Shown piece after piece: positions 1 through 64,000 of a DNA stretch of 64,000 bases (within the stretch, counting starts at the first letter, position 1; every line of letters begins with the position of its first letter). Position numbers and translations under genes: made by a program. The notes under the pieces were generated by a model, which worked only from the letters and a program-made list of their open reading frames with translations, was not told the DNA's origin and searched no databases. The stretch lies in the IMG/VR virus record IMGVR_UViG_3300042350_002797, positions 186,001 to 250,000 of that record. The stretch is one strand, 5' to 3'.

Positions 1-222
1 CCATGCTTCGTATTTAATTTTAAGTTCGTAATACAGTTTCGAATTAGCATTAGTAGTTTGAATAATATCGCTCATTTCTATTTTTTTATCTGCGGGCAAT
101 TTGTTAAGATCCGCAGCAGGAGTCATCAAACTTGGCGGTGCATCGGGGAATTTCATCACAATAGGAACCGCAGTGCTAGAGCATCCTGATAAGAATATAC
201 ATAATAATAAAATTAATCTCAT
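1..222 (-). CDS. Outer-membrane spanin-like lipoprotein (partial, runs off window edge)
   Basis: Not in ORF track. ATG at 222 overlaps the upstream stop (ATGA). Reads MRLILLLCIFLSGC (lipobox LSG|C), then Pro-rich VPIVMKFPDAPPSLMTP. Confidence 0.7.
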   Translation of the reverse strand, partial: MRLILLLCIFLSGCSSTAVPIVMKFPDAPPSLMTPAADLNKLPADKKIEMSDIIQTTNANSKLYYELKIKYEAW

Positions 223-701
223 TTTGTTTCTCCTGCAGGAGTTTGAAGTAATTCTGGGTTAGTCACTGATTTGTTAAACATTTCGATAGCATCAGGACTT
301 ACATCGCAGTTAGCATTTATGAGTTTTTCTTTTTCTATTATTTCTTGTTTTATAACTTCTTTAACAACTTCTACAGTTTTAATTTTAGTTATAACTTTTG
401 TTTCTATAACTTTTACAACTTCAGCCTGCCGTCCTTCTAATTCTTTAACTTTAGCCTGCACTTCTTGTACACGTTCTCTCCACATACGTTCTACGCCATA
501 CCCGCCTGCATAAAAAGCTCCGACACCATATAATATTACACCAACTAATTCCATTGGTAATTTGTAACCTTTAATAAAGGGTATCCAAGCTACAACTTTA
601 CTTAATATATAAAGTGTAATACCTGTAGCCAATATAGCGTATGTAGCTAATTCAATCCAGCTATCTGGTATTAAACTATACATGAATTGTAAATACCACA
701 T
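219..701 (-). CDS. Inner-membrane spanin-like protein
   Basis: N-terminal TM segments, coiled-coil region and C-terminal Cys (INANC); translationally coupled to the lipoprotein gene. Confidence 0.6.
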   Translation of the reverse strand: MWYLQFMYSLIPDSWIELATYAILATGITLYILSKVVAWIPFIKGYKLPMELVGVILYGVGAFYAGGYGVERMWRERVQEVQAKVKELEGRQAEVVKVIETKVITKIKTVEVVKEVIKQEIIEKEKLINANCDVSPDAIEMFNKSVTNPELLQTPAGETK

Positions 702-1438
702 TATACTCTCTCTAGTGTTAGTGCATAGTTTTCATTTTCAAATACAAAATAATCACTTATTTTATTAATATTATAATTACCTATATATTTTGTAAAAAAT
801 AAAACTTCTGCTATATCTTTTGATTCTATCATTAACTTTCCAGTTAAATTTTTATATACAGATTCTTTTAATCCAAAATCTTTAATTCTCATACGCAAAG
901 GTTCTGCATATTTCTTTTGAAAAAGTAGTGTATCGTTATCAACATCTATACTTTCTAAATAACTTTTATTAAAAAAATTAGAAAAGTTGTTTAATTTATT
1001 TTCTTGAATTTTTAATTGATATTCGTCTTTATTTGTAGGAACAGTTTCTTGTAAACTATCTTCTGTTACTTCTACACTATGGAAACTTTTATAATATCTG
1101 AATTTAAAATCATTGATATCGCAAAGTTTTCCAACTCCGTATAAAATTTCCATAATTTGTTCAGGAACACGTTGAGTTCTTTCCATTTCTACAAAAACTT
1201 TATATTTTCCGTTCTGTAGTTCGCCAGGAGTCGAATCTGCATCTAGTACAAATTCATAACCTCTTTCGATAAAATTGACAAGATCTTGTGCTGGTTCTTT
1301 TTGTTCTACAGTGAAAGATATTACTACTATGTCTTCGTCAGATCCCATCTTGCTGGCATAACTATCGATTTCAAAGATATTATCTACCAGCATACGCAAG
1401 TCGCCTGCTAGCAATTCTTCATTAAGCTGCTGGTGCAT
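701..1438 (-). CDS. Hypothetical phage protein
   Basis: 245 aa ORF coupled to its neighbours; no recognised motif. Confidence 0.6.
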   Translation of the reverse strand: MHQQLNEELLAGDLRMLVDNIFEIDSYASKMGSDEDIVVISFTVEQKEPAQDLVNFIERGYEFVLDADSTPGELQNGKYKVFVEMERTQRVPEQIMEILYGVGKLCDINDFKFRYYKSFHSVEVTEDSLQETVPTNKDEYQLKIQENKLNNFSNFFNKSYLESIDVDNDTLLFQKKYAEPLRMRIKDFGLKESVYKNLTGKLMIESKDIAEVLFFTKYIGNYNINKISDYFVFENENYALTLERV

Positions 1439-2003
1439 TAGGAGCTCCTATAGGTGCCGCTGCCGGAGCTGCTGCCGGAGCTGATGCTGATTGTAATGCG
1501 GCTTGATCTGCTGCTTGTGCTGGTGCTGCTTCCGCTTTACTAGTTTTGCCTATACCCATACTTTCTCTCATTTTAGTCATATAACCGTTAGTTGTGTCTT
1601 CTACTAGTTTTTTAGGCATAGTAAGTTTTACAACCCAAACTGGTTTTCTGTCCAATTTACCTTTTTTAGTACCAGGTCTAAAATCATCAGGGTCCTTGAC
1701 TTTTCTGGGAGACAGTAAATGTGTTTCTTCGTACACTACTTTACATCCATAATCTAGTAGTCGTTTAGCTGCCATAGGATCGGGCATTTTGGATTTCGGC
1801 CACATAAAACTGGCAGTTACCCAGTGACGCTCGACCACAGGGCCTTCTACTAATTCTCCGTCAATCCAATTTTTATACACATACATATCCATCTCATCTA
1901 GTACACGTTCGATGTCTTTTAAGGTGCTTAGGCTTGAATTACTGTTGTAAATTGTTTGAATATTTTCAATGACGTCTAGGATATCTCTCATAACAGGTTC
2001 CAA
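1422..2003 (-). CDS. Hypothetical phage protein with Ala/Pro-rich tail
   Basis: 193 aa; TAAATA motif upstream at 2017-2022. Confidence 0.6.
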   Translation of the reverse strand: MEPVMRDILDVIENIQTIYNSNSSLSTLKDIERVLDEMDMYVYKNWIDGELVEGPVVERHWVTASFMWPKSKMPDPMAAKRLLDYGCKVVYEETHLLSPRKVKDPDDFRPGTKKGKLDRKPVWVVKLTMPKKLVEDTTNGYMTKMRESMGIGKTSKAEAAPAQAADQAALQSASAPAAAPAAAPIGAPNAPAA

Positions 2004-2145
2004 TAAATGCTATACTTATTTAGTTGGTTTAGATGTTTAAGTTACAACTTTACTTTTTGGAATAATGTATAAGTACTTTTGTAGGACCTCTGTAGTTACT
2101 GGGCGGTCGCTACAAGTCCTGCTTTTTTACAAGTGGGAGAACTTA

Positions 2146-2862
2146 ATGAGTAAAAGAGTGAAAAAACGCTTTACTTCAGACGTAAATGTAATTGATTTTC
2201 AACCATACCTTCCTAACAAGAAGCAGCGAGTGCTGATTCATCCTCGAAATAAACACCAAGAAACATATCTAGCCAAGCTTAATGATGATAGTAAAAACAT
2301 AGTATTTGCTATCGGTCCTGCTGGAACAGGCAAGACTTTATTGGCTGTACAAATTGGTATAAGACTATTTCAAGAAGGTAAGGTCGATAAGATTATAGTT
2401 ACTAGACCCGCCGTTAGTGTAGACGAAGACCTAGGATTTTTGCCAGGAACATTAAATGAAAAAATGGCTCCGTGGACTCGTCCAATTTTTGATGTATTAG
2501 GAGAATATTATAATCAAAAAGACATTGAAACTATGTTGTATGAAAATGTTATAGAAATAAGTCCTTTAGCATATATGCGTGGCAGAACATTTAAACATGC
2601 TTACATTATAGCAGATGAAATGCAAAATGCTACACAGAATCAAATGAAAATGCTGTTAACTAGATTAGGGGAAGCCAGTAAAATGGTAGTCACTGGAGAT
2701 CTAGCACAAGCAGATAGATTGAAGGACAACGGATTAATAAATTTTATAGAAAGGATAGAACAACATAAAAAATTAGAATTTATAGATGTTGTAAGATTCG
2801 ACAGTAATGATATAGAACGTCATGACGCTGTAAAAGAAGTTTTAACGATCTACGGAGACTAA
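2146..2862 (+). CDS. phoH: PhoH family ATPase
   Basis: GPAGTGKT Walker A, TRPAV, LGFLPG, YMRGRTF, DEMQN, TGDLAQ. Likely start ATG 2146 after GGGAGA. Confidence 0.95.
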   Translation: MSKRVKKRFTSDVNVIDFQPYLPNKKQRVLIHPRNKHQETYLAKLNDDSKNIVFAIGPAGTGKTLLAVQIGIRLFQEGKVDKIIVTRPAVSVDEDLGFLPGTLNEKMAPWTRPIFDVLGEYYNQKDIETMLYENVIEISPLAYMRGRTFKHAYIIADEMQNATQNQMKMLLTRLGEASKMVVTGDLAQADRLKDNGLINFIERIEQHKKLEFIDVVRFDSNDIERHDAVKEVLTIYGD

Positions 2863-3356
2863 GATGATAGGGGAGGAAACTCCCCTATTTGTTCTACTGG
2901 TATCCCTGACCGAAGTAGGAAATCAATTCCTGAGCTATCGCGGTAGTCTTGAGAATAAAACACCCTACTAATGCCAGACTGATAAATGAGTTTGGCGCAT
3001 TCAAGACAAGGGCTGTGTGTGATAAAAATATCAGCACCGGAGCCACTGTTAGGGCTACGAGCCAGTTTGCTGATTGCGTTTGATTCTGCATGAAGTACCT
3101 CCGGTTTAGTTTTTAAATTATAAGGCTTACTTTCGTTATCTATATATTGCCATTCGTTACTGTCAATAGTCCATTCGTTTGCATATACACGATCTTCACA
3201 TTCATTGTTCCATCCTGCTGGCATGCCATTATACCCATAACTAATTACAGTGTCATCTTTTACAATCACTGCTCCTACCTGTAATCGCCTAGCGTGGCTT
3301 AATTGTGAAAGGCGTTTAGCCCAATCCATGTACAAATGAACAAATTTTTGTTTCAT
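2859..3356 (-). CDS. dCMP deaminase
   Basis: VGAVIV..GYNG, HAESNAI and SPCLECAK zinc motifs. Confidence 0.92.
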   Translation of the reverse strand: MKQKFVHLYMDWAKRLSQLSHARRLQVGAVIVKDDTVISYGYNGMPAGWNNECEDRVYANEWTIDSNEWQYIDNESKPYNLKTKPEVLHAESNAISKLARSPNSGSGADIFITHSPCLECAKLIYQSGISRVFYSQDYRDSSGIDFLLRSGIPVEQIGEFPPLSS

Positions 3357-3790
3357 GCTATAGGATTTCCTTTTTCATCTACTTCTAACCAAGTATAATC
3401 TCCTAACCATTTCACTCTAGCAATATATTTGTATTTGTCAGGTGATCCAGTAGTCCAGTCGTTCGGGCCCATAGGGCTTAGTCTAGTTTTATTATCTTTA
3501 CTGTCAAATATTAACCAATATATTTGATTATGGTATACTTGGAATTGATATTCTGATGCATGAACTGCATCTGTAATTTCTATTCTACGTTTTATTTGAT
3601 CTGCTTGACGTTGCATTACTCTTACTACTTCCATAATGCGTTCATATTCTTGCTGAGCATGTAGTCTTGCTACATTAAGCATTATGTCTTTTTGTTTAGT
3701 AACAGGCACTAAATCGAACTTAGGTGCCCCTACCTCCATTGGATAGGTTAAACTATTACGTCTTTCAGGATCCTTAGGATCTAATTCCAT
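3353..3790 (-). CDS. DUF2452-like protein
   Basis: YPMEVGAPKF...AQQEYERI pattern recognised from memory. Confidence 0.5.
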   Translation of the reverse strand: MELDPKDPERRNSLTYPMEVGAPKFDLVPVTKQKDIMLNVARLHAQQEYERIMEVVRVMQRQADQIKRRIEITDAVHASEYQFQVYHNQIYWLIFDSKDNKTRLSPMGPNDWTTGSPDKYKYIARVKWLGDYTWLEVDEKGNPIA

Positions 3791-4704
3791 TAGATATGCG
3801 ACAGTCTTATTAGTGTTGCTGCAAGATTAATCTCTGGATCACTGACTAGAGTATGATCTACTAAGCCTTGTTTGATAAACAAAATTGCTTTTTCTTGACG
3901 CTCATCGTCACCAAAGATTGCAACATTGTCGTACAACCATCTGAAAATTTCTTCCATCTCTTCAGGTCTAGCTTGACTACAAACAAGTTTACGTGCGTCC
4001 GATATTTTACCTTTTTTGAATAGTTCTACCATTTCAATTTTGTAATCTTGTTCTCCAGTATCTCCCTTTTCGGGAGTATGTAATGTACCAGATAAACTAT
4101 TCATTTGTACAGTATTAATACATTTACGCAAATCTGGATAAGTTGCTTTCACGAACGTATCAAGTGTATCCAACTCAAAATCAATCGCTTCGCTAACAAG
4201 AATAGTAGCAACACGAGCGGTAAACTCAGTAATATCCGTTCGCTCAACGTGAAATCCTTGACATCGTGAATGTATAGCAGGGATAATGCGATTAGGGTAG
4301 TTACAGGTGAGGATAAAACGAGAAGTCGTATGATACTCTTCCATGACACCCCTGAGAGCAGCCTGCGCATTAGGACTAAGATAATCAGCTTCATCTAATA
4401 ATACCACCTTAAAATTTCCAAAAGGAATCATTTGGACAAAATTTACAATTTTGTCTCTAACATCTTCTACACTGTTTGTACGGCTTGCATTAATTTCTAA
4501 AACATCTAAATCATTGATTTCTAATTCATTTAATAAAATTTTAGCTAATGTAGTTTTTCCAATACCTGCATTTCCGCTAAAAAGTAAATGGGGAATGCTT
4601 TCTTGTTTAACCCAACTTTCTATTTGTTCTTTTTGATGTGAATCTCGAAATACATATCCATCGAGTGTTTTAGGGCGATATTTTTCTACCCATAGCTCTT
4701 TCAT
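3790..4704 (-). CDS. Clamp loader AAA+ subunit (RFC small subunit / T4 gp44-like)
   Basis: LWVEKYRPKTL, GNAGIGKT, LEINAS, DEAD, SRC motifs. Confidence 0.93.
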   Translation of the reverse strand: MKELWVEKYRPKTLDGYVFRDSHQKEQIESWVKQESIPHLLFSGNAGIGKTTLAKILLNELEINDLDVLEINASRTNSVEDVRDKIVNFVQMIPFGNFKVVLLDEADYLSPNAQAALRGVMEEYHTTSRFILTCNYPNRIIPAIHSRCQGFHVERTDITEFTARVATILVSEAIDFELDTLDTFVKATYPDLRKCINTVQMNSLSGTLHTPEKGDTGEQDYKIEMVELFKKGKISDARKLVCSQARPEEMEEIFRWLYDNVAIFGDDERQEKAILFIKQGLVDHTLVSDPEINLAATLIRLSHI

Positions 4705-4853
4705 TAATACACCTCTTTAGTTAATTCATGCAATCTATCCGCACATTTTCTAATATCTTCACTTAGAAGTCCTATACCAATTTTTTGTTCAATAAATCTT
4801 GCTATGTTGTGCAAGTCTATTACAGATTGCTCAAGTTTATCTTTTTCAGTCAT
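4704..4853 (-). CDS. Small hypothetical protein (49 aa)
   Basis: Not in track. MTEKDKLEQSVIDLHNIARF...EVY*; RBS AAAGGA; directly downstream of a sigma70 promoter. Confidence 0.6.
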   Translation of the reverse strand: MTEKDKLEQSVIDLHNIARFIEQKIGIGLLSEDIRKCADRLHELTKEVY

Positions 4854-4870
4854 ATTTGATCCTTTCTAAT

Positions 4871-4899
4871 ATTATAGAGAAAATAATAGGGCCAGTCAA
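4871..4899 (-). promoter_or_regulatory. Sigma70-type promoter overlapping a terminator hairpin
   Basis: TTGACT-17 nt-TATAAT; the -35 hexamer is the loop of hairpin AGGGCC/GGCCCT. Confidence 0.75.
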
Positions 4900-4909
4900 G
4901 GCCCTTTGA

Positions 4910-5272
4910 TTAGATGTAAGGTTTTAGATTTGGTGGAGACCAGCCTTCTGGTTTAAGAACTTTGCCGTCTTCGCGTTTTCGAACTTTACCAGTTTCGGAA
5001 TCAATTTTGGCAAAGTTGGTGCGCATGACTTCGTTCCATGCTCCTTCGCCATCTGCTCCCATCGAATGAATAGCACCAATAGTAACAACTAGAATATCAA
5101 TTAATGCATCTAATGTTTCTACTTGATCATGATTACTAATTGCTGTAGAAAGTTCTTTGGTTTCTTCTTCAATCAATCCTAAGTACATATTGAATTGATT
5201 CTGGTTAAAATCATCTACATCTTGATCGCAAGCTCGCATGAATCTTTCTTGATCCTTAAACAAATTAGTCAT
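4910..5272 (-). CDS. MazG-like NTP pyrophosphohydrolase (DR2231/PRA-PH type)
   Basis: LIEEE..EL, DALID, RKREDGKVLKPEGW. Confidence 0.85.
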   Translation of the reverse strand: MTNLFKDQERFMRACDQDVDDFNQNQFNMYLGLIEEETKELSTAISNHDQVETLDALIDILVVTIGAIHSMGADGEGAWNEVMRTNFAKIDSETGKVRKREDGKVLKPEGWSPPNLKPYI

Positions 5273-5616
5273 CAGGATCCTTCCCCTACTTGTATGTCTG
5301 CAGGTTTTTCATCAGAAACAATTAGAATTTCATCATTATCAATTTTTCTAATAACGATTTCACCTGCTGTTTCATCCATAACTTTGATACCTCTAGTCCA
5401 CCTACCGTGAGCAACACATACCCAATCACCAATTTTAAGATCTGTAACTTCAGGCCCTATAGCCCATACACGGCCCCATCGAGGTTTAATTCCTTCTAAT
5501 TTACCATCTAATTTTTGTATAATAATTCCTGAACTAGTTCTTTCTTCACCGAACTCCATGTCAGTTATTAATATATTTTTTTTGAGTGGTTTTATTTTTC
5601 CTTGAACTACGTTCAT
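5272..5616 (-). CDS. groES: Co-chaperonin GroES
   Basis: IKPL..NILI, RTSSGII, GRVWAIGP, LKIGDWV. Confidence 0.85.
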   Translation of the reverse strand: MNVVQGKIKPLKKNILITDMEFGEERTSSGIIIQKLDGKLEGIKPRWGRVWAIGPEVTDLKIGDWVCVAHGRWTRGIKVMDETAGEIVIRKIDNDEILIVSDEKPADIQVGEGS

Positions 5617-5852
5617 GCTTCACCTTTATTCTTAGGCATGATAATATTTTTAGAATCAGTATGATATTCTGTCATAATATCTTCTCTTTTCTTAATAATT
5701 TTTCCACCAGGACCTAGTTCATCTCCTCGGGCATTTACTCTAACATTTCCGACAGCTAATGTCATTTCATTCTTCATTCTAAGTTTGTCTAAATCAAGTT
5801 CTTTACCCTGCATTGTTTTATAAACTTTACGTGGTTGTTCTTTCATTCCCAT
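5613..5852 (-). CDS. Hypothetical phage protein
   Basis: AVGNVRVNARGDELGPGG; RBS AGGAG. Confidence 0.65.
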   Translation of the reverse strand: MGMKEQPRKVYKTMQGKELDLDKLRMKNEMTLAVGNVRVNARGDELGPGGKIIKKREDIMTEYHTDSKNIIMPKNKGEA

Positions 5853-5876
5853 AATAAACTCCTATAATATACTTAC

Positions 5877-6362
5877 TTATCTTAAAAATTCTTGCCAATT
5901 TAATTTATATTTGATACTATCAATTTTATGCACATCTAACAAAAATAGCACATAACTAGCCACACTAGATCCTCGTCCTACTCCCCAGACTATATTATTT
6001 TTTCTACAAGTATCGACAAAATATTTGAGCCAACGTAGCAAATCTATCATATTTCTGGCCCTGTATTCTTGAAGTTCTTCTATTAGACGTTGATAGTGTT
6101 CTTTTGGACATATATGAACAAGATATCCTTCTATATCCAAATTTTTATACTCATCAGGGACGAACCAATTTTTTTGTAATTGATCATCTAAATTTTCTGA
6201 GTTATTTTTTTGTATTTTTAAATTTGAAAATATTTCTAAACGTTCTATATCGTAGCTGGATTCAGATATGATATTTTCTAAAATATCTAACTCGTTGGTA
6301 TAAAGAAGTTCAAATATATCTTTGTCGTCAAAAATAGACTGACCAGTAGGACTAATTTTCAT
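5877..6362 (-). CDS. dnaE: DNA polymerase III alpha (DnaE) fragment
   Basis: RLIEEL...WGVGRGSSVASYVLFLLDVHKIDSIKYKL..EFLR matches the DnaE GRGS region; only 161 aa long. Confidence 0.8.
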   Translation of the reverse strand: MKISPTGQSIFDDKDIFELLYTNELDILENIISESSYDIERLEIFSNLKIQKNNSENLDDQLQKNWFVPDEYKNLDIEGYLVHICPKEHYQRLIEELQEYRARNMIDLLRWLKYFVDTCRKNNIVWGVGRGSSVASYVLFLLDVHKIDSIKYKLNWQEFLR

Positions 6363-6371
6363 AAAGTTATT

Positions 6372-6602
6372 TTAATTAACTTTTATTAATTTGTCAAGAT
6401 CTTGATTTCGATTTTCTAATTGTTGTTGTAAAAGTTTTGATCTACGATTTCGAAGTTCGTCATTATATACATCTAATAACATTCTAATTTGATGTTGAAC
6501 ATTCGAGTTTCTTGTTTGCCAATATTTTTTACTAAGATCCAGAATTTTATTTTCTAATTCTGGATCTTTCAAATCGGCAAGATCGTCTACTAATGGATGC
6601 AT
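6372..6602 (-). CDS. Hypothetical protein
   Basis: 76 aa helical ORF, coupled to the upstream gene. Confidence 0.6.
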   Translation of the reverse strand: MHPLVDDLADLKDPELENKILDLSKKYWQTRNSNVQHQIRMLLDVYNDELRNRRSKLLQQQLENRNQDLDKLIKVN

Positions 6603-7168
6603 TAAGAGAAGGTTCCTACATGTTTTACAAAAATATTGTCGCCGCCGTCTAGGGTACTAACTTCAAAAATATGTGTAACGTCTACAACTAGACCTGTACT
6701 GAAAGGAAGAGTTAAAGACGATTCTTTTCTAGTTAATCCTCCAGGCGATGACGAAGTGAAATTTACTGTAAAATCAACTTCTGTGCTGGTTGTATTAATA
6801 TGCAAAAATATTTTTCGATATAAATTATCGGCTGGCCATTGACTTAAAATAAAATTAGCATTGCCAGTACAACTAAGTTTAAACAAATCTGCATCTCGAG
6901 TATCTAACGTAACATCACCTGATACTCCAGGTTGATTATCTACAGAATGATATAATCTTCTAATTTCAGCATTTCCAATAATTACTCCATTGAAATCGTT
7001 GTCATCGTTGGTTTTTGCTGTGTTTAATTCTAAATTTCCAATTTCAGTTCTAGCAGTAGATAATGCATTTTTTATGATGTTAAAATTGTCTCTAAATCCT
7101 TGACTATTATTATCTTTTCCTGCTATTGGAAATTCTTCGTCGATGGTACTAAAAACTATTGAGCTCAT
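6602..7168 (-). CDS. Putative virion/baseplate protein
   Basis: IDEEFPIAGKDNNSQGFRDNF N-terminus; structural-gene context. Confidence 0.55.
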   Translation of the reverse strand: MSSIVFSTIDEEFPIAGKDNNSQGFRDNFNIIKNALSTARTEIGNLELNTAKTNDDNDFNGVIIGNAEIRRLYHSVDNQPGVSGDVTLDTRDADLFKLSCTGNANFILSQWPADNLYRKIFLHINTTSTEVDFTVNFTSSSPGGLTRKESSLTLPFSTGLVVDVTHIFEVSTLDGGDNIFVKHVGTFS

Positions 7169-9750
7169 GATATTGTGGTCCTGTCGTTTCTGAAAGCAAT
7201 ATATTTATCTTTACTATATCCGGTAACTGCATCTATGATATATCTATCAATAGTATAATCAATTTGGCTAAAATCAAATCCGCTATTTTTAATTCTTAAT
7301 AATATATCAGTGGATTTTCCAGGTTTACAATAGCAAATAGGAATAGCAGTAATATACCCGAGGGGTTGTACTTGCCCAAGTTGAATACTGCGCATCCATA
7401 GTGGCAAATAATTACTGTCTATTAATCCTAATTCTCTAATTCTTTTACGCCAAATTGAAATACTGCTGGCAAATTTTAATGAAGATTCGGGATCGCTGGC
7501 GAAAACATCTGATCGATCCACAGTGGCTAGAAATGGATTAGCTCTGGAAAAACTAGGTGTATTTTGATCAAATGGTCCTGCGTAAAATTGATTGTTTTGA
7601 TCTACAGTAATTAATCTAGATTGTTTTGAAGTTACTACCGGAGTAGGCAAATATTTTTTTCCTATTTCTAGTGGATCGAACACTTCTAGATAAACTACTT
7701 CATAAACAACGGTATCTGTATACGGCACTGTAGCTATGGCAGTTTTTATTGATCCTAATTTGAATCTTTTAGGTTTATGATTTCTTCCAGTCATGCCTAC
7801 AACTTCTGCCGCTGTTTTAGTTTCGATACCAGCATACACTAACATTTTTAAATCTTTTTGTATACCAAAGTTTGGATCACTAGGTCTATAAATTGAATTA
7901 TTTTCAAAAATATCTGGATCATTAATGAAAGATTTCCAAACATTTCTTTGATCTGTTTTTAAAAACGGTTTTACGATTAAGTTACTGAATAATCTGTCAT
8001 TAGGAGTGTCTATGTTGATAGTGAATGTTCGTCTAACTGCACTGTATCCTAACACATCTCTTGCCTCGACTTCGAACGAATAAGATCTATCGATAGTAGT
8101 TTCACCGTCGTCAAAAGTTAATGCTCCTCCGTCGAACAGTATTAATCCGGGAGTATTATCAATTTCAAATTGATTTACTTTACCTACTATTTCTCCGTCA
8201 AAATTTAATGTTAATCCAGGTGGTAGTTGCCCGCTGATTAAGAAATATAATACAGGAGATTGTGTAAAAGTAGTAGTAGCACTGATGCTTAACGTACTAA
8301 CATAATTTGCACCAATTGATCCTAAATTGCTGTCAGTGTTCCAAACGATAGTTGAATCAATTTCTCCAATTATTCTAGCAGTGAATATTCTCTTACTGCT
8401 AGCAGTTTCCCCTTTTTCTGTGAATCGAGTAGCCTTAACGGTAAACTTATAATCTTTAGTAATAGCAGTTTGATAAGGTAAAACACCAAATACTTCGCTG
8501 GTTGTTGGATCAAATAACATACCAGGAGGTAATATACTATCTGTACCTAAATACAAATTGGTAAAATTTGGAATAGTACTAGTAAAATTACCAACAATAG
8601 TTAACAAATAATCTGTCTCTGATATTTTTACAACATTGGAAATTGTATAAACTGTGGCGCTGGCATTTTCAACGTATTCTGAAAGTTGTATCTTATGTCC
8701 TACTAAGGGGATCCCCTTTACATTTTTTAATCTTAATTTATTTGTGCCAATTTTATTTTCGGTCATGCTAGTAGTGTAAGATACACCAAAAATTTCTGGA
8801 TTTACACTTTCTAAAGAATACACAATAGGACCTACAACAAGAGCTTCGTAGGTATCTAATTTAAATGTCTTATAATTGTTTGCTCTAAATGTTCCTAAGA
8901 AATTAGGAGTAGTCCAAATAGGTGCTCTTGCGTAAGTAATATCTGCGGTAAAAGTATTGTTTCCTGCTGTAGTTACAGTGTTGTCTGCTCTAAAAAAATC
9001 ATCTCCGACTACAAAGATTCTAAATTTTCTTGCAGATTGACTGTCTCCATCGGTTACTATGACATTGAATTCAAAGTTTCTATTTAATTTTCTTGGAGGT
9101 AAACTTTCAGTTCCAAAATCAAACGTCAACAAATCAAAAATAAAACTGTCATAGCCATTAGTTGGTCTTAATCCGTAATCATAAGCATACTCATCAAACA
9201 GTTGTTTATCAAATCTGCCATTACCCTTAGCTAAAGGAGGAGCTAAAACCGGTTGTACCCAACCTACAATTCTTCCACTGTCCGTTAAAATTAATCCTGG
9301 AGGTAGCTCGCCGCCACCGCTAGGAATAAAATATTTTAACTCTTGTCCAGCAGCAGTATCTGTATCTGTAACGGACAGTTGAAAATCTATATACGAACTG
9401 TCTAAAATATAATATGCATCATTAGGACCTACTGGAAGTGCACCTGCTGCAATATTCCATTCTGGTATATCAGCACCAGTGACATTGATAAAAAAAGTTC
9501 TATCTGAGAAATCTGTACCTAATCTAGCTCTAACGACAAATTTAAATTCTGTATCTCTCGGAACTTCAAAAGCTGTTCCTACTATGGATGAATTTTCTAA
9601 TCTCAGACCTGGCGGTAGCTGACCAGAAATAACAGTGTATTCAATTCCTGGCCCTAATGGGCTTATTAGAGGTAATGAAATATTAACAGCGGTTCTTTCT
9701 GGGATAGTGCCAAAATTATATCCTGATCGTTCAGTCCAAATATCTAACAT
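7165..9750 (-). CDS. Virion structural protein with Ig-like (He_PIG-type) repeats
   Basis: Repeated SGQLPPGL-L / LPPGM motifs followed by G.I.G. Confidence 0.7.
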   Translation of the reverse strand: MLDIWTERSGYNFGTIPERTAVNISLPLISPLGPGIEYTVISGQLPPGLRLENSSIVGTAFEVPRDTEFKFVVRARLGTDFSDRTFFINVTGADIPEWNIAAGALPVGPNDAYYILDSSYIDFQLSVTDTDTAAGQELKYFIPSGGGELPPGLILTDSGRIVGWVQPVLAPPLAKGNGRFDKQLFDEYAYDYGLRPTNGYDSFIFDLLTFDFGTESLPPRKLNRNFEFNVIVTDGDSQSARKFRIFVVGDDFFRADNTVTTAGNNTFTADITYARAPIWTTPNFLGTFRANNYKTFKLDTYEALVVGPIVYSLESVNPEIFGVSYTTSMTENKIGTNKLRLKNVKGIPLVGHKIQLSEYVENASATVYTISNVVKISETDYLLTIVGNFTSTIPNFTNLYLGTDSILPPGMLFDPTTSEVFGVLPYQTAITKDYKFTVKATRFTEKGETASSKRIFTARIIGEIDSTIVWNTDSNLGSIGANYVSTLSISATTTFTQSPVLYFLISGQLPPGLTLNFDGEIVGKVNQFEIDNTPGLILFDGGALTFDDGETTIDRSYSFEVEARDVLGYSAVRRTFTINIDTPNDRLFSNLIVKPFLKTDQRNVWKSFINDPDIFENNSIYRPSDPNFGIQKDLKMLVYAGIETKTAAEVVGMTGRNHKPKRFKLGSIKTAIATVPYTDTVVYEVVYLEVFDPLEIGKKYLPTPVVTSKQSRLITVDQNNQFYAGPFDQNTPSFSRANPFLATVDRSDVFASDPESSLKFASSISIWRKRIRELGLIDSNYLPLWMRSIQLGQVQPLGYITAIPICYCKPGKSTDILLRIKNSGFDFSQIDYTIDRYIIDAVTGYSKDKYIAFRNDRTTIS

Positions 9751-9770
9751 TAGATAATCCTATTATTACA

Positions 9771-9778
9771 TATTTATA
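9771..9778 (-). promoter_or_regulatory. T4-like late promoter
   Basis: TATAAATA 21 nt upstream of a structural gene start. Confidence 0.55.
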
Positions 9779-9791
9779 GGATTATCCTTTC

Positions 9792-11174
9792 TTAGTATAA
9801 GACGTTCCAAGCAGTACCGTCGCAATAGATTTCTTTAACAGCTAAAGCGTTTACTGTTGTAATTGTTGTTAAACCGTACTTAGCAGTTATTACCCAAGTA
9901 GCATCTTTATTGATAATACAAATACGTAATCCTGAGATAGTACTAGAAGGACTAGGCAAAGTTAAATCTCTGTTTGTACTCATACCTGTCGAATACATAT
10001 AATTGGACGCGATGTCATCGAAAGCTAGTGTAATATTACCACTAGAAAAATCTAATTCTTGAGGAGGAACAGTAATCGGTCCACCAAATGTAGCATATTT
10101 TTTACTAGTTAATATAATTATAGGTTGGGGAGTTCCTACATTATCATTAGTTCCTAGGACCAATGAACCATTTACATATCCTGAACTTACTGCTTCTACT
10201 TGCGTAGTTATAAATGTAGATCCTCGTTGAACAGTGCCGTCATTACCTGACATTATAATTGTGCCTAGATAATCTCCAATTTGCACTGCTGTTTCTGTGG
10301 CTAACGTTCCTCTAGATCTGGCAAAAATTGCAGCGTTAACAAATTGAGTATCGTATACATTTTTAAAAACAGTATGTGTAAGATTAGGATCAAAATCTAC
10401 ATTTTGTACTAATAGTTTTGTACTATATTCAGTTGAATCAATTGTGCCACCGAGAGTAACGAACGGATTAGACACACTTCTATTAACGATAGGTAAGATG
10501 GCACTATCGGTATAGATAAGATTAGTTTCTAGTCTAGTAGAGAATAATTTACCGGTAGGCTCATCGAAACTTAATGAACCAGTATCTGTACCTTCTACGT
10601 TGCTTGCGTTATTACGATAAAATGCAATTGAGCCAGCAGTTCCTACTTGTACACGCTCGTCGTTGGTAATAAGTATTTGATCTCCACCAGTCACGCTTAC
10701 AGTTATTGATCCGCCGCCTAGGAAATTTATTGTCTCACCATCTGTGATTGATCTAGTAGTAGTGCTGTCATCGCCAGTAATGCTGAAAGACGTCATTGAT
10801 CCGCCGCCACCAGTTTCAGCAGCATTAATCCAATTAGTTCCGTTATATTTTAAAATTTGACCAGTAGTAGCACTAGTAATAACTACGTCAGTTAGACCGT
10901 CTAAATTTGTTGAACCTGCACCAGTATTGTCAGTGCCATTTATCCAATTCGTACCATCAAATTTTAATACTTGTCCATTAGTGGCACTGTTAATAACAAC
11001 ATCGGATAAGCTATTGATAGTAACTGGTATAGCACCGCTGATACTATTGCCTCCTGCTGTAGATCCATCGCCTACATAGAGTTGTTTAGTGTCAGTAGTA
11101 TAAATTAATTCTCCGCTGGCAGGAGTTATGCTTAGTCTGTCGCTAGCTAACCCTTGTCTTAATTTCAATGCCAT
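9792..11174 (-). CDS. Tail fibre protein (Mtd-like N-terminus)
   Basis: LKLRQG..PASGELIYTTDTKQLYVGDG; two L.DVVI.SAT.GQ.LK..GTNWIN repeats. Confidence 0.7.
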   Translation of the reverse strand: MALKLRQGLASDRLSITPASGELIYTTDTKQLYVGDGSTAGGNSISGAIPVTINSLSDVVINSATNGQVLKFDGTNWINGTDNTGAGSTNLDGLTDVVITSATTGQILKYNGTNWINAAETGGGGSMTSFSITGDDSTTTRSITDGETINFLGGGSITVSVTGGDQILITNDERVQVGTAGSIAFYRNNASNVEGTDTGSLSFDEPTGKLFSTRLETNLIYTDSAILPIVNRSVSNPFVTLGGTIDSTEYSTKLLVQNVDFDPNLTHTVFKNVYDTQFVNAAIFARSRGTLATETAVQIGDYLGTIIMSGNDGTVQRGSTFITTQVEAVSSGYVNGSLVLGTNDNVGTPQPIIILTSKKYATFGGPITVPPQELDFSSGNITLAFDDIASNYMYSTGMSTNRDLTLPSPSSTISGLRICIINKDATWVITAKYGLTTITTVNALAVKEIYCDGTAWNVLY

Positions 11175-11190
11175 TTGTTTCTCCTAAACC

Positions 11191-11745
11191 TTAAAATGTT
11201 CCTAAATCTAAATTTAATTCTGTATCAAACGATGTTATAATAAATGGACCAAAATCTAAATCAGTTTGCCCTAATAAAAATTGTATAGGGTTAGTAAACG
11301 ATCCATCTAAGTCCGGAAAACTAAAGTCTATGCCCGATTCAGAGGAGCTACCAGGACCCCATGTAGCTCCTTGCCATACTAATGCTTGACCTACGGTTGG
11401 AGTAACTGCTGATACGTTACCAAGATCTTGTAAATTATGATTGGAAATATCGCTTACTTGACCAGTAAAAGTCGCTGTTGATGCAATAGTAATACTAGAG
11501 CCATCGTAGGCAATTTGTATATTTGCACCACTACTTAAACTTCTAAAAGTAAGATTATCACCTACTTCTAAACTACCAACTTTTCCTGCAAATACCGGAG
11601 CGCCTGCACCTAAATTAGTAGCATTAGAAATAGTAACATTGTCTAAAGCAGTAAAATTACCATTTACCTTTTCAAAAGCCGTGCGTAGATCGTCACCTGT
11701 TCCGTCGTTTGCAAAATTTCCTAAATCTACTAGTGTAATAGGCAT
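11191..11745 (-). CDS. Baseplate wedge/tail-fibre connector protein (gp9/gp10-like N-terminus)
   Basis: VDLGNFANDGTGDDLRTAFEKVNGNF. Confidence 0.7.
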   Translation of the reverse strand: MPITLVDLGNFANDGTGDDLRTAFEKVNGNFTALDNVTISNATNLGAGAPVFAGKVGSLEVGDNLTFRSLSSGANIQIAYDGSSITIASTATFTGQVSDISNHNLQDLGNVSAVTPTVGQALVWQGATWGPGSSSESGIDFSFPDLDGSFTNPIQFLLGQTDLDFGPFIITSFDTELNLDLGTF

Positions 11746-11764
11746 GTCATTCTCTTTAATTTAT

Positions 11765-12469
11765 TTATCTGGTTTTGGTTTTTGCTAATCTGAGCATTTG
11801 TAAAATTCGTATATAAAACCAGCCGATGTCAAATTCCCAACATTTTCTACTTAATTTAGGGCTGGCTGGATCTAAATGATGATTGTTGTGTAGCTCTTCA
11901 CCGCCAATTAATATACCCCAAGGACTGACATTGCGACTGTGATCCTTAGTTTCGCCGTTGCGATAGCCCCACCAGTGTCCAATGCCATTGATAAATCCAG
12001 CGGCCCAGAATGGAATCCAGATCATTTGTACACCCCACACTAGAAAACCCCACGGCCCAAATAATAACAAGTCTATGACTAACATTACAAGAATACCGTG
12101 GCGGTGATATCTAGTGTAGAATTTTTCAATACGATCTTTAGGAGTGCCCATGCCGTACTTTATGACCATGTTAGGATCTTTAGTTGCTTCGTGGTACAAA
12201 CTCCATCCGCCTAGTAGTAATCGTTTAATACCAAATACGTGTGGACTGTGTGGATCGCCTTCAACATCTGTGGTTTGATGATGTTTTCTATGTACTGCTA
12301 CCCATGCTTTAGTAGTCATTCCAGTTGTAAGCCATAGCCAAAATCGCATAAAATGATTGACCGCAGGATGAAATTCTACACTTCTGTGCGCTTGACAACG
12401 ATGTAGATACAAGGTAACACACATGATTGTGATGTGTGTTAGTAGTAATGTGATTAAAATTATTGTCAT
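11765..12469 (-). CDS. Membrane fatty acid desaturase (delta-9/DesA-like)
   Basis: His boxes HRCQAH, HRKHH, HNNHH; GDPHSP; WEFDIGW. Confidence 0.92.
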   Translation of the reverse strand: MTIILITLLLTHITIMCVTLYLHRCQAHRSVEFHPAVNHFMRFWLWLTTGMTTKAWVAVHRKHHQTTDVEGDPHSPHVFGIKRLLLGGWSLYHEATKDPNMVIKYGMGTPKDRIEKFYTRYHRHGILVMLVIDLLLFGPWGFLVWGVQMIWIPFWAAGFINGIGHWWGYRNGETKDHSRNVSPWGILIGGEELHNNHHLDPASPKLSRKCWEFDIGWFYIRILQMLRLAKTKTR

Positions 12470-12472
12470 TTG

Positions 12473-12526
12473 TTATTGATTACCAGGTGTCGCCACATTG
12501 CCGATATTAATTGTTTGTATAGTCAT
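12473..12526 (-). pseudogene. Truncated gp9/gp10-like gene start
   Basis: MTIQTINIGNVATPGNQ*; resembles the N-termini of the 11191, 19950 and 20255 genes and shares the TAAATA...TAAAGAGA upstream context of the 11191 gene. Confidence 0.5.
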
Positions 12527-13299
12527 GTTACACTCTCTTTAGTATATTTACTGTGAAGTTCTCGATATTTTCTAGGGCTAATGTATGTTGGATTGCTTAA
12601 TGAATTACTACCTTTTACAGCCAAACTAAGATCATTAGTGGTACTATATAATTGCCACTGATCTTGATTCTGTTCTGTATAATAGCTGTCTAGTCTAACC
12701 ACTGTGGCAGTGACAGATACTATATCAACTATCTTTAGCCCTAAATGTGCTTCTGTACAGACCACACCTCTTTGTTGTGCGTGATCAATAAGTTTCTGTG
12801 CTGCCTGTGGTTTTATGATGTAGCCATAAGCCCCAACATAGTAGCCACCACTGCTGTGATACTCATAGTCCGCTGGTCTGCGATAGTAGTCTATGGGCTG
12901 ATCTAAACTGGCCTTGACCTTCTCATCGTAGTCCTTGACAAAGGCCTGGAAGCAGTCTAATCTCAACACTTCATCAAAATGATCTAACACATCTTCCGGT
13001 AAATCTCGGATAAAGATGCCATCGTGTTCTAAGATAATGACAGGTTCGTCTAATTTCACACACTTCTGCCACAGTTCAAAGTGGCTCAAGAAACAACCTT
13101 GATGTCCGGGCTTGTCTATTATGGTATAGTTTAAAAACTTATCTATACCGTATTTTTCAAATAATGGTCGGCTATTGTAGCCCAGTACAGCATCATATAT
13201 TTCTAAGGCAACACCGTGTAATGCAGCGGCAGCTACAGCTTTGGCACTGATTGTCTGTGCTAATTCACTTTCTTTCAGTACTATAGCAAATGCTCGCAT
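12523..13299 (-). CDS. Glycosyltransferase family 25
   Basis: YDAV.G, GCFLSHFELWQKC..LDEPVIILEHD, GAYGYII.P.AAQKL. Confidence 0.85.
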   Translation of the reverse strand: MRAFAIVLKESELAQTISAKAVAAAALHGVALEIYDAVLGYNSRPLFEKYGIDKFLNYTIIDKPGHQGCFLSHFELWQKCVKLDEPVIILEHDGIFIRDLPEDVLDHFDEVLRLDCFQAFVKDYDEKVKASLDQPIDYYRRPADYEYHSSGGYYVGAYGYIIKPQAAQKLIDHAQQRGVVCTEAHLGLKIVDIVSVTATVVRLDSYYTEQNQDQWQLYSTTNDLSLAVKGSNSLSNPTYISPRKYRELHSKYTKESVT

Positions 13300-13300
13300 A

Positions 13301-16300
13301 TTACCAAACGCCACCTGTTAGCTCCACACGCTTCCAAATGTCAGTGGTGCCATCATAGGACGCTGTGCAGTAATAGATATGGGTTGACGAAAAGGCAATC
13401 TGCCCTGTAACATCTCCAGATTGCCCTTTGCTACTTGTTGGCACATCCGCTGACATTCTTATTCGATCACTTGCAATCCTAACAGTAGTAGTATATCCCG
13501 TAGTAGCAGTTCCAATGTAAATGTTGGCAGGTGGATCCCCTTGATAACCAATTTCAATAGTACCACCAACTCCCGCTTCAATACTTGTGGTGTATCCAGC
13601 AGCGGCTCTAAGAGTAAGGTCAGCTGTTCCTAATATTAGTTCAGGAACTGTTAAATCACCGTTGGCAGCAAATGTTAAAGTGTTTGTTACAGGTCCAGGA
13701 GGACTACTCAATCCTAGATAGGATGTAGAAATTGTAAAATCTTCTTCGTACTCTACTACAATTCCTCCTGGAACATTTAAAACACCATCCTCACCAAACT
13801 GCCATCTACGCAGAGTTGAGTCACTCAAGTTGATATCAATATTGATGTTGCCTTCACTATGTATATGGCCTGGTACAGTTAACGAACCATCTGTGCCAAA
13901 TGTCCAAAGTTTGGTCCCATCGTCTGTAAAAACTTTTATACCTTTATTTTCACCAGCGGCAAAGACCACATGATCTAAATTGTCTCCACCTATTGCTCCA
14001 TTGAATGCTCCATACTCGTCATAGAACCTAATAACTCTTTGGTTAGGGGCGTTTAGGAATCCATTGGAGTCAAAAGTCCACTTGCCGTTACCATCACCGC
14101 TTGGATATAGGAATGTGTTTATTTCAATACCGCCATCAGTGGTAGTACGCACATTGTGATTGTCAGTGCCTAAGAAGATACTGGTTTCTTCCAAGTCGCC
14201 TGTGGTCAAGTGTAGGTGATGCTCAACATTAAAAGTAGGTGCGTCAGCGTTGATCAAGCCTGTTTCAACACCTACACTCGAAGGGTCATAGTTATTCTCT
14301 TCAGGTGACACACGAATAGTAAACTCATTGTCATCACTGTCTAGTTCAAAACTAATAGTGCCGTTACTGCCAGTCAATACTACTGTGCCTGATCCTGGAT
14401 CTGATATGTTAGCACCCTCTGGATAGATCCACCAGTAGAGCGTTTGGTCAGCGTAAGTAGGTGAATATATGTAGAAAGTAAGAGTATCACCAACTAGAGC
14501 GGTGTTATTATAATAGTTTATGTTTATACCATTGTCAGTATAGGTATAATTAAAGCCTCCGCCGCCTTTGATCACCAACTTCTGACTGGCCACATCTGGG
14601 CTTGCTGGAGTAAGTTGAATTGTAGGATTGCTGGTAACATATCCTTCAGTGATAGTACCACCTGCTGGCAATGTCACTGTGCCAGTATCGCCTAAAACAA
14701 CGGAATACACACCGTTAACTAAACTGTTGTCGCCGCCAGGTGCTGTGTATAAAGTACCTATGAGGAAGGCGAGGACTTGTGTTTCAAGAGTAACTGAGTC
14801 AGCACTGACAGTTAACGCATTGTCTGAGTCAGTTAGATCGGCGTTGACTACTCCAATGTCACTGGCTGTGCCGTTGAGTGTGCCGCTGAGGTTTGCGACT
14901 GTAACGCTCCAAGGGCCCGCTGCGAACACATTGCCCGTGTCTGAAACTTGTAGCACAGCGGCATAAGCCTGCTGGTCAAAACTACCAAATCCGCCTGCCA
15001 GTGCCACATAACCCTGTCTAACTGCTATGTTGCTGCCGCCACTTTCTGGGCCAAAAAGCCCACCAGCAAATGTCCAACTATCAGTGTTTTCAATAAATCG
15101 TTGCCATTCTACAAGACCATCAAGACTGTATTTGGCCACTACCCAAGTAAACGTCTCCGCAATCTCGTCGCCATTAACGCCTGATATATAAAGTTTGTCA
15201 TCAGGTCCAACTACTATACTGGTAGCGGTTGAAATACAGTCGCCTGTTACACGACGGCTCCACTGTTTAACACCTGTGCTGTCAAATTTAACCAAGGCTA
15301 TACCAGTACCAGGAAAAGGGCCGCCGGTAATGTCAAATTGTCCGCAAATGTAGATATTGCCATTGCTGTCAATGTCAGCATCTGCTCCTGAGCAGTCATA
15401 GTCCGCGTCAAACTGTATGGCCTTTTGCCAAGCAATAGTTCCGTCACTGGCATATTTGACCACTACCATACGGTCGGACATGTCTTCGCCAGTAGTTGTT
15501 CCTACTCTAATTTCCATGTTAGTGGATCCAGATCCTAACTGACTAGCATTAAAAGTACCAATCAAGTCGCCCTCGTAGCGATTGCCATCTGTATCAACAA
15601 TATTGCTAAATGTAGGAACGCCGTCAGTGAAGGTAACATCATAAGTTAAACCGCCAACAGTTGCTCCTAGTATATCAGTAGTCCAGTCTGGATCGCTAGC
15701 GGGAGTAGCAGTTAGAGTAACAATCGTGCGATATGGTTCTGGATAGTTAAGATTATCCACAGTACCAACAGCCACTATCTCACCAGTAGGACCCACTGCC
15801 ATACCATAGGCCTGTTCGTTAGTCTGCCCGTCTAATTTTCTTGTCCATGTAACGTTACCGTTGGTTTTGTCAATCTTAGTAACTGTTAGATAACTATCAG
15901 TTCCGTTGTTAGCCCAGCCAACCATAACAGGATTGCCATCACTGTCCACATCAACTACAGGACTTGAACTGGCAAAACCAAAGTCATAAATTTTACTCCA
16001 CACCACGCTACCGTCACTACTATCAATTTTAGTCAAGGTAGATAAGTCATAGGTGTAAACGTCTCCGCCAGTTTGTCCTGCGACATAAATCCAACCATCA
16101 GCATTGTCAACGGCCAAGCCCCAACCGTCTGTTTCAAGATCGTCGGCAAATCTTGCTGTCCATAATTTAGTACCAGTGTCAGTGTATTTGCCCACTGAGA
16201 AATATCTGCCGCCAGACTCACCAATATCAGGCAGGCTATGACTGAACAGAGCAATGACATTGCCGTCACTGTCATATTCTACACTGGTTGCGATTTGTGG

Positions 16301-17542
16301 GAAATCTGTTTCGGGAGTACTGGACACAAATGTCTGTACCCAAATATTATTGTTGGCCATACCACTTAACACTGAGTTGCCTTCGCTGTCTACAATGTCT
16401 CCACTTGTAGGCAAGTGTAGTACACCGTTGGCATCAAACTTCCACTCTTTGTTGCTACCTGTTTCTTTTTCTGTAATGATCTTGAGAAAACCTTCTGTGG
16501 GGTCTCCATCGGTTGCGTCATTGCCCACATCCAATGTTACTAATTCTGTAGGGTCATTGCCTGAGGAGTGACGACCTTCTGCGTTCCAGAATCTTAATGC
16601 TGATGTACTATTGCCATCAAATTCGCCGATGCCAGTAAATCTTACGCTGTTGCCACCTGTGATGTAAACATCGCCGTCGTTGAACAGACCCGCAATACCT
16701 GCATTGAGATTGTTTAAAACAATGCCGTCAGTACCGTTGAATATTGCTGTGCTTGGCAATACAGTTTTACCTGTGTCGTCAAATGTCCAAGTTTTGCTTA
16801 GACGTGTCGTAATCAATAACACTTCCAGCCCTCGGTTAAAGGTGACTGTTTGCGGTCCAGCATTAAATTCCGCAGTAATATCTTGATCAAAGTGCAGAGC
16901 CCAAGTGTCTGCACCAGTGTCTTGTACAATATTGGTAATGGTAGCAGTTATGGGGGTTCCCCAAGATGTAGTTACGGTGTCGCCTACTTGAACAGTTGTA
17001 CCTAAATTAGGATAATCTGCGTCAAGAAAAAACATACGCCAAACGCCGCCTGGGCCTAGTTCATCTACTACATCCACCGCAACATTTTCTATTTCTGCAT
17101 TAAGTCCGGTTCTAATCACTACATCATCTGAGGTATCACTGACACGCACAAATGTTTTTTCGCCACCAATGTACAAATCAGCAGTTGATGCATCCTGTGT
17201 ACCACCAGCACGGATACGAATTCCGCCTGTGGGATCGATAATGAGATATTGATCGTTGCCAGTATAATCGCTTAGACTGGCATCCGGGATTAACTTGATA
17301 GTGTCGCGGCTATTGCCGTCACCGGAATCAGCATCCGACCCATACAAACGACCGGGAGCCAATACCATACTCTTAAGGTGTGTTCTTGTACCATCAAACA
17401 TCATTAGGGTAAGTTTGTCTGGATTTGGCTCAGTGTTTAAGTATACCGCAATTTCACCAAAAGGGCGAATTTCGTTTGTGTCAGTGGAATCAGCACTGTT
17501 GCCGTCTACTTTACTTGTTACAATTTTTCTAATAGTTGTCAT
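13301..17542 (-). CDS. Large tail fibre/adhesin with beta-propeller-like repeats
   Basis: 1413 aa. Repeated (V/A)D.DGN(I/V)Y..G and ..KYD.DG...W blades; recurring W.F...G.L..P shaft motifs. Confidence 0.65.
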   Translation of the reverse strand: MTTIRKIVTSKVDGNSADSTDTNEIRPFGEIAVYLNTEPNPDKLTLMMFDGTRTHLKSMVLAPGRLYGSDADSGDGNSRDTIKLIPDASLSDYTGNDQYLIIDPTGGIRIRAGGTQDASTADLYIGGEKTFVRVSDTSDDVVIRTGLNAEIENVAVDVVDELGPGGVWRMFFLDADYPNLGTTVQVGDTVTTSWGTPITATITNIVQDTGADTWALHFDQDITAEFNAGPQTVTFNRGLEVLLITTRLSKTWTFDDTGKTVLPSTAIFNGTDGIVLNNLNAGIAGLFNDGDVYITGGNSVRFTGIGEFDGNSTSALRFWNAEGRHSSGNDPTELVTLDVGNDATDGDPTEGFLKIITEKETGSNKEWKFDANGVLHLPTSGDIVDSEGNSVLSGMANNNIWVQTFVSSTPETDFPQIATSVEYDSDGNVIALFSHSLPDIGESGGRYFSVGKYTDTGTKLWTARFADDLETDGWGLAVDNADGWIYVAGQTGGDVYTYDLSTLTKIDSSDGSVVWSKIYDFGFASSSPVVDVDSDGNPVMVGWANNGTDSYLTVTKIDKTNGNVTWTRKLDGQTNEQAYGMAVGPTGEIVAVGTVDNLNYPEPYRTIVTLTATPASDPDWTTDILGATVGGLTYDVTFTDGVPTFSNIVDTDGNRYEGDLIGTFNASQLGSGSTNMEIRVGTTTGEDMSDRMVVVKYASDGTIAWQKAIQFDADYDCSGADADIDSNGNIYICGQFDITGGPFPGTGIALVKFDSTGVKQWSRRVTGDCISTATSIVVGPDDKLYISGVNGDEIAETFTWVVAKYSLDGLVEWQRFIENTDSWTFAGGLFGPESGGSNIAVRQGYVALAGGFGSFDQQAYAAVLQVSDTGNVFAAGPWSVTVANLSGTLNGTASDIGVVNADLTDSDNALTVSADSVTLETQVLAFLIGTLYTAPGGDNSLVNGVYSVVLGDTGTVTLPAGGTITEGYVTSNPTIQLTPASPDVASQKLVIKGGGGFNYTYTDNGININYYNNTALVGDTLTFYIYSPTYADQTLYWWIYPEGANISDPGSGTVVLTGSNGTISFELDSDDNEFTIRVSPEENNYDPSSVGVETGLINADAPTFNVEHHLHLTTGDLEETSIFLGTDNHNVRTTTDGGIEINTFLYPSGDGNGKWTFDSNGFLNAPNQRVIRFYDEYGAFNGAIGGDNLDHVVFAAGENKGIKVFTDDGTKLWTFGTDGSLTVPGHIHSEGNINIDINLSDSTLRRWQFGEDGVLNVPGGIVVEYEEDFTISTSYLGLSSPPGPVTNTLTFAANGDLTVPELILGTADLTLRAAAGYTTSIEAGVGGTIEIGYQGDPPANIYIGTATTGYTTTVRIASDRIRMSADVPTSSKGQSGDVTGQIAFSSTHIYYCTASYDGTTDIWKRVELTGGVW

Positions 17543-17557
17543 TGTTGTTCGTCCTTG

Positions 17558-19948
17558 TTAATCGTATAGTTCCGAACCGTAGAATACCTTAGCGGTCCAA
17601 TGTATTTTCAGTGTTTTGCTTTCACCGTCTATGCGACGATACTTTATTTGGCCTTCTGTGGTCACTAACCAGAGATCATCGTTCTCACCGTCTGTGCTAC
17701 CACTTTGTACTTCTTGATGACTGATATGTTCTTCACCATCATCGTCTACGATGTGTATAGTGCCGATGATAGTTGATTCGCCGGTATAGGCGTGATAGTC
17801 AATGACAGCACCACGGAAGTTACCTGCACCTCCAGGCAAGTCTGCCTTGTCCCACCACACAACTGATCCCCCTCCTGTCTTGTATCTAAAGTAAACTGTG
17901 TCACCTTGTAGATAAGTTAAAGGTTGTGTTACACTATACCCCGTGCTATTGCCACTGTTACCAATTCCGCCTGTCCATGTGTACCAAACAGTATTGTTTA
18001 AGGAAAATTCAAACTCATAGGCATCGCCATAATTCGCAGGAGTGTTTATGATATCGTCTATAGTAGTTGCGGTACTGTCAATCCAGATATAATAACCGCC
18101 TGTTTCTGCTCTTGAAGCCACAGTGGTTAGATTAGTAGTTACCCGTTGAGTAACTGTGACTTGATTGTAACCTGTGGTTTCTTCTATTCTACGATTACCG
18201 GAGGCTGTTGATTTTACACGACCAATGCCTTGTGCGGATTTTAATATTGTACCGTCTGGGAATTTAATGCCTTCGTTGACCTTGGTTAAATCTATCTCTT
18301 TACGTGTGTAACTAAACCCACCACCCATATCGCCTTGTGTCCAACTTAGGAATTGAATAGCGTAATATTTTTCTATGCTAGGTACATACATTACACATTC
18401 TGTACCTACTATCTTGTTTCCTAAACCACCTTCACCAAATGCTGCGTATAGATTATCGTATGTTCTTGTTTCAATGTTGGACAGATCGGCCCAACCATCT
18501 ATGTTCCATACTGTGCCCTGTGGACTGACATCTTCATCCCATCCTTCTTCAATGAATGGATTGTAGATACCGTTATTATTTCCGCGAGTAATACCAATCT
18601 GTAATGTGGAGTCGTCTTCAATAACGTCTACGTTGTTGGCAGTGGCGTAGTCATCTTTCTTAAAATAATTAGGATCAGTTACTTCTGTCCTAGTGTAACT
18701 GTAGCCACCGTTGTTGCCACCCCAAGCAGCAAAATCAAACTTATAATACTTGTCGTTGGCTATGTCGTGCATGACTAGTTCGCTGGCAACGATGTAGTTA
18801 CCCACTTGATTGTTTAAGGCCTGACGCCAGGGTGTGTATGACCTAGCGCCTATTCCTGTTAAATCCCCCCATCCATCCGCATTCCATTCTGTGCCTAAAG
18901 GACTGAGATAAGTGCTATTATCGTATTCTAGTTCCACTGCACTGTTGTAGATACCTTGATTTAGATCTCGTGTCAGAATCAATCCTGGTCCAATCTCATC
19001 AAATATTTGTACTGGTTGATAATCAATGCCAACATTGCCGTAACCTGCTGGATTGTTTGTTGCAACACCAGTAAAGGCAGCATTGGCGACAGTTAATATG
19101 CCGCCTGACCCGTTTACTGTGTCTATGGTAAATGTTATACTATCAGTAGCATCGTTGGAGCCGCCAATTTGATAACCGTAGATTTTATAAGTCGTACCTG
19201 GTACATAACCTGTACCTGGAGCAACTACTATGACATCGCTTAATATTGGGTATCCAGGGCCTCCTATAATATTAACTTGAACTTGAGCATTGATACCTGT
19301 TACAGGTACTGTAACAGTAACTGGTGTGCCTAATATCACGGGTCGTGTAATAAAAGGTTCATTGGTTAGTTCTAAGTATGGTTGTACTGATCCGAAAGGA
19401 TCACCGTTTAATTCTACAGTACCATCATCTAAAAGTACAAAAGTATTAACACCGTTTGTTAATCTATCTGTGGTCACCCTGCTTGGTCCAGGAACCGGTG
19501 ATTCATTGGCCTGTCCAGGATTAGTAACCTGTTGAACAATTAACTGGCCGTTATCGTTACTCAGTTTAATATCACCGATGTATACAGAGCCGTTGCTGAC
19601 GAATATATCTCGCCACTGTTTTGTTGGACTACCTAATGATGAATTTAAATTAATAGTAGGTTCTAAATTCCCTGCAACTTTTAAATCACTTTTTATTTCA
19701 ACTGCTTGATCTATAATAACATTACTACTGTCATTAGTTGTTATCACATTACCAGTAAAATCAAATGCACCAATAGATGCAGTTTCTTTATCATCCCAGT
19801 AGGCAAGACTGTTCCAGGCAGTAGTACCAGTACCTATTTTAATTTTATTATTGGTCAAGTCAATACCAATCTCACCTTGAGCCAAGGTAGGATTAGTGCT
19901 TAACCAATTTGCTGCTGTATCTCTTCTTAATTGTATTCTACGTGCCAT
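17558..19948 (-). CDS. Tail fibre protein (Mtd-like N-terminus, internal tandem domain)
   Basis: RRIQLRRDTAANW.STNPTLAQGEIG.D...KIKIG.G...WNSL; LGSPTKQWRDIFVS; duplicated ~120 aa domain. Confidence 0.7.
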   Translation of the reverse strand: MARRIQLRRDTAANWLSTNPTLAQGEIGIDLTNNKIKIGTGTTAWNSLAYWDDKETASIGAFDFTGNVITTNDSSNVIIDQAVEIKSDLKVAGNLEPTINLNSSLGSPTKQWRDIFVSNGSVYIGDIKLSNDNGQLIVQQVTNPGQANESPVPGPSRVTTDRLTNGVNTFVLLDDGTVELNGDPFGSVQPYLELTNEPFITRPVILGTPVTVTVPVTGINAQVQVNIIGGPGYPILSDVIVVAPGTGYVPGTTYKIYGYQIGGSNDATDSITFTIDTVNGSGGILTVANAAFTGVATNNPAGYGNVGIDYQPVQIFDEIGPGLILTRDLNQGIYNSAVELEYDNSTYLSPLGTEWNADGWGDLTGIGARSYTPWRQALNNQVGNYIVASELVMHDIANDKYYKFDFAAWGGNNGGYSYTRTEVTDPNYFKKDDYATANNVDVIEDDSTLQIGITRGNNNGIYNPFIEEGWDEDVSPQGTVWNIDGWADLSNIETRTYDNLYAAFGEGGLGNKIVGTECVMYVPSIEKYYAIQFLSWTQGDMGGGFSYTRKEIDLTKVNEGIKFPDGTILKSAQGIGRVKSTASGNRRIEETTGYNQVTVTQRVTTNLTTVASRAETGGYYIWIDSTATTIDDIINTPANYGDAYEFEFSLNNTVWYTWTGGIGNSGNSTGYSVTQPLTYLQGDTVYFRYKTGGGSVVWWDKADLPGGAGNFRGAVIDYHAYTGESTIIGTIHIVDDDGEEHISHQEVQSGSTDGENDDLWLVTTEGQIKYRRIDGESKTLKIHWTAKVFYGSELYD

Positions 19949-19949
19949 G

Positions 19950-20255
19950 TTATGCTCCGCCTCCATCTAAAAGTGTTTCGTCATCATATATTGTGGAGGC
20001 CGCTCCTCCGTCGTAGTCTTGTGCAACAATAATATTTAATTTATTGTTTACATCGTCATACTCTACAGTAGCACCTTCGTGATTACCGTTGACTAACATT
20101 TGTGCTGCATAATCTTGAGCTAGTTCTGTTAAGCTAGCCACACCTACTAAGGTATACAGTTCAGTAAAATTTTCATTTACTTTATTAAATGCAGTACGTA
20201 ACGGATCGCCATTACCTTTATCAGCCGTACCTAAGTTTATTGTTTGTTTTGCCAT
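19950..20255 (-). CDS. Small gp9/gp10-like baseplate protein
   Basis: [34 protein letters not shown]; DGG.A repeats at the C-terminus. Confidence 0.65.
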   Translation of the reverse strand: MAKQTINLGTADKGNGDPLRTAFNKVNENFTELYTLVGVASLTELAQDYAAQMLVNGNHEGATVEYDDVNNKLNIIVAQDYDGGAASTIYDDETLLDGGGA

Positions 20256-23200
20256 TATACACGCCCCACAGCGACTTCGATAACACCAGCTTCTAGTGTA
20301 TCCTTATTTTCTAATGCTTTACCTATAATTGTACCGACTTGAGGATTAATAGCTTTAGCAGCATATCCTGCTACACCAGCTGTGGTAAGCATTTCTCCTT
20401 TTTTAATTTTACCAACTACCTTACATGGAACTCGCCCTTGTAGTGCGATACATGCTCGTGTTCCCTGTAATGATCCATTCATTTTGAATCCTGGATCTGT
20501 CGAAACAACACCTGCCACACGACTATCACCAAATGTTGTAGTAGTAGTCACTTCAGCATCTCCACCGAATATCAACACAGTTCCAGGTTCGTATTCTATA
20601 TCTGCACTATACCATTCTGCCAAGTCAGCGAATGTAGCTTCTAACGTAGCACTAGCTCCTAGTTGCCATTGACCTTTTACTTCCACAGGAGTTGTTGCAG
20701 CATTATTGCCTGCATATGTTAGTATAGGAACACCACCTTGAGTTTTTAACTGAGTAGTAACAGATGGATCGAATGCAGTAAAAATAGTCAATAAGCCTGA
20801 AAAATCTGCAGGCTGGTCAATTATGGTGCTCGATGATAGTTTATAAGCAGTGGCATCAATTTCTCCAGTACTCGAAGTTTTCACAATACTGTTATTAGCT
20901 CCTGATGTACTTACTATTGTCATAGCAAATGTGCTAGCGGCTTCGGTCGCACCAGGAGTGAATGTGTAAGCATAATTTGTTCCTGAAGTTGTGCTACCAT
21001 TAAACGAATCCCATGTGCCTCTCTTAAACAAGTTAGTCGGAGTTATAGCACCAGGTGTAGCCGCACTTGTTCCTAAATTTCCTATAACTGAATTAGCAGT
21101 CAACGTGGCCATTTCGCCGAGAGATACACCGTTGGCTTTAATACCAATCCATCCATTGTTAGATACTTCAAAGTTTGCGGTATCAAATAATGCAGAACCT
21201 CTTTGTAAGGTAATATTACCACCACTAACATAACTGTTAGTTAGACTACATGTTATCGAAGTTATAGTAGTTGATGAATCAACCACTACCCATTCTTGGT
21301 TATATATGTTAGGAGTAACATTAGTTAATACTATTCTTTGGCCTATGCTATATGGGATACTACCAACTGCGCCGTATGTTATTCTTACTTGACCAGGAGT
21401 CGCTCCGATAGCACCAGTAGAACCTGTACTTGGGAATAGTCCTGTTATAGGAATACTAATTGCACCATCACTTGATGATACTTGACCGTTGGCTAAAGTA
21501 AGTTTAGATTGTTGTATACCCGATGCATAATCAATTTCTGTATTACCAATAGCATTAGCAGTAATTACAGCAGCTACAGTATTTGCAGAGCTGTCAAATT
21601 GTAGTTGAACATCACCAGTTACAGTGGCATTTTGCCATAAATTTAGTGTGCTGCTATCTCCAGTACCTACATAAATTAATAAATCTCCTGCTTCAGGATA
21701 ATTTACTTCTACGTCTTTTAATTTAAATAAACTATCTACGCTGGCAACTTGTGTGTCTACATAAACTTTATTAGCAGCATCGTCATCTAATGTAGGTGCT
21801 TGTAAATTATTAATCTGAAAACCGCCGAGATCCATATTAGCCGTAGCAGCAATAGCTCCGTTTCTTGGCATATATCCAGGGCCAATAAATTTAGTAGAAA
21901 TACCTCCGTCCCTGTTCAGATGTAAAACATAACTGATATAGTTTACAATAGCCTGTTCAGTTGGCACAGTGTCCGGAGCAGCATCAGTCATTTCGTCATC
22001 TGAACTGAATTCGTTTACTGTTACTCCTCGTTTAAAACCAATACCAGTTAAGTTTGTAAGTGCAATACCTGCATTAAAACTTACATCTCCAGTGCCTTGG
22101 TCAACTCTGAAATACCTTCCTACTCTAAAAATACCATCCTGGTCGGTTGTGACATAGAATACCCGTCCAGTTGTTTGTTCAAAAACTTCTTTAGATGAAT
22201 CTTTCTCCGAAACAGGATCTCCAAAAATATTATTAGGATAGTTGGAACTATTGTATCCTCCTGTGCCAACATTTAATAAATCGTGTCCTGTAGCTCGCAT
22301 AGTGCTAATACGCACATAGATGTTAGCAGGAACTCCTCCTTGAAATCCTGCTCTAAGAGCGTAATCTTGAATAGCACTGAAAGGAACTTGTATTCCGTCT
22401 GCTACAGGTGATGTGTTAATATTCACATCAGGGATTAAATTAGCTATCTCGACATAAGCAGGAATTACACCAGAGCTTTCTACATACTGAACAATTCTGT
22501 GTGTCTTGCCTCTCCATGCAAAAATTTTATCTCCCTCATTAAGAGCAGCAATAGTTATAGGATCAGTTATGTCTAATACCGCTAACCTAGTATCACCAGC
22601 CGTGGCACCCATAGTTTTTGGAGCGCCGTCGACTGGGTCAGTTGTTGTAGTATTAAGAGCTTCTACTTGAGGTAACCAGTAGCTAAAACTAGTATCGGTA
22701 GTGATCACGGCATGGTTATCTGGGAGATCGCCTAACGCACTAGGTGCATTTATACTAAAGGCAATAGATCTATATACTACATTGTCTTGATCGTCAAAAA
22801 TGATAGCAGTACTAGGTCTAGTTACAGGAATTTCATCTAAGTTTGAAAACTGTTGTTGTTGTAGTACACGAATATCTAAAATTTCTTTGTTTACAACCTG
22901 TTCTTGTAAGCCGCCGGCACTACCACCTGTTGTACCAGCAGTGCTTAACTGAGCTCTCATGATTTCACTACCGCCGTAAGCTACACCTCCACTAGTGTAT
23001 GCGCTATATGCAATAGTATTTGTATTTAGAGAAGTTACTAGTTGTTGATCAGTATATAAAGAAAACTGTGTTGAACTTATATTTTTAATGTAATAAACAC
23101 TTCCGCTTACATTATTATTAATTGCGGTCATACCTGCTACATTTTTAATTCGTAGCATATTACCGTCTATAAGATTATGTCCAGGTGCTGCTACTGTGAC

Positions 23201-26200
23201 TACAGCTGGATTAGCTTTACTAATATTTGTTATAGTAAATGCTTCCCATGCACGACCATTGCCTGATCCAACACCAGATGCAGTAAATTGTGTATCTACA
23301 GCAGGTTGTCCAGTTATAGTAGTTGAGCTAACATTCTGGGTATTGTTAACCACATAAGTACCCATTCCGCCTGTACCAGTTCCAAACTGCTCAATGAATG
23401 TTCCAGGTGTAATACCAGTTCCTGTGATATATGTTCCTAGAGCTAATGTACCAGATGTAACAAAAGTCACATTTAAAATTGTACCTGATCCGCCGAATCC
23501 ATCACCGATAGTACCAGTGACTACTGCCGAAGCAGTGGCTCCAATACTGACAAAATTAGTAGTTCCTACAAATTGTATAATATAGTTTCTTGTAGCAACA
23601 AATTCTCCTGCTGCTATACCAGCTGCTACACTAGTTTTTTGTAAGCTGGTTATTTCGTATCTAGTCAACCCTTCTACAGGATGACTAAACTCTGCTTCGC
23701 TAACATTAAAAGGAGGATATGCATAATCGTAGATGTAAAATACAGTGCTTCCATCATCTAATGTCGGATAAGGGTTTCTGTCGGTTACAAAAACTTTAGC
23801 TGATTGTACTTGCTTGAAAACTAAGTTTACATCATCAGGAATTTCAGTAGGATCCTGCCCTCTTGCTCTTAATCCATACACTCCGTAACAACTTGATCCA
23901 TTAGTGGCACGTATTTGTGCTCCATTACTTGCCATGTACGAAGTGTGACAGTAGTATGTAAATGTACTAACTTGTTCAGTTAATCCATTATTTGTCGCTA
24001 AAATTCCGTAGCCTAGATCATTAACCTGTGTAAAATCATTAGCCAGCATTGATCTATAACCAGCTGTCTCGATATCGATGTCCGGAGTTCTTGGATAAGT
24101 CCACGGCACAGGCTGTTGTGTAATTTTAGTTTCAATTGGTACTAATTGGGGAGCACCGCTGACTGTGTAGGATCCGATTCCGCCTGTGGTTCCAGATGTC
24201 TGTGCTACAATGGTAGTTGATGCTGCAACACCTGTGCCAGTAATTGTTGCACCTGGTAATAAAGTTCCTCTAATTATATCTGAAACGATTAGAATATTTC
24301 CAGGTGCTCCGGAACCGTTTTGTATCTCCGCTTCGAATATAGCTTCGGTTCCTGGATCATTCGCTGGCCAGGGTGTGCTAGGATTTAATAAAACAGCAGT
24401 GTTTCCAGAACTAGGGTCATAAGAAGATACACTGTCGATTTGTAATCTAACATCGTTAATATAAAAACTAGTAGGTGTTTGTAGTTGTCTTCTTTGTAAG
24501 TCTGCACCTGTTAAGTTTAAAACCTGAACTCCACTGGTAACATAGAAACTATTAATAGTAGCTCTAGTTCTTCCAGTAAATCCGTCAATAAATTGACCTC
24601 CAGCAAATCGTTGTCTATTAGTACTGCCACTTATGCTCGAACAAGTCTGTGCATATGGTGATCTACTAAGTATCTGACCACTTGGATCTAGTACCATCAT
24701 AAATCCGCCGTGACCTTGGCAAGTAATGTTTCTTAAAATAGTTGCATCATTACATAAGAATACATCCATTAATCTATTATTTTTAGGAGGATTATATGCT
24801 GGATCAAACGCAAAAGACACAGTAGAAACTAAATTGTTTACTACAACTTTTGCAGCAGTACTTTCACTAGGAATTATAAATGTGTTGATATATGTAGAAA
24901 TGTAATTTATGCCAGCAATACGACTAACAGTAAATGTTACATCTGAAAATTTTCCCTGTTGTTCTAGACTATATTCTCTACCGCCTAATCTTAAATCTTT
25001 GACAATTGAATCTACAACAAATCCAATATCCCGTTCGCTTTCTTCGATTTCACTCGGAGAAAGTGTTGGCCCCAAGCCTGAAGTATAAATTGTTACAGCA
25101 TTTGCTATAATAAGTTTGCTACTTTCAATTGTGTCAGCAGCTGAATTGTATTCCCCAGGATTCGCAAAACTAGGTCCTACATTAATATCACGATCTGGGT
25201 CACGTAAATAATGATATCCAAATTCTGTTGTTTCGTAGATATACCATTCGGTGGCAGGAATACCGACTTTACTAATTAGGTCGTCATGAAGCTCCACTGT
25301 CATGTTTCCAAGATTAATGGCTTTGATGACGCCCTCGCCTCCATTACCTCCCCAGATTTGACCAATCCATGAAGTGCTTGCTACACCTGTACCTAATGCT
25401 ACATTGATTGTTCCAGTTGTAGCTGAAGGTCTAAATGCAGTGCCTGTTCCAGATCCAACACCTGTTGTAGTAAATTCTGTTCCTATAGCATAGCCTACTG
25501 GAGCACCAATGGCCGTCCAGTTAGTAGTTCCAATACTGTCGATGATATATGTCGCGCCAATAACAAAACTACCAGCAATGACCGGGCCTTGGCCTGGATA
25601 AGATTTTACTCCTGGAGGTGCATTGTTTGTAGGGTTAGGAGATCCGATGAAATCAGTAACTCGAAGTCCATCAAACACTGAGTCTCTTCTAAAGAAAGTA
25701 TTTGCCCAAGGACTTTGACTTACTCGATTAGCAGGACGAATTAGAACACGTCTAAATTCGTCGCCTTTAATAGAAATATTCTCGGATAATCTAATAGGAT
25801 AGTCTTCAAAATATACTCCGCTTTCAACATGGATAGTAATATTGAGATCTTTAATAGACTCGCCATATTCTATCTCCTCTCCTTCTATGAAATTAATAGG
25901 TCTTAGTAGTTGGAGACTTAGTCTATCTTTACCAGCAGACGGGTTTCTTTCATATCTAAATATTTTACCTACAGCACCACTAGATTTTCCTCTAACTAAT
26001 TTTCCTGCAATAATATCAGTGTTTGCAGGATTTCCTTGATCTACATATCCGGTAGCACCATTGCTAAATTCAAATCTGTAGATTCCATTGCCAAATGTTG
26101 GTGCTGCGATTCCTTCATAACCATTTTTAATAATGTTGATCAATGTTACATAGCGTGTTAATACTATGTCATCTGTTATATTAAATTCAGCTGGAGTAGA

Positions 26201-27892
26201 ACCATAAGGAGTAAAAATTACAATGTTATTGTAATACGTCGCTGGAGCAGAATTGTCTAATGCTAATTGTAATAATTGTTGAAAATAATCTAACGCAACT
26301 AGTGTCTGGCCTAACTGTCTACCTCTTGCTAACAAAGCACTAGCGTTTCTGTAGTAAGATTTGCCTGCCCATATTGTTTGATACGTTCCGCCGGTTAAAA
26401 GATCAATGCACAGTCCTTCAATGATCAATCCAAGATCACGTTTGCACAGTTCTTTGTTATAAACAAAATCTTCAAAGTTAACATCACCGTACCCCGATAG
26501 TGTAATTGTTAGATCATTTTCTACCAAGTAATCAATGTAAGCAATAACTTCTTCTTGTATAAAGAATTTATTTTCTAGTATATGAGCTACTGTATCATTA
26601 TATCCTGTAGAGTTTACAATCTCATAAGAACTAGATGAAATAGTAGTATTATATTGTGTGTTTCCAATAGTGTAAGAAATAGTTTGAGTATAATTACCTA
26701 ATTCTTGATTAGCTATTTCTAATAATTGTTGTGCTCTTAAACAAGCAGCTCCAACAGTTGCATAAGCATAAGAGTAACTGCGTCCTTCACTGCCAGAAGG
26801 TGTTTTACGTTGTAAGTCGTCTCCAATAGTAGAAACGAATAAATTTGTTGGACTTCTGTGACTAGAATTATCTACATAATATTTGGTAGCTGCCTGTAAG
26901 TCATCACCTGCATTAGGTGTTCCGAATCCTTGTAATTGTCCAGGGTGATCATTAAGTGTTAATGCACCAGTCATAGTATCGCCTTGACGACGAACTACAG
27001 AATTTCTTGGTAATATTTCGTCGGTTAACCAATTGCCTTCCAACAATTCATTGTAAGTTATGTCAGTAAAAGTTTGTGTACCGGTTCCTGATCCATCGGG
27101 AATTATAATTTTATTTGTGTTAGCTCTTGCTTCTAGTTCAGTTGGATGTAAACTTAAGTGATCTCCGTCAACATATCTAATGTAATAAAAACTGTCATTA
27201 GCTAGTCCAGTAGCCGGAGTTCCAGTAGTGTTATATCTAATCTTTAAACCATCGCTGCCTGCATTAAATCCATGACCGACAATTTTTGCAAGGCCTGGAC
27301 CAAATGCACTAATAGTTTCCCATCCGACTAATGTATATGTCGATTCTGGAGTTAACGGTTCTGACCTTGCACGTTGAGGTTTTCCTACTCCGTTAAGAGA
27401 TTTTTGCTGATATCTTCTATCATTATATCCTTTATCTGTAACAAAGTCGTCTTCTAGAATCGCAGTGCTGCCTTCTAGATTATGCACAGTATTGAATTGA
27501 TTTATAACTGCTGTGCTAGGATCGGCAACTTTAGCAATTGCAAAATTATTGCCAAATAATGAAGCACCGAGACTTGGACTAATGTCTGAGTTTAATTCTG
27601 AAGAAGTGCTTTCAACGGTTACAGTTGTATCGGTTTGAGTGATTCCGATGCCATCGCCTGCTACTAGAGTTTTTGCCAGTACATTATCGCCTGCATTATT
27701 AACAACGAATATCTGTTGTGCTTCATATGTAGCAGGAAAATCGTCTAAATCTGTACTTTTTATAAAATCGCCTTGACCGAATACCGCGTATAAATCTCTA
27801 AAGTTTTCATTAACCTTTCTAAAAGATTCGCGAATACTGTCACCAGTTCCGTCATTACCTACAACACCAATGTCAATTATTCTTCTAGCCAT
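20255..27892 (-). CDS. Giant virion structural/tail protein with C-terminal intramolecular chaperone (peptidase G2/IMC-like)
   Basis: 2545 aa. N-terminal [26 protein letters not shown]; [16 protein letters not shown]; C-terminal ADLAEWY...VAGVVSTDP...GRVPCKV...IIGKALE. Confidence 0.75.
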
Positions 27893-27905
27893 TTATTAAC
27901 CTCTT

Positions 27906-28238
27906 TTAATATTCTGATGGAGCAAAACTTGATCCGCAACCACAAGTAGTTTCTGCATTTGGGTTGTTAATAACGAAGGAAGATCCGTGTATATCTTCCT
28001 TGTAATCAACTTCTGCTCCTTGAATGTATTGAAAACTCATGGAGTCGACTAATACTTTAACACCATGAGATTCTATAGAAAAATCGTCTTCATTTTCTAT
28101 TTCATCTAATGTAAATCCATATTGAAAACCAGAACATCCTCCACCTTGAACAAACATTCTAAGTTTTAGATCTGGATTTCCTTCTTCTTCGCACACTTCT
28201 TTAATTTTGTTAGCAGCAGATTCTGAAATTATCAGCAT
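27906..28238 (-). CDS. erpA: A-type Fe-S cluster carrier (ErpA/IscA/HesB)
   Basis: [35 protein letters not shown]. Confidence 0.93.
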
Positions 28239-28297
28239 ACAATCCTCTTTGATACAATATTTATCAAAGGATTTTATAATCCGAATGTAAATAAATT

Positions 28298-28585
28298 ATG
28301 TTCATTCGCGAAGAAAAATTAGAGGAAGTTTACTATCGCATTAGTAAATCGGGCATTCAACACAAATATACACGTACAAGAACCAATGTTGTGTTTACTT
28401 GTGATAATTGCGGTTGTAATTTTTCTAGGCCAAAAGGTGATGTTAGTCCAAAGAGATTAAGTAACAATTATTTTCATTGCTGCAACAATTGTGACAGTAA
28501 AAGATTTGCTCAAAAAAAGGGTGTTGAGCGTAGATTTATTTGGGACTTACCTGCTAGTAGTACATTGCCTATAAACAGATTTTAA
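28298..28585 (+). CDS. Hypothetical Cys-rich (Zn-ribbon-like) protein
   Basis: CDNC...CCNNC; TAAATA at 28288. Confidence 0.6.
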   Translation: MFIREEKLEEVYYRISKSGIQHKYTRTRTNVVFTCDNCGCNFSRPKGDVSPKRLSNNYFHCCNNCDSKRFAQKKGVERRFIWDLPASSTLPINRF

Positions 28586-28630
28586 TTTATACGTGTTTTA
28601 ATTCACTAAATAACTCACAAGGAGATTTCT

Positions 28631-28978
28631 ATGGAAATTATTATTGCTATCGCACTTATCGCTGCAATGGTTTATGTTGGATACCGAGTCTTGAACAAAG
28701 AAGATTCGGATGGAAAACATCCATTAGATGCTGCTACAAAAGCACCTTATAAAGTTGAACCACCACATACAACAACTAAAGTAGATGGAATTGGTCATGA
28801 GAGTATTCCAGTGATGCCAACATTAACTAATGTTTTAGATGTTAATGGTGATGGAAAAGTAAATTTAGAAGATGCTAAAGAAGCAGTGAAAAAGACCAAG
28901 AAAAAGGTCAAAGAAGTAACAGAAGAAGTAGTGGAAAAAGTTAAAAAACCACGCGGCAGAAAACCAAAAGCAGAATAA
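28631..28978 (+). CDS. Membrane-anchored protein with EF-hand-like loop and basic tail
   Basis: N-terminal TM; LDVNGDGKVNLED; KKPRGRKPK; TAAATA and AAGGAG upstream. Confidence 0.6.
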   Translation: MEIIIAIALIAAMVYVGYRVLNKEDSDGKHPLDAATKAPYKVEPPHTTTKVDGIGHESIPVMPTLTNVLDVNGDGKVNLEDAKEAVKKTKKKVKEVTEEVVEKVKKPRGRKPKAE

Positions 28979-29002
28979 AAAAGGGCTCTTCGGAGCCCTT
29001 TT
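28977..29002. terminator. Bidirectional intrinsic terminator
   Basis: AAAAAAGGGCTC-TTCG-GAGCCCTTTT between convergent genes. Confidence 0.85.
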
Positions 29003-30020
29003 ATTTTAATAAACTTTGTTCGTATAATGCAAAACTAGCTAAATTTTTAGCTTTTGATTCGCACATAATATCAAATTGATCATTAAAACTCAATGCCCAT
29101 TGATTAACTGCGGTGTTCCAATAGAAATCACTATGTGCTCTAAGTTTTTGTTTTTTGTGTCCTACTAATAGTAATTGTGTATGATCCGGCAGCGTGTCTA
29201 CACAATGCTTAATAAGTATGTCCTCGCGGCTAACACTATAATGACAGACAGGACGCACCCCGCGCCAGCTATCAATAACACGTTTAACCCTATCGTCATT
29301 AGGTTGGATATACTCTCCTTCACGGATCCAGTGGTGATGTATATCCATAACAATAGGCACAAGGTCGCCAATAAGTAAGCAGTCGTTAAGTCCATAACTT
29401 ATTTCTTCATTTTCAATTGTGAGTGTGTTACGTGCTTCAGGGCTAAGACGTTGATAGGCAGCACGAACACCATCAGGTCCTTGCCTACCAGATATATGTA
29501 CATTAATTTTAAAATCTTGGAAAGTTCGACCATAGCCCATCCAGCGAGCCATGTCTACATGGTATTCAAACTCGTCGATGCTACGGGAGACAATATCTGG
29601 ATCACTGCTTGCCAGAACGCAAAATTGGCCTGGATGAAAAGATAGACGCACGTCACGGCTACGAGCCAACTCACCCACTTGGCTAAACTGTGATTCACAG
29701 TAAGCCCTAACGTCACTGCGACGCCAAAAATAACTCCAAGTCCGCTCAGTGTATACTGGTAAAATGTCAGAACTGATACGAACCATTCTAAGTCGTTCAT
29801 TTAAATCCCCCACTCGTTCAACGAGTAATCTAGTTGCTTCAATATTTTGGACCATGAGGTCCCATAGTTTTTGTTCTGCGACTTCTTTAGATTGCCGATT
29901 TAGCCAAGCCACAGTAGTAGCACCCGTGTTGTATTTTTTACAGTCGTCTTTGGGTTTAATTCCATCCACTTGATGAGGATGGTCGATCCATTTGCAAGCA
30001 AAGCCTATACGTTTAGTCAT
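29001..30020 (-). CDS. uvsE: UV damage endonuclease UvsE/UVDE
   Basis: RIGFAC, RISSDILP, RLSFHPGQF.VL.S, INVH, IENEE, DIHHH, AHSDF, MCESK.K. Confidence 0.92.
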   Translation of the reverse strand: MTKRIGFACKWIDHPHQVDGIKPKDDCKKYNTGATTVAWLNRQSKEVAEQKLWDLMVQNIEATRLLVERVGDLNERLRMVRISSDILPVYTERTWSYFWRRSDVRAYCESQFSQVGELARSRDVRLSFHPGQFCVLASSDPDIVSRSIDEFEYHVDMARWMGYGRTFQDFKINVHISGRQGPDGVRAAYQRLSPEARNTLTIENEEISYGLNDCLLIGDLVPIVMDIHHHWIREGEYIQPNDDRVKRVIDSWRGVRPVCHYSVSREDILIKHCVDTLPDHTQLLLVGHKKQKLRAHSDFYWNTAVNQWALSFNDQFDIMCESKAKNLASFALYEQSLLK

Positions 30021-30026
30021 ATGTAT

Positions 30027-30055
30027 ATTATAAACACATCAGCGCCAGTTGTCAA
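30027..30055 (-). promoter_or_regulatory. Sigma70 promoter; probable leaderless uvsE transcript
   Basis: TTGACA-17-TATAAT with ATG 6 nt after the -10. Confidence 0.8.
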
Positions 30056-30737
30056 CGATAATTGGATCTTGTACGTCCGAAGGTTTTGGTTCACCGTGGA
30101 ACACTAACACTTTAGTTCTAGGATCAATTTTTGGATTTTCGATTGATCTAAAAATACGTTTATTTTCTAATCTTATAACATCTGTTTTGTTTCTTATTTC
30201 CCATTTGTAACTTTGTATCCATTCGTCTGGCCAGAAACAAAAATTAGTTTTAATTTGACTAAAAATCCAGTCTTGATCTCCGTGCATTCTTTTTACAACA
30301 TCTTTTTCTTTTAAAAAGTTTTCCCAGACATACGAGTGACTACCTTTTTCTAGTTTAAAGATACTGCTGTTAAATTTGTTCCAATTTTTTACAGTACTAC
30401 GATTGAAATCCCTTATAATACAAAATTGACCATTGTTGTAGTTCCATAAGTCATCAATCGAGTTTATAACTACAACATCTAGATCAAAGAAAAGAATGGA
30501 ACCAGAAAGAGGTAGTTCATTGCTGAACACCCAGGTTTTGTACCACCAACCTGACAAAGTCACATGAATAGGAATAGGAATAATTTTAATTTTATCATTC
30601 AGTCCACTAGGATTTTCAGTAATGCAGGCAAAGTTAAAAGGAATAGTGCTATTTCTTTTAACCATGTTGTACAATTTGTTTACATAATCAGAGCTGTATT
30701 TTTCTCCATGCTTTAAACATACCAGCCATTTATCCAT
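30039..30737 (-). CDS. Nucleotide-sugar transferase (GT-A fold)
   Basis: CLKHG.KY...YVNKL, FFDLDVV (DxD), GDQDWI, VFHG.PKP. Confidence 0.75.
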   Translation of the reverse strand: MDKWLVCLKHGEKYSSDYVNKLYNMVKRNSTIPFNFACITENPSGLNDKIKIIPIPIHVTLSGWWYKTWVFSNELPLSGSILFFDLDVVVINSIDDLWNYNNGQFCIIRDFNRSTVKNWNKFNSSIFKLEKGSHSYVWENFLKEKDVVKRMHGDQDWIFSQIKTNFCFWPDEWIQSYKWEIRNKTDVIRLENKRIFRSIENPKIDPRTKVLVFHGEPKPSDVQDPIIVDNWR

Positions 30738-31548
30738 TAACTGCCTCGTAAACTTTTTTTATACTTTCTAATAGATCTCTTAATTCGTTTAATGGTATCA
30801 TATTAGGGCCATCACTTGGTGCAGAATTTGGATTCTCATGTGTTTCTATAAAAACTGCATTTACACAACCAGTGGCTACAGCCGCCCTCGCCAAGTATGG
30901 GACCATTGATCTATCTCCACCTGAGCTTGTTCCCATTCCTCCAGGCTGTTGTACACTGTGAGTACAATCAAAGACCACGGGATAACCAGAACGTTCCATA
31001 ATAGGTAGACTACGCATGTCAACCACAAGATTATTGTATCCATGTGTTACTCCTCTTTCACATAACATAATACGATTATTACCAGTACTGGCAATTTTTT
31101 CAGCAGCTTTACTGATATCGTTCGGAGCCATAAATTGGCCTTTTTTAATATTAACAGCAAGGCCTGTTTCTCCTGCTGCTAATAATAAGTCTGTCTGTCT
31201 AGATAGAAAAGCTGGAATTTGTAAAACATCAATATTAGCTTCTTTACAGAGTACGGCTTGTTCAGGATGATGAATATCTGTAAGTGTAGCAACATTTAAA
31301 TTTTGTTTCACTCCAAACATAACATCAAGGCCTTCTTTGATACCTGGACCTCTTTTAGTGCTTATACTAGTTCTATTAGCTTTATCAAAACTGCTCTTAT
31401 AGATAAAGTTCATACCTAATCTATCTGTAATTTCTTTTACAGTTTCGGCTATCATCAAGGCATGTTGTAGTGATTCAATTTGACACGGACCAGCAATAAC
31501 AGTTAATGGTTGGCCTTTACCTATTTTAAAGTTCTTAATTGTAATCAC
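30730..31548 (-). CDS. kdsA: KDO-8-phosphate synthase
   Basis: IAGPCQIES, KSSFDKANRTS, QIPAFL.RQTDLL, NIKKGQF, DCTHSVQQPG, SDGPN. Confidence 0.95.
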   Translation of the reverse strand: MITIKNFKIGKGQPLTVIAGPCQIESLQHALMIAETVKEITDRLGMNFIYKSSFDKANRTSISTKRGPGIKEGLDVMFGVKQNLNVATLTDIHHPEQAVLCKEANIDVLQIPAFLSRQTDLLLAAGETGLAVNIKKGQFMAPNDISKAAEKIASTGNNRIMLCERGVTHGYNNLVVDMRSLPIMERSGYPVVFDCTHSVQQPGGMGTSSGGDRSMVPYLARAAVATGCVNAVFIETHENPNSAPSDGPNMIPLNELRDLLESIKKVYEAVNG

Positions 31549-32138
31549 ACAAATAAATCCTCATTCCATTCTCTATGGCCTTCTCTAAAAGCCATATTGC
31601 TCTGTGTTTCGCGCACTTCTACTCGATAACACCAAAGACGTTCTGCTTCGCCTGGACCCCACATTTCTGGAATGTAAACACCATTAACATACTTGTACAG
31701 CATGTCAGCAAGACCTTCGCAGCCTAATCGAGGCAGCACAACAATCTTGGCCATGTTGCGTTCTTTCAGAAGTTGGAATGTTTCCATTTCTGGATCATCT
31801 TGTGCTACAATTAATGTGTGATCAAATTGATCTTCTAGAATTTTTTTAAGTTCTTTGAGACCGCCATAGTCAGCTGCCCAATTACGCACATCTAAATCGT
31901 CTGTGCCAAAGTAAAACTTCATGCTAAATGAATAGCCATGAATTAGATTACAATGACTATCCGCACGCCATTGTCGATAGGCACATGGAAATGCGTCGTG
32001 ATATTCTTTGGTACTGGTATATTTGTAAGTTCTATTACGAGCAAATGCTCTTCGAATAGTTTCAAGGTGAGCCGCTGCTTCTTCTGAGCTCATATTGGCT
32101 ACATCAATATAATGTATTGTTTTGTTTTCTTGCGACAT
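31545..32138 (-). CDS. queD: 6-carboxytetrahydropterin synthase / PTPS family
   Basis: SHCNLIHGY, DYGGLK, QFDH, VEVRET. Confidence 0.85.
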   Translation of the reverse strand: MSQENKTIHYIDVANMSSEEAAAHLETIRRAFARNRTYKYTSTKEYHDAFPCAYRQWRADSHCNLIHGYSFSMKFYFGTDDLDVRNWAADYGGLKELKKILEDQFDHTLIVAQDDPEMETFQLLKERNMAKIVVLPRLGCEGLADMLYKYVNGVYIPEMWGPGEAERLWCYRVEVRETQSNMAFREGHREWNEDLFV

Positions 32139-32139
32139 G

Positions 32140-32219
32140 CTTATTCTCCTATGTTAATTATAGCATAGGCTTGCAGAATTTGTAAAGCGGGAATGAAAGC
32201 CAGAAAGGCCGCTATGCGT
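32140..32219 (-). promoter_or_regulatory. Structured 5' leader of queD (candidate translational switch)
   Basis: GC-rich leader with alternative pairings GCATAG/CTATGC versus CCTATG/CATAGG, the latter overlapping the SD. Confidence 0.5.
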
Positions 32220-32220
32220 T

Positions 32221-32250
32221 ATTATATACTTATAATTTTGTTATTGTCAA
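32221..32250 (-). promoter_or_regulatory. Sigma70 promoter for queD-kdsA
   Basis: TTGACA-18-TATAAT. Confidence 0.7.
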
Positions 32251-32811
32251 GTTCTTAATATTCTTCCACTGTTCTGGAATTCTCCAACCTTCCGGTTGTA
32301 ATTGTTCAAACTCGATATTAGAGTAATGATCAAATAATTTTTTAAGTTGATAAATCCAAAAATCTGGAGCGACTCTTCTATCATGAGGGCCTGCATAATT
32401 TGCAGTTCCTTTATAGATATTATTGATAAAACTAGTTTTACTCCAAAGGTCAAATCCTAGTAGTATTATTTTTTTTGGATTTTTTAAACAAGCAAGCAGA
32501 ACTGCATAAGGTCCGCTATTCCAATGAAACGGTTGATCTACTTTATTAACACCGGTAAAAGGTAATATAGGTAAAGATTTTACTTGTTGAGTAAGTTTAT
32601 AATTATCAAACCAATCTTCCCTAGTGTAAATTGTTTTATCTTTGTTAGCTTCGTTTCTTAATATTTCGTCAACCATTCTTCGGTCAACCGCAACATATTC
32701 ATCACAAGTGTGATCTCTATGTACTGCATTACACCCTATAGTGTGATCTTTAATTTGATTAAGGGCAAAGCCTTCTCGACTTTGCCCATTGCCTATAACC
32801 CAGATTTTCAA
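32230..32811 (-). CDS. Glycosyltransferase-like / MptE(DUF115)-like Rossmann protein
   Basis: VIGNGQSR, IGCNA..RD, VAVD, NSGP.A, LLGFD; probable TTG start at 32811. Confidence 0.6.
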   Translation of the reverse strand: MKIWVIGNGQSREGFALNQIKDHTIGCNAVHRDHTCDEYVAVDRRMVDEILRNEANKDKTIYTREDWFDNYKLTQQVKSLPILPFTGVNKVDQPFHWNSGPYAVLLACLKNPKKIILLGFDLWSKTSFINNIYKGTANYAGPHDRRVAPDFWIYQLKKLFDHYSNIEFEQLQPEGWRIPEQWKNIKNLTITKL

Positions 32812-32819
32812 TTGTTTTT

Positions 32820-34160
32820 TTAAGTTCTTGTTATTGCGCCGAAAGGAGCCCAGATACCAGGAGTTCCAGGAGTAATACATACCCAACCTATATAACTAGT
32901 TGGTTTAGGATCATCATTCCATACAATATCTCCTTTATTGTATTGACCGGATGAAGGATAATTAGATCCGATTTCAAATTTCTTTCTTTGAAAACTAACA
33001 GGACCATCTACAGTCAATGCTACACCGTCTTGAGGAGCCGATACACCTATAGTTACGTTTCCATATAAGTTTAAAGGTCTGGATAAATTTTCATAGTTTC
33101 CTATTACTATATGGTCTGATAATTCAAAATCTACTATGTTAGAATTTTTAATAGAAAAATTTTGTTGGAATGTAATCTGATGTTCATCAATAACAAAATT
33201 TCCTACCTCTATTTGACTGGTACTAAGTCGTCTTGTTACCGCAGCATCACCTGCTACTTGTAGTTCTGTCAATACACCTACAGATGTTAACGAACTTGTT
33301 GTTACACTTGGTCCAAGAGTGTTTCTGTTTAGAACTGTTCTTCCATCAATCATATACGACTTTTCTAAAGGCAAGTCCAATGATTCAGTAGAATAGAATC
33401 TTTCTGGTTGATTATGTAGTACAAATTGCTTGCTAGGACCTTTTAAATTTGCCCACATTAATCCTTTACCGTAATTACTTACAGTTTCTGTTTCTTTAAA
33501 AATTAATAAAGTTGTTTTTTCAGTGTGTATTTCATCAGCAGTTAGTCTTCCATGAACTCTGACTTCTCCGTTTCTATATACAGTGATTCTCGCCTTATTA
33601 TCGGTAACTATATCTAAATGACTGCTAGTAAGGGTACCAATAATACCAGTTTCTGATTTAGAACTACCTATACCTAAATCAACACCGTTTTCTCTGATTC
33701 CTAAAGCTAGTTGTGGGCTGTCGTTGTTGATGCCTATTTTATTTTGATCACTGCTAATATAAAAGAATTCTCCGAATTCTCCATTACCTGCAACCTTTAA
33801 TGTTTTAAGTGTACCAACAGTTTTTAAATTACTTTTTACAACCGTATTTCCTAATTCGTATAAGGACAAAACTGTAGTATTTGAAATTTTATAATTTTGA
33901 TCCTCATCGAGATCTATTGATAAATCGGAATAGATGCTTTCTTTTTTATAAAATAACCCTTTATTTTTTCTGCCGTCGGACCAACTAAATCCTTTATTTT
34001 CTAATTCAGAAAAACTATTAGCTGTTATTTTAACAGCCGATGTTCCTTCTACATTAGCAACAGTGATTTTACCGTTGGTTATAAGCAAGGTATCTTGTGT
34101 AGCTAAATCAGATATACCTTGACTGCGAAATTTCAGGGGTTCATAAACGTTTAAGGCCAT
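32820..34160 (-). CDS. Virion structural/tail-associated protein
   Basis: Two TVL...LG..V..S.L..VG.L..L.V.G repeats; C-terminal KGDIVWN..P....GWVC..PGTPG.W..FG. Confidence 0.6.
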   Translation of the reverse strand: MALNVYEPLKFRSQGISDLATQDTLLITNGKITVANVEGTSAVKITANSFSELENKGFSWSDGRKNKGLFYKKESIYSDLSIDLDEDQNYKISNTTVLSLYELGNTVVKSNLKTVGTLKTLKVAGNGEFGEFFYISSDQNKIGINNDSPQLALGIRENGVDLGIGSSKSETGIIGTLTSSHLDIVTDNKARITVYRNGEVRVHGRLTADEIHTEKTTLLIFKETETVSNYGKGLMWANLKGPSKQFVLHNQPERFYSTESLDLPLEKSYMIDGRTVLNRNTLGPSVTTSSLTSVGVLTELQVAGDAAVTRRLSTSQIEVGNFVIDEHQITFQQNFSIKNSNIVDFELSDHIVIGNYENLSRPLNLYGNVTIGVSAPQDGVALTVDGPVSFQRKKFEIGSNYPSSGQYNKGDIVWNDDPKPTSYIGWVCITPGTPGIWAPFGAITRT

Positions 34161-34204
34161 AGAAATACTCTCTTTTGGAGTATTTATCCATGGCCTTACT
34201 TATT

Positions 34205-35383
34205 TCACTGTACTTTTAATAGTATTGTTTCTTCGTTTATTCTACCATTCATTTTAGTATCTGTAGCTTTTATGTCCTCGAGAAACTTACGTAGTGCTAC
34301 TTTACCAGCTGATTTAAACTCTTTTAGTTGGTCTGCGGGCTTTCTAAGTGTTTTTTGAACACTAAGAGTCTCACTGAATCCAGTAATACTAGCACCCTTA
34401 ACACCAAGTTCGTTAAAGTCGGCAGCTACATATTTGCCTAATTTACGAGTTTTAGTATTATAAATCCACAATTCTTTGGAACCAATAATATCAGCAGGAT
34501 TAATACTGACCAATTTCAAAGGTTCGTCAGACTTTTTATATTTGAGTTTAGCAACAATCTTGTCAGCAGGCACTACTTTTTTAGCACGTGGCTTACGATT
34601 GATTTTACTTTCTTGCATGAGCATAGTACATGCAGAATTTACTTCTGCGTAAAAATCAATAAGCTTTCGAATTTGTTTTTTACTGCGATGACTATACGCT
34701 TCACGTAATTGTTCGTCGGCTTGTCCACTAGCTAGTTCTTCTAGTTCAGCAAGATTGCCCGAGTAAAAGTCTCGGATGATACGTGCGTGAGCAGCTTTGG
34801 CATCTTTACCTTTTAGCAAGTTAAGAACTTTGAAAGCTTTTGGATCGAACGTTTCTGGATCTTCGTTCCAATTTTCGATAGCTGTTTCAATATCTTCCGT
34901 CATTGACATAGCAACTTCGCGAAGTCTATCTTGAATGCTAGGCTGTATCGTTGTAGTTTTAGCAATATCGTCTGTTACTTCTTCAACGTCATACGTGCCC
35001 TCACCTATAACTTTATTAACTTGAGCTAACAACCAATCCGCAGTGTTTCTGCCGTGATTAAAATCAGCTCGCTGTTCGGGCATACCCTTCAGTAAGCATG
35101 AAGCAATAGTTCCCATGGTAAGATGACTGCGCCAGTCTTTAGTACGCTTAAACGACGCTATAATGCTTTTGTCCACGCCTTTTTGCGTTAACCATTTAAT
35201 AACTTGAGGCTTTAGTTCTTTGCCACCGTATTCGGAACGGTAGTATAAAGAACTGTTATGAAAATGTGCATAAAACTTGTCAATGTCCCAACTTTCACTA
35301 CCTTCCCAATTTGGGCTAGTATCTCGTTTGGATTTAGAAGTTGCGGATTTTACAACGACTTTTTTAGCTTTAACGCGAGCCAT
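34205..35383 (-). CDS. Conserved hypothetical protein of T4-like phages
   Basis: SINPADIIG..ELWIYNTKTRKL, KTLRKP, NGRINE; RBS AGGAG. Confidence 0.65.
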   Translation of the reverse strand: MARVKAKKVVVKSATSKSKRDTSPNWEGSESWDIDKFYAHFHNSSLYYRSEYGGKELKPQVIKWLTQKGVDKSIIASFKRTKDWRSHLTMGTIASCLLKGMPEQRADFNHGRNTADWLLAQVNKVIGEGTYDVEEVTDDIAKTTTIQPSIQDRLREVAMSMTEDIETAIENWNEDPETFDPKAFKVLNLLKGKDAKAAHARIIRDFYSGNLAELEELASGQADEQLREAYSHRSKKQIRKLIDFYAEVNSACTMLMQESKINRKPRAKKVVPADKIVAKLKYKKSDEPLKLVSINPADIIGSKELWIYNTKTRKLGKYVAADFNELGVKGASITGFSETLSVQKTLRKPADQLKEFKSAGKVALRKFLEDIKATDTKMNGRINEETILLKVQ

Positions 35384-35411
35384 AATCACTCCTAGTTGTT
35401 AATTGTGAGTA

Positions 35412-35441
35412 ATTATAGCACGGTTGGGTCTTTTTTGTCAA
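35412..35441 (-). promoter_or_regulatory. Sigma70 promoter (extended -10)
   Basis: TTGACA-18-TATAAT, with TG one base upstream of the -10. Confidence 0.7.
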
Positions 35442-35637
35442 CCTGTTCTTTCGGCATCTCGGCTGGATTCATAATGGTATGCCTTAACCATTTAGCAATA
35501 CCCATGGAAATGTAAAACCTCATTATTAGATTGTTAACAATTAACAATCCAGCAATGATTATAATCATTCCAAGAGTTAGTAAGAAAGCACTATTAACAA
35601 AGTTAATAGCGGATATTACAGCAGAATAATCGTTCAT
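35413..35637 (-). CDS. Small membrane protein
   Basis: Hydrophobic 74 aa ORF. Confidence 0.5.
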   Translation of the reverse strand: MNDYSAVISAINFVNSAFLLTLGMIIIIAGLLIVNNLIMRFYISMGIAKWLRHTIMNPAEMPKEQVDKKDPTVL

Positions 35638-35651
35638 TTTTTAAACTTATA

Positions 35652-35690
35652 GAAAAACCCGAACATGAGCTATGCATCAGAGGTCCGGGC
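35652..35690 (-). terminator. Terminator-like hairpin
   Basis: CCCGGAC...GTTCGGG followed by TTTTT after the 35704 gene. Confidence 0.5.
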
Positions 35691-35703
35691 CGTGTTAATC
35701 GAA

Positions 35704-35943
35704 TTACTTCTTTTTTGGTTCGTCTTTTGGTGCCTTAACTACAGGCTTTTCAACTTTCGGCATTTCTTTAGGCTGCTTTTTACATTCAGTTTTATCTGCG
35801 TTTTTAGCATCCTTACAGTCAATTTTTGCTGACTTTGGTACACGAACTTCATAAGTCTTGCCATCGACTTTTACATTCTTATCTTCACCTGATACAGCGA
35901 AGGTTGCTGCTGTGGCTAATACAAGTGCTGTGATCATTTTCAT
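35704..35943 (-). CDS. Small secreted Lys-rich protein
   Basis: Signal peptide MKMITALVLATAATFA; two Cys; RBS AAGGAG. Confidence 0.6.
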   Translation of the reverse strand: MKMITALVLATAATFAVSGEDKNVKVDGKTYEVRVPKSAKIDCKDAKNADKTECKKQPKEMPKVEKPVVKAPKDEPKKK

Positions 35944-35968
35944 AGCGGTCTCCTTTGTTGAATATTTA

Positions 35969-36784
35969 TTAAGTCCAAAGACTTTCTCGGACTTTGATAA
36001 GACGAATCATCATCTCTTCATCCTCCTTATTGTATGCTGCTTCAATTTCTCGACTCTTATCTAAGGCAGTGTTACACATTTCAGCTTCTTCCGGAGTTTT
36101 ATCATCCATGTCCAGTAAGTGATATCCTTTTTCACGACGCATTTCGCAGTAGTCACTCCACCCGCTGGCATCGTACATATCGGGACGTGTTGGATAAATT
36201 TCCTTCCACCAAGTGTACAGTTCGTAAATTTCTCGAGCAGCCTTAGCTTGATAAGTGGGCTCAGCTAAATGCTTTTCACCCTCTTCGAGAAACTCTACAG
36301 TGGTTAGCTCCATTTCCCATTTTAAATGGGCAATGCCTGCTTCTGGACAACGCCATTGACGGAACCAACGACGCCACCAAGGATATCCAAATGTCTTACG
36401 AGCATCGTCGTCCCAAACACAGTGTGTCCACGCTTTCTCTATTTCAACAAAATCCACAAGCTCGTTGAAAAGACAAGGCAAAAAGCGATTGCCCACATCA
36501 CACCAATTACCTGGCGCAATATCTCTGGGATGGGCAGTAAGGGAATTAGTGCGAGTAACCCAGCGATTATTAACGTAATACCTAATATCATTTATTCTTT
36601 CCGGAATCCAGCACCAAACGTCTTGAATATGGTCTAACCCTTCTTCGGCCAGCCACCAACGGATCGGATATTTCTCTTTAGCGGCTTTTTCCCATTCTCT
36701 CCATTCTTTTCCGGTACCACATTTTAGTTTGGTAGTACCGCGAATCCAATCGGCAAATTTACTACAAGTCCAATAATTTCTCAT
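35969..36784 (-). CDS. Trp-rich hypothetical phage protein
   Basis: 271 aa; LFNELVDFVE.E, ELYTWW, RLIKVR..LWT. Confidence 0.65.
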   Translation of the reverse strand: MRNYWTCSKFADWIRGTTKLKCGTGKEWREWEKAAKEKYPIRWWLAEEGLDHIQDVWCWIPERINDIRYYVNNRWVTRTNSLTAHPRDIAPGNWCDVGNRFLPCLFNELVDFVEIEKAWTHCVWDDDARKTFGYPWWRRWFRQWRCPEAGIAHLKWEMELTTVEFLEEGEKHLAEPTYQAKAAREIYELYTWWKEIYPTRPDMYDASGWSDYCEMRREKGYHLLDMDDKTPEEAEMCNTALDKSREIEAAYNKEDEEMMIRLIKVRESLWT

Positions 36785-37452
36785 TCGTTTTTACTTCCAA
36801 AAAGATGTAATAGGTTAAGGAATATGTTAATAAAATCTAAGTACAAAGTCAAGGCTCCGGCTACCTCAGCATTGCCATTGTTATCATAGCTAACCATTTC
36901 ACGAATACGTTGTGTATCATAAGCGGTTAGCCCCAAAAAGATTATGATAGCCAACGCACTGATTACAGTAGTCATTACACTACTACCCACAAAAATATTA
37001 ACAATGCTAGCGATACAAATAGCAATTAGTCCTACAATCAAAAATTGTCCGAAACTCTCTAAACTACGTTTTGTAAAATAACCATAAAAGGTCATACAGC
37101 CAAAAAGTATAGCTGCGCTCATAAATGACATAACAATACTAGCACCGGTATAGATTACAAAAATAGCACTGAAACTTAGTCCCATTAATACAGAAAATAC
37201 CCATAGTAGCATAGTGGCCGTATCTTTGCTAAGGTCTTCCATTTTAAAACTAAAAAATAAAATGAATCCAATGGGCGCCAGCATAATCAACCATTTTAAT
37301 GGCGTTCCGAAAAACAGTGCCATCATCATGGGTGTATTGCCTACTATGAAACTAGTAACCATACTAATCAAAACGGCTATCATCATATTTTGATAAACAC
37401 GTATCATTGCTGAATTGACTTCAGCAGCACTTTTATAAGTTGTAACAAACAT
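36781..37452 (-). CDS. Bax inhibitor-1/YccA family membrane protein
   Basis: Multi-TM; GLTAYDTQRI, GALTLYLDFINIF. Confidence 0.9.
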   Translation of the reverse strand: MFVTTYKSAAEVNSAMIRVYQNMMIAVLISMVTSFIVGNTPMMMALFFGTPLKWLIMLAPIGFILFFSFKMEDLSKDTATMLLWVFSVLMGLSFSAIFVIYTGASIVMSFMSAAILFGCMTFYGYFTKRSLESFGQFLIVGLIAICIASIVNIFVGSSVMTTVISALAIIIFLGLTAYDTQRIREMVSYDNNGNAEVAGALTLYLDFINIFLNLLHLFGSKNE

Positions 37453-37464
37453 TATGTGTCTCCT

Positions 37465-37653
37465 TTAATTCTGTGGTAATTGATGAAATCTACTTAAAAA
37501 GCTTTCTGTGTAACAACTAAACTCTTTAGGTTCATCGTACTCACTATCGATTCTACGATAATGAACCCACATGTTACCTTCTACTTCAACTTCATTAATA
37601 ACTTGAAATCTTCTACCATCCGCACTTTGCCATAGTGATCCTTGTGTTATCAT
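37465..37653 (-). CDS. Small hypothetical protein
   Basis: 62 aa, RBS AAGGAG; GSLW...F.V......WVHY...ESFLSRF. Confidence 0.55.
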   Translation of the reverse strand: MITQGSLWQSADGRRFQVINEVEVEGNMWVHYRRIDSEYDEPKEFSCYTESFLSRFHQLPQN

Positions 37654-37677
37654 AAGTAACTCCTTTGTTATGATATA

Positions 37678-38997
37678 TTATATCTTTTCTCCTACTTCGA
37701 AACCTCTGAAATGAAGAAATCTTGGAAATCTCAAACTATAACTGCCATCTTGATTTTGGGTCACGGCGTCTGCTCTTACTTCAACAATTTTTCCAAAAAG
37801 AGAACTCCGTGAATTCCAAAAAGTATCGCGATCAGAGTCGCTAAAACCGGAACCAACGTTAACCCTGATGTGCCTAGCGTCGTCATTACCCTCACAGACA
37901 AGAGCACCAAGCCGTCCCACATTCCTTCCAGTACCTTCTTCAACATCTGTGACCTCCAATGAAACTTCGATAAATGGTTTTAATTTTAACCAACTAGTAG
38001 TACGTTTACATTCATAAGGAGCCAGGGGATCCTTGATCATAATACCTTCGTAATTATTTTCAATAGCAGATTTGTTATACATACGAAATAGATTTTGTCC
38101 TTCATCTGTATCTAAATCTACAATAGCTTGATCTAAGCACCGTACATATGACATCGACTTGTTAAGCTTATTATTATACCAGTTGTGCAACCAGCTACTA
38201 CGGTCTCTTTGGATCGTATTAAAAATACCTGATTCAAAAGCTGACAACGGTAAAATATCGAATAACCACAAGACTGCATCATTAGCCGCAACATTGTCTT
38301 TACGATGAACCTGTTTCATTAGGTCCTGGAAACTTGAACTCATAACTTCACCGTCAAGCACCATTGGTTCTGTAAATGTATTGGCGTTTAGTGCAAGTTC
38401 TTCTTTGATGTGTTCAAAGTTTACAAGCTCTTTGCCATTCCGGCTAAATTGAAGAACACGACCATCTGGCCAAACAACAGTAATAACACGCACACCATCC
38501 AACTTGACTTCCACCAATTTTTTACCTGTAAGTTTTCCTTCATGATTAGCACTATCGTGAGCAAGCTGGCAGCTGAAAGTAGGTATAATGTAATCTGCAT
38601 ATTTTTTCTCCACTACTTTGTTAATTGTTTTTTCACTTACACCACAACGTAGGTCTTTAATAAGAATACGACGATACCAATCATTCCATTCATTCTTTTT
38701 AGCAATAGTAAGACAGAGTTCAATAGCGTCTTTAGCATCGTGACCGGTAAGTTCACGTTTCGCTAATTTGTCTGCCAGATCTTCAAACACTTCCCAAGGT
38801 AGTCCTTGGCCGTCTGGACCGCTATGGCTAGGAACTTTTTTAACACCAAATGTGACCATTGGATCTAGTGCTAGGCGAACGCCTTTAAAAAATTCGTCAT
38901 TACCTTGTTCAGCTTGTACCAAAATAATGGCTTCCTTGTCTAAACGACTATTATGTGTTTCTAATGCGGTGATAACATATTGGCAAGGATCGGACAT
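37678..38997 (-). CDS. ATP-dependent DNA ligase
   Basis: EVKLDGVR (motif I), LDGEV, FDIL, EGIMIKD, WLKLKP, VGSGFSD, SLRFPRF. Confidence 0.95.
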   Translation of the reverse strand: MSDPCQYVITALETHNSRLDKEAIILVQAEQGNDEFFKGVRLALDPMVTFGVKKVPSHSGPDGQGLPWEVFEDLADKLAKRELTGHDAKDAIELCLTIAKKNEWNDWYRRILIKDLRCGVSEKTINKVVEKKYADYIIPTFSCQLAHDSANHEGKLTGKKLVEVKLDGVRVITVVWPDGRVLQFSRNGKELVNFEHIKEELALNANTFTEPMVLDGEVMSSSFQDLMKQVHRKDNVAANDAVLWLFDILPLSAFESGIFNTIQRDRSSWLHNWYNNKLNKSMSYVRCLDQAIVDLDTDEGQNLFRMYNKSAIENNYEGIMIKDPLAPYECKRTTSWLKLKPFIEVSLEVTDVEEGTGRNVGRLGALVCEGNDDARHIRVNVGSGFSDSDRDTFWNSRSSLFGKIVEVRADAVTQNQDGSYSLRFPRFLHFRGFEVGEKI

Positions 38998-39027
38998 AGT
39001 TTTTGTATATGATTAGTTAATACGCTG

Positions 39028-39056
39028 ATTATACTTGAATTTGTTTAGTATGTCAA
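39028..39056 (-). promoter_or_regulatory. Sigma70 promoter for DNA ligase
   Basis: TTGACA-17-TATAAT. Confidence 0.8.
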
Positions 39057-39773
39057 GTAATCTGAAGTTTTAAATGGTTTGCCAATTTTGGCATAGGGTA
39101 AGTAATATATTACTTTCTTTTTAAGTTTTTTGATTATAGGATGATTATGATCGAAATTGAATGTTCTCAGATATCTAAGGTAGCTACTTCTTTTACATCG
39201 ATTAGCTTGATTACTGTCTAGATATTTTTTGGATTTCGACCAATTCGTTCCAAATTTATCATATAATTCACAGGCTATGTTAAAAGCATAAGCACCAATT
39301 TCGTCTGGGTGTCCGTAATAGTTTTGATTACGTCTTTGTGTGATCAAATGGGCTGTACTTTGATATCCAGGAATGGTTTTCCAATTTCTAGTTCTATACT
39401 GTCTCATATGTATGATTTCATGCAGTATAGTATCAGCGAAAACCTCGCATATTCTGTGCCAACGATACTGGGTGATTTTTAAGTATTCGTCCCAAATGAA
39501 ATAACTAAACACTATTTCAATAAATCGTTTTTCGTTTTCTTCATCTTCGTCACCATAATAACAGCCGCCTATATAAATGATACCGTGCTCTTGTTCGGCA
39601 GTGCGTACCATTTTAGTTTTGACTGGAAGATATTTTTTGGTTTGATTTGCGAGAATACTGTGTATTTTTTCAATAGTAAGTACCTGCCCTACTATGCGTT
39701 TTCGGGCACCGTTGAGGAAACCATAAAGTGTAGATCGATCCAGTTTGGACCAATCAAATACTGCTTGGGCCAT
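39045..39773 (-). CDS. Putative zincin metallopeptidase
   Basis: ILHEIIHMRQ (HExxH) and DEIGAYA; TATAAATA upstream at 39790-39797. Confidence 0.6.
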   Translation of the reverse strand: MAQAVFDWSKLDRSTLYGFLNGARKRIVGQVLTIEKIHSILANQTKKYLPVKTKMVRTAEQEHGIIYIGGCYYGDEDEENEKRFIEIVFSYFIWDEYLKITQYRWHRICEVFADTILHEIIHMRQYRTRNWKTIPGYQSTAHLITQRRNQNYYGHPDEIGAYAFNIACELYDKFGTNWSKSKKYLDSNQANRCKRSSYLRYLRTFNFDHNHPIIKKLKKKVIYYLPYAKIGKPFKTSDYLTY

Positions 39774-39828
39774 AGTCTGCTCCTACATATATTTATAGCA
39801 GACTATGTAACCTAATTATATACGCATA

Positions 39829-40416
39829 TTATCTTTTAGTGATAATTTCGTCAATTAGTCCATATTCTAATGCTTCTTGGGCACTCATGAACTTATCACG
39901 TTCCATGTCAGCAAGCAACTGTTCGTAAGTCTTGCCCTTGCTATTATGATTAACATAGAGTTCAGTTAAGCTCTTTTTCATTTTAAGAATTTCTTCAACT
40001 TGAATCTGCATGTCTGTAGCTTGTCCACGAGCACCACCGCTAGGTTGGTGAATCATGTGCCTAGCATTAGGAAGCATACGCCGCTTACCAGGAGCACCGG
40101 AGGTAGCCAAAAGACTGCCCATAGAACAGGCCTGGCCGATAACAATAGTAGCAACATCGGGTTTGATAAATTGCATTGTATCATAAATCGCCATACCAGC
40201 GGTAACGACACCGCCAGGGCTATTAATAAAAAACTGAATGTCATCATTGCCTTGACTTTCTAAAAATAATAGCTGTGCTACGATTATACTGGCGCTGTGT
40301 TCGTTAACATCAGTGTCTAACATAACAATACGATCTTTAAGTAGACGACTATAAATGTCATAGGCACGTTCGCCACGTGCTTCTTGTTCTACAACCATTG
40401 GTACTAAATGTGGCAT
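39829..40416 (-). CDS. clpP: ClpP protease subunit
   Basis: [48 protein letters not shown]. Confidence 0.96.
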
Positions 40417-40425
40417 ATATTTCCT

Positions 40426-40791
40426 TTATCTGATAACCTGTTTTGATTGTGATCCGATCTTATATAGTTCTCGACCTCTTGCTCTTATTTGAGTTACTGC
40501 TTCTTGTGGATCGGAATTGAACCATTGTTTAACTTGTTCTTCTGTAATTCCTTGTTCTACAGTCATTGTATAAATTTCATAATTACGTTGACTGTTTATT
40601 CTTGCTCTCATTAACAAAGAATTTAAATTAAAAGGCCGTTCTAATGGTTCTCCTTTTAATGCTTTAATCATGTTACGTTTTTCTATGACAGTCACATCTT
40701 GACAAAATTCTAAACCATACATATCCCACATAAAAAGAAATACGTGAGGAATGCGTTCATCATTTTCCAAGTTGTTGTCTGAGTTCTGCAT
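40426..40791 (-). CDS. Hypothetical phage protein
   Basis: MWD.YGLE, LMRAR.NSQR.YEIY. Confidence 0.55.
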   Translation of the reverse strand: MQNSDNNLENDERIPHVFLFMWDMYGLEFCQDVTVIEKRNMIKALKGEPLERPFNLNSLLMRARINSQRNYEIYTMTVEQGITEEQVKQWFNSDPQEAVTQIRARGRELYKIGSQSKQVIR

Positions 40792-40897
40792 TTTCGTCCT
40801 TTAGACGTTTAATTTCCTCAACAAGATACATTAGTAGATTTTTAAAATTCTCTGCTGTAGTCTCTGCTTCTTTAATAAAGTCAATTTCTTGTTCCAT
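40760..40897 (-). CDS. Small coiled-coil protein (45 aa)
   Basis: Not in track. MEQEIDFIKEAETT...ENAELRQQLGK*; AGGA upstream. Confidence 0.55.
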   Translation of the reverse strand: MEQEIDFIKEAETTAENFKNLLMYLVEEIKRLKDENAELRQQLGK

Positions 40898-40906
40898 ATA
40901 TTTTTC

Positions 40907-41305
40907 CTATTCTTTAGTGAGTGAACTTAATTGTTTATAACCTTTGTATGTCGGATGTACTTTATCTTGGGAAAGTTCTGGAATAATGATAAAAGTATCG
41001 CCGTAGTACCTGGCAATTTTTTTAACTAATTCTTGTTTTTCAGGTTTTATAGCCGGAACAATCCAGAAGATATGATCAGAGTTTACAAACGATCTTAACG
41101 CTACTAGTTCAATCTCTGTGTTAAGATTTTTATAATCATTACTGCCTAAACTGATAATAGTAGTTTTTGCCGGAACAATTTTTTTAACAAATCGATCATT
41201 CCAATCTCTACTATTAATACCACTTTGGACATAAGCAACACATTCTTTTCTTATGTCGCTTATACCCTTAGCAATACTATCACCTAGTATTAAACAATCT
41301 AGCAC
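40907..41305 (-). CDS. SGNH/GDSL hydrolase
   Basis: ILGDSIA, SLGSND, DKVHP. Confidence 0.8.
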   Translation of the reverse strand: MLDCLILGDSIAKGISDIRKECVAYVQSGINSRDWNDRFVKKIVPAKTTIISLGSNDYKNLNTEIELVALRSFVNSDHIFWIVPAIKPEKQELVKKIARYYGDTFIIIPELSQDKVHPTYKGYKQLSSLTKE

Positions 41306-41306
41306 A

Positions 41307-41510
41307 TTAGGCTCCGAAATGATTTTTAAGAACTTCTAATTTATCTTCATATTCGGCGATATGTGCTATTTCATTCTCCATAGCTGTCATCCAATCTGTG
41401 TGATCGTGAATAGCTATAGGATTGTTTAACATAACTTCTACATTCATTCGATGCTTTTCAATATGACTTTCAAAATGTAGCTTTGCTGCTTTTACTAATT
41501 GATCTTTCAT
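41307..41510 (-). CDS. Small hypothetical phage protein
   Basis: HIEKH..NVEV.L.NP..I.DH.D pattern. Confidence 0.6.
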   Translation of the reverse strand: MKDQLVKAAKLHFESHIEKHRMNVEVMLNNPIAIHDHTDWMTAMENEIAHIAEYEDKLEVLKNHFGA

Positions 41511-41511
41511 T

Positions 41512-42408
41512 TTATACCTCCACGTATTTTAGTTTAAAGTTATCTGCACGTTCTTCATATCCATCGTATCCACGAGGATTACAAACAATGCGAGTAGTAC
41601 CAATCATGTAGTCAAAGTCTTCATGTGTATGACCATGAGTCCATAATTTAATTTGCCTACGATCCAAAATGAAGTTATCTAAATTAGTGCTGTAAGCACC
41701 ATTCATAGTAAATTCGGACTTGTATCGAGGATGCGTACTGGCCTTACTAGGTGCGTGATGTCCGACTACTACTGTAGGCAGGTCTGGGTGTAGAGCCAAT
41801 ACCTCATCCAATCCTTTAAGAAAAGCTCGATGATCTTCTACACTGTCCTCGGGTCGAAACTGAGCAGGTCTTTCTTTAAAAGAAAACGCATCTACTTCAT
41901 CTTTAGTCAAGTCAGGCACACGATATGAAACTGTCTTATTAGAGTTTTGTACGCCTCTGTAATCATTCATACAGTATGCCATCTCACGCAGAGTTTTTGG
42001 ATCTTCATTATTCATGTCTGTCCATAGTGTACCACCAAAGAACAGCACACCATTAATGATACGCCACTCTTTGTCTAAGAAATGAACATTACTCATTTCA
42101 CCGACTACAGTACGAATTACACTAGCAGATTCCGCATAGTCACCGTGATAGTGTTCATGGTTACCCATGATTAAAATAACCTGTGGGAATCTTTCACTAC
42201 AACGTTTTAAGAAGTTGTAATAACGCTCTCCACGAGCTAACATACTTGGAGTAGCTGCCATAATCTGCTCGTCCACGTAACTGAAGTTTTTAACATCTTC
42301 AGCCACAAGGATATCTCCACCGAGGATCAGCACATCGGCATTTTCATCATTGTGTAGGTCCAAATCTCCAAACTCAAGATGGACATCACTGGTTACTGCG
42401 ATTTTCAT
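41512..42408 (-). CDS. Calcineurin-like metallophosphoesterase
   Basis: SDVHLE, GGDI, GNHE, HHAP, HGHTH, NPRGY. Confidence 0.9.
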   Translation of the reverse strand: MKIAVTSDVHLEFGDLDLHNDENADVLILGGDILVAEDVKNFSYVDEQIMAATPSMLARGERYYNFLKRCSERFPQVILIMGNHEHYHGDYAESASVIRTVVGEMSNVHFLDKEWRIINGVLFFGGTLWTDMNNEDPKTLREMAYCMNDYRGVQNSNKTVSYRVPDLTKDEVDAFSFKERPAQFRPEDSVEDHRAFLKGLDEVLALHPDLPTVVVGHHAPSKASTHPRYKSEFTMNGAYSTNLDNFILDRRQIKLWTHGHTHEDFDYMIGTTRIVCNPRGYDGYEERADNFKLKYVEV

Positions 42409-43094
42409 TTTTTTACCTTTACATAATTTAATCTGGTTTCTGCTTTTTTAGTAAGCCAATTTTGATTATTATCTTTTACTTTAGCAGACACAATCTCTAC
42501 TCTATTTTGCCTGATTGGAAATTTGCTGAACCAGCTGGCCAGTTTATTGTCAACAATGGCAAGAATATTATAAGCATCATAATTCTTCGAACGTTCACAA
42601 TCTACAATAGTAGCTTCCAAATTCATTAACTTAGTTTCTTTACTGCCTAAGTAGTTGTTATCGCACTCTCTGATAATTTTAGTAATATCGTTACGCTTAC
42701 GATCCCTTTCGTAAACGTGCGGTAAACAGGCAACAAATCCTAGTTTATTTTCATTCATTATTTCTTTGTTAAGTAAACTCAAAATCTCTTGTAAGAATTG
42801 ATTTTCAGGTTGTGCTAACACACTAAACATAAGACGACGATAATATGTTCTAATATCTTCTGTTAACAAACGATCGGAGTCATTAGCTTCGATCACGGGA
42901 GGCAAGTACTGTGGATCAGCAGTTATTCGCCTTTCTTGATCCAAAGTCCAAATCATCAGTGTTTTGTTGCTATGTTTATAACCCATAGCTTTCCCATCAT
43001 CAGTATATAACGTTTCGCTTTCTTTTTGATAGCATTGGTTGTAACGCTGAGCAGCACAGGCTAGTTCGAGTGCTCGCTGTACAGGAAAGTCCAT
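42405..43094 (-). CDS. Hypothetical protein
   Basis: 229 aa, RBS GGAG, downstream of a sigma70 promoter. Confidence 0.6.
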   Translation of the reverse strand: MDFPVQRALELACAAQRYNQCYQKESETLYTDDGKAMGYKHSNKTLMIWTLDQERRITADPQYLPPVIEANDSDRLLTEDIRTYYRRLMFSVLAQPENQFLQEILSLLNKEIMNENKLGFVACLPHVYERDRKRNDITKIIRECDNNYLGSKETKLMNLEATIVDCERSKNYDAYNILAIVDNKLASWFSKFPIRQNRVEIVSAKVKDNNQNWLTKKAETRLNYVKVKK

Positions 43095-43124
43095 GATTAC
43101 TCCAAATTGGTTGATATTTTCTGT

Positions 43125-43153
43125 ATTATACTATCAATTAAAATGGATGTCAA
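43125..43153 (-). promoter_or_regulatory. Sigma70 promoter
   Basis: TTGACA-17-TATAAT. Confidence 0.8.
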
Positions 43154-43375
43154 CTATAATCTGAAGGTAATTCTACCTTTGGTTAGATCGTATGGGCTAA
43201 CTTCTATTCGAACATTGTCACCCAAAATTACTTTGATTTTGTGTTGTTTAAGTTTACCGCCCATATAACAAATAAGTTCATGTGCAGTATCGTCTACTTT
43301 GACTTTAAAAGTACTATTAGGAAGAACATCGACGACTTCTCCGGTGAATTCTATCAGTTCACTGTTTTTAGCCAT
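43154..43375 (-). CDS. infA: Translation initiation factor IF-1
   Basis: IEFTGEVVDVLPN..F.V, GK.....IKVILGD.V.IEVSPYDLTKGRITFR; start MAK at 43375. Confidence 0.93.
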   Translation of the reverse strand: MAKNSELIEFTGEVVDVLPNSTFKVKVDDTAHELICYMGGKLKQHKIKVILGDNVRIEVSPYDLTKGRITFRL

Positions 43376-43538
43376 TTTTTGATATAACAATCGAATTGTC
43401 TTGAACTTTAATAGTCAATTGATCGCCTTCCTTCCAACCGTTTAAGTCTAAAATTTCTTGTGGTATTTTCATAAGTATGTTATCTGGATCCCCTTCAATT
43501 TCTTCGAATATTTCTTCTGATTTAAAAATAAGTTTCAT
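43368..43538 (-). CDS. AbrB/MazE/SpoVT-like DNA-binding protein (56 aa)
   Basis: Not in track. MKLIFKSEEIFEEIEGDPDNILMKIPQEILDLNGWKEGDQLTIKVQDNSIVISKNG*. Confidence 0.7.
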   Translation of the reverse strand: MKLIFKSEEIFEEIEGDPDNILMKIPQEILDLNGWKEGDQLTIKVQDNSIVISKNG

Positions 43539-43595
43539 TTTGATATAAAGTCTTTCTGTGAAGTATAAGTATAATTATATTTTTTGTCAATTAAA

Positions 43596-43844
43596 ATGAA
43601 TAACATAGAGCAGCAAATTTTACAAACAATTAAAGATATGAAGATCGGTAAAGACCAATCTATCACTATGCATTCAACTCTTAAAGAAGATTTAAATTTG
43701 GACAGTTTAAGCTTTACAGAATTGTTGATATCGTTAGAAGAACAGTTTGAAATCGAAGTGGACTTAGATGATCCAGAGTTACCAAAGCTTAATACATTAA
43801 ATGATATCAATGAAGTTATCTCAAAATTAATCAGTCTTAAGTAA
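43596..43844 (+). CDS. acpP: Acyl carrier protein 1
   Basis: EDLNLDSLSFTELLISLEEQFEI (DSL phosphopantetheine Ser); acidic. Confidence 0.9.
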   Translation: MNNIEQQILQTIKDMKIGKDQSITMHSTLKEDLNLDSLSFTELLISLEEQFEIEVDLDDPELPKLNTLNDINEVISKLISLK

Positions 43845-44612
43845 TTTTATCACCCAATAAGTCGGGTCTATTTCCCACCAACGCTTTCCATAGTTGATGT
43901 TTGTAGGATCTCCGTGATGATTATTGTGCCAACTTTCCCCTAACGTAATAGGCCAAATCCAAACAATATTTACACTGTCGTCTTTAGTTTCGAGATTTCT
44001 ATAACCTAGTTTCTTAATGTGAGTCACACTTGTTTGTATATTAAAAACTTGATAGGTAATGAATGCAGGTAGTATTACAGCATATAACCAAAGATTTATA
44101 TCAATTAATAAAAAAGCGGCATGACTGATTAAAAAGATTTTAGCGTAATTTTTATGAAAGAAAATACAATCTTTGTCTTTAAGCAAATCTACAATATGCT
44201 TTGTATTATATTGTCCTTCCTTTAGTTTAAACATCCACCAGATATAACTGTGCCAAAACCCATGATGAGGGCTGTGAGGATCTTTATCTTCATCACTATA
44301 TCTATGATGATAACTTCTGTGTATTGTGGCCCATTGAATAGGACTACCTTGTCCTGATAAATTTCCAAACCAAAGAATTATTATCTTTACCCATCTTTTT
44401 ACTTTAAAACTTTTGTGACTGAACAATCTATGATAGCCGGCGCTTACTCCAATAATTTTAATACAAATGAAACCAATAATATAGTATGCCCACCAATAAG
44501 GAGTATAATCTACAAACAGATTATAAATGCTGTATAATCCTAAAATATGGATAGGAATCACACCACACCAAAGATTACTAAATGATATAATGTTTTTAAA
44601 AATTTGTTTCAT
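43827..44612 (-). CDS. Membrane fatty acid desaturase (delta-9-like)
   Basis: GYHRLFSH, HRSYHH, DPHSP, GESWHNNHH, WWEIDP; start MKQ at 44612 is ATGA-coupled. Confidence 0.9.
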   Translation of the reverse strand: MKQIFKNIISFSNLWCGVIPIHILGLYSIYNLFVDYTPYWWAYYIIGFICIKIIGVSAGYHRLFSHKSFKVKRWVKIIILWFGNLSGQGSPIQWATIHRSYHHRYSDEDKDPHSPHHGFWHSYIWWMFKLKEGQYNTKHIVDLLKDKDCIFFHKNYAKIFLISHAAFLLIDINLWLYAVILPAFITYQVFNIQTSVTHIKKLGYRNLETKDDSVNIVWIWPITLGESWHNNHHGDPTNINYGKRWWEIDPTYWVIKLLKTD

Positions 44613-45151
44613 TTGTGTTTCCAGGAATTCAATAAAGAGTCGTCGCCGTGATATATGATATGTTGCCAACAACTATCATCATCACTATTTGGGCAAGTTT
44701 GATATTTATAGTTGTTGGTATCAAACGTCAAGTCAGAATATTTTTTAAAATCTCTTATTAGCATACTTTGCCAATGGTTGTATTGTCTGCTTACAAATAC
44801 TAATTTTGAATCAGTGTTATTTTGTAACCATTTAACTTGTTCTGACACCATTAAACAGATTTGAGGACTGACAAATTTAGTAATGGGAATTCTCTTTATT
44901 TTCCACATTCTATTCAAAATTCTATAAACTCTATCTGGCCAGCAATCTCTTCGTATAATACTGCTACAATGAGTAGGGTCTCCATTTTCGTCGAACGCTA
45001 TACTAAAAGCTGCTGATCTTTCAAAAAGATACTTGTTGTAATTTACTGCTAATGGATCTGTTTTGTTATTGTGCTGATGTTGTCTTAAATTTTCGAAAAG
45101 TTTGTCTAAGTACGAGTCGGATCCCGGAGTCCAAATTTTAACACTAATCAT
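44609..45151 (-). CDS. Hypothetical protein, possible GNAT-like acyltransferase
   Basis: Between acpS and the desaturase; RVYRILNRMW, LVFVSRQ. The fold is a guess. Confidence 0.4.
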   Translation of the reverse strand: MISVKIWTPGSDSYLDKLFENLRQHQHNNKTDPLAVNYNKYLFERSAAFSIAFDENGDPTHCSSIIRRDCWPDRVYRILNRMWKIKRIPITKFVSPQICLMVSEQVKWLQNNTDSKLVFVSRQYNHWQSMLIRDFKKYSDLTFDTNNYKYQTCPNSDDDSCWQHIIYHGDDSLLNSWKHK

Positions 45152-45507
45152 GTTACTTCCAAAATAGCACTGGCTATGAGATAGTCTCGTTCGTGACTAA
45201 AACTAAGATGACAAGTTGGTCCTGCTAATTGTTCTTTAAACTGTACTGTTGGACGACCTTCGTGATTGGATTTAATTTTAATATTTTTCCAAGTTACTTT
45301 ATCTCGTATTCCTTTTCCAAAAGCCTTGGCAATGGCTTCTTTTCCTGCCCATATTTTAGCCAAATATTGAAATTTTAATTTGTGGTTTTTGAATTCTTCT
45401 AATTCTTCATCTGTGCAAATACGCATTGCAATTTTAGTTAGTCGTAGATCGTTCATCATATGAAAACGATTTAAATCTACAATATCAATTCCGTGTCCTA
45501 ATATCAT
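45148..45507 (-). CDS. acpS: Holo-ACP synthase (4'-phosphopantetheinyl transferase)
   Basis: GHGIDIVD, WAGKEA.AKA.G.G, GRP, LSFSHE. Confidence 0.93.
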   Translation of the reverse strand: MILGHGIDIVDLNRFHMMNDLRLTKIAMRICTDEELEEFKNHKLKFQYLAKIWAGKEAIAKAFGKGIRDKVTWKNIKIKSNHEGRPTVQFKEQLAGPTCHLSFSHERDYLIASAILEVT

Positions 45508-45513
45508 ACAGTA

Positions 45514-45542
45514 ATTATACTTTTTTTAAATCTGTGTGTCAA
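45514..45542 (-). promoter_or_regulatory. Sigma70 promoter; probable leaderless acpS transcript
   Basis: TTGACA-17-TATAAT with ATG 6 nt downstream. Confidence 0.8.
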
Positions 45543-45570
45543 TAGCCTGGTAAATACACCGGAGGATATT

Positions 45571-46380
45571 ATGTTTATAGGACACATTAACGACTTAGAA
45601 ATCGGCCAAGCCAAATCGATTGAAGTTCTTGAAAACAAAAAAGTTTTAATCAATGAAAATGGTGTATACAAAATAGGTAGTAATATTTGCCCTCATCAAA
45701 ATAGCAGAATTATTTCCGGAACACGTACAGAACTTAGATGCCAGTACCACGGATGGTCGTGGAATATGGATGGATCACCTAAAGATTCAGGTGCTAGTAC
45801 TATGTGTAATAAGCAAAAATTACATATGAAAACAGCGTATGAATATAAAGGTCTTTTATTCGAAGAAGAATTAGATTTTTCAATGCTCGAAGAATTAAGT
45901 TTTGAAAATTTAAGATTAGAAGAATTTAGAATCGATACGGTTAATGCTGATCCAAAAATTAGTATGGATATATTTTTAGACGTCGATCATATTCCAATCG
46001 TTCATAACGGAGTCTATGATTTATTAGGAATCGAAGGTAAAGCAGATGTTAAATGGAGTTATGCAGACTGGGGAAGTATGCAGACTGTTAGTGACGAATC
46101 GGGAAAAGTTATTGCTCGTTGGATCGCTATCTATCCTTATACTATGATAGAGTGGCAAGATAAAGCATTGTTTATAACACGGTCTTTCAATGAAACACAA
46201 ATGGCAGTATGGAAATATAAAGATATAACCGAGTCAGAAGAAAACTATAGAACTAATGAAAGTATGTGGGAAAATGCATTTTCACAAGATAAAGCTCAAG
46301 CAGAGCAAATGGTAAGATTTCCTTCTGCTAATTTAGAAGAAGCCAAAATTCATTACAGAGAGTGGTTAAGTAAAAAATGA
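45571..46380 (+). CDS. Rieske non-heme iron oxygenase alpha subunit
   Basis: CPH...CQYHGW (Rieske 2Fe-2S); DVDHIPIVH and FSQD (mononuclear Fe); TAAATA and GGAGG upstream. Confidence 0.88.
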   Translation: MFIGHINDLEIGQAKSIEVLENKKVLINENGVYKIGSNICPHQNSRIISGTRTELRCQYHGWSWNMDGSPKDSGASTMCNKQKLHMKTAYEYKGLLFEEELDFSMLEELSFENLRLEEFRIDTVNADPKISMDIFLDVDHIPIVHNGVYDLLGIEGKADVKWSYADWGSMQTVSDESGKVIARWIAIYPYTMIEWQDKALFITRSFNETQMAVWKYKDITESEENYRTNESMWENAFSQDKAQAEQMVRFPSANLEEAKIHYREWLSKK

Positions 46381-47285
46381 AATTGTTGTATAATGATTAC
46401 ATGCGTAGTTCAGGAAATGGGTCAACTTGGTCAGTAGAAATAGACCCTCCTACTAGATCAGTTAAAAGTTATTTCGAAGAAACTAAAATTGCTTGTGGGT
46501 TAATATATGAGCAAAGAACTGCTCCTTTACAACTATGTTATAGTGGAGGCCTTGATAGTGAATATGTTCTAAGTACGTTATTATACTTAGGCATACCAGT
46601 AGAAGTATTCATTATGAATACTCAATACAATTATCATGAAACCAAATATGCATTTAAATTTTGTGAATCAAAGAACATTACTCCTACCATAGTTGATCTA
46701 GATTATGATAAATTTGTAGAATCTGGTAAACTAATAGAAATAGCAGAATCCATGTGTTGCGCACAGTGGCAAATACCTGCTAATATGTGGCTAGTGGAAC
46801 AATTAACAGGTACAGTTATAATTGGTAATGATCCTCCACATATGAAGTTAAACAAAGAAGATAATCTTTGGTATCTCGATGAAGAGGAAGTTATTCATAG
46901 TCAATTTAATTTTTGGAGAAATCGAGATATACTTGGAACACCTTTTCTGTTAAGCTATACTCCTGAATTAATGTTAAGTTTTTTATTAGATCCGACTATG
47001 GAAAAATTAGCTAATCATGGATTTCCAGGTAAATTAGGAACTAACAGTACTAAAGTTCATGTGTTTAATAGAGACAGCAATTTTAATTTAGAACAACGTG
47101 TTAAACAACACGGATATGAAAATGCTGAAAAAAGTTTGATTTTTAATCATCCTGACATTCAAACTGTGATTAGTTGGAAAGATCGCTGGGGCGGAACTAG
47201 CGACCATCAGTATCATACTGTAGTAGAAAAACTCAGTTCGGGAAAATCTTCTAAAGCTTTTTCAGTATGTCCTTCAAATTCTTAA
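46377..47285 (+). CDS. PP-loop ATP pyrophosphatase (asparagine synthase C-terminal-like)
   Basis: LCYSGGLDSE; no glutaminase domain. Confidence 0.7.
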   Translation: MKLLYNDYMRSSGNGSTWSVEIDPPTRSVKSYFEETKIACGLIYEQRTAPLQLCYSGGLDSEYVLSTLLYLGIPVEVFIMNTQYNYHETKYAFKFCESKNITPTIVDLDYDKFVESGKLIEIAESMCCAQWQIPANMWLVEQLTGTVIIGNDPPHMKLNKEDNLWYLDEEEVIHSQFNFWRNRDILGTPFLLSYTPELMLSFLLDPTMEKLANHGFPGKLGTNSTKVHVFNRDSNFNLEQRVKQHGYENAEKSLIFNHPDIQTVISWKDRWGGTSDHQYHTVVEKLSSGKSSKAFSVCPSNS

Positions 47286-47288
47286 TAT

Positions 47289-47747
47289 ATGAATCAATTA
47301 ACTAACCAAGAAGTTCTTTCAATATTGCCTCATCGTTATCCATTTCTGATGATTGATAAAGTTATCGAATACTCCGACACAGATCTAATAGCAGTGAAAA
47401 ATTTCACAATCAATGAGCCATATGTACAAGGACATTTTCCAAACAATCATATAATGCCAGGTGTAATGATGGTAGAATCTATGGCACAAGCCAGCACAAT
47501 TTTAGGGTTCAAGTACATAGAAAAGAATGCAACTATGGAACAAATTTTGTCACAATTTTCTGGAGGATTTTTGTTTGTAGCTGCTGATGAAGTGAGATTT
47601 AAACGAGTTGTGCATCCTGGAGATCAATTAAAAATATTTTCTAAATTGACTAGATGTGCTAGAACTTTATTTGAATTTGAAACTAGAATAGAAGTTGATA
47701 GGATTATAGTTGCTTCGGCCAAGTTAAAAGCCACTGCTGGTATTTAA
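47289..47747 (+). CDS. fabZ: 3-hydroxyacyl-ACP dehydratase
   Basis: LPHRYPFLMIDKV, KNFTINEP...GHFP...MPGV...ESMAQ, RFKR.V.PGDQL. Confidence 0.95.
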   Translation: MNQLTNQEVLSILPHRYPFLMIDKVIEYSDTDLIAVKNFTINEPYVQGHFPNNHIMPGVMMVESMAQASTILGFKYIEKNATMEQILSQFSGGFLFVAADEVRFKRVVHPGDQLKIFSKLTRCARTLFEFETRIEVDRIIVASAKLKATAGI

Positions 47748-47773
47748 TATTAAATAGCTATATAGGAGGACGT

Positions 47774-48142
47774 ATGGATTTAGAAAATTGGACACCATTG
47801 ACTACGCAAGAAATAGAAAAGAAATTTATTGGAATGATTAATGACTATCTAAAATTAAATTTAGAATATCCTGTAGATCCAAATCTTTCTTTAAAAGATT
47901 TGAGATTAGTTGGGGATACGAAAGTTATTGAACAATTACAAGATGTTGATGAAGAATCATTAGAAATTATAAAAAAGAATTTTGAAATCGATAGCATAGA
48001 TATATTGGAATTAGTAATTCAGATCGAAGAAGAATTTGGCGTAGTAATTGACGATAAAGATGTGGCCACTCTACTTAGATGGGAAGATCTTATTGGTTAT
48101 ATAGCAGATAGTCAAGACCCTAAAAAAATGAAACAAAAATGA
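47774..48142 (+). CDS. Acyl carrier protein 2 (elongated)
   Basis: IDSIDILELVIQIEEEFGVVIDD; 122 aa with extra sequence before the Ser motif. Confidence 0.85.
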   Translation: MDLENWTPLTTQEIEKKFIGMINDYLKLNLEYPVDPNLSLKDLRLVGDTKVIEQLQDVDEESLEIIKKNFEIDSIDILELVIQIEEEFGVVIDDKDVATLLRWEDLIGYIADSQDPKKMKQK

Positions 48143-49317
48143 AACCTGTTTATATAGTTGATTATGCAGTAATAGATACAATAGGATTTGATATAGAATC
48201 GAACTATAAAAATCTTACTCTATTAGCTAAAGGTCCTCAGACCTGCACTAGATACGATGTAACAGAGTATCCTCACATACTCTGTACTAAAGGTTATGAA
48301 ATTTCTCAGTATGATGGACGTAATATTTTTTCAAAGTTGCATAACGATTTATCTGATCAGTTATTATCGAAAGCTACTATTCCATCAGATTCTGCCGTAA
48401 TAGTGAGTGCGTTTGCTCATTCAGGCAACGAAGTAAGAAATGATTTTGATAACTCATTCCGAGGCGGAATGAGCCGATTTAGTCCTACAAAGCTTTTTCT
48501 AAATAATAATGATTTAATGAGTGCTAACATAGCGAAAAAATTAAAATTAGAAGGATTCAGCTCTGGGGTAATGGCAGCGTGTAGTTCTAGTATGTTCAAC
48601 TTACACTATGCTTTCACTTGCATACAATCAGGAGTGATTTCGTCCGCTGTAGTTGGAGCTATAGAAACTCCAATACATCCTTCTGTGCAATATTACTGGC
48701 AATGTACTAGTGCAATTTCTACTCGAGATGGAGGAATCTGTAAACCATTTGATAAGAACAGAGATGGGTTTGTTCAAGCCGAGGGAGGAACATTATGGTT
48801 AATATGCGATGAAGAAACATTGAAAAAATATAATTTAACTCCTAAAGCTAAAATTCTTTCTATAGTGCTGTCTTCTAAATGCTATGATACTGCTACTATG
48901 ACTGCTCACGATAAAACAGGAAAGAGTCAAATTGATACAATTAATAAAGCACTAACTATTGCAAATAAAAAATCGGAAGATATAGCTTTTTTTAATGCAC
49001 ATGCTACTAGTACTTTGATAGGAGACGATATTGAATTAGACGTTTTTCAGCAAAAATTTAAAGACGTTGATATTCCGTGTGTTAGTTTTAAAGGTTATAT
49101 CGGCCACACTATGAGTGCAAGTGGTATGGTTGAATCTGCTTACGGATTAGAAGCATTAAAAAATCAGTATCTGCATCCAAACTACGATTTAACAGATCCA
49201 ATAAGCGACGATCCTAGATTAATTACAAAAGCGATTCCTATCAAAGGAGATACATTTATTAAAGCTTCTTTTGGGTTTGGGGGCAGAACTGCTATAGCAG
49301 TATTTCAAACAATTTAG
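48139..49317 (+). CDS. fabF: Beta-ketoacyl-ACP synthase (FabF/FabB-like)
   Basis: AACSSS (Cys), PFDKNRDGFV..EG, NAHATST..GD (His), K..IGHT..ASG (His), SFGFGG. Confidence 0.9.
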   Translation: MKPVYIVDYAVIDTIGFDIESNYKNLTLLAKGPQTCTRYDVTEYPHILCTKGYEISQYDGRNIFSKLHNDLSDQLLSKATIPSDSAVIVSAFAHSGNEVRNDFDNSFRGGMSRFSPTKLFLNNNDLMSANIAKKLKLEGFSSGVMAACSSSMFNLHYAFTCIQSGVISSAVVGAIETPIHPSVQYYWQCTSAISTRDGGICKPFDKNRDGFVQAEGGTLWLICDEETLKKYNLTPKAKILSIVLSSKCYDTATMTAHDKTGKSQIDTINKALTIANKKSEDIAFFNAHATSTLIGDDIELDVFQQKFKDVDIPCVSFKGYIGHTMSASGMVESAYGLEALKNQYLHPNYDLTDPISDDPRLITKAIPIKGDTFIKASFGFGGRTAIAVFQTI

Positions 49318-49327
49318 GTTTCAATAT

Positions 49328-50161
49328 ATGTACAATCATACTTCAGATACAAATACTGACCCGAGACATTTGTTGCGGTTGAAAATGGAAAAAATCGATG
49401 GATCAAGTTTTATGACAGACGGACCTCCGGCTGGTTACGACTTACCTACCGAATACATTGAAAAAATGAAAGTTATCAGTGAAAAGTATAAACCCATACA
49501 ATGGCTACCGTTGGATATACCTAAAATTGATATAGGCGATCCTAAAGAATTTTTAGAAATTTACGATAGTCAACGTTATCCTGTTGTAAGAATTAAACCT
49601 GATGTAGCAGAACCATGGAGTAAGGAAGATCATCCTTTTAAGCAAGATAGTAGCTGGAATAAAGCAGCATTTAATGGTCTTCATCTATATCAAAATCCTA
49701 TGATTGATCTTAAGCTAAGTACCTTTTACGGAAAAGTTTATCTTGGAGATATTCCTGTTTTCAAAAGGATTATTGAACAAGTGCATGATTATATTCCTCA
49801 TCACCCTTTTATCAGTATATTCATCTGGGAAAGTTTATCGACTATTATTCCTCATAGGGATGCCGCATCATATTGGAAATGTCCTACAGATTTTAGATCT
49901 ATGTTATATGATGAAAATGATAAACCTACTTTGTATGTAGCAGAAGACGGATCAGATGAACCAATCTATATTGACCTTCCTGAGGATACTAATACTTTTT
50001 GTTGGAGCAATGGAAAAATGGTTCATGGATCTGATTATCATGGAAAAAGAAAATTACTACTAATTATGACAGGAATACAGCATACAAGAAAATCTGTAGA
50101 GTTGTTTGATCGCAGTATTGCAAAGTATAAAGACAAATTAAATTATAAATTAGAAATGTAA
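49328..50161 (+). CDS. Putative Fe(II)/2OG-type oxygenase, paralog A
   Basis: PHRD...MVHGSD (HxD...H); WLPLDIP. Confidence 0.55.
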   Translation: MYNHTSDTNTDPRHLLRLKMEKIDGSSFMTDGPPAGYDLPTEYIEKMKVISEKYKPIQWLPLDIPKIDIGDPKEFLEIYDSQRYPVVRIKPDVAEPWSKEDHPFKQDSSWNKAAFNGLHLYQNPMIDLKLSTFYGKVYLGDIPVFKRIIEQVHDYIPHHPFISIFIWESLSTIIPHRDAASYWKCPTDFRSMLYDENDKPTLYVAEDGSDEPIYIDLPEDTNTFCWSNGKMVHGSDYHGKRKLLLIMTGIQHTRKSVELFDRSIAKYKDKLNYKLEM

Positions 50162-51030
50162 TGGATCTAAGTATCTTACAAAAAAAAATTGAAGAGGCGA
50201 AAGTCTCTCAATTTGATTATTCAAAATTAAACACTAGTTACACAAAACTAGGTCCTTCCTTGCATAAAAATGCAAGTTTTATTCAGGCTTCATGGTCACC
50301 CGAGATACCTATTTCTGAATCTTATCTAAAAAAAATAAAGTTATTAGAAGAAAAATATGAATCTATTTTTTGGTTACCTTTAGATATACCTAAAATTCAA
50401 ATAAGCGATTGGAAACTTTTTTTAGAAATTTGGGAAAGAGAAAAAATACCTATTGTTAAAAAAAACGATCCAGATTTTATTCAAGAATTTTACGGAATGC
50501 ATATTGCATCTAACCCATTAATTGACTTTTACTGTCATGATTTGTACGATTCAAAAGGTAAGATGATAGAAAATCAAATTTCGGAAAAAAGCGGATTTAC
50601 TCAAGGAAGAGACAATATAGGTTTATACACTAAAAAACTTTATAAAGATAGATTTTTTAATTCTTTAGTTAGTAATATTATGGCAACTTTTCCTATTAGT
50701 GTTATTAATACTATATCTATATTCGAAGTTATGAATGATGTAGCACCTCATAGGGAGGAAACTTGGTACTGGAAATGTCCTACTGAATTTAGAATAAATC
50801 TTTATGATGAAAATAAAACCCCTGTATTTTACGTAACGGATATCGAAAGCGGTGAAACGAGATATATAGATCTACCTCAAGATACAAACAGTTTTTGTTG
50901 GAGTAATGGAACTAAATTATACGGGGGTGATTATCACGGAAAAAAGAATTTTCAAATAGTTGTTAACGCGATATGGGATACAGCAAAGTTAGATAATTTG
51001 CTAAGTACAAGTTTAAAAAAATACGGATAA
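50161..51030 (+). CDS. Paralog B of the preceding oxygenase-like protein
   Basis: WLPLDIPKI, PHREETWYWKCPTEFR, DLPQDTNSFCWSNG..LYGGDYHG. Confidence 0.55.
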   Translation: MDLSILQKKIEEAKVSQFDYSKLNTSYTKLGPSLHKNASFIQASWSPEIPISESYLKKIKLLEEKYESIFWLPLDIPKIQISDWKLFLEIWEREKIPIVKKNDPDFIQEFYGMHIASNPLIDFYCHDLYDSKGKMIENQISEKSGFTQGRDNIGLYTKKLYKDRFFNSLVSNIMATFPISVINTISIFEVMNDVAPHREETWYWKCPTEFRINLYDENKTPVFYVTDIESGETRYIDLPQDTNSFCWSNGTKLYGGDYHGKKNFQIVVNAIWDTAKLDNLLSTSLKKYG

Positions 51031-51031
51031 A

Positions 51032-51571
51032 ATGGAATACTGGAAATATTTAGAATTAGATAATGTAGAAAAGATTCAAGAAAAAACTTTAACGTTTATT
51101 CGAGAAAAAACAGATTTTATGGATAAATCTAAATATAAAGGTCCATATATTAATTTGCCCTTTTTCGATTACAATAAGGATGTTCCAGAGCTTCAAGAAA
51201 GTTTTTTAAATTATGGGTTGTATGTCACTGGTATTCATATATTTTTAATGTGGAATAACACCGATTGTATTCCCCATAAAGATTATACAGATGCCATTGG
51301 TAGAGTGAATATCCCTATATTAAATTGTCAAGGATCTAAAACCATATTTTATAAAAATTTAAAATCTAAAAGATTAATGTTGCCTACTAGGTCTCCATTT
51401 TATATGACTATAAACAAAGATTACGAAGAAGTTGGCGGAGTTGAAATAGATCGTCCTACTATTGTCAGAATAAGTGAAGGACATACCGTAGTAATGAATG
51501 ATAAAAGTTTTCCTAGAATTACACTTACTGTTTCAACAATTCCTGATGTAGGATTATTATTGGACGATTAA
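51032..51571 (+). CDS. Putative Fe(II)/2OG oxygenase (cupin/DSBH)
   Basis: PHKD, VNIPILNC, EGHTV, PRITLTV. Confidence 0.6.
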   Translation: MEYWKYLELDNVEKIQEKTLTFIREKTDFMDKSKYKGPYINLPFFDYNKDVPELQESFLNYGLYVTGIHIFLMWNNTDCIPHKDYTDAIGRVNIPILNCQGSKTIFYKNLKSKRLMLPTRSPFYMTINKDYEEVGGVEIDRPTIVRISEGHTVVMNDKSFPRITLTVSTIPDVGLLLDD

Positions 51572-51891
51572 ATTTCGCTATCTTCCAAAGCAAAATCAAT
51601 TCCGTATTGATTCGTTATAATTTCAAAGTAATTCCAAATAAATTCGTTCTCCTCCTTAGAGTAAAAATTATTAAATTCTTCTTTACTTTCAAAAATTACA
51701 GAACTATATAATATTGTTCCTTGAGGTTGTTCGACAAATTTAGTTTCCTTTCTTATAAATCCAGGAACTATATACAATGCATTTAGATAAGGTTCATACA
51801 TCGAATGTGAACGTATATCTCGTATGAAATTCAATAACCGTTCTTTATCTGATGCATCTCTTGACTTTAAAATTGCAGTTCTGCTAAACAT
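51568..51891 (-). CDS. Small dimeric alpha-beta barrel (ABM-like) protein
   Basis: PGFI......SVIFESKEEFNNF pattern. Confidence 0.4.
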   Translation of the reverse strand: MFSRTAILKSRDASDKERLLNFIRDIRSHSMYEPYLNALYIVPGFIRKETKFVEQPQGTILYSSVIFESKEEFNNFYSKEENEFIWNYFEIITNQYGIDFALEDSEI

Positions 51892-51900
51892 AATTTTCCT

Positions 51901-52497
51901 TTAATCTTCAATTTTAAACGCTGTTCGGAATCCAATTCTTATAGGCCACGACCTATTTAATATCATATTTTTTTGATAATCATATTTTGGAATAGAATTC
52001 GACTCTAATACATGTTCAGTTATATAGTGATATTTAGATAAATTATAATCTTTTTTGAAATTTTTAGAAAATCTAAGAAGTCTATCTATTCCTCCAATCG
52101 AACGTACACCCAAGTGTTCTGCATTATAAGCAAAATGCCATCTATTTAATTTTCTTTTATTTTCCATTTCGTCGAAAATAATTTGATCAATGTCTTTAAA
52201 CATGTCGATCATTTCAGTATTATTAATTAAAAATCCTCTATTTTCGAATAAATGGTGTGCCCAACACCATGCCGGTGCCGTAGAAAATTCTTTCAAGATT
52301 ATTGCCCCTACTAGATTATTTTTGTTAAATATTCCAACATTAAAAAATAACTTATCGTTTAACATTGTTTCTGTAGACTGTATTAAGTAGTCTTGATACT
52401 GATGATCGGTATATCCGTTAAATACTTGAGGGTTTTTAACAAATAAATTTTTTAAAATACTTTGGTCTTCTTTTTGTAAAATTTTAATATTAAACAT
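51901..52497 (-). CDS. Hypothetical protein, possible GNAT fold
   Basis: IKILQKED..., FNVGIFNKNNLVGAI. Confidence 0.4.
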   Translation of the reverse strand: MFNIKILQKEDQSILKNLFVKNPQVFNGYTDHQYQDYLIQSTETMLNDKLFFNVGIFNKNNLVGAIILKEFSTAPAWCWAHHLFENRGFLINNTEMIDMFKDIDQIIFDEMENKRKLNRWHFAYNAEHLGVRSIGGIDRLLRFSKNFKKDYNLSKYHYITEHVLESNSIPKYDYQKNMILNRSWPIRIGFRTAFKIED

Positions 52498-52548
52498 GAT
52501 AACTTACTTATCATGTTCAAAAAAAAAATAATTTAATTAGGAAAATGT

Positions 52549-52881
52549 ATGTATATAAGAAGTTATAAGTTAGTATGTCAAGGTCAACCTAAAATGGATC
52601 GATTTCGAATAGTCACTACACAGGGGTTAAAATTCAATCAATTAATGAAAAATTACAATGTTAAATTTCAAGGGTTTGTTGAAGCACGTGATGATCACTA
52701 TGATAACGAACGTTGGGAAATTACCACTGTATGGGAATCAAAGTCAGATTGGGAAAAAGCTATGCAACATCCTATGCGAAAAATGTTCTGGTCTCGATTC
52801 GAAATGGAGGCGTTAAAGCATGATATTGATTTGACTATAACAGACAGTCTCGGTGAAACAATTAAACCTTTAGAAATTTAA
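52549..52881 (+). CDS. Antibiotic-biosynthesis-monooxygenase-like protein
   Basis: ITTVWESKSDWEKAMQHP. Confidence 0.5.
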   Translation: MYIRSYKLVCQGQPKMDRFRIVTTQGLKFNQLMKNYNVKFQGFVEARDDHYDNERWEITTVWESKSDWEKAMQHPMRKMFWSRFEMEALKHDIDLTITDSLGETIKPLEI

Positions 52882-52891
52882 GGAATATGAT

Positions 52892-53287
52892 ATGGAAAAA
52901 TTTATAAAAATACTGACAGTAACACAAACTGCTCCTGATATCGATGGCGAAATTAATGTGATAAAAACTTTAGAGACATCTGTTGCATGGCACCAATTAT
53001 ATTACTGTCATCCTCATCCATCTAATTATATCGACAATGTTACAGTTAATTTAAGTGAAGATAAATCGTATGCCGAGTTTCACGCTGATCATAATTCTTT
53101 GGAAACATATAACGACTGGTTTAAAACATTTGGAGAAATTTCAGAAGAGTTATATAAAGAATGTATCGATGAGTTAGAAACTGAAGGACTAATATTCGAA
53201 AGATTCTTTTCTGATGTAGATAATGCTCAATTAGAAGTGTTAGGCAATCATGCTCAACCTTTGAAAAATTTTATAAGCAAAATTTAA
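52892..53287 (+). CDS. Hypothetical acidic protein (possible ABM-like barrel)
   Basis: 131 aa; HNSLETYNDW; RBS AAGGA. Confidence 0.45.
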   Translation: MEKFIKILTVTQTAPDIDGEINVIKTLETSVAWHQLYYCHPHPSNYIDNVTVNLSEDKSYAEFHADHNSLETYNDWFKTFGEISEELYKECIDELETEGLIFERFFSDVDNAQLEVLGNHAQPLKNFISKI

Positions 53288-53290
53288 TAG

Positions 53291-54589
53291 ATGTTAAGAA
53301 TTATCGATGTTCTTCAAGTTATTGTAAAATATAATCTTGAGGAACATCTATTTCAAAATTCAAATTTCAAATTACTTTCAATCGCAAAACTTTCTTTTAA
53401 GAATCTATTCGGCATAACAACTCCGCACGGAACTTTTGAATATCGATTACGTTGTGCGCTAGAGGAACTAGGACCAGTTTTTATCAAATTTGGACAAATG
53501 TTATCATCTAGACCTGATTTAATTCCTGCAAGTATTGTTAAAGAATTAAAATTTCTTAGAGAGTCAGTAAAGCCTTTTTCTGAACATGATGTAGAAAAAA
53601 TAATAGAATTAGAATTAAAAAACTCTACAGAAAACATATTTAAAAAGTTTGATAAATCTCCTATTGCTGCGGGTAGTGTAGCGCAAGTTCATTATGCTGA
53701 ACTACACACTGGTGAGTTAGTTGCGGTTAAAATATTAAGGCCTAAAATAGAATGTATTATTAAAAAAGACATAAAGTTATTTAGAAATATTTTACAATTA
53801 ATTTTTTTGTATAATAAAAATTTAAAAAAAATTAAGATAGAAAAAATTTTAGATGAGTTATCAAATAGTTTAATGTTAGAACTAGATTTATTGATAGAAT
53901 CTGATCATATGAAAAAGTTTGCATCTAATATGAAACATGTTTCATATGTATGTGTTCCTAAAGTATATGACAAATATAGTACAAAAACTATTTTAGTGAT
54001 GGAAAGAATGTTTGGAATTCCTATTGATCAAAAACAACAACTTATTGATCAAGGTGTTGATGTTAGGATAGTAGTTCAACAAGGTGTCGAAGTAATGATG
54101 TTACAACTATTCCGAGACGGATTTTTTCATGCAGATCAACATCCCGGAAACTTATGGATTAAACCTGATGGATCTCGAATTTATTTAGATTTTGGAATAG
54201 TTGGGTCTATTACAGAGGCAGATAGAAAATCATTATTGCAAATTCTTTTCTTTTTATATTCTAAAAATAATAAAAAAACGATTGAAAAATTAATAGATGC
54301 CGGATGGTTAAACAAAAATCAAAACTTAGACCAATTAGAAGTCGATTTAATTGATATAGCACAGCTATTTGTTAATCGAAAACAAAAAGATTTTTCAATT
54401 GGTAATGTATTAAATAAATTTTTCAATTTAGTAGAAAATTATCAAGGCAATGTGCCTTATCAATTTACATTATTGGTAAAAACAATTTTAGTAACTGAAG
54501 GTATAGTAAAGCAACTAACACCTGATCTAAATATTCAAAGTATAGCAGAGCCGGTTCTTTTAAAGTTTTTTACTAAATCTTTTACTTAA
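53291..54589 (+). CDS. ubiB: UbiB/ABC1/AarF atypical kinase
   Basis: RLR.ALEELGPVFIKFGQMLS.RPDL, AAGSVAQVH, VAVK, FFHADQHPGN, LDFGIVG. Confidence 0.93.
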   Translation: MLRIIDVLQVIVKYNLEEHLFQNSNFKLLSIAKLSFKNLFGITTPHGTFEYRLRCALEELGPVFIKFGQMLSSRPDLIPASIVKELKFLRESVKPFSEHDVEKIIELELKNSTENIFKKFDKSPIAAGSVAQVHYAELHTGELVAVKILRPKIECIIKKDIKLFRNILQLIFLYNKNLKKIKIEKILDELSNSLMLELDLLIESDHMKKFASNMKHVSYVCVPKVYDKYSTKTILVMERMFGIPIDQKQQLIDQGVDVRIVVQQGVEVMMLQLFRDGFFHADQHPGNLWIKPDGSRIYLDFGIVGSITEADRKSLLQILFFLYSKNNKKTIEKLIDAGWLNKNQNLDQLEVDLIDIAQLFVNRKQKDFSIGNVLNKFFNLVENYQGNVPYQFTLLVKTILVTEGIVKQLTPDLNIQSIAEPVLLKFFTKSFT

Positions 54590-55339
54590 GAGAAATCCTA
54601 TATAACCCTCTATATCTATTTCCCACCAACGATGTTGAAGTATCAATCGTCCAGGATGAGCATGATGATTATTGTGCCATCCGAACCCCATACCTAACCA
54701 ACCTAACCATAAATTATTCGTAGTTGCATCGTCTGTAGAAAAATTTCTATAACCTGATCTATGACACCAATAGTTAACTGCACCTAGTCTAAAAAAATCC
54801 ACACAGTAGGCCAAACAGTACATCATGAAGTACACCGGATCAATCAAAACAAGTGTAAAACAAAATGTAAAAATTATTTTATAATGATGTCTATGAAAGA
54901 AAAGATAAAACGGGTCACGCAACATCTGTACAGCTAATTTTTTAGCATACTTGTCTTGTAAATATTCTTGTTCGTTATTTCCCTGAGGAAATGTCCAAGC
55001 ATAGAATACGTAGAACCAACTGTTATACATTGGACTATGAGGATCGTTAACTTTATCTGCTCTAAGATGATGAGCTTTATGCTGTATGACCCAAAATGTC
55101 ACTGGACCAATAGCGCCTAAAGTAGATAAAAATCCTAATAGCCATTTTACAGGTTTATAGGTTTCGAACTGACCATGAGCAAAATATCTATGTGCTGCTA
55201 CACCATTGCCTACTACACCAATGACAAACCAAATTACTAAGAAACTGATCCAATGATTAGGTAGTTCCCATATAGCAATTAGTCCCCATATATGAAAAGG
55301 TAGAAATACTACCCAAAAGTTAAATCCATATTTTTTCAT
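54560..55339 (-). CDS. Membrane fatty acid desaturase
   Basis: HRYFAH, HKAHH, DPHSP, GWHNNHH, WWEID. Confidence 0.9.
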   Translation of the reverse strand: MKKYGFNFWVVFLPFHIWGLIAIWELPNHWISFLVIWFVIGVVGNGVAAHRYFAHGQFETYKPVKWLLGFLSTLGAIGPVTFWVIQHKAHHLRADKVNDPHSPMYNSWFYVFYAWTFPQGNNEQEYLQDKYAKKLAVQMLRDPFYLFFHRHHYKIIFTFCFTLVLIDPVYFMMYCLAYCVDFFRLGAVNYWCHRSGYRNFSTDDATTNNLWLGWLGMGFGWHNNHHAHPGRLILQHRWWEIDIEGYIGFLLSKRFSKKL

Positions 55340-56085
55340 TGTTTAATCAATCTAATAATGTAAGCAGGTATATCAAACTCCCACCAACGTTCTTGATTGT
55401 TCCAAGCATATGGTTTAGCGTGATGTGTATTATGCCACCCTTCTCCTAATGTGATAAGATTGGCAATCCAACTATTACGGCTTTGATCTTTGACGTCCGG
55501 ATAAGGTCTATAACCATGTCTATGTGCTATAACAATAATAGCACTAGTGCTGTGTAAGCAAAGACAAGCAGGTATAGCAAACACATATATTATCATTAAT
55601 GGATCATAAGCAAATAAAATTGATATCCAAATTAGAATTACCAGCAAATATTTTTTGTGTAGTTCTCGTTGAAAGACATTTTCACGCATATCACGAACTA
55701 GTTTTAAATCTAATCTAGGCATATTCCATATACCGAACCATGCTCGAAAATTTCCCAGTATATAAGGACTATGAGGATCTCCAGGACGTTCTGCTGATCT
55801 ATGATGCTGTCTATGTACAGCTACCCAAGCTAATGGACTACCTACCACAGTAATAACACCTATAAGACTAAACAGTTGCTCCCAGAATCGATGTGTTTTA
55901 AAACTACGATGACTGAGTAGTCTATGGTAACCAATGTTAATACCAAGTACACCTATGATCCAATAGGTTACTAAGGACACAAATAATAAACTATATTCAG
56001 CAATGTAGATAGCATATATTATACCTATTGTAGCAATTACATGATTAATTACTTGTAGTGTTCTTACAGTTTGATTATGTGTCAT
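55336..56085 (-). CDS. Membrane fatty acid desaturase
   Basis: GYHRLLSH, HRQHH, GDPHSP, GEGWHNTHH, WWEFD. Confidence 0.92.
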   Translation of the reverse strand: MTHNQTVRTLQVINHVIATIGIIYAIYIAEYSLLFVSLVTYWIIGVLGINIGYHRLLSHRSFKTHRFWEQLFSLIGVITVVGSPLAWVAVHRQHHRSAERPGDPHSPYILGNFRAWFGIWNMPRLDLKLVRDMRENVFQRELHKKYLLVILIWISILFAYDPLMIIYVFAIPACLCLHSTSAIIVIAHRHGYRPYPDVKDQSRNSWIANLITLGEGWHNTHHAKPYAWNNQERWWEFDIPAYIIRLIKQ

Positions 56086-56644
56086 TTTTATCATCTACAA
56101 CTAGCCATCCTAATTTAAGTAAGTCATCTCGAATTTCTTCAGTGACAACGCCTTCAGACACAAACTTAGTACGAGCAGCCCATTCGCAGAAAGTCTCTTC
56201 ATCTTTATCCCAACTGCCTGCAAGCCCTCCCATGCCACTACAGTACCAGTCAATGTAGTCACCTTCTTGACGCATGTCAGCAATGATGCCTCCAGCATAG
56301 CGCCAACTAGCACTCCATGTCTCTTCTTTTAATACTGGCCACAAATCACGTTTTTGAAATTCATTATTACACATTGCTGCATATAAATTTTGAGCGTAAT
56401 GTTCTTTATTGCGAACTTTTTCCAAAATCCAATCGCAAGTACGCAGATCATATTCTAAGTTATTTTTTTGCCACTCAGGATTTGTTTCATTTTCCTCGGC
56501 TCGAATTCCCCAGCTATTATAAAACTCTAGCATAGTCTTGACATGTTCATCATTTTCAGGAGTGCGACCTTTTTCAGCCCATCTTTCAAGGGACTTAGAT
56601 TTTTGAAAACTATAACGATCAGGACTTTTACTTGGCTTGTTCAT
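56075..56644 (-). CDS. Hypothetical phage protein
   Basis: NLEYDLR, YAQNLYAAMCNN, SWRYAGGIIA, DYIDWYCSG. Confidence 0.65.
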   Translation of the reverse strand: MNKPSKSPDRYSFQKSKSLERWAEKGRTPENDEHVKTMLEFYNSWGIRAEENETNPEWQKNNLEYDLRTCDWILEKVRNKEHYAQNLYAAMCNNEFQKRDLWPVLKEETWSASWRYAGGIIADMRQEGDYIDWYCSGMGGLAGSWDKDEETFCEWAARTKFVSEGVVTEEIRDDLLKLGWLVVDDKNDT

Positions 56645-56664
56645 ATCTGTACTTATCGAAATTA

Positions 56665-56879
56665 AAAAGGAATGTGGGCATACAAGGCTGTTTTAGCGAC
56701 CTAAAGCTTTGTACTATATTCACTAGCTAGGTGATCTCAACAACTTTTCGGACTAATTGAAAAACTATCTGGACCCTCAGGAGTACCTGATATTCGCACG
56801 GGGATCAAACAACTGTACTACCGATTTCAACTAAGCCTATTCAGGTAACAGCATCCGCTACAATGATTATGCCCACAAC
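56665..56879 (-). ncRNA. Candidate ~210-nt structured ncRNA
   Basis: Has its own promoter, a 10-bp terminal stem TGTGGGCATA/TATGCCCACA, nested helices and a U-tract at the 3' end; no convincing ORF. Confidence 0.55.
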
Positions 56880-56882
56880 TAT

Positions 56883-56911
56883 ATTTTACATTCAGTAGAA
56901 TGTAAAGTCAA
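56883..56911 (-). promoter_or_regulatory. Sigma70 promoter for the candidate ncRNA
   Basis: TTGACT-17-TAAAAT. Confidence 0.7.
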
Positions 56912-56936
56912 AAAAATAGGCACCGAAGTGCCTATT
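56910..56936 (-). terminator. Intrinsic terminator
   Basis: AATAGGCAC-TTCG-GTGCCTATT followed by a T run. Confidence 0.85.
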
Positions 56937-57534
56937 ACATAGTTGGACCGTTGCCGTTTTTAAAACCAACTGTGCCACCTTCTGCTTCGATACGTTTGAT
57001 TACGTCTTCGAATAATATAGGCGTGTAGTCAGTTTGTTCTACACAAACGCAATGATAACGAGGATCGATTTCGTCACTGTACAGAACTTCACCTGTTTTA
57101 GCATTTATGCCACGTGCTTTTTTAACACGACCTGCATGTAAGTGTCCGTGTATGTTTACACCAAAACGTCCTAAACTTGCTTCGTGTACAGGAATATGAC
57201 TCAGTATCATTCCATTCATAACGTGGTAAGCACGAAGTTCTCGAAAATATTCGTTATATTCTGTATCACGAAAGATGTCGTGATTGCCTCGGATTAACAC
57301 TTTATCTCCGTTTAATCGAGACAATGTAGATAACGCTTTACGGTTAATAACCACATCACCTAAATGATAAACTTTATCGTTTGGGCGAACACGGTCGTTC
57401 CAACGGCGGATCATTTCTTCGTCCATTTCGCTAGGATCGTCCCAAGGACGAAGTTTAGTTCCGTCGTCGCGTAAGAATCGGCACACACCAGCATGACCAA
57501 AGTGCGTGTCGCTAACTAAAAATACTGCTGGCAT
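56935..57534 (-). CDS. Calcineurin-like metallophosphoesterase
   Basis: SDTHFGH, YHLGDV, RGNHD, LSHIP, HGHLH. Confidence 0.9.
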   Translation of the reverse strand: MPAVFLVSDTHFGHAGVCRFLRDDGTKLRPWDDPSEMDEEMIRRWNDRVRPNDKVYHLGDVVINRKALSTLSRLNGDKVLIRGNHDIFRDTEYNEYFRELRAYHVMNGMILSHIPVHEASLGRFGVNIHGHLHAGRVKKARGINAKTGEVLYSDEIDPRYHCVCVEQTDYTPILFEDVIKRIEAEGGTVGFKNGNGPTM

Positions 57535-57559
57535 AGTGCCCTCCTTTCTTTAAAATTGT

Positions 57560-57588
57560 ATTATACTATCAATCGGATGTAATGTCAA
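57560..57588 (-). promoter_or_regulatory. Sigma70 promoter
   Basis: TTGACA-17-TATAAT. Confidence 0.8.
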
Positions 57589-57594
57589 CCGTTG

Positions 57595-58200
57595 CTATAC
57601 TGCTAGGTATTCTACGTCTGCTGCCAAAATAAATCTAAATTTGTTGCTCTGAACTATTCCAGGTCTGTGCCAATAATCACTAGGGTATACTAACCAACTA
57701 AATTTTTCTGGTTTAACATAAAATTTTCCAGAGTTTTCTGGACCGTTAGGTGCAAACTCTGTGCCACAATAATTTAGATCAGTTACATCGTCAGGAATAT
57801 CTAAATACCAAATTCCGCTTAATAATTTACTTTTTTCAGTGCTAGGATGCCAATGATGATGCCAAAGATTGTTTCTATCTTCTGCACCTTCTAAGTTAGT
57901 CATGAAACTCCAAGCCTGCATATTAAAAACTTTGACTTCTCTTCCTAGATACATGAATACACTGAAAAGAAAACTCATTCTGTATTTTAACCAAACTTCT
58001 TCTGTTCGATTAAAAATATTTTCTTTAGTTTGATATTTTGGGCTGTTAGTATAGTAGTTGCCGTTATCAATAATTTGTTTTACAATATTGCAAGCATTAT
58101 CGTTATCTTGTTTGTTAATGACAGAACTGAAGTCGAACTTTTTAAAGATTTGATTGCTATCTATTACAGTAGAATTTTTAGGTAGGATAATATTATTCAT
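57595..58200 (-). CDS. Putative 2OG-Fe(II) oxygenase
   Basis: AWSF, WHHH, LSGIWYL, GTEF, YPS.YWH.P, RFILAAD. Confidence 0.65.
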   Translation of the reverse strand: MNNIILPKNSTVIDSNQIFKKFDFSSVINKQDNDNACNIVKQIIDNGNYYTNSPKYQTKENIFNRTEEVWLKYRMSFLFSVFMYLGREVKVFNMQAWSFMTNLEGAEDRNNLWHHHWHPSTEKSKLLSGIWYLDIPDDVTDLNYCGTEFAPNGPENSGKFYVKPEKFSWLVYPSDYWHRPGIVQSNKFRFILAADVEYLAV

Positions 58201-58207
58201 ATATTAA

Positions 58208-58286
58208 TGGTCGGGGAAGAGGGATTCGAACTCTCGATCTCCTGCTCCCAAAGCAGGCGCTTTAAACCAGACTAAGCTACACCCCG
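58208..58286 (-). tRNA. tRNA-Pro(TGG)
   Basis: Cloverleaf; CCTGC-TT TGG GA-GCAGG; encoded CCA. Confidence 0.95.
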
Positions 58287-58291
58287 AAACT

Positions 58292-58367
58292 TGGAGCGGG
58301 TGATCAGGTTCGAACTGACGACATTCTGCTTGGAAGGCAGACGCTCTACCAACTGAGCTACACCCGC
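58292..58367 (-). tRNA. tRNA-Gly(TCC)
   Basis: TCTGC-CT TCC AA-GCAGA; ends TCCA. Confidence 0.95.
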
Positions 58368-58371
58368 ATGT

Positions 58372-58572
58372 GTTCTTGTTAGGCTACTAATCCTCATTAG
58401 CCCCTAACTGAGTTGTTACCCTGTCCCCTGACGTTCCTTATGGCTTGTGCCAGCTAAACCTACGATTTTTCTTGCACCCATGTAAGCGGGTTCTGAGGCG
58501 TCATCGTATGAGCCCTGGTATTTTGGTGACACCAACCACCCCCTTTAATAACGCAGAAGGGACTGCGAGGTT
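58372..58572 (-). ncRNA. Candidate ~200-nt pseudoknotted ncRNA between tRNA-Thr and tRNA-Gly
   Basis: GC-rich, multiple complementary segments, H-type pseudoknot near the 5' end and a hairpin at the 3' end. Confidence 0.5.
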
Positions 58573-58574
58573 CT

Positions 58575-58650
58575 TGGTGCTGGTCGCAGGACTCGAACCC
58601 GCCACCTACGGATTACAAATCCGTTGCTCTACCTGATGAGCTAGACCAGC
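58575..58650 (-). tRNA. tRNA-Thr(TGT)
   Basis: ACGGA-TT TGT AA-TCCGT; CCA. Confidence 0.95.
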
Positions 58651-58657
58651 GTAAACT

Positions 58658-58849
58658 TTATTCTACTACTGTTTCTTCAACTTTGTGTCCGTATTTAATT
58701 AAAGTATTAATGCGACGTTGAATTTTCATTTTGTGCTTAGGACGACAAGATCCGAGCAATTCATTTAATTGTTTAACATTCAAAGGACCAAGACGTGTTT
58801 TACCAGTCTTGGTTTTCATAGGATCACGTTTAAAACTTTTAGCTGCCAT
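58658..58849 (-). CDS. Small basic hypothetical protein
   Basis: 63 aa, RBS GAGGA; KTKTGKTRLGPLN. Confidence 0.6.
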   Translation of the reverse strand: MAAKSFKRDPMKTKTGKTRLGPLNVKQLNELLGSCRPKHKMKIQRRINTLIKYGHKVEETVVE

Positions 58850-59076
58850 TATTCCTCATCCTTAAATTCTTCAAGCAATTTTGCCTGCCATTCTGATTCG
58901 GATAAGTTATGTAGTCCAGTACAATATCCGCTGGCACTACGACCACATCCGCAAGGGACTTGATTTTCTTCTATAGTACTCATATTTTTACCTTTATTAA
59001 AAATAGCATCCCAGTTTTTATCATAAGTCGATTGACTTACACTAAAAGGTCTAGGACGAGATCCTTTGCCTGCCAT
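58849..59076 (-). CDS. Small protein with C-terminal CDGSH-like Fe-S motif
   Basis: MAGKGSRPRP...NWDAIF, then internal M and CGCGRSASGYCTGLH. Confidence 0.6.
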   Translation of the reverse strand: MAGKGSRPRPFSVSQSTYDKNWDAIFNKGKNMSTIEENQVPCGCGRSASGYCTGLHNLSESEWQAKLLEEFKDEE

Positions 59077-59077
59077 T

Positions 59078-59248
59078 TTATTCTGCTGTCCCAGTGTTAC
59101 GATCTGCTTTACTAGCCTTAGGCCTGATAGCTGCTGCTAGTTCTGCTTGAATCATTGCACGTTTAAATTCGTAACTACGAGGAGGCAACATGCTGGCCAT
59201 TATCATTTTACTAGACTTACTTAGTTTAAAATTACCTTTAGCTTTCAT
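59078..59248 (-). CDS. Small basic hypothetical protein
   Basis: MKAKGNFKLSKSSK...FKRAMIQAELA; GGAG upstream. Confidence 0.55.
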   Translation of the reverse strand: MKAKGNFKLSKSSKMIMASMLPPRSYEFKRAMIQAELAAAIRPKASKADRNTGTAE

Positions 59249-59414
59249 TTTTACGATTCTCCGGAATAAATTCATTCATTGCTACAACTAGCCATCCAGT
59301 AAATCCAGTAACATAGGCACTGAACATGTTTGGATTATCAAAATTAGTTCCCATACCAATAGCAGTAAAAACTACTATTAATACAGGAGTCCACTTCTTT
59401 AAGAATAATAGCAT
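59238..59414 (-). CDS. Small membrane protein (58 aa)
   Basis: Not in track. MLLFLKKWTPVLIVVFTAIGMG...NES*. Confidence 0.5.
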   Translation of the reverse strand: MLLFLKKWTPVLIVVFTAIGMGTNFDNPNMFSAYVTGFTGWLVVAMNEFIPENRKNES

Positions 59415-59435
59415 TTGCTTCTTTCAAAAAAAAAT

Positions 59436-59527
59436 TGGCGGAGATAGTTGGATTCGAACCAACGGTAGAGTTTAATCCCTACGACAGTTTAGCAAACTGC
59501 TGCCTTAAGCCTCTCGGCCATATCTCC
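59436..59527 (-). tRNA. tRNA-Ser(GCT)
   Basis: GCAGT-TT GCT AA-ACTGT; long variable arm; ends GCCA. Confidence 0.95.
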
Positions 59528-59535
59528 GTAAAACT

Positions 59536-59742
59536 TTACTTCTGATATTTCTGATTCATTTCGTCTATAGTTTGATCCCACTTTAATTGTGCTAAAGCTA
59601 ATGTATATACAAGATAACCAGCAAATGAAAGTGCCAACACTGCTACTGCCCAATTAGGCAAATAACTCATTACAAAACCGGTAACAAAACCAGTTAACAT
59701 TACTCCCGCAGTTATTAGAGCTGCTTTAAGTTTTATGTTCAT
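59536..59742 (-). CDS. Small membrane protein
   Basis: Two hydrophobic segments; RBS AAGGA. Confidence 0.55.
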   Translation of the reverse strand: MNIKLKAALITAGVMLTGFVTGFVMSYLPNWAVAVLALSFAGYLVYTLALAQLKWDQTIDEMNQKYQK

Positions 59743-59828
59743 TTCTGTTTCCTTTCAAGAACTTAACTAATGAACCTATATATTACATGAAGTTCAAAAA
59801 AAGTTCAAGAACTATTTTTACCAAAATC

Positions 59829-59927
59829 TGGTGTGGTCGGTAGGCTTCGAACCTACAAGAGCTTGGCTTTGCCTGTGCCCATCCCCGACCCAACGAGTGG
59901 GAGCTTTTCCAGTTTGCTTACGACCAC
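59829..59927 (-). ncRNA. tRNA-like RNA with non-canonical anticodon arm
   Basis: Acceptor GTGGTCG/CGACCAC-ACCA, D-arm and T-arm GTAGG-TTCGAAG-CCTAC are present, but there is no 5-bp/7-nt anticodon arm. Confidence 0.75.
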
Positions 59928-59932
59928 AGCTA

Positions 59933-59961
59933 ATTATATAGTCGTAAATGGTAACTGTCAA
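59933..59961 (-). promoter_or_regulatory. Consensus sigma70 promoter for the tRNA-like RNA
   Basis: TTGACA-17-TATAAT; predicted start site at about the RNA 5' end. Confidence 0.85.
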
Positions 59962-59963
59962 GC

Positions 59964-60143
59964 TTATTCTGCTCTCCATTCTACTCTGCCATATTGATCA
60001 ATATGAGCAATACTTTGCTGTCTTTTTACTTCAACGTATTCTCGACGATCTTCTATAATAGTCCCGCCTCTCTGAACCAATTCAGAGATTTTTATTTTAG
60101 CAACTTGTGTTGCTGGTTCAAATTTTTTAAATTTAATTTCCAT
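59964..60143 (-). CDS. Small hypothetical protein (59 aa)
   Basis: Not in track. MEIKFKKFEPATQ...IDQYGRVEWRAE*; RBS AAGGAG. Confidence 0.65.
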   Translation of the reverse strand: MEIKFKKFEPATQVAKIKISELVQRGGTIIEDRREYVEVKRQQSIAHIDQYGRVEWRAE

Positions 60144-60157
60144 AATTATCTCCTTAT

Positions 60158-60232
60158 TGGCCGGTCCGGAGAGATTCGAACTCCCGACAGCTGGTTTCGA
60201 AGACCAGAACTCTTCCGCTGAGCTACGGACCG
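60158..60232 (-). tRNA. tRNA-Arg(TCG)
   Basis: CTGGT-CT TCG AA-ACCAG; ends GCCA. Confidence 0.9.
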
Positions 60233-60238
60233 AAAACT

Positions 60239-60313
60239 TGGAGCGGATAATCAGATTCGAACTGATGACCTACACGTTGGCAACGTGTCGCACTACCACT
60301 GTGCTATACCCGC
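60239..60313 (-). tRNA. tRNA-Gly(GCC)
   Basis: ACACG-TT GCC AA-CGTGT; ends TCCA. Confidence 0.95.
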
Positions 60314-60317
60314 TTAT

Positions 60318-60399
60318 TGGTGCGCATGGAGGGACTCGAACCCCCACCCCGAAAGACTAGTTCCTAAGACTAGCGTGTCTACCATTCCACCACATGCGC
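60318..60399 (-). tRNA. tRNA-Leu(TAG)
   Basis: CTAGT-CT TAG GA-ACTAG; variable arm; ends ACCA. Confidence 0.93.
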
Positions 60400-60422
60400 A
60401 TAAAACTATTTAAAAATAAACT

Positions 60423-60500
60423 TGGAGCTTAGGGTCGGATTTGAACCGACGACTTTACGGTTTTGCAGACCGTTCCATTGGACCACTCTGGCACCTAAGC
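60423..60500 (-). tRNA. tRNA-Cys(GCA)
   Basis: ACGGT-CT GCA AA-ACCGT; U73. Confidence 0.93.
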
Positions 60501-60501
60501 G

Positions 60502-61062
60502 TTAAAATTCTACCCACTCACGAAATCTTACACTCAACGATAATCGTTGTTGTGATCCTGAGTTGAATATACTATGAGGAACATCTATTCTATACAATGT
60601 CGGTTCTGTCAAATAATAGCTGTCAATTTCTTCTACATCCTCTAACTCGAATACATGCCCTTCAGGCAAAGAATTATATTCTAAATATTCTTTAGATTCA
60701 ACTTTTTTCTTATCAGAGTTTTTAGTTATAAATTTTTCTTGATCTTTAACTTTATAAAAACTAGTTCTAGTTTCCGTTGTACAATTGTAAATTGGTATGT
60801 TAAGTGAAAAAGGAAAAGTTATTTTCCAATCAGTATGAATTGGCCATAATTTATTCGGAGGAACCGAAACAACTGCAACATCATTAACATTACTCCAATC
60901 AGTATATATTGAAATACCATCGACTAAAGGTTTACATTTTTGAAATAAGATCGGATCATGACTTCTAAAACCTCCATGTATTTTATAATCATCAGGTAGA
61001 TTCTTATAAACAATATCGCCAATTTTTTCCCAATCGGGTATTTTCACAGATTTGTATAGCAT
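60502..61062 (-). CDS. Putative Fe(II)/2OG oxygenase (paralog of the 51032 gene)
   Basis: IHTD, LNIPIYNC, PTLYRIDVPHSI.N, RLSLSVRF. Confidence 0.6.
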   Translation of the reverse strand: MLYKSVKIPDWEKIGDIVYKNLPDDYKIHGGFRSHDPILFQKCKPLVDGISIYTDWSNVNDVAVVSVPPNKLWPIHTDWKITFPFSLNIPIYNCTTETRTSFYKVKDQEKFITKNSDKKKVESKEYLEYNSLPEGHVFELEDVEEIDSYYLTEPTLYRIDVPHSIFNSGSQQRLSLSVRFREWVEF

Positions 61063-61072
61063 AAGTATATAT

Positions 61073-61708
61073 ATGACAAATTTTTATTCACTTTCTTTTC
61101 CTGTATTGCCTGACAATTTAAATCGACAACTTTTACAATATGCTCTCGATAAAAAAGATACATCAGGGTTCGACGTAATTAACATCAACGAAGTAAACCA
61201 GGAGACTTTAACATTTAAAGACTTTCATAAAGAAACAAACACAAATATAACTTCTTATTTTATAATCCCATTATCTGAAGAATTAAAAAAAGAAATACAC
61301 TCTTTTTTAGGAGATTCTTTGTTTCCGCATTCTAAAATAGATTATTATTTACATTATATAGTCGGAGATTCAAAATTTGTTCCCCATCGAGATCCTGGAA
61401 GGACAGTTTGTTTTCTTTATAATTTAACTGATGACAATGCCGATACAATTTGGTTTAAATCTAAAAATAATGATAAAAAAATAATGTATCTTTTAAATGA
61501 GATCGATCAGATTGAGTCTAAAAAATTTGAAAAGCACCAGTGGTATTTGTTAAACACAGATGAAATACATGCTGTTTTTGGTATTAACGGACCTCGTATA
61601 GGATTGACCTGCAATCTAACTACGAGTTTTTCTAATATAACTACCTTCGAATCTTTTGTAAAACAATACGACAATTTACTGGTTGCGGAGAACAGGAATC
61701 GAACCTGA
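61073..61708 (+). CDS. Putative Fe(II)/2OG oxygenase
   Basis: PHRD, T.WF, WYLLNT..IHAV, PRIGL; 3' end overlaps tRNA-Met on the opposite strand. Confidence 0.6.
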   Translation: MTNFYSLSFPVLPDNLNRQLLQYALDKKDTSGFDVININEVNQETLTFKDFHKETNTNITSYFIIPLSEELKKEIHSFLGDSLFPHSKIDYYLHYIVGDSKFVPHRDPGRTVCFLYNLTDDNADTIWFKSKNNDKKIMYLLNEIDQIESKKFEKHQWYLLNTDEIHAVFGINGPRIGLTCNLTTSFSNITTFESFVKQYDNLLVAENRNRT

Positions 61709-61756
61709 TGTCTTCAGCTTATGAGACTGACGAGTAAACCGTTTCTCCCCTCCGCC
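61680..61756 (-). tRNA. tRNA-Met(CAT), initiator-like
   Basis: TCAGT-CT CAT AA-GCTGA; G1:A72 mismatch; A11:U24. Confidence 0.85.
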
Positions 61757-61760
61757 ATTA

Positions 61761-62588
61761 TTAATCTGTATAAATTTTCGAATAATCGAAAGCTATTCGA
61801 TGTAAAACTCTATTGGCCATATCTTCAAATGGCCAACGTTTATGAATACTTAACCATTGTTCAGAAATTACAATGTCTCCGTCTTCCCAATCATGATGAT
61901 AAACATATTTTTCTTGTAAGATATGATCAGTTAAAAGATTCATAATTTCTTTAAACTCTTTTTCTTCGTAGTTTTCAAATCCGAAAATTTGTAGAAAAGG
62001 AAAAAATAAACCTTTGTTTCCTTCTTTATTAATTTGTACTAAATTAACCGGATTATCTTTATCTATATGTTCTATAAAAAATCTACTATTGGAATATGAA
62101 CCTACTTTGTATCCACAGTATACTTTGATATTGTTAATTTTTTCTTTTATGTCGCTAGGCAAATCTTCATAAGAACGGATGTTGTTTATCCAACTAGTTC
62201 TTGAACCTTTTGTTCCTTCTACACCATACAACCAAATTAATGGAGATCGTTGCTTGTTGCTAGGTTGATTTGCATGCCAATCTAAAGCAGCTTTATGACC
62301 AAATAATCCTTCCTCACCATACTCGTTCTTTTTTCCGGTAACACGTAGTATACCATCATTTACTCTGATGTGTTTAATTCTTTCTACGTCTGGAGGATAA
62401 TATTGATATTTTCCTATTTTAGAACAAAAATTTAACTCTTGTTCAGGAGTAAGTTTTTGATTTTTAAAAACAACAACCATGTTTTTTACAACTAACTTAC
62501 CTATTTCTATAATTTCTTGATCGGACAGATCATTTAAATTTTCATTTATAAAAACGGTCCACCCGTTGTCTGCATAACTTATATTCAT
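61761..62588 (-). CDS. TauD/TfdA family dioxygenase
   Basis: VVVFKNQKLTPE, DWHAN, WLY...GS.T.W, H.WEDGDIVI......HKR, RVLHR. Confidence 0.85.
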   Translation of the reverse strand: MNISYADNGWTVFINENLNDLSDQEIIEIGKLVVKNMVVVFKNQKLTPEQELNFCSKIGKYQYYPPDVERIKHIRVNDGILRVTGKKNEYGEEGLFGHKAALDWHANQPSNKQRSPLIWLYGVEGTKGSRTSWINNIRSYEDLPSDIKEKINNIKVYCGYKVGSYSNSRFFIEHIDKDNPVNLVQINKEGNKGLFFPFLQIFGFENYEEKEFKEIMNLLTDHILQEKYVYHHDWEDGDIVISEQWLSIHKRWPFEDMANRVLHRIAFDYSKIYTD

Positions 62589-62878
62589 AGATCTTCTACA
62601 TCTTTTCCATTATCTACATAAAATTTATCTTGTTTGTGTTTACGTTCCTGCATAGTTTCTTCTTTGAACCATTTTCGAGGATTACCACACATATAACACT
62701 TGGGATCACCGCAGTTTAGTATATGTTTCTTATGATTACGATGCGGTTGTTCTAAATACTTCCACTTACCATTGTGATGCATATAGTAATCTTTGGCTAT
62801 ACGCACTTGTCTTTCGATTGCCACTTCATCTTTATGAAGTCTCTTGCTATGATGAAACTTATCTAATTCTGTACTCAT
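62585..62878 (-). CDS. Hypothetical Cys/His-rich protein
   Basis: NCGDPKCYMCGNPRK; RBS AGGAG. Confidence 0.6.
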   Translation of the reverse strand: MSTELDKFHHSKRLHKDEVAIERQVRIAKDYYMHHNGKWKYLEQPHRNHKKHILNCGDPKCYMCGNPRKWFKEETMQERKHKQDKFYVDNGKDVEDL

Positions 62879-62892
62879 AACAATCTCCTAGT

Positions 62893-62982
62893 TGGCGGAA
62901 GCGGTGAGATTCGAACTCACGGAACATTTCTGTTCGTCTGTTTTCAAGACAGGTGCAATAAACCGGACTCTGCCACACTTCC
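62893..62982 (-). tRNA. tRNA-Ser(TGA)
   Basis: CTGT-CT TGA AA-ACAG; long variable arm; ends GCCA. Confidence 0.93.
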
Positions 62983-63001
62983 ATAATACTTATACTAATA
63001 T

Positions 63002-63093
63002 TGGTACCAGCGGTAGGAATCGAACCTACTCAAGAACGCTAATCTGGCGCTAAAAGGTGTATAAGACCTCTCTGACTTCCAAGTCTCGCTGGC
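63002..63093 (-). tRNA. tRNA-Ile(TAT), atypical
   Basis: GAGGT-CT TAT AC-ACCTT; 4-nt D-loop; long variable region; ends ACCA. Confidence 0.75.
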
Positions 63094-63112
63094 ATATTTG
63101 GTAGGAAAAATT

Positions 63113-63186
63113 TGGTAGCCCGTGACAGAATCGAACTGCCGTAACCGCCGTGTAAAGACGGAGTTCTACCATTAAACTAACGGGCC
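63113..63186 (-). tRNA. tRNA-Val(TAC)
   Basis: CCGTC-TT TAC AC-GGCGG; ends ACCA. Confidence 0.93.
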
Positions 63187-63242
63187 TTAAATTCTCTAAG
63201 ATAAGAATTTCGTTTTGTATCTTTTTTGTATCGTCTGTAGTT

Positions 63243-63265
63243 TCTACCAACTGAGCTAACCTCCC
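63243..63265 (-). pseudogene. 5' fragment of a tRNA gene
   Basis: GGGAGGTTAGCTCAGTTGGTAGA, followed by non-tRNA sequence. Confidence 0.6.
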
Positions 63266-63331
63266 ATACAGGAACACACTCACGTTTCTTATGTCTCTAT
63301 ATGCTATCTGCATATCGAGTGTGTTTTTATA

Positions 63332-63407
63332 TGGCGTCCCGTACCGGATTCGAACCGGTGTGTTCGCCGTGAAAGGGCGGTATCCTAGGCCTCTAGATGA
63401 ACGGGAC
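63332..63407 (-). tRNA. tRNA-Glu(TTC)
   Basis: CGCC-CT TTC AC-GGCG; ends GCCA. Confidence 0.95.
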
Positions 63408-63447
63408 TTTGTTTTTAAAATTGTTAAAGAACACTTACTATGCCAAC

Positions 63448-63476
63448 AGTATACAATCTTACTTTGTTACTGTCAA
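63448..63476 (-). promoter_or_regulatory. Sigma70 promoter in the tRNA cluster
   Basis: TTGACA-17-TATACT. Confidence 0.75.
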
Positions 63477-63483
63477 CAGTATT

Positions 63484-63559
63484 TGGTGCTGCCTCCAGGT
63501 TACGATCCTGGTTCCTCGGTTCTTCAGACCGGTGCTATGACCACATCAGCTAAAGCAGC
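63484..63559 (-). tRNA. tRNA-Phe(GAA)
   Basis: CGGT-CT GAA GA-ACCG; T-loop ATCGTAA. Confidence 0.88.
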
Positions 63560-63561
63560 TT

Positions 63562-63637
63562 TGGGGTGTCCTACCGGTATCGATCCGGTACTTCCAGTTT
63601 CACAGACTAGTATGCAGGCCACTACATTAAGGACACC
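63562..63637 (-). tRNA. tRNA-His(GTG)
   Basis: CTAGT-CT GTG AA-ACTGG; G-1:C73; T-loop ATCGATA. Confidence 0.9.
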
Positions 63638-63643
63638 ATTGTT

Positions 63644-63718
63644 TGGCACCGCCTAAGAGAATCGAACTCCTATTTCCTGGTTCGCAACCAAGTGTACTAT
63701 CCATTGTACTAAAGCGAT
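63644..63718 (-). tRNA. tRNA-Arg(GCG)
   Basis: CTTGG-TT GCG AA-CCAGG; ends GCCA. Confidence 0.85.
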
Positions 63719-63731
63719 AATAAATATTGCC

Positions 63732-64000
63732 ATGGAACTTCTTGATATATTATATACACCACTGGATCTGCCTGCTCCGCCTACTTGCAATGCACAATCT
63801 ATAATTGATTGGATCGATCATAATAAAGAACAATTAGAACCTTACAAACAATATGCATATGATAATGAATTAACTTCTGAAAAAAATACTAAAGTTAAAT
63901 GGCCTTGGAACATGGGGCTTGCTTATCTTAATTGGCAAGATCAAGGACCTGGGTGGCTATGTAACTTTGACAAAGAGTTTCCAGAACTCAGTAAGTATAT
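63732..64000 (+). CDS. Partial hypothetical protein, possibly related to the 49328/50161 oxygenase-like family
   Basis: MELLDILYTPLDLP..., open to the window end; TAAATA at 63721. Confidence 0.55.
   Translation, partial: MELLDILYTPLDLPAPPTCNAQSIIDWIDHNKEQLEPYKQYAYDNELTSEKNTKVKWPWNMGLAYLNWQDQGPGWLCNFDKEFPELSKY

What the first reader, a model, noticed from the sequence alone, without database searches (positions are those of the whole stretch)
32140..32250. Candidate riboswitch-like translational switch upstream of queD
The predicted transcript starts about at GCATAG (32212-32217), which can pair with CTATGC (32163-32168) and enclose GCGG/CCGC and a small hairpin. The overlapping CCTATG (32164-32169) can instead pair with CATAGG (32148-32153), covering the AGGAG SD. 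Mutually exclusive anti-SD and anti-anti-SD helices before a pterin/preQ0 pathway gene suggest ligand or protein control. It does not resemble preQ1-I/II/III or THF motifs as I recall them.
Basis: partly seen in the sequence, partly recalled or inferred. Interest (0 to 1): 0.6.

Follow-up and report, generated by a model that had tools for sequence, protein, structure and literature searches.

The report
Conserved pseudoknot leader before phage pterin-synthase gene
The leader of a phage pterin-synthase-like gene folds into a small RNA pseudoknot, conserved in hundreds of uncultured aquatic phages, that competes with a hairpin hiding the ribosome-binding site; it looks like an undescribed riboswitch-type "on" switch whose signal is unknown.

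Summary
All genes here are on the minus strand. By single-sequence folding they are no better than chance (z = -0.06).

Comparative data change the picture. The same roughly 47-nt element sits in front of this PTPS/QueD-like gene in at least 250 viral contigs. The flanking genes differ between contigs.

The element is an H-type pseudoknot:
- P2 pairs the hairpin loop (GGCUUUCA) with the tail (UGCAAGCC).

Both helices covary: about 90% of cells are paired, against 29-48% in slid controls. In a scan of the whole viral collection, one P2 pair is A-U in at least 120 contigs and G-C in 56. It is mismatched in a single true case, which precedes a truncated gene.

The 3' strand of P2 is also the 5' strand of a hairpin that hides the SD or the start codon. 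That hairpin comes in at least four forms. So forming the pseudoknot should free the ribosome site (ON).

The outer GCAUAG/CUAUGC helix (1 of 159 leaders) and the small hairpin are not conserved.

No Rfam 15 family matches, and I found no paper describing it. The ligand is unknown. The genome has FolE but no QueC or DpdA, so a link to preQ0 is doubtful.

The parts
32221..32250 (-). Promoter-like site: TTGACA (32250..32245), 18-nt spacer, TATAAT (32226..32221). The stop codon of the upstream ORF (32232..32230) lies inside it. Predicted transcript start is about 32215..32213.
   Evidence: 12 of 12 consensus matches. In relatives, -10-like hexamers (TATAAT, TAAATA) end 3-13 nt before P1 in 116 of 159 leaders, most often 7 nt, as here. 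The start site was not measured.
32209..32213 (-). P1 5' strand, AGCGG.
   Evidence: Pairs with 32190..32186. 99-100% of cells are paired, with compensatory variants AGAGG/CCUCU, ACCGG/CCGGU, AGUGG/CCACU and UGCGG/CCGCA.
32202..32208 (-). L1, CCUUUCU. Variable length; positions 2-3 (C, U) never vary.
   Evidence: Entropy is 0 at positions 2 and 3 in the 57 leaders found through the protein alone.
32194..32201 (-). P2 5' strand, GGCUUUCA (GGCUU, an unpaired U, then CA).
   Evidence: Pairs with 32175..32168. Helix 2 is 84-85% paired, and 6-7 of its 9 pairs show changes on both sides.
32191..32193 (-). L2, UUC. The last C never varies and is unpaired, at the P1/P2 junction.
   Evidence: Entropy 0 in 57 protein-ascertained leaders; this base was not fixed by my search pattern.
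32186..32190 (-). P1 3' strand, CCGCU.
32176..32185 (-). L3, UUACAAAUUC. A-rich linker with consensus NUAYAAAYUC.
   Evidence: Mean entropy is 0.40 bit, against 1.14 at third codon positions and 1.67 in the upstream flank. Three of its ten positions were fixed by my search pattern and three more were restricted to two bases each.
32168..32175 (-). P2 3' strand, UGCAAGCC. Its last two bases (CC) are shared with the anti-SD helix.
   Evidence: For the A-U pair next to the junction, collection-wide counts are: A-U at least 120, G-C 56, A.C 1, G.U 0.
32164..32169 (-). 5' strand of the anti-SD helix, CCUAUG.
   Evidence: 99% of cells paired with 32153..32148 in 90 leaders of this type, nearly invariant. 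Rare compensatory forms: CCUAUA/UAUAGG and CUCUAUU/AAUAGAG.
32154..32163 (-). Loop of the anti-SD hairpin, CUAUAAUUAA. It holds a second -10-like word (TGcTATAAT, 32165..32157) that follows TTTACA (32186..32181).
   Evidence: 11 of 12 consensus matches, with a TG before the second hexamer. A sigma-70-like site at this place occurs in 76 of 87 type A leaders but only 5 of 72 others.
32148..32153 (-). 3' strand of the anti-SD helix, CAUAGG. It overlaps the SD, AGGAG (32150..32146).
31545..32138 (-). Regulated ORF: a 197-aa PTPS/QueD-like protein, ATG at 32138.
   Evidence: Pfam PTPS, E = 4e-15. PHROG 2389, 'QueD-like 6-pyruvoyl-tetrahydropterin synthase', E = 2e-36. NCBIfam QueD scores 33.7 bits against a cut-off of 89.

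Best explanation
The 5' leader of the PTPS/QueD-like mRNA (window 32213..32136, minus strand) is a translational switch built on a conserved H-type pseudoknot. P1 (AGCGG/CCGCU) forms first. The hairpin loop (GGCUUUCA) can then pair with the tail (UGCAAGCC) to make P2.

The same tail strand is the 5' strand of a hairpin that hides the ribosome-binding site. In this window that hairpin is CCUAUG/CAUAGG over the SD. In relatives, the tail pairs with the start-codon region or directly with the SD.

P2 and the hiding hairpin therefore cannot both form, and folding of the pseudoknot frees the ribosome site (ON state). I think the most likely trigger is a small molecule bound at the P1/P2 junction, which would make this an orphan riboswitch.

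Shown: the motif, both helices, the shared strand, and the near-exclusive link to this gene. Inferred: the direction of the switch, that a ligand exists, and what it is. My guess for the ligand is a compound with a guanine-like edge (a pterin or 7-deazapurine intermediate, GTP or guanine). The guess rests only on the invariant unpaired C at the junction and on the enzyme that is regulated.
For: - Recurrence: the motif lies upstream of the homolog in 76 of 80 loci found through the protein alone, and these loci have unrelated flanking genes.
- Gene link: 153 of 159 distinct leaders directly precede a PTPS-like ORF, as did 116 of 120 pattern hits.
- Covariation: on a MAFFT alignment not fitted to any structure, 90.7% of cells pair, 10 of 14 pairs change on both sides, no shuffle of 500 does as well, and slid controls give 29-46%. 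An independent set aligned with a model that knows only P1 gives 90.4%.
- RNA, not DNA: G.U pairs occur in P2, so the pairing is strand-specific.
- Collection-wide 2x2 count for one P2 pair: A-U at least 120, G-C 56 of 56 true motifs, A.C 1 true of 7, G.U 0 of 1. The single A.C case precedes a 42-aa remnant of the gene.
- Unpaired bases are as conserved as first and second codon positions.
- Platforms: at least four types all use the P2 3' strand to cover the SD or the AUG. In type B the helix is 90.6% paired, with a C-G to U-A exchange (33 versus 18 sequences).
- Energies are comparable in the window: about -5.8 kcal/mol for the anti-SD hairpin, and -5 to -8 for P2.
- One copy per genome.
- Essentially absent from 185,579 bacterial and archaeal genomes: 2 true hits on small MAG contigs, 56 chance hits.
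Against: - No binding, probing or reporter data exist, so a ligand is pure inference.
- Within the window's own platform type the anti-SD helix hardly varies. Its support there is conservation, not covariation.
- Many of the sequences are close relatives, so cell counts overstate the number of independent events.
- Single-sequence folding does not recover the model.
- The transcript start is not measured. One contig from an RNA library runs about 60 nt beyond the predicted start, so read-through transcripts or DNA carry-over cannot be excluded.
- A promoter-like word inside the leader could produce a transcript that lacks the pseudoknot.
- An ON switch on a biosynthetic gene is the less common logic.
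Confidence: 0.6

Rival explanations
1. The same pseudoknot/hairpin switch exists, but no metabolite sets it. Instead a protein binds the pseudoknot (a phage translational regulator, or the enzyme itself), as in the T4 gene 32 leader. Alternatively, folding kinetics, temperature or Mg2+ set it, for example as a timer in which newly made transcripts are open and older ones close.
For: Everything that supports the structure fits this equally well. T4 gene 32 is a precedent for a 5'-terminal H-type pseudoknot used in protein-mediated autoregulation in phages (established knowledge, not tested here). The motif is restricted to phages. A phage-encoded partner would explain that restriction.
Against: The near-exclusive link to one metabolic enzyme gene and its methyltransferase neighbours is what is typical of riboswitches. 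So are the invariant unpaired bases at the helix junction and the interchangeable platforms on one constant sensor. No conserved partner gene lies next to the motif, since synteny is not kept.
Confidence: 0.27
2. The conserved block acts at the DNA level only. It would be overlapping promoters (TTGACA-18-TATAAT and TTTACA-18-TGcTATAAT), with the inverted repeat AGCGG/CCGCT serving as an operator or as the terminator of the upstream gene.
For: Two strong sigma-70-like sites are present. An inner site is kept in 76 of 87 type A leaders. A TGnTAnnnT word occurs in 113 of 159 leaders, against about 2% of shuffles.
Against: - It does not explain covariation between the loop and the distant, non-palindromic tail, including G.U pairs that would be C.A on the other strand.
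- The inner site is absent from most type B leaders (5 of 72). In type C it abuts the SD, so a transcript from it would lack an SD.
- No terminator-like site was found on this strand here.
- In most loci a promoter-like -10 lies between the upstream gene and P1.
Confidence: 0.05
3. One reading: the 5'-terminal GCAUAG pairs with CUAUGC as the anti-anti-SD helix, enclosing GCGG/CCGC and a small GCC/GGC hairpin.
For: The complementary words exist in this window.
Against: The outer helix is complete in 1 of 159 distinct leaders, which is no more than in swapped controls. Its first bases probably precede the transcript start. The small hairpin shows no covariation and clashes with P1 and P2.
Confidence: 0.02

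Closest known systems
preQ1-I riboswitch (Rfam RF00522)
   Same: - A small H-type pseudoknot with a 5-bp P1. Some relatives even carry AGAGG/CCUCU.
- An A-rich linker after P1.
- An invariant unpaired C just before the P1 3' strand.
- It lies upstream of a gene of the GTP-to-7-deazapurine/pterin enzyme family.
- Control acts on translation.
   Different: - The covariance model does not match, even at E = 10 on a 111-nt query.
- P2 is 7-10 bp rather than 3-4.
- The core is about 47 nt rather than 34.
- L3 ends in a conserved YUC, and L1 has an invariant CU.
- The SD lies 17 nt or more downstream, in a separate hairpin.
- The inferred logic is ON, not OFF.
- The genomes lack QueC and TGT/DpdA.
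SAM-II / SAM-V and preQ1-II pseudoknot riboswitches
   Same: H-type pseudoknots in which a conserved loop and linker line the helices and the 3' strand of the pseudoknot helix is tied to access to the ribosome site.
   Different: In those families the pseudoknot helix itself contains the SD, so ligand binding turns translation off. Here the pseudoknot strand is taken away from an RBS-hiding hairpin. There is no sequence or model match. The one preQ1-II hit scores 13 bits against a gathering score of 47 and aligns only flanking bases, with all 69 structured positions deleted.
T4 gene 32 mRNA autoregulatory pseudoknot
   Same: A phage mRNA with an H-type pseudoknot at the very 5' end of the leader that governs translation of the downstream gene.
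   Different: The gene 32 element nucleates cooperative binding of its own single-strand-binding protein along an unstructured leader. Here the regulated gene is a metabolic enzyme, the leader downstream is a defined competing hairpin, and the loop bases are far more conserved.
THF-II (folE motif) and other riboswitches of folate/pterin genes
   Same: Cis-regulatory RNAs in front of genes of the GTP cyclohydrolase/pterin branch.
   Different: THF-II is a simple hairpin upstream of bacterial folE. Here no Rfam model matches, and the phage's own folE has no copy of this motif.

Membership tests
preQ1-I riboswitch (RF00522) | Match to the family's covariance model | tested here: not met
   No RF00522 hit at E up to 10 on 32125..32235 or 31900..32500, nor at E up to 5 on 14 other loci that carry the motif.
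preQ1-I riboswitch (RF00522) | H-type pseudoknot with a 5-bp P1 and an A-rich 3' linker | tested here: met
   P1 and P2 are both supported by covariation. L3 has the consensus NUAYAAAYUC.
preQ1-I riboswitch (RF00522) | A 3-4-bp P2 whose 3' strand reaches the SD, and a core of about 34 nt | tested here: not met
   P2 is 7-10 bp, the core is about 47 nt, and the SD starts 17 nt after P2 in the window.
preQ1-I riboswitch (RF00522) | Binds preQ1 or preQ0 | not testable with these tools
   Needs in-line probing or calorimetry.
preQ1-II / preQ1-III / THF-II riboswitches | Match to the family's covariance model | tested here: not met
   The only hit is preQ1-II at 13.4 bits (gathering score 47, E = 7.6), with all 69 structured positions deleted. 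Nothing was found for the others.
Riboswitch (generic working criteria) | Conserved structure with covariation, plus conserved unpaired bases | tested here: met
Riboswitch (generic working criteria) | An expression platform that shares a strand with the sensor, and one sensor joined to different platforms | tested here: met
   At least four platform forms reuse the P2 3' strand.
Riboswitch (generic working criteria) | Consistent association with genes of one pathway | tested here: met
   153 of 159 leaders precede the PTPS-like ORF. The rest precede methyltransferase-like or cupin genes, and where I checked (L061, L090, L309) the PTPS-like gene follows close by.
Riboswitch (generic working criteria) | Direct, selective binding of a metabolite that changes expression | not testable with these tools
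   No assay is available; the ligand is unknown.
T4 gene 32-type autoregulatory leader | The regulated product is an RNA/ssDNA-binding protein that binds its own leader | tested here: not met
   The product is a PTPS-family enzyme. Binding was not tested.
Intrinsic terminator of the upstream gene | G+C-rich stem of 5 or more pairs with a short loop, followed by a T run | tested here: not met
   No terminator-like site on the minus strand at 32139..32229. P1 has a 13-19-nt conserved loop, and a promoter-like -10 precedes it.
QueD (6-carboxytetrahydropterin synthase) for the regulated gene | Score above the curated NCBIfam cut-off, and presence of the rest of the preQ0 pathway | tested here: not met
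   TIGR03367 scores 33.7 bits against a cut-off of 89.25. No QueC or TGT in the 364-kb genome, CheckV completeness estimate 100%. In five other large records with the motif, TGT is found in 0 of 5 and only partial PP-loop hits to QueC appear. The HGH motif reads HGY.

The most novel reading that the evidence does not exclude
This is a new riboswitch class that, on present sampling, belongs to phages only. A roughly 47-nt pseudoknot aptamer senses an intermediate of the FolE/PTPS branch (a pterin, a 7-deazapurine precursor or a guanine nucleotide). It switches translation of a non-canonical PTPS-like enzyme and its associated methyltransferases ON during infection. That would point to an uncharacterised phage-made pterin-like metabolite.
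Probability: 0.45. Interest if true: 0.85.

Novelty: new member of a known kind. Interest (0 to 1): 0.72.

Why it matters
Riboswitch classes are normally found in bacteria, and phages are thought mostly to borrow them. Here the evidence for an undescribed motif is comparative and strong. It has hundreds of representatives, two covarying helices, interchangeable expression platforms and a tight link to one enzyme gene. On present sampling it is confined to uncultured aquatic phages, several of them jumbo (190-365 kb).

If it binds a metabolite, three things follow. It would add a new aptamer fold and ligand pair. It would show that phages run their own metabolite-sensing control of an auxiliary metabolic gene. 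And it would give a handle on what the FolE + PTPS-like pair makes in phages that lack the rest of the 7-deazaguanine pathway. The RNA is short and its switch simple, so it is directly testable and could be reused as an ON switch.

Tried and rejected
- **Single-sequence folding:** no signal (z = -0.06). The MFE model does not contain P2.
- **Rfam 15 at permissive thresholds:** nothing real on the window or on 14 other loci.
- **Megablast of the region against cultured phages:** no match. The tblastn hits are at most 53% identical, and the four I inspected have no leader and no motif.
- **Pattern scan of 185,579 bacterial and archaeal genomes:** 58 hits, about the number expected by chance (my estimate). 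Only 2 have the helices.
- **Search for further copies in the window's own genome, by regex and by model:** only the one copy. The phage's folE has none.
rejected.
- **Swapped-partner duplex energies for P2:** only a modest difference (-5.9 against -4.7 kcal/mol), because most tails share GCC. The pair counts are the better test.
- **Shuffling the first 12 nt of the tail:** a weak control, since 80% of shuffles still pair with the RBS window.
- **T4-type late promoter word TATAAATA in this genome:** not enriched (16 found, 76 expected), so I do not call the promoter 'late' here.
- **Mutual-information scan for extra contacts:** nothing beyond P1, P2 and linkage between platform types.
- **Public RNA libraries:** only assembled contigs are available. 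One identical 280-nt contig spans the leader but cannot show a start, a strand or a level.
- **Literature searches:** no description of this motif was found. Subscription journals are not covered.

Full report
**Orientation and the observation.** All genes in this part of the window are on the minus strand.
- The 197-aa ORF at 31545..32138 is a PTPS-family protein: Pfam PTPS at E = 4e-15 and PHROG 2389, 'QueD-like', at E = 2e-36.
- The upstream ORF ends at 32230, which leaves a 91-nt spacer.
- A perfect TTGACA-18-TATAAT site lies at 32250..32221. It places the transcript start at about 32215..32213.
- On this sequence alone nothing stands out. The folding energy equals that of shuffles (z = -0.06), and no Rfam family matches.

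**What relatives show.** The window is part of a 364.5-kb virus record.
- In 76 of those 80 the same block of about 47 nt lies just upstream of the gene, although the neighbouring genes differ.
The first downstream gene was the PTPS-like ORF in 116 of them.
- Over 159 distinct leaders, 153 directly precede a PTPS-like ORF.
- The others precede methyltransferase-like or cupin genes, and where I checked (L061, L090, L309) the PTPS-like gene follows close by, or they are contig ends or mis-called starts.
- There is one copy per genome.
- In 185,579 bacterial and archaeal genomes the pattern hit 58 times, roughly the chance expectation. Only two hits have the helices, and both are on small MAG contigs.
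- Cultured phages whose QueD-like proteins are about 50% identical have no leader and no motif.

**Anatomy (window coordinates, minus strand).**
- P1: AGCGG (32213..32209) with CCGCU (32190..32186).
- L1: CCUUUCU.
- P2: GGCUUUCA (32201..32194) with UGCAAGCC (32175..32168), with one U.C mismatch.
- L2: UUC, ending in an invariant C.
- L3: UUACAAAUUC.

This is an H-type pseudoknot. After it come the anti-SD hairpin CCUAUG (32169..32164) / CAUAGG (32153..32148), the SD AGGAG (32150..32146) and the AUG (32138).

**Evidence that the helices are real.**
- On a plain MAFFT alignment of 58 leaders, P1 is 100% paired and 3 of its 5 pairs change on both sides. P2 is 84.6% paired and 7 of its 9 pairs change on both sides. 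Overall 90.7% of cells pair, against 29-46% when the partner is slid, and no shuffle of 500 reaches the observed values.
- A second, independent set of 91 distinct leaders was aligned with a model that knows only P1. It gives 90.4% paired.
- G.U pairs in P2 show that the pairing is in RNA of this strand.
- For the A-U pair at the junction end of P2, I scanned the whole viral collection for all four combinations. A-U occurs in at least 120 contigs. G-C occurs in 56, all true motifs, on several P1 and P2 backgrounds. A.C occurs in one true motif and G.U in none.
- The single A.C copy (L329) precedes a 42-aa remnant of the gene, while an intact copy with A-U lies 2.2 kb away in front of an intact gene.
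- Unpaired bases are strongly conserved. In the 57 leaders found through the protein alone, L3 averages 0.40 bit per site. L1 positions 2-3 and the last L2 base never vary. Third codon positions of the adjacent gene average 1.14 bit and the upstream flank 1.67. Part of L3 was fixed by my motif-finding pattern, but only 4 of the 80 loci failed that pattern.

**The expression platform.** The 3' strand of P2 is always reused.
- Type A (the window's type, 87 leaders): its last bases start the anti-SD helix. That helix is 99% paired but almost invariant. Rare compensatory forms are CCUAUA/UAUAGG and CUCUAUU/AAUAGAG.
- Type B: the tail UGUCAUC pairs with GAUGGCA across the start codon.
- Subtype of B: UCAUUG pairs with CAAUGG. 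This is a C-G to U-A exchange, 33 against 18 sequences. The helix is 90.6% paired, against 25-68% in slid controls.
- Type C: the tail pairs directly with GGAGACA.

In all of these, P2 and the RBS-hiding helix cannot coexist. In the window their energies are similar, about -5.8 kcal/mol for the hairpin and -5 to -8 for P2. Formation of the pseudoknot should therefore open the ribosome site. That direction is inferred, not shown.

**Where the transcript starts.** In relatives, -10-like hexamers pile up 3-13 nt before P1, most often 7 nt, as in the window. So the element sits at the very 5' end of the mRNA.
- I could not measure the start. Public RNA libraries offered only assembled contigs.
- One identical contig (31998..32277) spans the leader and about 60 nt beyond the predicted start. 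That may be read-through or DNA carry-over.

- The inner GCGG/CCGC helix and the anti-SD helix are confirmed.
- The outer GCAUAG/CUAUGC helix is complete in 1 of 159 leaders, no more than in swapped controls.
- The small GCC/GGC hairpin has no covariation and conflicts with P1 and P2.
- The idea of mutually exclusive helices is right, but the competitor is the pseudoknot.

**What it is likely to sense.** Nothing here identifies a ligand.
- The regulated protein falls below the curated QueD cut-off, and its HGH motif reads HGY.
- The genome has FolE but no QueC and no TGT/DpdA.
- Five other large records with the motif all have FolE, none has TGT, and they show only partial PP-loop hits to QueC.
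- So the preQ0/DNA-modification pathway is not supported, and a pterin-type product is more likely.
- Methyltransferase-like genes repeatedly share the motif or the operon.
- The features are those used to nominate riboswitches: a small sensor with invariant junction bases, one sensor joined to several platforms, and a narrow association with a metabolic gene.
- I put about 0.45 on a true metabolite riboswitch and about 0.6 on the pseudoknot-versus-hairpin translational switch as described.
- The main rival (0.27) is the same switch set by a protein or by folding kinetics. T4 gene 32 is the precedent, from established knowledge.
- A purely DNA-level reading (promoters or an operator) cannot explain the loop-tail covariation.

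**Known relatives and novelty.**
- The closest architecture is preQ1-I: a 5-bp P1, an A-rich linker, and an invariant C before the P1 3' strand.
- The model does not match, however, and P2, the size, the loop signatures, the SD placement and the inferred logic all differ.
- Membership is therefore not claimed.
- No paper describing the motif was found in the searchable library.
- I rate it a new member of a known kind: a pseudoknot-based translational leader switch and an orphan riboswitch candidate.

Noticed in passing
window 32157..32186 (minus strand): There is a second promoter-like site inside the leader: TTTACA, an 18-nt spacer, then TGcTATAAT (11 of 12). Its -10 lies in the loop of the anti-SD hairpin. 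A TGnTAnnnT word occurs in 113 of 159 leaders (about 2% in shuffles), but only 5 of 72 non-type-A leaders have a full sigma-70-like site. It could give a short transcript that bypasses the switch, or it could be conserved for an RNA reason. Unexplained.
   Followed up: partly
window 31545..32138 (minus strand); G000:C1:153855-154382: The 'queD' gene is a divergent PTPS-family gene. It scores 33.7 bits against the NCBIfam QueD cut-off of 89. IHGYSF stands where a solved QueD has IHGHSY. It has an N-terminal extension of about 40 aa that varies among relatives. The genome carries FolE elsewhere but no QueC or TGT/DpdA.
   Followed up: partly
L329:9170-9222 and L329:11401-11453; L309:4108-4160 and 4901-4953; L090:6-58 and 1000-1053: Some phages carry two copies of the motif. 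In L329 one copy, the only A.C mismatch at the tested P2 pair, precedes a 42-aa truncated PTPS remnant. In L309 and L090 the extra copy precedes methyltransferase-like genes. The L090 copy is degenerate, at 34.6 bits.
   Followed up: partly
L299:1050-1077 and its downstream ORF; L184 downstream of the motif: ORFs that I read by eye as GIY-YIG (Seg-like) homing endonucleases (not scanned against any family library) sit right after a complete or truncated motif. In L299 only the P1 hairpin half remains before the insertion. This suggests that mobile endonuclease genes insert between the leader and the gene.
   Followed up: no
L225 and L256 (genome contigs): The only two true motif copies in 185,579 prokaryote genomes lie on short contigs (5.9 and 8.1 kb) of MAGs labelled Bacteroidetes and Chitinophagales. 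These are probably phage contigs binned with the host. If so, this is a weak hint that the hosts are Bacteroidota.
   Followed up: no
window 29001..31548 (minus strand) and loci L008, L028, L039, L059, L143: Neighbours of the regulated gene are not syntenic. In the window they are a KDO-8-P/DAHP-synthase-family gene, a glycosyltransferase-like gene and UvdE. In other loci a HIT-domain gene lies directly upstream and FolE two genes upstream. Others have a phosphoribosyltransferase, a GDP-mannose dehydratase, a B12-radical-SAM gene or an FAD oxidoreductase nearby.
   Followed up: partly
window 31998..32277: A 280-nt contig from an aquatic metatranscriptome library is identical to the window across the leader. 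A marine RNA library holds near-identical and variant copies of the motif, including one with P1 ACCGG. This shows presence in RNA libraries only. It does not show a transcript start or strand.
   Followed up: partly
window 32386..32500 (plus strand): A weak Rfam hit to cow-rumen-3 (18.4 bits against a gathering score of 86.7, E = 0.086) lies inside the upstream ORF on the opposite strand. I take it as chance.
   Followed up: no

Follow-up and report, generated by a model that had tools for sequence, protein, structure and literature searches.

The window analysed here is a 64,000-nucleotide stretch of the IMG/VR virus record IMGVR_UViG_3300042350_002797 (positions 186,001 to 250,000), a CheckV-complete 364-kb jumbo phage genome from lake metagenomes. 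Its T4-type affiliation was supported by a gp23 match at 8e-100, accompanied by tail-fibre and ligase PHROGs. Between 43.6 and 56.1 kb of the window lies an island of about 20 genes, conserved in dozens of uncultured relatives, which encodes two acyl carrier proteins (ACPs), their activating enzyme AcpS, a ketosynthase (KS), a FabZ dehydratase and many putative lipid-tailoring enzymes. This gene content had been put forward in the original prediction from the sequence alone, and our family, motif and structure searches confirmed that the observation is real.

At the left edge, ACP1 (43596..43844, +) is a small acyl carrier protein with a DSL serine that scored 28.4 bits on PF00550, over the cut-off, and gave NCBIfam ACP hits at 7e-12, the serine motif being conserved in 15 homologues. 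It is followed by desaturase 1 (43827..44672, -; likely start at the Met at 44612), a membrane His-box fatty-acid desaturase matching PF00487 at 5e-16, in which the boxes HRLFSH, HRSYHH and HNNHH can be read. The next gene (44609..45151, -) encodes a 180-aa protein (u180) with a predicted GNAT fold (AF2 pLDDT 94.6), for which Foldseek returned 99 PDB GNAT hits at E<=1e-3. Its structural neighbours in Swiss-Prot include AAC(6') and the acyl-ACP-using NodA (TM 0.55), LuxI and FabY, although the best PDB hits are acetyltransferases and the GNAT fold does not tell acetyl transfer from long-chain acyl transfer. AcpS, the holo-ACP synthase (phosphopantetheinyl transferase; 45148..45507, -), matched PF01648 at 6.6e-20 and scored 86 bits on TIGR00516 against a cut-off of 59.8. 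Just upstream of it, a perfect sigma-70 consensus promoter (TTGACA-17-TATAAT, 12 of 12 positions; 45514..45542, -) lies in the 63-bp gap between AcpS and the Rieske gene.

In the opposite direction, a short Rieske non-haem-iron oxygenase (45571..46380, +) matched PF00355 at 6.2e-12, carries CxH...CxxH and a D-x3-D-x2-H-x4-H iron motif, and gave PDB hits to Rieske oxygenase alpha subunits, including SxtT. The adjacent PP-loop ATP pyrophosphatase (an adenylating enzyme; 46377..47285, +) has an invariant SGGxDS and belongs to an unnamed family of 654 proteins, and its profile hit NAD synthetase at 5.8e-7, as well as TtuA and LarE. FabZ, the 3-hydroxyacyl-ACP dehydratase (47289..47747, +), matched PF07977 at 3.2e-24 and NF000582 with 146 bits against a cut-off of 113, its catalytic His and Glu motifs being conserved. 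ACP2 (47774..48142, +), which has an N-terminal extension of about 40 aa, scored 24.4-24.5 bits on PF00550, also over the cut-off, and its DSI serine is conserved in 32 homologues.

The KS (48139..49317, +) is a divergent FabF-type elongating enzyme with both Pfam KS domains, in which C148, H288, H323 and K318 are invariant in 21 homologues. Among solved structures it is most like FabF, but it scored just 158 bits against a FabF cut-off of 494 and falls far below every curated cut-off. Phylogenetic analysis placed it in a monophyletic (100/100), phage-only clade with 47-64% identity inside, separated from the best cellular matches by a stem of about 6.4 substitutions per site. About 100 clusters share more than 50% identity, after which there is a gap, and no representative genome of the 185,579 species searched has a match above 30%.

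Several assignments downstream of the KS were weaker. The 277-aa protein u277 (49328..50161, +) has a predicted 2OG-oxygenase (DSBH) fold (AF2 pLDDT 87.6) with HxD/E...H, and a protein language model gave a lead to Asp_Arg_Hydrox. In its 289-aa paralogue u289 (50161..51030, +) the distal His is replaced by Tyr. The 179-aa protein u179 (51032..51571, +) is a probable 2OG oxygenase judging only by its invariant H82, D84, H151 and R162, and it shows no detectable profile similarity to u277. The 198-aa protein u198 (51901..52497, -) is GNAT-like only on a poor ESM model (TM 0.53-0.59; 3g8w is identified as an acetyltransferase) and a weak profile hit. The 110-aa protein u110 (52549..52881, +) is ABM/EthD-like, a predicted dimeric alpha+beta barrel (TM 0.65-0.71) with a mean column identity of 61% across 21 homologues, and the 107-aa u107 (51568..51891, -) is its distant paralogue (hhalign probability 91.6%, E 8e-7). 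A third ABM candidate, the conserved 131-aa protein at 52892..53287 (+), was not supported, and neither a fold nor a family could be assigned to it. The island continues with a UbiB/ABC1 atypical kinase (53291..54589, +; PF03109 at 8.7e-72), whose slot in some relatives holds an unrelated 377-399-aa protein, and with desaturases 2 (54560..55339, -) and 3 (55336..56094, -), which matched PF00487 at 1.6e-13 and 5.9e-18, respectively, three His boxes being readable in each. A conserved 189-aa protein without any family match (56075..56644, -) marks the right edge.

The original prediction had noted that FabD, FabG, FabI and FabH are missing from the window. Profile searches extended this to the whole 364-kb genome, where FabD, adh_short_C2, adh_short (FabG/FabI-type SDRs), AMP-binding, the FabH C-terminal domain, thioesterase and PlsC-type acyltransferase were all absent. 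Dependence on host malonyl-ACP, FabG and FabI is therefore a fair inference. No ferredoxin or reductase partner for the Rieske protein and the desaturases was found either, and evidence of transcription was restricted to a single 151-nt metatranscriptome contig.

We next asked whether these genes co-occur in related phages. The same gene set was found in about 40 independent contigs, on contigs of 46 to 320 kb, and is kept even where the order is rearranged (contigs L016, L018, L019 and L038). Variants such as L037 and L038 lack FabZ and the PP-loop protein, so these are not obligatory. Among backbone relatives presence is all-or-none: 79 of 80 loci anchored on the flanking phosphoesterase lack every island gene, and in three of them the flanking genes lie 6.4-9.3 kb apart. 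It should be considered that synteny among related phages is expected from common descent and does not prove a joint pathway. No bona fide GenBank phage carries the KS, FabZ, AcpS, the PP-loop protein or the GNAT, and full-text literature searches revealed no earlier description. This is the most complete fatty-acyl pathway that we could find in any phage.

The comparison also revealed that the island is a composite. Desaturase, u180, Rieske and PP-loop genes, sometimes with an SDR or radical SAM gene, form a separate and wider module which exists in relatives with no ACP, AcpS, FabZ or KS (L262 and L263). The ACP/AcpS/FabZ/KS/2OG/ABM block is inserted into this module and is swapped between lineages. 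The desaturases therefore cannot depend on a phage ACP, which argues against an ACP-tethered polyyne route.

The original prediction had interpreted the region as one cluster diverting host malonyl/acyl-ACP flux into a dedicated unsaturated, oxygenated, possibly amide-linked lipid or small molecule, by analogy with aryl polyene and polyyne or JamB/JamC clusters. Our results support this interpretation only in part: the genes are real, phage-borne, conserved as a set and have intact catalytic residues, and reliance on the host is reasonable, but it is not one uniform cluster, the polyyne analogy is weakened, and whether there is a single product, and which, remains inference.

With about even confidence, we favour the view that the region is a mosaic lipid-pathway island of a lineage of freshwater T4-type jumbo phages. 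The analysis itself established that the two ACPs, AcpS, the elongating Cys-His-His KS and FabZ are intact and under constraint, that they are confined to a phage-only clade, and that the phage has no FabD, FabH, FabG, FabI, acyl-AMP ligase, thioesterase or PlsC. The remaining steps are inferred. In this view, AcpS would be transcribed from the perfect host-type sigma-70 promoter and would convert the phage ACPs to the holo form, host FabD would load malonate, the phage KS would extend host-derived acyl chains on the phage ACP, and host FabG and phage FabZ would process the beta-carbon. The result would be a private acyl-ACP pool running beside host FAS II, from which GNAT-fold acyltransferases would take the chain onto an amine acceptor, while 2OG oxygenases and ABM-like proteins would tailor it. 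The surrounding module, presumably older, also works without any phage ACP and so presumably acts on host acyl lipids. The net effect would be desaturated or oxygenated, probably N-acylated, envelope lipids specific to the infected cell, although no product, substrate or acceptor has been identified and both u180 and the desaturases occur without any phage ACP.

The closest parallel is NodF/NodE/NodA of rhizobia, a dedicated ACP, a dedicated FabF-type KS and an N-acyltransferase. In both cases a private ACP and elongating KS lack an acyltransferase, ketoreductase or enoyl reductase of their own and rely on housekeeping FAS II, and a GNAT-related transferase would move the special acyl chain from the ACP onto an amine. 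There is, however, no sequence kinship beyond the superfamily, no NodB or NodC is present, and the phage adds AcpS, FabZ, a second ACP, desaturases, 2OG oxygenases, ABM-like proteins, a PP-loop enzyme and a Rieske protein. Compared with the housekeeping type II synthase (AcpP, AcpS, FabF, FabZ), the enzyme families are the same and the catalytic residues intact, but the set is incomplete and its KS clade phage-only. Ornithine-lipid and N-acyl-amino-acid pathways (OlsB/OlsC, FeeM) also combine a GNAT-type N-acyltransferase using acyl-ACP with a 2OG (Asp/Arg-hydroxylase-type) enzyme that hydroxylates the acyl chain. OlsC appeared among the structural neighbours of u277 and an OlsHI-type ACP model matched ACP1, but these matches are weak (TM 0.33 and E 1.9e-4) and no OlsA or PlsC-type O-acyltransferase is present.

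Among the alternatives, bulk membrane retuning is possible but unlikely. Under this reading ordinary auxiliary metabolic genes (FabF-like KS, FabZ, extra ACP plus AcpS, six desaturases) would boost or sustain host fatty-acid synthesis and raise unsaturation, keeping membranes fluid and growing during a long infection in cold lakes without any new compound being made. The near-canonical FabZ, the likeness of the KS to FabF among solved structures, the six or seven desaturase genes of the genome (three in the island) and the lake-water origin of the runs holding the sequence are in agreement with it. Single phage-borne His-box desaturases with this proposed role are known in marine cyanophages (PMC5776448), there without the carrier proteins, PPTase, KS and dehydratase found here. 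Nevertheless, the KS is far from every housekeeping KS, two distinct ACPs plus a dedicated PPTase are not needed to boost host flux, the co-inherited 2OG oxygenases, ABM-like proteins, GNATs and PP-loop enzyme have no role in bulk FAS, and the block is swapped and diversified between lineages.

Less likely still, the region could be a hypervariable cargo slot where lipid-related and other accessory genes accumulate without forming one pathway. The interval between the two flanking phosphoesterase genes holds quite different cargo in relatives, the island splits into modules that occur apart, it has five changes of strand and mixed promoters, and gene-by-gene identity to the closest backbone relatives ranges from 31% to 99%. 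On the other hand, the ACP, AcpS, KS and FabZ functions are mutually dependent by established biochemistry, and the genes of one of these modules (module B) are always found together, even after rearrangement, and are absent together in 79 of the 80 anchored loci.

A secondary-metabolite cluster making a diffusible polyyne, terminal alkyne, aryl-polyene-like or acyl-homoserine-lactone-like signal or weapon is very doubtful. ACPs do lie beside multiple desaturases, as in the bacterial JamABC, cay and pgn clusters, weak ApeP-like, ApeI-like and cispentacin (AmcB/E/F) profile hits were obtained, LuxI-type synthases are among the structural neighbours of u180, and the cassette diversifies as expected for an arms-race product. 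However, the fatty-acyl-AMP ligase and thioesterase that define polyyne and terminal-alkyne clusters are absent from the whole genome, there is no chain-length factor and no ketoreductase, the desaturases occur in relatives without any ACP, the Ape and Amc hits are much weaker than those to FabZ and FabF, and no Pfam match to the LuxI family was found.

Finally, despite a lower GC in the island (0.28-0.34) than in its flanks (0.36-0.39), an assembly chimera or host contamination can be practically discarded, since no cellular genome holds a close KS, identical sequence occurs on separate JGI contigs (L012, L013) and an IMG/VR contig (L001), independent Logan contigs from two studies span 43100-49000, across the left junction, with no differences, and the same junction genes appear on contigs of 290 kb and 271 kb.

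The window belongs to a single contig of 364,554 bp (bases 186,001-250,000), held as an IMG/VR virus record with a CheckV completeness of 100%. The contig encodes a T4-type major capsid protein (PF07068, 8e-100), and the nearest cultured capsids, 70-78% identical, belong to Sinorhizobium phage Phosso, Vibrio phage 2.275.O, Pseudomonas phage PA5oct and the GAP32/CBB/BF group, all of them jumbo myoviruses of Proteobacteria. Since no psbA was found and the nearest capsids came from phages of Proteobacteria, the idea of a cyanophage was rejected. PHROG matches in the window included tail fibres, a DNA ligase and an endonuclease, and the sequencing runs containing an identical copy of the ketosynthase (KS) region were labelled lake-water or freshwater metagenomes. 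Very large ORFs of 2545 aa and 1413 aa are present in the window (20255-27892 and 13301-17542, minus strand), the latter without a PHROG match, and another of 4975 aa lies at 100-120 kb of the genome. Close to the island, the phage encodes a translation initiation factor IF-1 homologue (window 43154-43390, minus strand), for which relatives carry Pfam eIF-1a and which is 64-97% conserved across them, next to a 56-aa ORF (43368-43538) that is weakly MazE-like in relatives. An array of 17 tRNA genes was found just downstream of the island (window 58208-63718, minus strand).

To determine whether the predicted gene content was real, the translated ORFs were compared to Pfam and NCBIfam models and the active sites were inspected among homologues. 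The observation held. Both acyl carrier proteins, ACP1 and ACP2, contained the PP-binding domain with a conserved serine in D-S-L/I, and AcpS scored above the curated cut-off for a group I PPTase (TIGR00516, 86 bits against 59.8), with its motifs conserved. FabZ also exceeded its cut-off (NF000582, 146 bits against 113), and its catalytic His and Glu motifs were conserved in 27 homologues. The KS contained both thiolase-fold KS domains (PF00109 at 1.9e-20 and PF02801 at 1.8e-19), and its Cys-His-His triad and active-site Lys (C148, H288, H323 and K318) were invariant. In contrast, orthology to the housekeeping FabF or FabB was not supported, since TIGR03150 gave only 158 bits against a cut-off of 494 and all 19 models fell below their cut-offs. 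The three membrane desaturases harboured the PF00487 domain and three His boxes, and UbiB was confirmed by Pfam. The Rieske protein (PF00355) presented both the 2Fe-2S ligands (CPH...CQYH, that is CxH...CxxH) and a D-x3-D-x2-H-x4-H mononuclear-iron motif in its translation, and it matched alpha subunits of Rieske oxygenases, among them SxtT.

The less certain assignments of the original prediction (a PP-loop ATPase, three Fe/2OG-like oxygenases, two possible GNATs and up to three ABM-like barrels) mostly held as well. The 302-aa PP-loop protein showed an invariant SGGxDS loop, and its profile matched solved members of this class, namely NAD synthetase (5.8e-7), TtuA and LarE. The 277-aa protein (u277) was predicted to fold with a pLDDT of 87.6 into a double-stranded beta-helix like those of PHD2 and ABH2, and contained an HxD/E...H triad, whereas its 289-aa paralogue (u289) has a Tyr in place of the distal His. 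For the 179-aa protein (u179) the assignment rests on the motif alone, with H82, D84, H151 and R162 invariant. The 180-aa protein beside AcpS (u180) was predicted to fold as a GNAT (pLDDT 94.6), but the 198-aa protein (u198) was GNAT-like only on weak evidence. The 110-aa protein (u110) resembled ABM/EthD barrels and the 107-aa protein (u107) was its distant paralogue, while the 131-aa protein (u131) could not be assigned. Pfam scans at E values up to 10 and PHROG scans of ten unknown proteins gave nothing significant. Profile searches against PDB sequences returned nothing for u277, u180, u110 and the family designated x389, and one weak GNAT hit for u198. Likewise, profile-profile comparisons of u179 with u277, u131 with u110 and u198 with u180 showed no relation. 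One more oxygenase might be encoded beside the island, where a 201-aa protein (window 57595-58200, minus strand) gave a weak 2OG-FeII_Oxy_5 match (7.8e-4).

We then searched the whole genome for the partners that such a pathway would need. No FabD, adh_short_C2, adh_short, FabH, AMP-binding ligase (PF00501), thioesterase (PF00975) or PlsC-type acyltransferase was found. Neither was there any Fer2-type ferredoxin, so that the Rieske protein would need a host partner. The fatty-acyl-AMP ligase and thioesterase expected beside the ACP and desaturases of a polyyne or terminal-alkyne cluster are therefore absent from the whole genome. The island did not fulfil the criteria for an aryl-polyene cluster either, as there is only one KS instead of a KS/CLF pair and no SDR, and the ApeP-like hit (1.1e-3) was far weaker than the FabA/FabZ hit (3.2e-24).

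A chimeric assembly had been named beforehand as a possible refutation, and the evidence spoke against it. An identical sequence was found on an IMG/VR contig of 165.8 kb (locus L001) and on two JGI contigs (loci L012 and L013). In addition, Logan contigs of 12.3 and 11.5 kb, from runs of two studies, spanned positions 43100-49000 with no differences, although it should be considered that these may come from the source samples. The same junctions recurred on contigs of 271 and 290 kb whose KS was only 55-57% identical, with ligase, ClpP, phosphoesterase and IF-1 on the left, and a 189-aa protein and a second phosphoesterase on the right.

The KS was found to belong to a phage-only lineage. In metagenomes, about 100 clusters exceeded 50% identity, followed by a gap, with ordinary FabF at 30-35%. 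A search of one representative genome for each of 185,579 prokaryote species (GTDB) gave nothing above 30%. In a maximum-likelihood tree, the 32 phage KS sequences formed one clade (100/100), separated from the best cellular matches by about 6.4 substitutions per site. By profile, the KS was nearest to FabF among solved structures, despite falling far below every curated cut-off.

The island genes are inherited as a unit. Across loci L002-L044 the same families recurred, even in those where the gene order was rearranged (L016, L018 and L019). A variant type (L037, L038, L029 and L030) harboured four to six desaturases and a radical SAM gene in front of ACP2-KS, and no FabZ or PP-loop gene. Of 80 IMG/VR loci anchored on the flanking 298-aa phosphoesterase (51-87% identical), 79 had none of the island genes, and the one exception had them all. 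In three loci (L185, L188 and L193) the two flanking phosphoesterase genes lay 6.4-9.3 kb apart, with other small genes between them. Since synteny among related phages is expected from common descent, this all-or-none pattern is stronger evidence for functional linkage than synteny alone.

However, the island is a composite. The PP-loop family has 654 members, far more than the KS clade, and some of its loci lacked the carrier proteins. Locus L262, which has the same backbone, carries desaturase, u180, Rieske (69% identical), PP-loop (61%), a u131-like gene, a 383-aa unknown, an SDR, a radical SAM gene, a GNAT and the 189-aa protein, but no ACP, AcpS, FabZ, KS, u277 or u110. Locus L263 has radical SAM, PP-loop, u180 and two desaturases, with several Asp/Arg-hydroxylase-type genes, and again no ACP or KS. 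Two modules could thus be distinguished. Module A holds the desaturases, the GNAT u180, Rieske, PP-loop, and UbiB or an unknown protein of 377-399 aa, and in relatives also an SDR, a radical SAM gene or TauD. The proteins occupying the UbiB slot in relatives (L002:14754-15920, L007:16226-17422, L262:11414-12565 and others) form a conserved 377-399-aa family with invariant His and Asp residues (H245, H255, H257, H335, D342 and D350) and no Pfam or PDB match. Module B, which is inserted into module A, holds ACP1, AcpS, FabZ, ACP2, KS, u277, u289, u179, u107, u110 and u198. Module B also looks exchanged between lineages, judging from identities and tree position: the backbone of the window is closest to that of L007 (phosphoesterases 91-99%, desaturase 3 94%), yet its KS is only 53% identical to that of L007 and branches near the base of the KS tree with L014 and L015.

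Regarding expression signals, three perfect 12-of-12 sigma-70 consensus promoters (TTGACA-17-TATAAT) were found on the minus strand (window 57560-57588, 45514-45542 and 43125-43153), all in intergenic gaps, and an 11-of-12 match at 43562-43590. The promoter at 45542-45514 lies directly upstream of AcpS, suggesting early transcription of AcpS, GNAT and desaturase 1 by the host polymerase. No sigma-70-like promoter was found for the plus-strand operon that starts at the Rieske gene. The T4 late-promoter motif TATAAATA was depleted rather than enriched (3 matches against 11 expected), and gene timing could not be read from it. A single 151-nt metatranscriptome contig matched the KS, which is weak evidence because DNA carry-over is not excluded.

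The analysis itself established the inventory of parts, their intact active sites, the missing partners and the modular structure; what the system does is inferred. According to established FAS II biochemistry, a Cys-His-His KS needs malonyl-ACP, so host FabD is required, and FabZ needs a 3-hydroxyacyl-ACP, so a ketoreductase is required, which this genome lacks although some relatives carry an SDR. We infer that the phage would set up a private acyl-ACP branch on host FAS II, as NodF/NodE do, with phosphopantetheinylation of the carriers presumed from sequence alone. GNAT-fold enzymes would unload the chain onto an amine, but long-chain acyl-ACP as donor is likewise an inference, since the structural neighbours of u180 include NodA, LuxI and FabY but also plain acetyltransferases. 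The 2OG and ABM-like proteins would tailor the product, and module A would modify acyl lipids independently of the phage ACPs. We consider this reading about as likely as not. The proposal in the original prediction that host malonyl/acyl-ACP flux is diverted into a dedicated unsaturated, oxygenated, possibly amide-linked product is only partly supported. Among the alternatives, a bulk retuning of membrane fatty acids survives best, although we regard it as less likely, and an unlinked cargo island seems improbable. A diffusible polyyne-, polyene- or AHL-like metabolite is more doubtful still, and an assembly artefact can be all but dismissed.

A more far-reaching possibility, which we put forward only tentatively, is that these jumbo phages make a lipid that exists only in infected cells. 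It would be a desaturated and oxygenated acyl chain, built on phage carrier proteins by the phage-only KS and passed by a GNAT enzyme to an amine acceptor, a bacterial-virus counterpart of the virus-encoded sphingolipid pathway of coccolithoviruses. Exchangeable cassette variants would then give different products in different phage lineages.

Phage auxiliary genes for lipids have so far been reported as single enzymes, such as the phage desaturases (PMC5776448). Full-text literature searches found no report of a phage with ACPs, a PPTase, a KS and a dehydratase together, and the review PMC12360287 does not mention such clusters. A megablast search of the 12.6-kb region against GenBank phages gave no match, tblastn searches with KS, FabZ and AcpS hit only multi-contig, host-contaminated "phage" records, and the PP-loop protein and u180 gave no match; hence, no bona fide GenBank phage was found to hold any of these five. 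We regard the island as a type II ACP-dependent acyl pathway acting as a phage auxiliary metabolic island. Here a virus carries the self-contained heart of such a pathway, namely carriers, their activating enzyme, and condensing and dehydrating enzymes, accompanied by around a dozen tailoring enzymes and kept across a widespread group of uncultured lake phages. If the island makes a distinct lipid, it would be the first multi-step lipid biosynthetic pathway of a bacteriophage that we could find, and would supply a marker for infected cells in lakes. The phage-only KS, PP-loop, GNAT and 2OG families would then be new enzyme families for acyl-chain chemistry.

Further lipid-related genes were found outside the island. 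A fourth desaturase (window 11765-12469, minus strand) sits among tail-fibre and structural genes and, unlike the island copies, is very close to a bacterial family (NCBIfam DesA family, 394 bits against a cut-off of 400), although it covers only the first 240 of 385 profile positions. It may be a recent capture from the host and a clue to host identity. A second lipid-like island lies at genome positions 261,700-270,900, 12-21 kb beyond the end of the window, and contains two radical SAM paralogues (30-32% identical to the radical SAM gene of the relatives' islands), an x195-like gene and two more desaturases. In all, the genome has seven or eight radical SAM genes, plus an Asp/Arg-hydroxylase gene at 141 kb.

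What the first reader, a model, noticed from the sequence alone, without database searches (positions are those of the whole stretch)
45505..45575. Divergent control region suggests ACP activation comes early and synthesis late
Leftward, TTGACA-17-TATAAT (45514-45542) sits 6 nt from the acpS ATG, giving a host-sigma70, leaderless unit of acpS, the GNAT-like gene and a desaturase. Rightward, TAAATA (45551) and a GGAGG RBS precede the Rieske-PP-loop-fabZ operon, and a second TAAATA (47751) precedes ACP2-KS. TAAATA also precedes structural genes in this window (e.g. TATAAATA 9771, 11762, 34181). Inference: the cluster is wired into the phage programme and its product is made late, which would fit a virion- or lysis-linked role. 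TAAATA is short and AT-rich, so chance matches are possible.
Basis: partly seen in the sequence, partly recalled or inferred. Interest (0 to 1): 0.6.

Follow-up and report, generated by a model that had tools for sequence, protein, structure and literature searches.

The report
Early/late divergent promoter region, phage lipid genes
A 63-base gap in an uncultured 365-kb freshwater phage holds a perfect host-type promoter for the ACP-activating enzyme, back-to-back with a conserved weak-looking copy of the phage's late promoter for a Rieske/fatty-acid-synthase operon, which is an ordinary T4-style arrangement and has no expression data yet.

Summary

**Leftward promoter.** TTGACA-17-TATAAT lies 6 nt from the acpS ATG. 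Perfect sites of this kind occur 8 times in the window against 0.16 expected. The promoter and its leaderless geometry are conserved in 7-8 related phages.

**Phage late system.** The genome (364,554 bp, lake metagenome) encodes a gp55-type late sigma. Its late motif is ATAAATA: 49 sense against 7 antisense copies upstream of genes. Eight of 10 sampled downstream genes are tail or virion genes.

**Rightward sites.** Both differ from that heptamer at its first base (GGTAAATA at 45549-45556, TTAAATA at 47750-47756). Three things still point to function:
- GGTAAATA is invariant across the close clade.
- [G/T]TAAATA precedes the ACP gene in 13 of 13 relatives.
- 43 of 86 Rieske homologues carry NTAAATA and none has a sigma70 site.

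TAAATA is also the most avoided non-palindromic hexamer. On antisense strands ATAAATA has O/E 0.03 and the variants 0.28-0.37, so the variants look weaker but real.

**Verdict.** "AcpS early, operon late" is partly supported for this phage. It is not universal, because 9 relatives carry a sigma70-type leaderless promoter before fabZ. No RNA data were found. The virion or lysis role is untested. This is a known kind of control region.

The parts
45537..45542 (-). -35 hexamer TTGACA of the leftward promoter
   Evidence: Read. Listed as a 12/12 site. TGTCAA is present in 6 of 8 aligned relatives.
45514..45519 (-). -10 hexamer TATAAT, 17-nt spacer, 6 nt from the ATG
   Evidence: The ATTATAC block is nearly invariant in alignment A5.
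45505..45507 (-). acpS ATG, predicted to be the 5' end of a leaderless mRNA
   Evidence: Geometry read. The AcpS models align from residue 1 (TIGR00516). The same N6 geometry occurs in 7-8 relatives and at 4 other sigma70 sites in the genome.
45148..45507 (-). acpS, holo-ACP synthase (119 aa)
   Evidence: Pfam ACPS E 6.6e-20. TIGR00516 scores 86 bits against a cut-off of 59.8.
44609..45151 (-). 180-aa gene of unknown function, with 4-nt ATGA overlaps to both neighbours
   Evidence: ORF coordinates. No family or PDB match. Homologues found in 24 related loci.
43827..44612 (-). fatty-acid desaturase (261 aa counted from the ATG at 44612)
   Evidence: Pfam FA_desaturase E 5e-16. NCBIfam DesA family E 1.6e-16, far below its cut-off (60.5 against 400 bits). 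ATGA overlap read.
45549..45556 (+). GGTAAATA, a late-promoter-like element with one mismatch to the genome's ATAAATA heptamer
   Evidence: Read. Invariant in 8 of 8 aligned relatives and also in L002, L028, L034 and L035. NTAAATA precedes 43 of 86 Rieske homologues.
45561..45565 (+). GGAGG ribosome-binding site, predicted to lie at the very 5' end of the rightward mRNA
   Evidence: Read. TAAATA-N4-6-GGAGG is conserved in the closest relatives (L002, L028, L029, L031-L035).
45571..46380 (+). Rieske [2Fe-2S] oxygenase-like protein (269 aa)
   Evidence: Pfam Rieske E 6.2e-12. PDB matches to Rieske oxygenase alpha subunits. Found in 123 related loci.
46377..47285 (+). PP-loop (QueC / Asn-synthase-like) protein (302 aa)
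   Evidence: SGGLDS motif. Atlas neighbours carry QueC or Asn_synthase domains. No Pfam or NCBIfam hit of its own.
47289..47747 (+). FabZ dehydratase (152 aa). It lacks the sigma70-type leaderless promoter that 9 relatives have.
   Evidence: NF000582 scores 146 bits against a cut-off of 113. Upstream comparison.
47750..47756 (+). TTAAATA, a second late-like element 17 nt before the ACP ATG
   Evidence: Read. TAAATA and AGGAG are invariant in 13 of 13 relatives, the preceding base is always G or T, and the site lies 15-21 nt from the ATG.
47774..48142 (+). acyl carrier protein ACP2 (122 aa)
   Evidence: Pfam PP-binding 24.5 bits against a cut-off of 20.8.
48139..49317 (+). FabF/FabB-like ketosynthase (392 aa)
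   Evidence: Pfam ketoacyl-synt N- and C-terminal domains. TIGR03150 E 2.7e-46, below its cut-off.
49328..51571 (+). three tightly packed genes of unknown function (277, 289 and 179 aa) that end the rightward unit
   Evidence: ORFs. No family hits. Homologues in 10-18 related loci.
44703..44710 (-). perfect TATAAATA inside the 180-aa gene, 90 nt before the desaturase ATG: a possible internal late promoter
   Evidence: ATAAATA lies at the same distance in L108, GTAAATA lies nearby in L050 and L051, and the motif is absent in L002, L032, L101 and L039.
43596..43844 (+). second acyl carrier protein ACP1 (82 aa), convergent with the desaturase
   Evidence: PF00550 28.4 bits. Sequence read. No recognisable promoter motif upstream.

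Best explanation
The 63-bp gap (45508-45570) is a back-to-back pair of promoters of the two classes this T4-like jumbo phage uses.

**Leftward.** A consensus host sigma70 promoter starts transcription on the A of the acpS ATG. The mRNA is leaderless. Through ATGA overlaps it also carries the 180-aa gene and the desaturase.

**Rightward.** GGTAAATA is a sub-optimal version of the phage's gp55-type late promoter (ATAAATA). It should start an mRNA at about 45561-45563, right at the GGAGG, for the Rieske, PP-loop and FabZ genes. A second sub-optimal site (TTAAATA, 47750-47756) reinforces ACP2, KS and the three unknown genes.

**Consequence.** The two predicted starts are about 55 bp apart. The late element lies at -42 to -49 of the leftward promoter, so two polymerases probably cannot sit there together. 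The inferred programme is AcpS from host RNA polymerase soon after infection, and the operon at modest level once the phage sigma is made.

**Shown:** the motifs, their enrichment and avoidance, their conservation, the gp55 homologue, and the link between promoter class and gene class.
**Inferred:** the start sites, the timing, promoter strength and promoter competition.
For: **Sigma70 class**
- 8 perfect sites in the window against 0.16 expected; 25 in the genome, 22 of them intergenic.
- None of 10 sampled downstream genes is structural: UvsX, HNH endonuclease, exonuclease, SbcC, GTP cyclohydrolase and a Lon-like protease among them.
- The gp55-like gene itself has TTGACA-17-TATTAT 20 nt upstream.

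**acpS promoter**
- It scores at least 10/12 in 9 of 13 distinct upstream contexts (12 relatives plus the window's own). The N6 leaderless geometry holds in 7, or 8 counting L038. Invariant blocks are seen in A5.
- Five sigma70 sites in the genome sit 6-7 nt from an ATG.

**Late class**
- A gp55 homologue is encoded at G000:C1:97406-98227 (T4 gp55 E 1.7e-6; phrog_12791 E 2.4e-80).
- ATAAATA is the most enriched intergenic 7-mer, with 49 sense against 7 antisense copies upstream of genes.
- Its distance to the ATG is 15-33 nt, or 4-7 nt for a leaderless class.
- 8 of 10 sampled downstream genes are tail sheath, tube, fibre, baseplate or virion proteins.

**Variant sites**
- [CGT]TAAATA occurs 32 times sense against 11 antisense.
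- On the antisense strand of genes, O/E is 0.03 for ATAAATA, 0.28 for GTAAATA, 0.29 for TTAAATA and 0.37 for CTAAATA.
- CTAAATA precedes two virion structural genes.

**Comparative evidence**
- GGTAAATA is invariant in the close clade while its flanks vary.
- 43 of 86 Rieske homologues have a sense NTAAATA, and none has a sigma70 site of 10/12 or better.
- The ACP site is conserved in 13 of 13 relatives.
- No plus-strand sigma70-like site of 10/12 or better lies upstream of the Rieske gene in 45148-45570.

**Literature**
- T4 late promoters are TATAAATA at -13 to -6, and phage Aeh1 uses CTAAATA (PMC1524935).
- Jumbo phages CBB and GAP32 use ATAAATA with a gp55-like sigma (PMC5259590).
Against: - There are no transcript data. 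No RNA run holding the region was listed, and the one metatranscriptome from the same sample laid nothing.
- Both cluster sites miss the best-conserved heptamer at its first base. GTAAATA alone is only weakly enriched upstream of genes (9 sense against 4 antisense, 5.5 expected).
- The base after the 47751 site is G, which never follows ATAAATA in the 49 canonical sites.
- No T4 gp45 homologue was found, and gp33 was not searched, so the activation mechanism may differ from T4's.
- Nine relatives have a sigma70-type promoter before fabZ. L108 has a late-type motif before acpS. Timing is therefore not fixed across the family.
- Whether sigma70 promoters are shut off late in this phage is unknown.
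Confidence: 0.6

Rival explanations
1. The rightward element is a real promoter, but not a late one. [G/T]TAAATA would be a separate class, read by host holoenzyme as a poor or extended -10, or by another phage factor. Expression would then be middle or continuous, with no clean split from acpS.
For: - The first base is never A in 13 of 13 ACP sites, and it is G throughout the close Rieske clade. That conservation could mark a distinct specificity.
- TGG precedes TAAATA in the window and several relatives, which resembles an extended -10.
- Relatives put a sigma70-type promoter inside the same operon.
Against: - TAAATA lacks the T at the last -10 position, and there is no -35.
- The TG is not conserved: L002, L028, L032, L034 and L035 have AGG, CGG or similar.
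- More distant Rieske homologues carry canonical ATAAATA at the same place (20 of 43).
- GGTAAATA precedes no other gene in this genome, so there is no sign of a class.
- CTAAATA variants precede virion genes.
Confidence: 0.2
2. GGTAAATA is conserved for the leftward promoter, not the rightward one. Its complement TATTTACC lies at -42 to -49 of the acpS promoter, where an UP element would sit. In some relatives it is the -35 itself (TTTACC).
For: - In L002, L028, L034 and L035 the leftward -10 lies 16-17 nt from GGTAAA, so TTTACC serves as the -35.
- Its position relative to TGTCAA is fixed at 8 nt in 6 of 8 aligned relatives (9 nt in L032).
Against: - The element keeps its distance to the Rieske SD and ATG (14-17 nt in the closest relatives) while its distance to the leftward start changes.
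- NTAAATA precedes Rieske homologues that have no divergent sigma70 promoter at all.
- The same hexamer is conserved before ACP2, where there is no divergent promoter.
Confidence: 0.1
3. The rightward TAAATA sites are chance AT-rich matches. The operon would be transcribed from something not recognised here.
For: - The hexamer is short.
- GTAAATA upstream-of-gene counts are close to expectation.
Against: - The hexamer is 2.5-fold depleted genome-wide.
- It is invariant at both sites across relatives whose flanking bases have diverged.
Confidence: 0.04

Closest known systems
T4 late promoters (TATAAATA at -13 to -6, read by gp55-RNA polymerase) and their variants in T4-like phages (PMC1524935)
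   Same: - The phage encodes a gp55-family sigma.
- The motif is an A/T octamer or heptamer with no -35.
- It precedes tail, baseplate and virion genes.
- The -13 position is loose, as in RB49, KVP40 and S-PM2.
- A changed -12 base has a precedent in Aeh1 (CTAAATA).
   Different: - The two cluster sites carry G or T at -12, against this genome's own consensus A.
- No gp45 homologue was found, and gp33 was not searched.
- Many late sites lie 5 nt from the ATG (leaderless) or start the mRNA at the SD.
Promoter sets of the jumbo phages vB_PcaM_CBB and GAP32 (PMC5259590)
   Same: - Genome of about 350-380 kb.
- RpoD-like consensus promoters clustered before small early ORFs.
- ATAAATA before structural genes.
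- A gp55-like sigma with no gp33 or gp45 detected.
   Different: - This is an uncultured freshwater phage with no close GenBank phage relative.
- CBB's third motif (TGAAACG with a TATA -10) was not seen here by eye; a brief scan turned up no clear third motif.
- The promoters here flank a fatty-acid-synthase-like cluster not reported for CBB or GAP32.
Leaderless mRNAs from consensus promoters (for example lambda cI from PRM; from my own knowledge)
   Same: The -10 hexamer ends 6 nt before the ATG, so +1 is the A of the start codon. There is no SD.
   Different: Here the arrangement recurs about 24 times, across both early and late promoter classes of one phage. None has been mapped experimentally.
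Bacterial type II fatty-acid synthesis genes (acpS, fabZ, acpP, fabF) and cyanophage lipid desaturases (from my own knowledge)
   Same: AcpS and FabZ score above NCBIfam cut-offs. ACP, KS and the desaturase domains score above Pfam cut-offs.
   Different: - KS, ACP and the desaturase fall far below NCBIfam equivalog cut-offs.
- The set lacks recognisable FabD, FabG, FabI and FabH.
- It is joined to a Rieske plus PP-loop pair that is far more widespread among these phages (123 and 71 loci, against 17-18 for the FAS genes).

Membership tests
Sigma70 (RpoD) consensus promoter, T4-like early class | -35 TTGACA, a 17 +/- 1 bp spacer, and -10 TATAAT | tested here: met
   A 12/12 match with a 17-bp spacer at 45542-45514 on the minus strand.
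Sigma70 (RpoD) consensus promoter, T4-like early class | Over-represented, intergenic, and upstream of non-structural (early-type) genes | tested here: met
   8 sites against 0.16 expected in the window. 22 of 25 are intergenic. None of 10 sampled downstream genes is structural.
Sigma70 (RpoD) consensus promoter, T4-like early class | Transcript start about 7 nt after the -10, appearing early in infection | not testable with these tools
   No RNA run holds the region. The phage is uncultured.
gp55-type (T4-like) late promoter | The phage encodes a gp55-family late sigma | tested here: met
   T4 gp55 matches G000:C1:97520-97795 at E 1.7e-6. The 273-aa ORF hits phrog_12791, 'sigma factor for late transcription', at E 2.4e-80.
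gp55-type (T4-like) late promoter | Match to the late consensus (T4 TATAAATA; this genome [G/A/T]ATAAATA[not G]) | tested here: not met
   - 45549-45556 is GGTAAATA: 6 of 8 to T4, 6 of 7 to the genome's heptamer.
- 47750-47756 is TTAAATA followed by G.
- Both keep the TAAATA core, which is the unit the genome avoids.
gp55-type (T4-like) late promoter | The motif class precedes late or structural genes, in sense orientation, at promoter distance | tested here: met
   - Canonical class: 49 sense against 7 antisense, and 8 of 10 sampled genes are structural.
- Variant class: 32 against 11, and 2 of 10 sampled genes are virion proteins.
- The Rieske site lies 14 nt and the ACP site 17 nt from the ATG, at or just below the 15-33 nt class.
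gp55-type (T4-like) late promoter | Co-activator gp33 and sliding clamp gp45 | tested here: inconclusive
   T4 gp45 found nothing at E <= 10. gp33 was not searched. CBB likewise lacks detectable homologues (PMC5259590).
gp55-type (T4-like) late promoter | Late, replication-coupled transcript starting about 6 nt after the motif | not testable with these tools
   No transcript data.
Leaderless mRNA | The promoter places +1 on the A of the start codon, there is no SD, and the annotated ATG is the true start | tested here: met
   Six nt lie between TATAAT and the ATG, with no SD. AcpS models align from residue 1. The geometry is conserved in 7-8 relatives.
Leaderless mRNA | Mapped 5' end at the AUG | not testable with these tools
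   No RNA data.
Type II FAS-like gene set | AcpS, FabZ, ACP and KS domains above curated cut-offs | tested here: met
   - TIGR00516: 86 bits against a cut-off of 59.8.
- NF000582: 146 against 113.
- PF00550: 24.5 against 20.8.
- PF00109 and PF02801: 74 and 70 against 20.8.
- KS and ACP are below NCBIfam equivalog cut-offs.

The most novel reading that the evidence does not exclude
[G/T]TAAATA may be a deliberately kept, sub-optimal subclass of gp55-type promoter that freshwater jumbo phages reserve for metabolic (lipid or Rieske) modules. Set back-to-back with a consensus leaderless sigma70 promoter, it would form a mutually exclusive switch: the ACP-priming enzyme is made first, and its carrier and synthase partners follow at a tuned low level after the sigma change.
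Probability: 0.3. Interest if true: 0.55.

Novelty: new member of a known kind. Interest (0 to 1): 0.4.

Why it matters
If the wiring is right, a widespread group of uncultured freshwater jumbo phages runs a lipid-related gene set on the phage's own clock. More than 120 related contigs carry the Rieske gene. The priming enzyme would be made by host polymerase and the rest by the phage sigma, so the product would serve the phage's late stage rather than general host boosting.

The promoter grammar worked out here has practical use for annotating and timing genes in these phages without cultures. It consists of ATAAATA, graded avoidance of NTAAATA, and frequent leaderless starts.

The control region itself follows the T4, CBB and GAP32 pattern, so it is not surprising to a specialist.

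Tried and rejected
- **Expression data.** It listed only a 2-million-letter metatranscriptome from the same lake sample, and laying that gave zero coverage. This is not evidence of silence.
- **GenBank phages.** No record resembles the cluster DNA. KS hits are weak and mostly host-like fragments. ACP2 has no hit and ACP1 only weak ones. The report of an ACP in Eneladusvirus virions (PMC7760394) therefore cannot be transferred to this phage.
- **gp45.** No homologue was found.
- **'GNAT-like' label for the 180-aa gene.** There is no support for it. The protein is also unrelated to the true GNAT next to the Rieske unit in L003.
- **Rightward sigma70 promoter.** No candidate of 10/12 or better lies upstream of the Rieske gene in 45148-45570. 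The extended -10 reading (TGG-TAAATA) was rejected because the TG is not conserved.
- **Operator-like repeats in the gap.** The only inverted repeat (45493-45508 with 45570-45585) reflects the two proteins' similar N-termini, M-[I/F]-[L/I]-G-H. The 5' region of the rightward mRNA folds no better than shuffles (z = 0.02).
- **A third promoter class.** A look through promoter-less upstream regions gave no clear motif. My gene calls are rough, so this is weak.
- **Internal TATAAATA at 44703.** It is conserved at the same distance in L108 but absent in L002 and others, and it lies in coding sequence. Left open.
- **Literature.** Searches found no description of phage FAS-like clusters of this kind.
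Full report
**What the window is.** The window is bases 186,001-250,000 of a single 364,554-bp viral contig, 36.3% G+C, rated complete by CheckV. The same-sample run found for it is labelled lake water metagenome. It has no close relative among GenBank phages. It carries tail sheath, tube, baseplate and fibre genes, UvsX, SbcC and exonuclease genes, and 17 tRNA genes in the window alone.

**The observation.** Every feature is at the stated place.
- On the minus strand, TTGACA (45542-45537), 17 nt, TATAAT (45519-45514), 6 nt, then the acpS ATG (45507).
- On the plus strand, TAAATA (45551-45556, context GGTAAATAC), GGAGG (45561-45565) and the Rieske ATG (45571).
- The second TAAATA is at 47751-47756 (context TTAAATAG). 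It is followed by AGGAGG and the ACP ATG at 47774.

Gene identities mostly hold:
- AcpS (TIGR00516, 86 bits against 59.8) and a desaturase.
- A Rieske protein and FabZ (146 bits against 113).
- An ACP and a FabF-like KS.
- The 302-aa protein has an SGGLDS PP-loop, and its Atlas neighbours carry QueC or Asn-synthase domains.
- The 'GNAT-like' label for the 180-aa protein has no support.
- Of the three 'TATAAATA' sites cited before structural genes, one is TATAAATA and two are GATAAATA.

**The leftward promoter.** Perfect TTGACA-N16-18-TATAAT occurs 8 times in the window against 0.16 expected. It occurs 25 times in the genome, and 22 of those are intergenic. With one mismatch allowed there are 73 sites. 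One subclass at the genome ends carries an extended consensus before small ORFs.

Ten sampled downstream genes include a recombinase, nucleases, a GTP cyclohydrolase and a Lon-like protease. None is structural. The late-sigma gene itself has such a promoter.

Five of these sites lie 6-7 nt from an ATG. That puts +1 on the A of the start codon. For acpS the ATG is certainly the true start, because the AcpS models align from residue 1 and no SD precedes it.

In 12 distinct relatives plus the window's own copy, a sigma70-type site of at least 10/12 precedes acpS in 9 of the 13. The N6 leaderless geometry is kept in 7, or 8 counting L038. In alignment A5 the CAT, the ATTATAC block and most of TGTCAA are conserved while the spacer drifts.

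acpS, the 180-aa gene and the desaturase are joined by ATGA overlaps. I regard this promoter as real (about 0.9). Its 'early' timing is inferred by analogy with T4.

**The phage's late system.** T4 gp55 finds a homologue at E 1.7e-6. The 273-aa ORF matches phrog_12791, 'sigma factor for late transcription', at E 2.4e-80.

The most enriched intergenic 7-mer is ATAAATA.
- Of 69 copies, 43 are intergenic and 34 of those point at a start within 60 nt.
- Within 52 nt upstream of 415 rough gene calls there are 49 sense copies against 7 antisense.
- The logo is [G/A/T]ATAAATA followed by any base except G, with no upstream element.
- The distance to the ATG falls in two groups: 15-33 nt, and 4-7 nt. 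The second group fits T4's -13 to -6 geometry with +1 on the ATG.
- Eight of 10 sampled downstream genes are tail sheath, tail tube, tail fibre, baseplate or virion proteins.

This is the pattern described for T4-like phages (PMC1524935) and for the jumbo phages CBB and GAP32 (PMC5259590).

**Are the two cluster sites late promoters?** Both miss the heptamer at its first base. On its own GTAAATA is only weakly enriched upstream of genes: 9 sense against 4 antisense, with 5.5 expected. Three lines of evidence raise the odds.

1. *Avoidance.* TAAATA is the most under-represented non-palindromic hexamer in the genome. Its O/E is 0.39, rank 5 of 3,739, behind four restriction-like palindromes. On the antisense strand of genes, where stop codons cannot explain a deficit, ATAAATA occurs 3 times against 109 expected (0.03). 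GTAAATA is at 0.28, TTAAATA at 0.29 and CTAAATA at 0.37. The variants are therefore selected against, but about ten times less strongly. That fits weaker promoter activity. Pooled relatives show the same depletion.

2. *Variant sites behave like promoters.* They occur 32 times sense against 11 antisense, with the same spacings as canonical sites. Two of them (CTAAATA) precede virion structural genes. One of these lies back-to-back with the sigma70 promoter of the gp55 gene, the same layout as here.

3. *Comparison with relatives.* More than 120 related loci were recovered.
   - In the close clade (65-100% protein identity) GGTAAATA is invariant while both flanks vary.
   - Its distance to the SD and ATG is kept even where the leftward side has been rebuilt (L002, L028, L034, L035).
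   - Across 86 distinct Rieske upstream regions, 43 carry a sense NTAAATA 3-35 nt from the ATG. The first base is A in 20, G in 14, T in 7 and C in 2. Forty lie directly behind a same-strand ORF, 3 have nothing, and none has a sigma70 site of 10/12 or better.
   - Before ACP2, TAAATA and AGGAG are the only invariant blocks in 13 of 13 relatives. The preceding base is always G or T.

I put the rightward element as a functional, probably weak, late-type promoter at about 0.7.

**How the region probably works.** Taking +1 of acpS as 45507, the late element occupies -42 to -49 of the leftward promoter. The predicted rightward start (about 45562, at the GGAGG) is about 55 bp away. Polymerase at one promoter should therefore hinder the other.

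The expected sequence of events is as follows. Host holoenzyme makes the leaderless acpS / 180-aa / desaturase message. The gp55-like sigma is itself transcribed from a sigma70 promoter. Once it is made, it directs modest transcription of the Rieske, PP-loop and FabZ genes, boosted at 47750 for ACP2, KS and three unknown genes. The unit ends at 51571 against a convergent gene.

Starts at the SD, or on the ATG, are normal for this phage's late genes.

The split is lineage-specific.
- Nine of 13 relatives have TTGACT-17-TA[T/C]AAT 5-6 nt before the fabZ ATG. The window has lost this.
- L108 has TTAAATA-N5-ATG before acpS.
- L002 has a second desaturase inserted at the head of the leftward unit.
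- A perfect TATAAATA inside the 180-aa gene, 90 nt before the desaturase start, may add late desaturase expression. It recurs at the same distance in L108 but not in L002.
- The Rieske plus PP-loop pair is far more widespread (123 and 71 loci) than the FAS genes (17-18 loci). The 'operon' is probably two modules joined.
- A second ACP (43596-43844, plus strand) has no recognisable promoter.
- No RNA evidence could be obtained.
- Nothing here bears on a virion or lysis role. A published virion-associated ACP in Eneladusvirus (PMC7760394) shows no detectable sequence link to these ACPs.

**Verdict.** This is a well-documented new example of the T4, CBB and GAP32 early/late promoter grammar. Two mildly unusual traits stand out: conserved sub-optimal late sites, and heavy use of leaderless starts. 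Interest 0.4.

Noticed in passing
genome-wide; window examples at 30027-30055 (-), 45514-45542 (-), 28287-28293 (+), 63720-63726 (+): About 24 genes look leaderless. Five sigma70 sites lie 6-7 nt from an ATG. Ten ATAAATA and nine NTAAATA sites lie 4-7 nt from an ATG. That is an unusually high share for a T4-like phage.
   Followed up: partly
window 43154-43390 (-): The phage encodes a translation initiation factor IF-1 homologue (Pfam eIF-1a E 4.9e-19), close to the leaderless acpS unit. IF1 genes are known in huge phages (PMC7162821). A link to leaderless translation is speculation.
   Followed up: no
whole genome (G000): The four most avoided hexamers are the palindromes AGCGCT, GTGCAC, CTGCAG and CGATCG (O/E 0.05-0.32), and GCATGC is also low. 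This points to restriction avoidance and could help guess the host. Relatives avoid ACGCGT, GTGCAC and CGTACG.
   Followed up: no
L002:9688-9728, and the same place in L028, L029, L031, L033, L035, L036, L053, L108; window 47255-47291: A sigma70-type promoter (TTGACT-17-TA[T/C]AAT) sits 5-6 nt before the fabZ ATG in 9 relatives. Part of it lies inside the end of the PP-loop gene. It is degenerate in the window.
   Followed up: partly
L002:7184-7942 (-): An 84%-identical relative has a second fatty-acid desaturase gene between acpS and the control region. There acpS lies behind an internal TTGACA-17-AATAAT site 134 nt upstream.
   Followed up: partly
window 45571-47285, and 123 / 71 related loci: The Rieske and PP-loop (QueC-like) genes travel together in many freshwater phage contigs that lack the ACP, KS and FabZ genes. 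In L003 the Rieske gene follows an NMO/FabK-like gene with a leaderless ATAAATA promoter. The chemistry of this pair is unknown.
   Followed up: partly
window 45493-45508 and 45570-45585: A 16-nt inverted repeat (81% complementary) brackets the control region, because AcpS and the Rieske protein both begin M-[I/F]-[L/I]-G-H. This is probably a coincidence of protein N-termini.
   Followed up: no
G000:C1:98248-98283 (outside the window): A second back-to-back early/late pair. A sigma70 promoter for the gp55-like sigma gene abuts an outward CTAAATA before a virion structural gene (phrog_12050).
   Followed up: partly
G000:C1:252589-252617 (outside the window): A perfect sigma70 promoter whose 17-nt spacer contains ATAAATA in the same orientation. 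It may be a dual early/late start.
   Followed up: no
window 43539-43595: Another divergent gap. TTGACA-17-TATACT drives a 56-aa gene leftward. ACP1 (43596-43844) starts rightward with no SD, no TAAATA, and only a lone TATAAT 20 nt upstream.
   Followed up: no
window 58208-63718 (-): A block of 17 tRNA genes, including two tRNA-Pro(tgg) and an Ile(tat). Perfect sigma70 promoters lie at 57560 and 59933.
   Followed up: no
G000:C1:1-2100 and 356000-364554: The sigma70 promoters at both genome ends share a longer consensus (ttttGGTTGACA ... ggTGc-TATAAT-atacaca) before very small ORFs. This looks like an immediate-early region that may continue across the contig ends.
   Followed up: no
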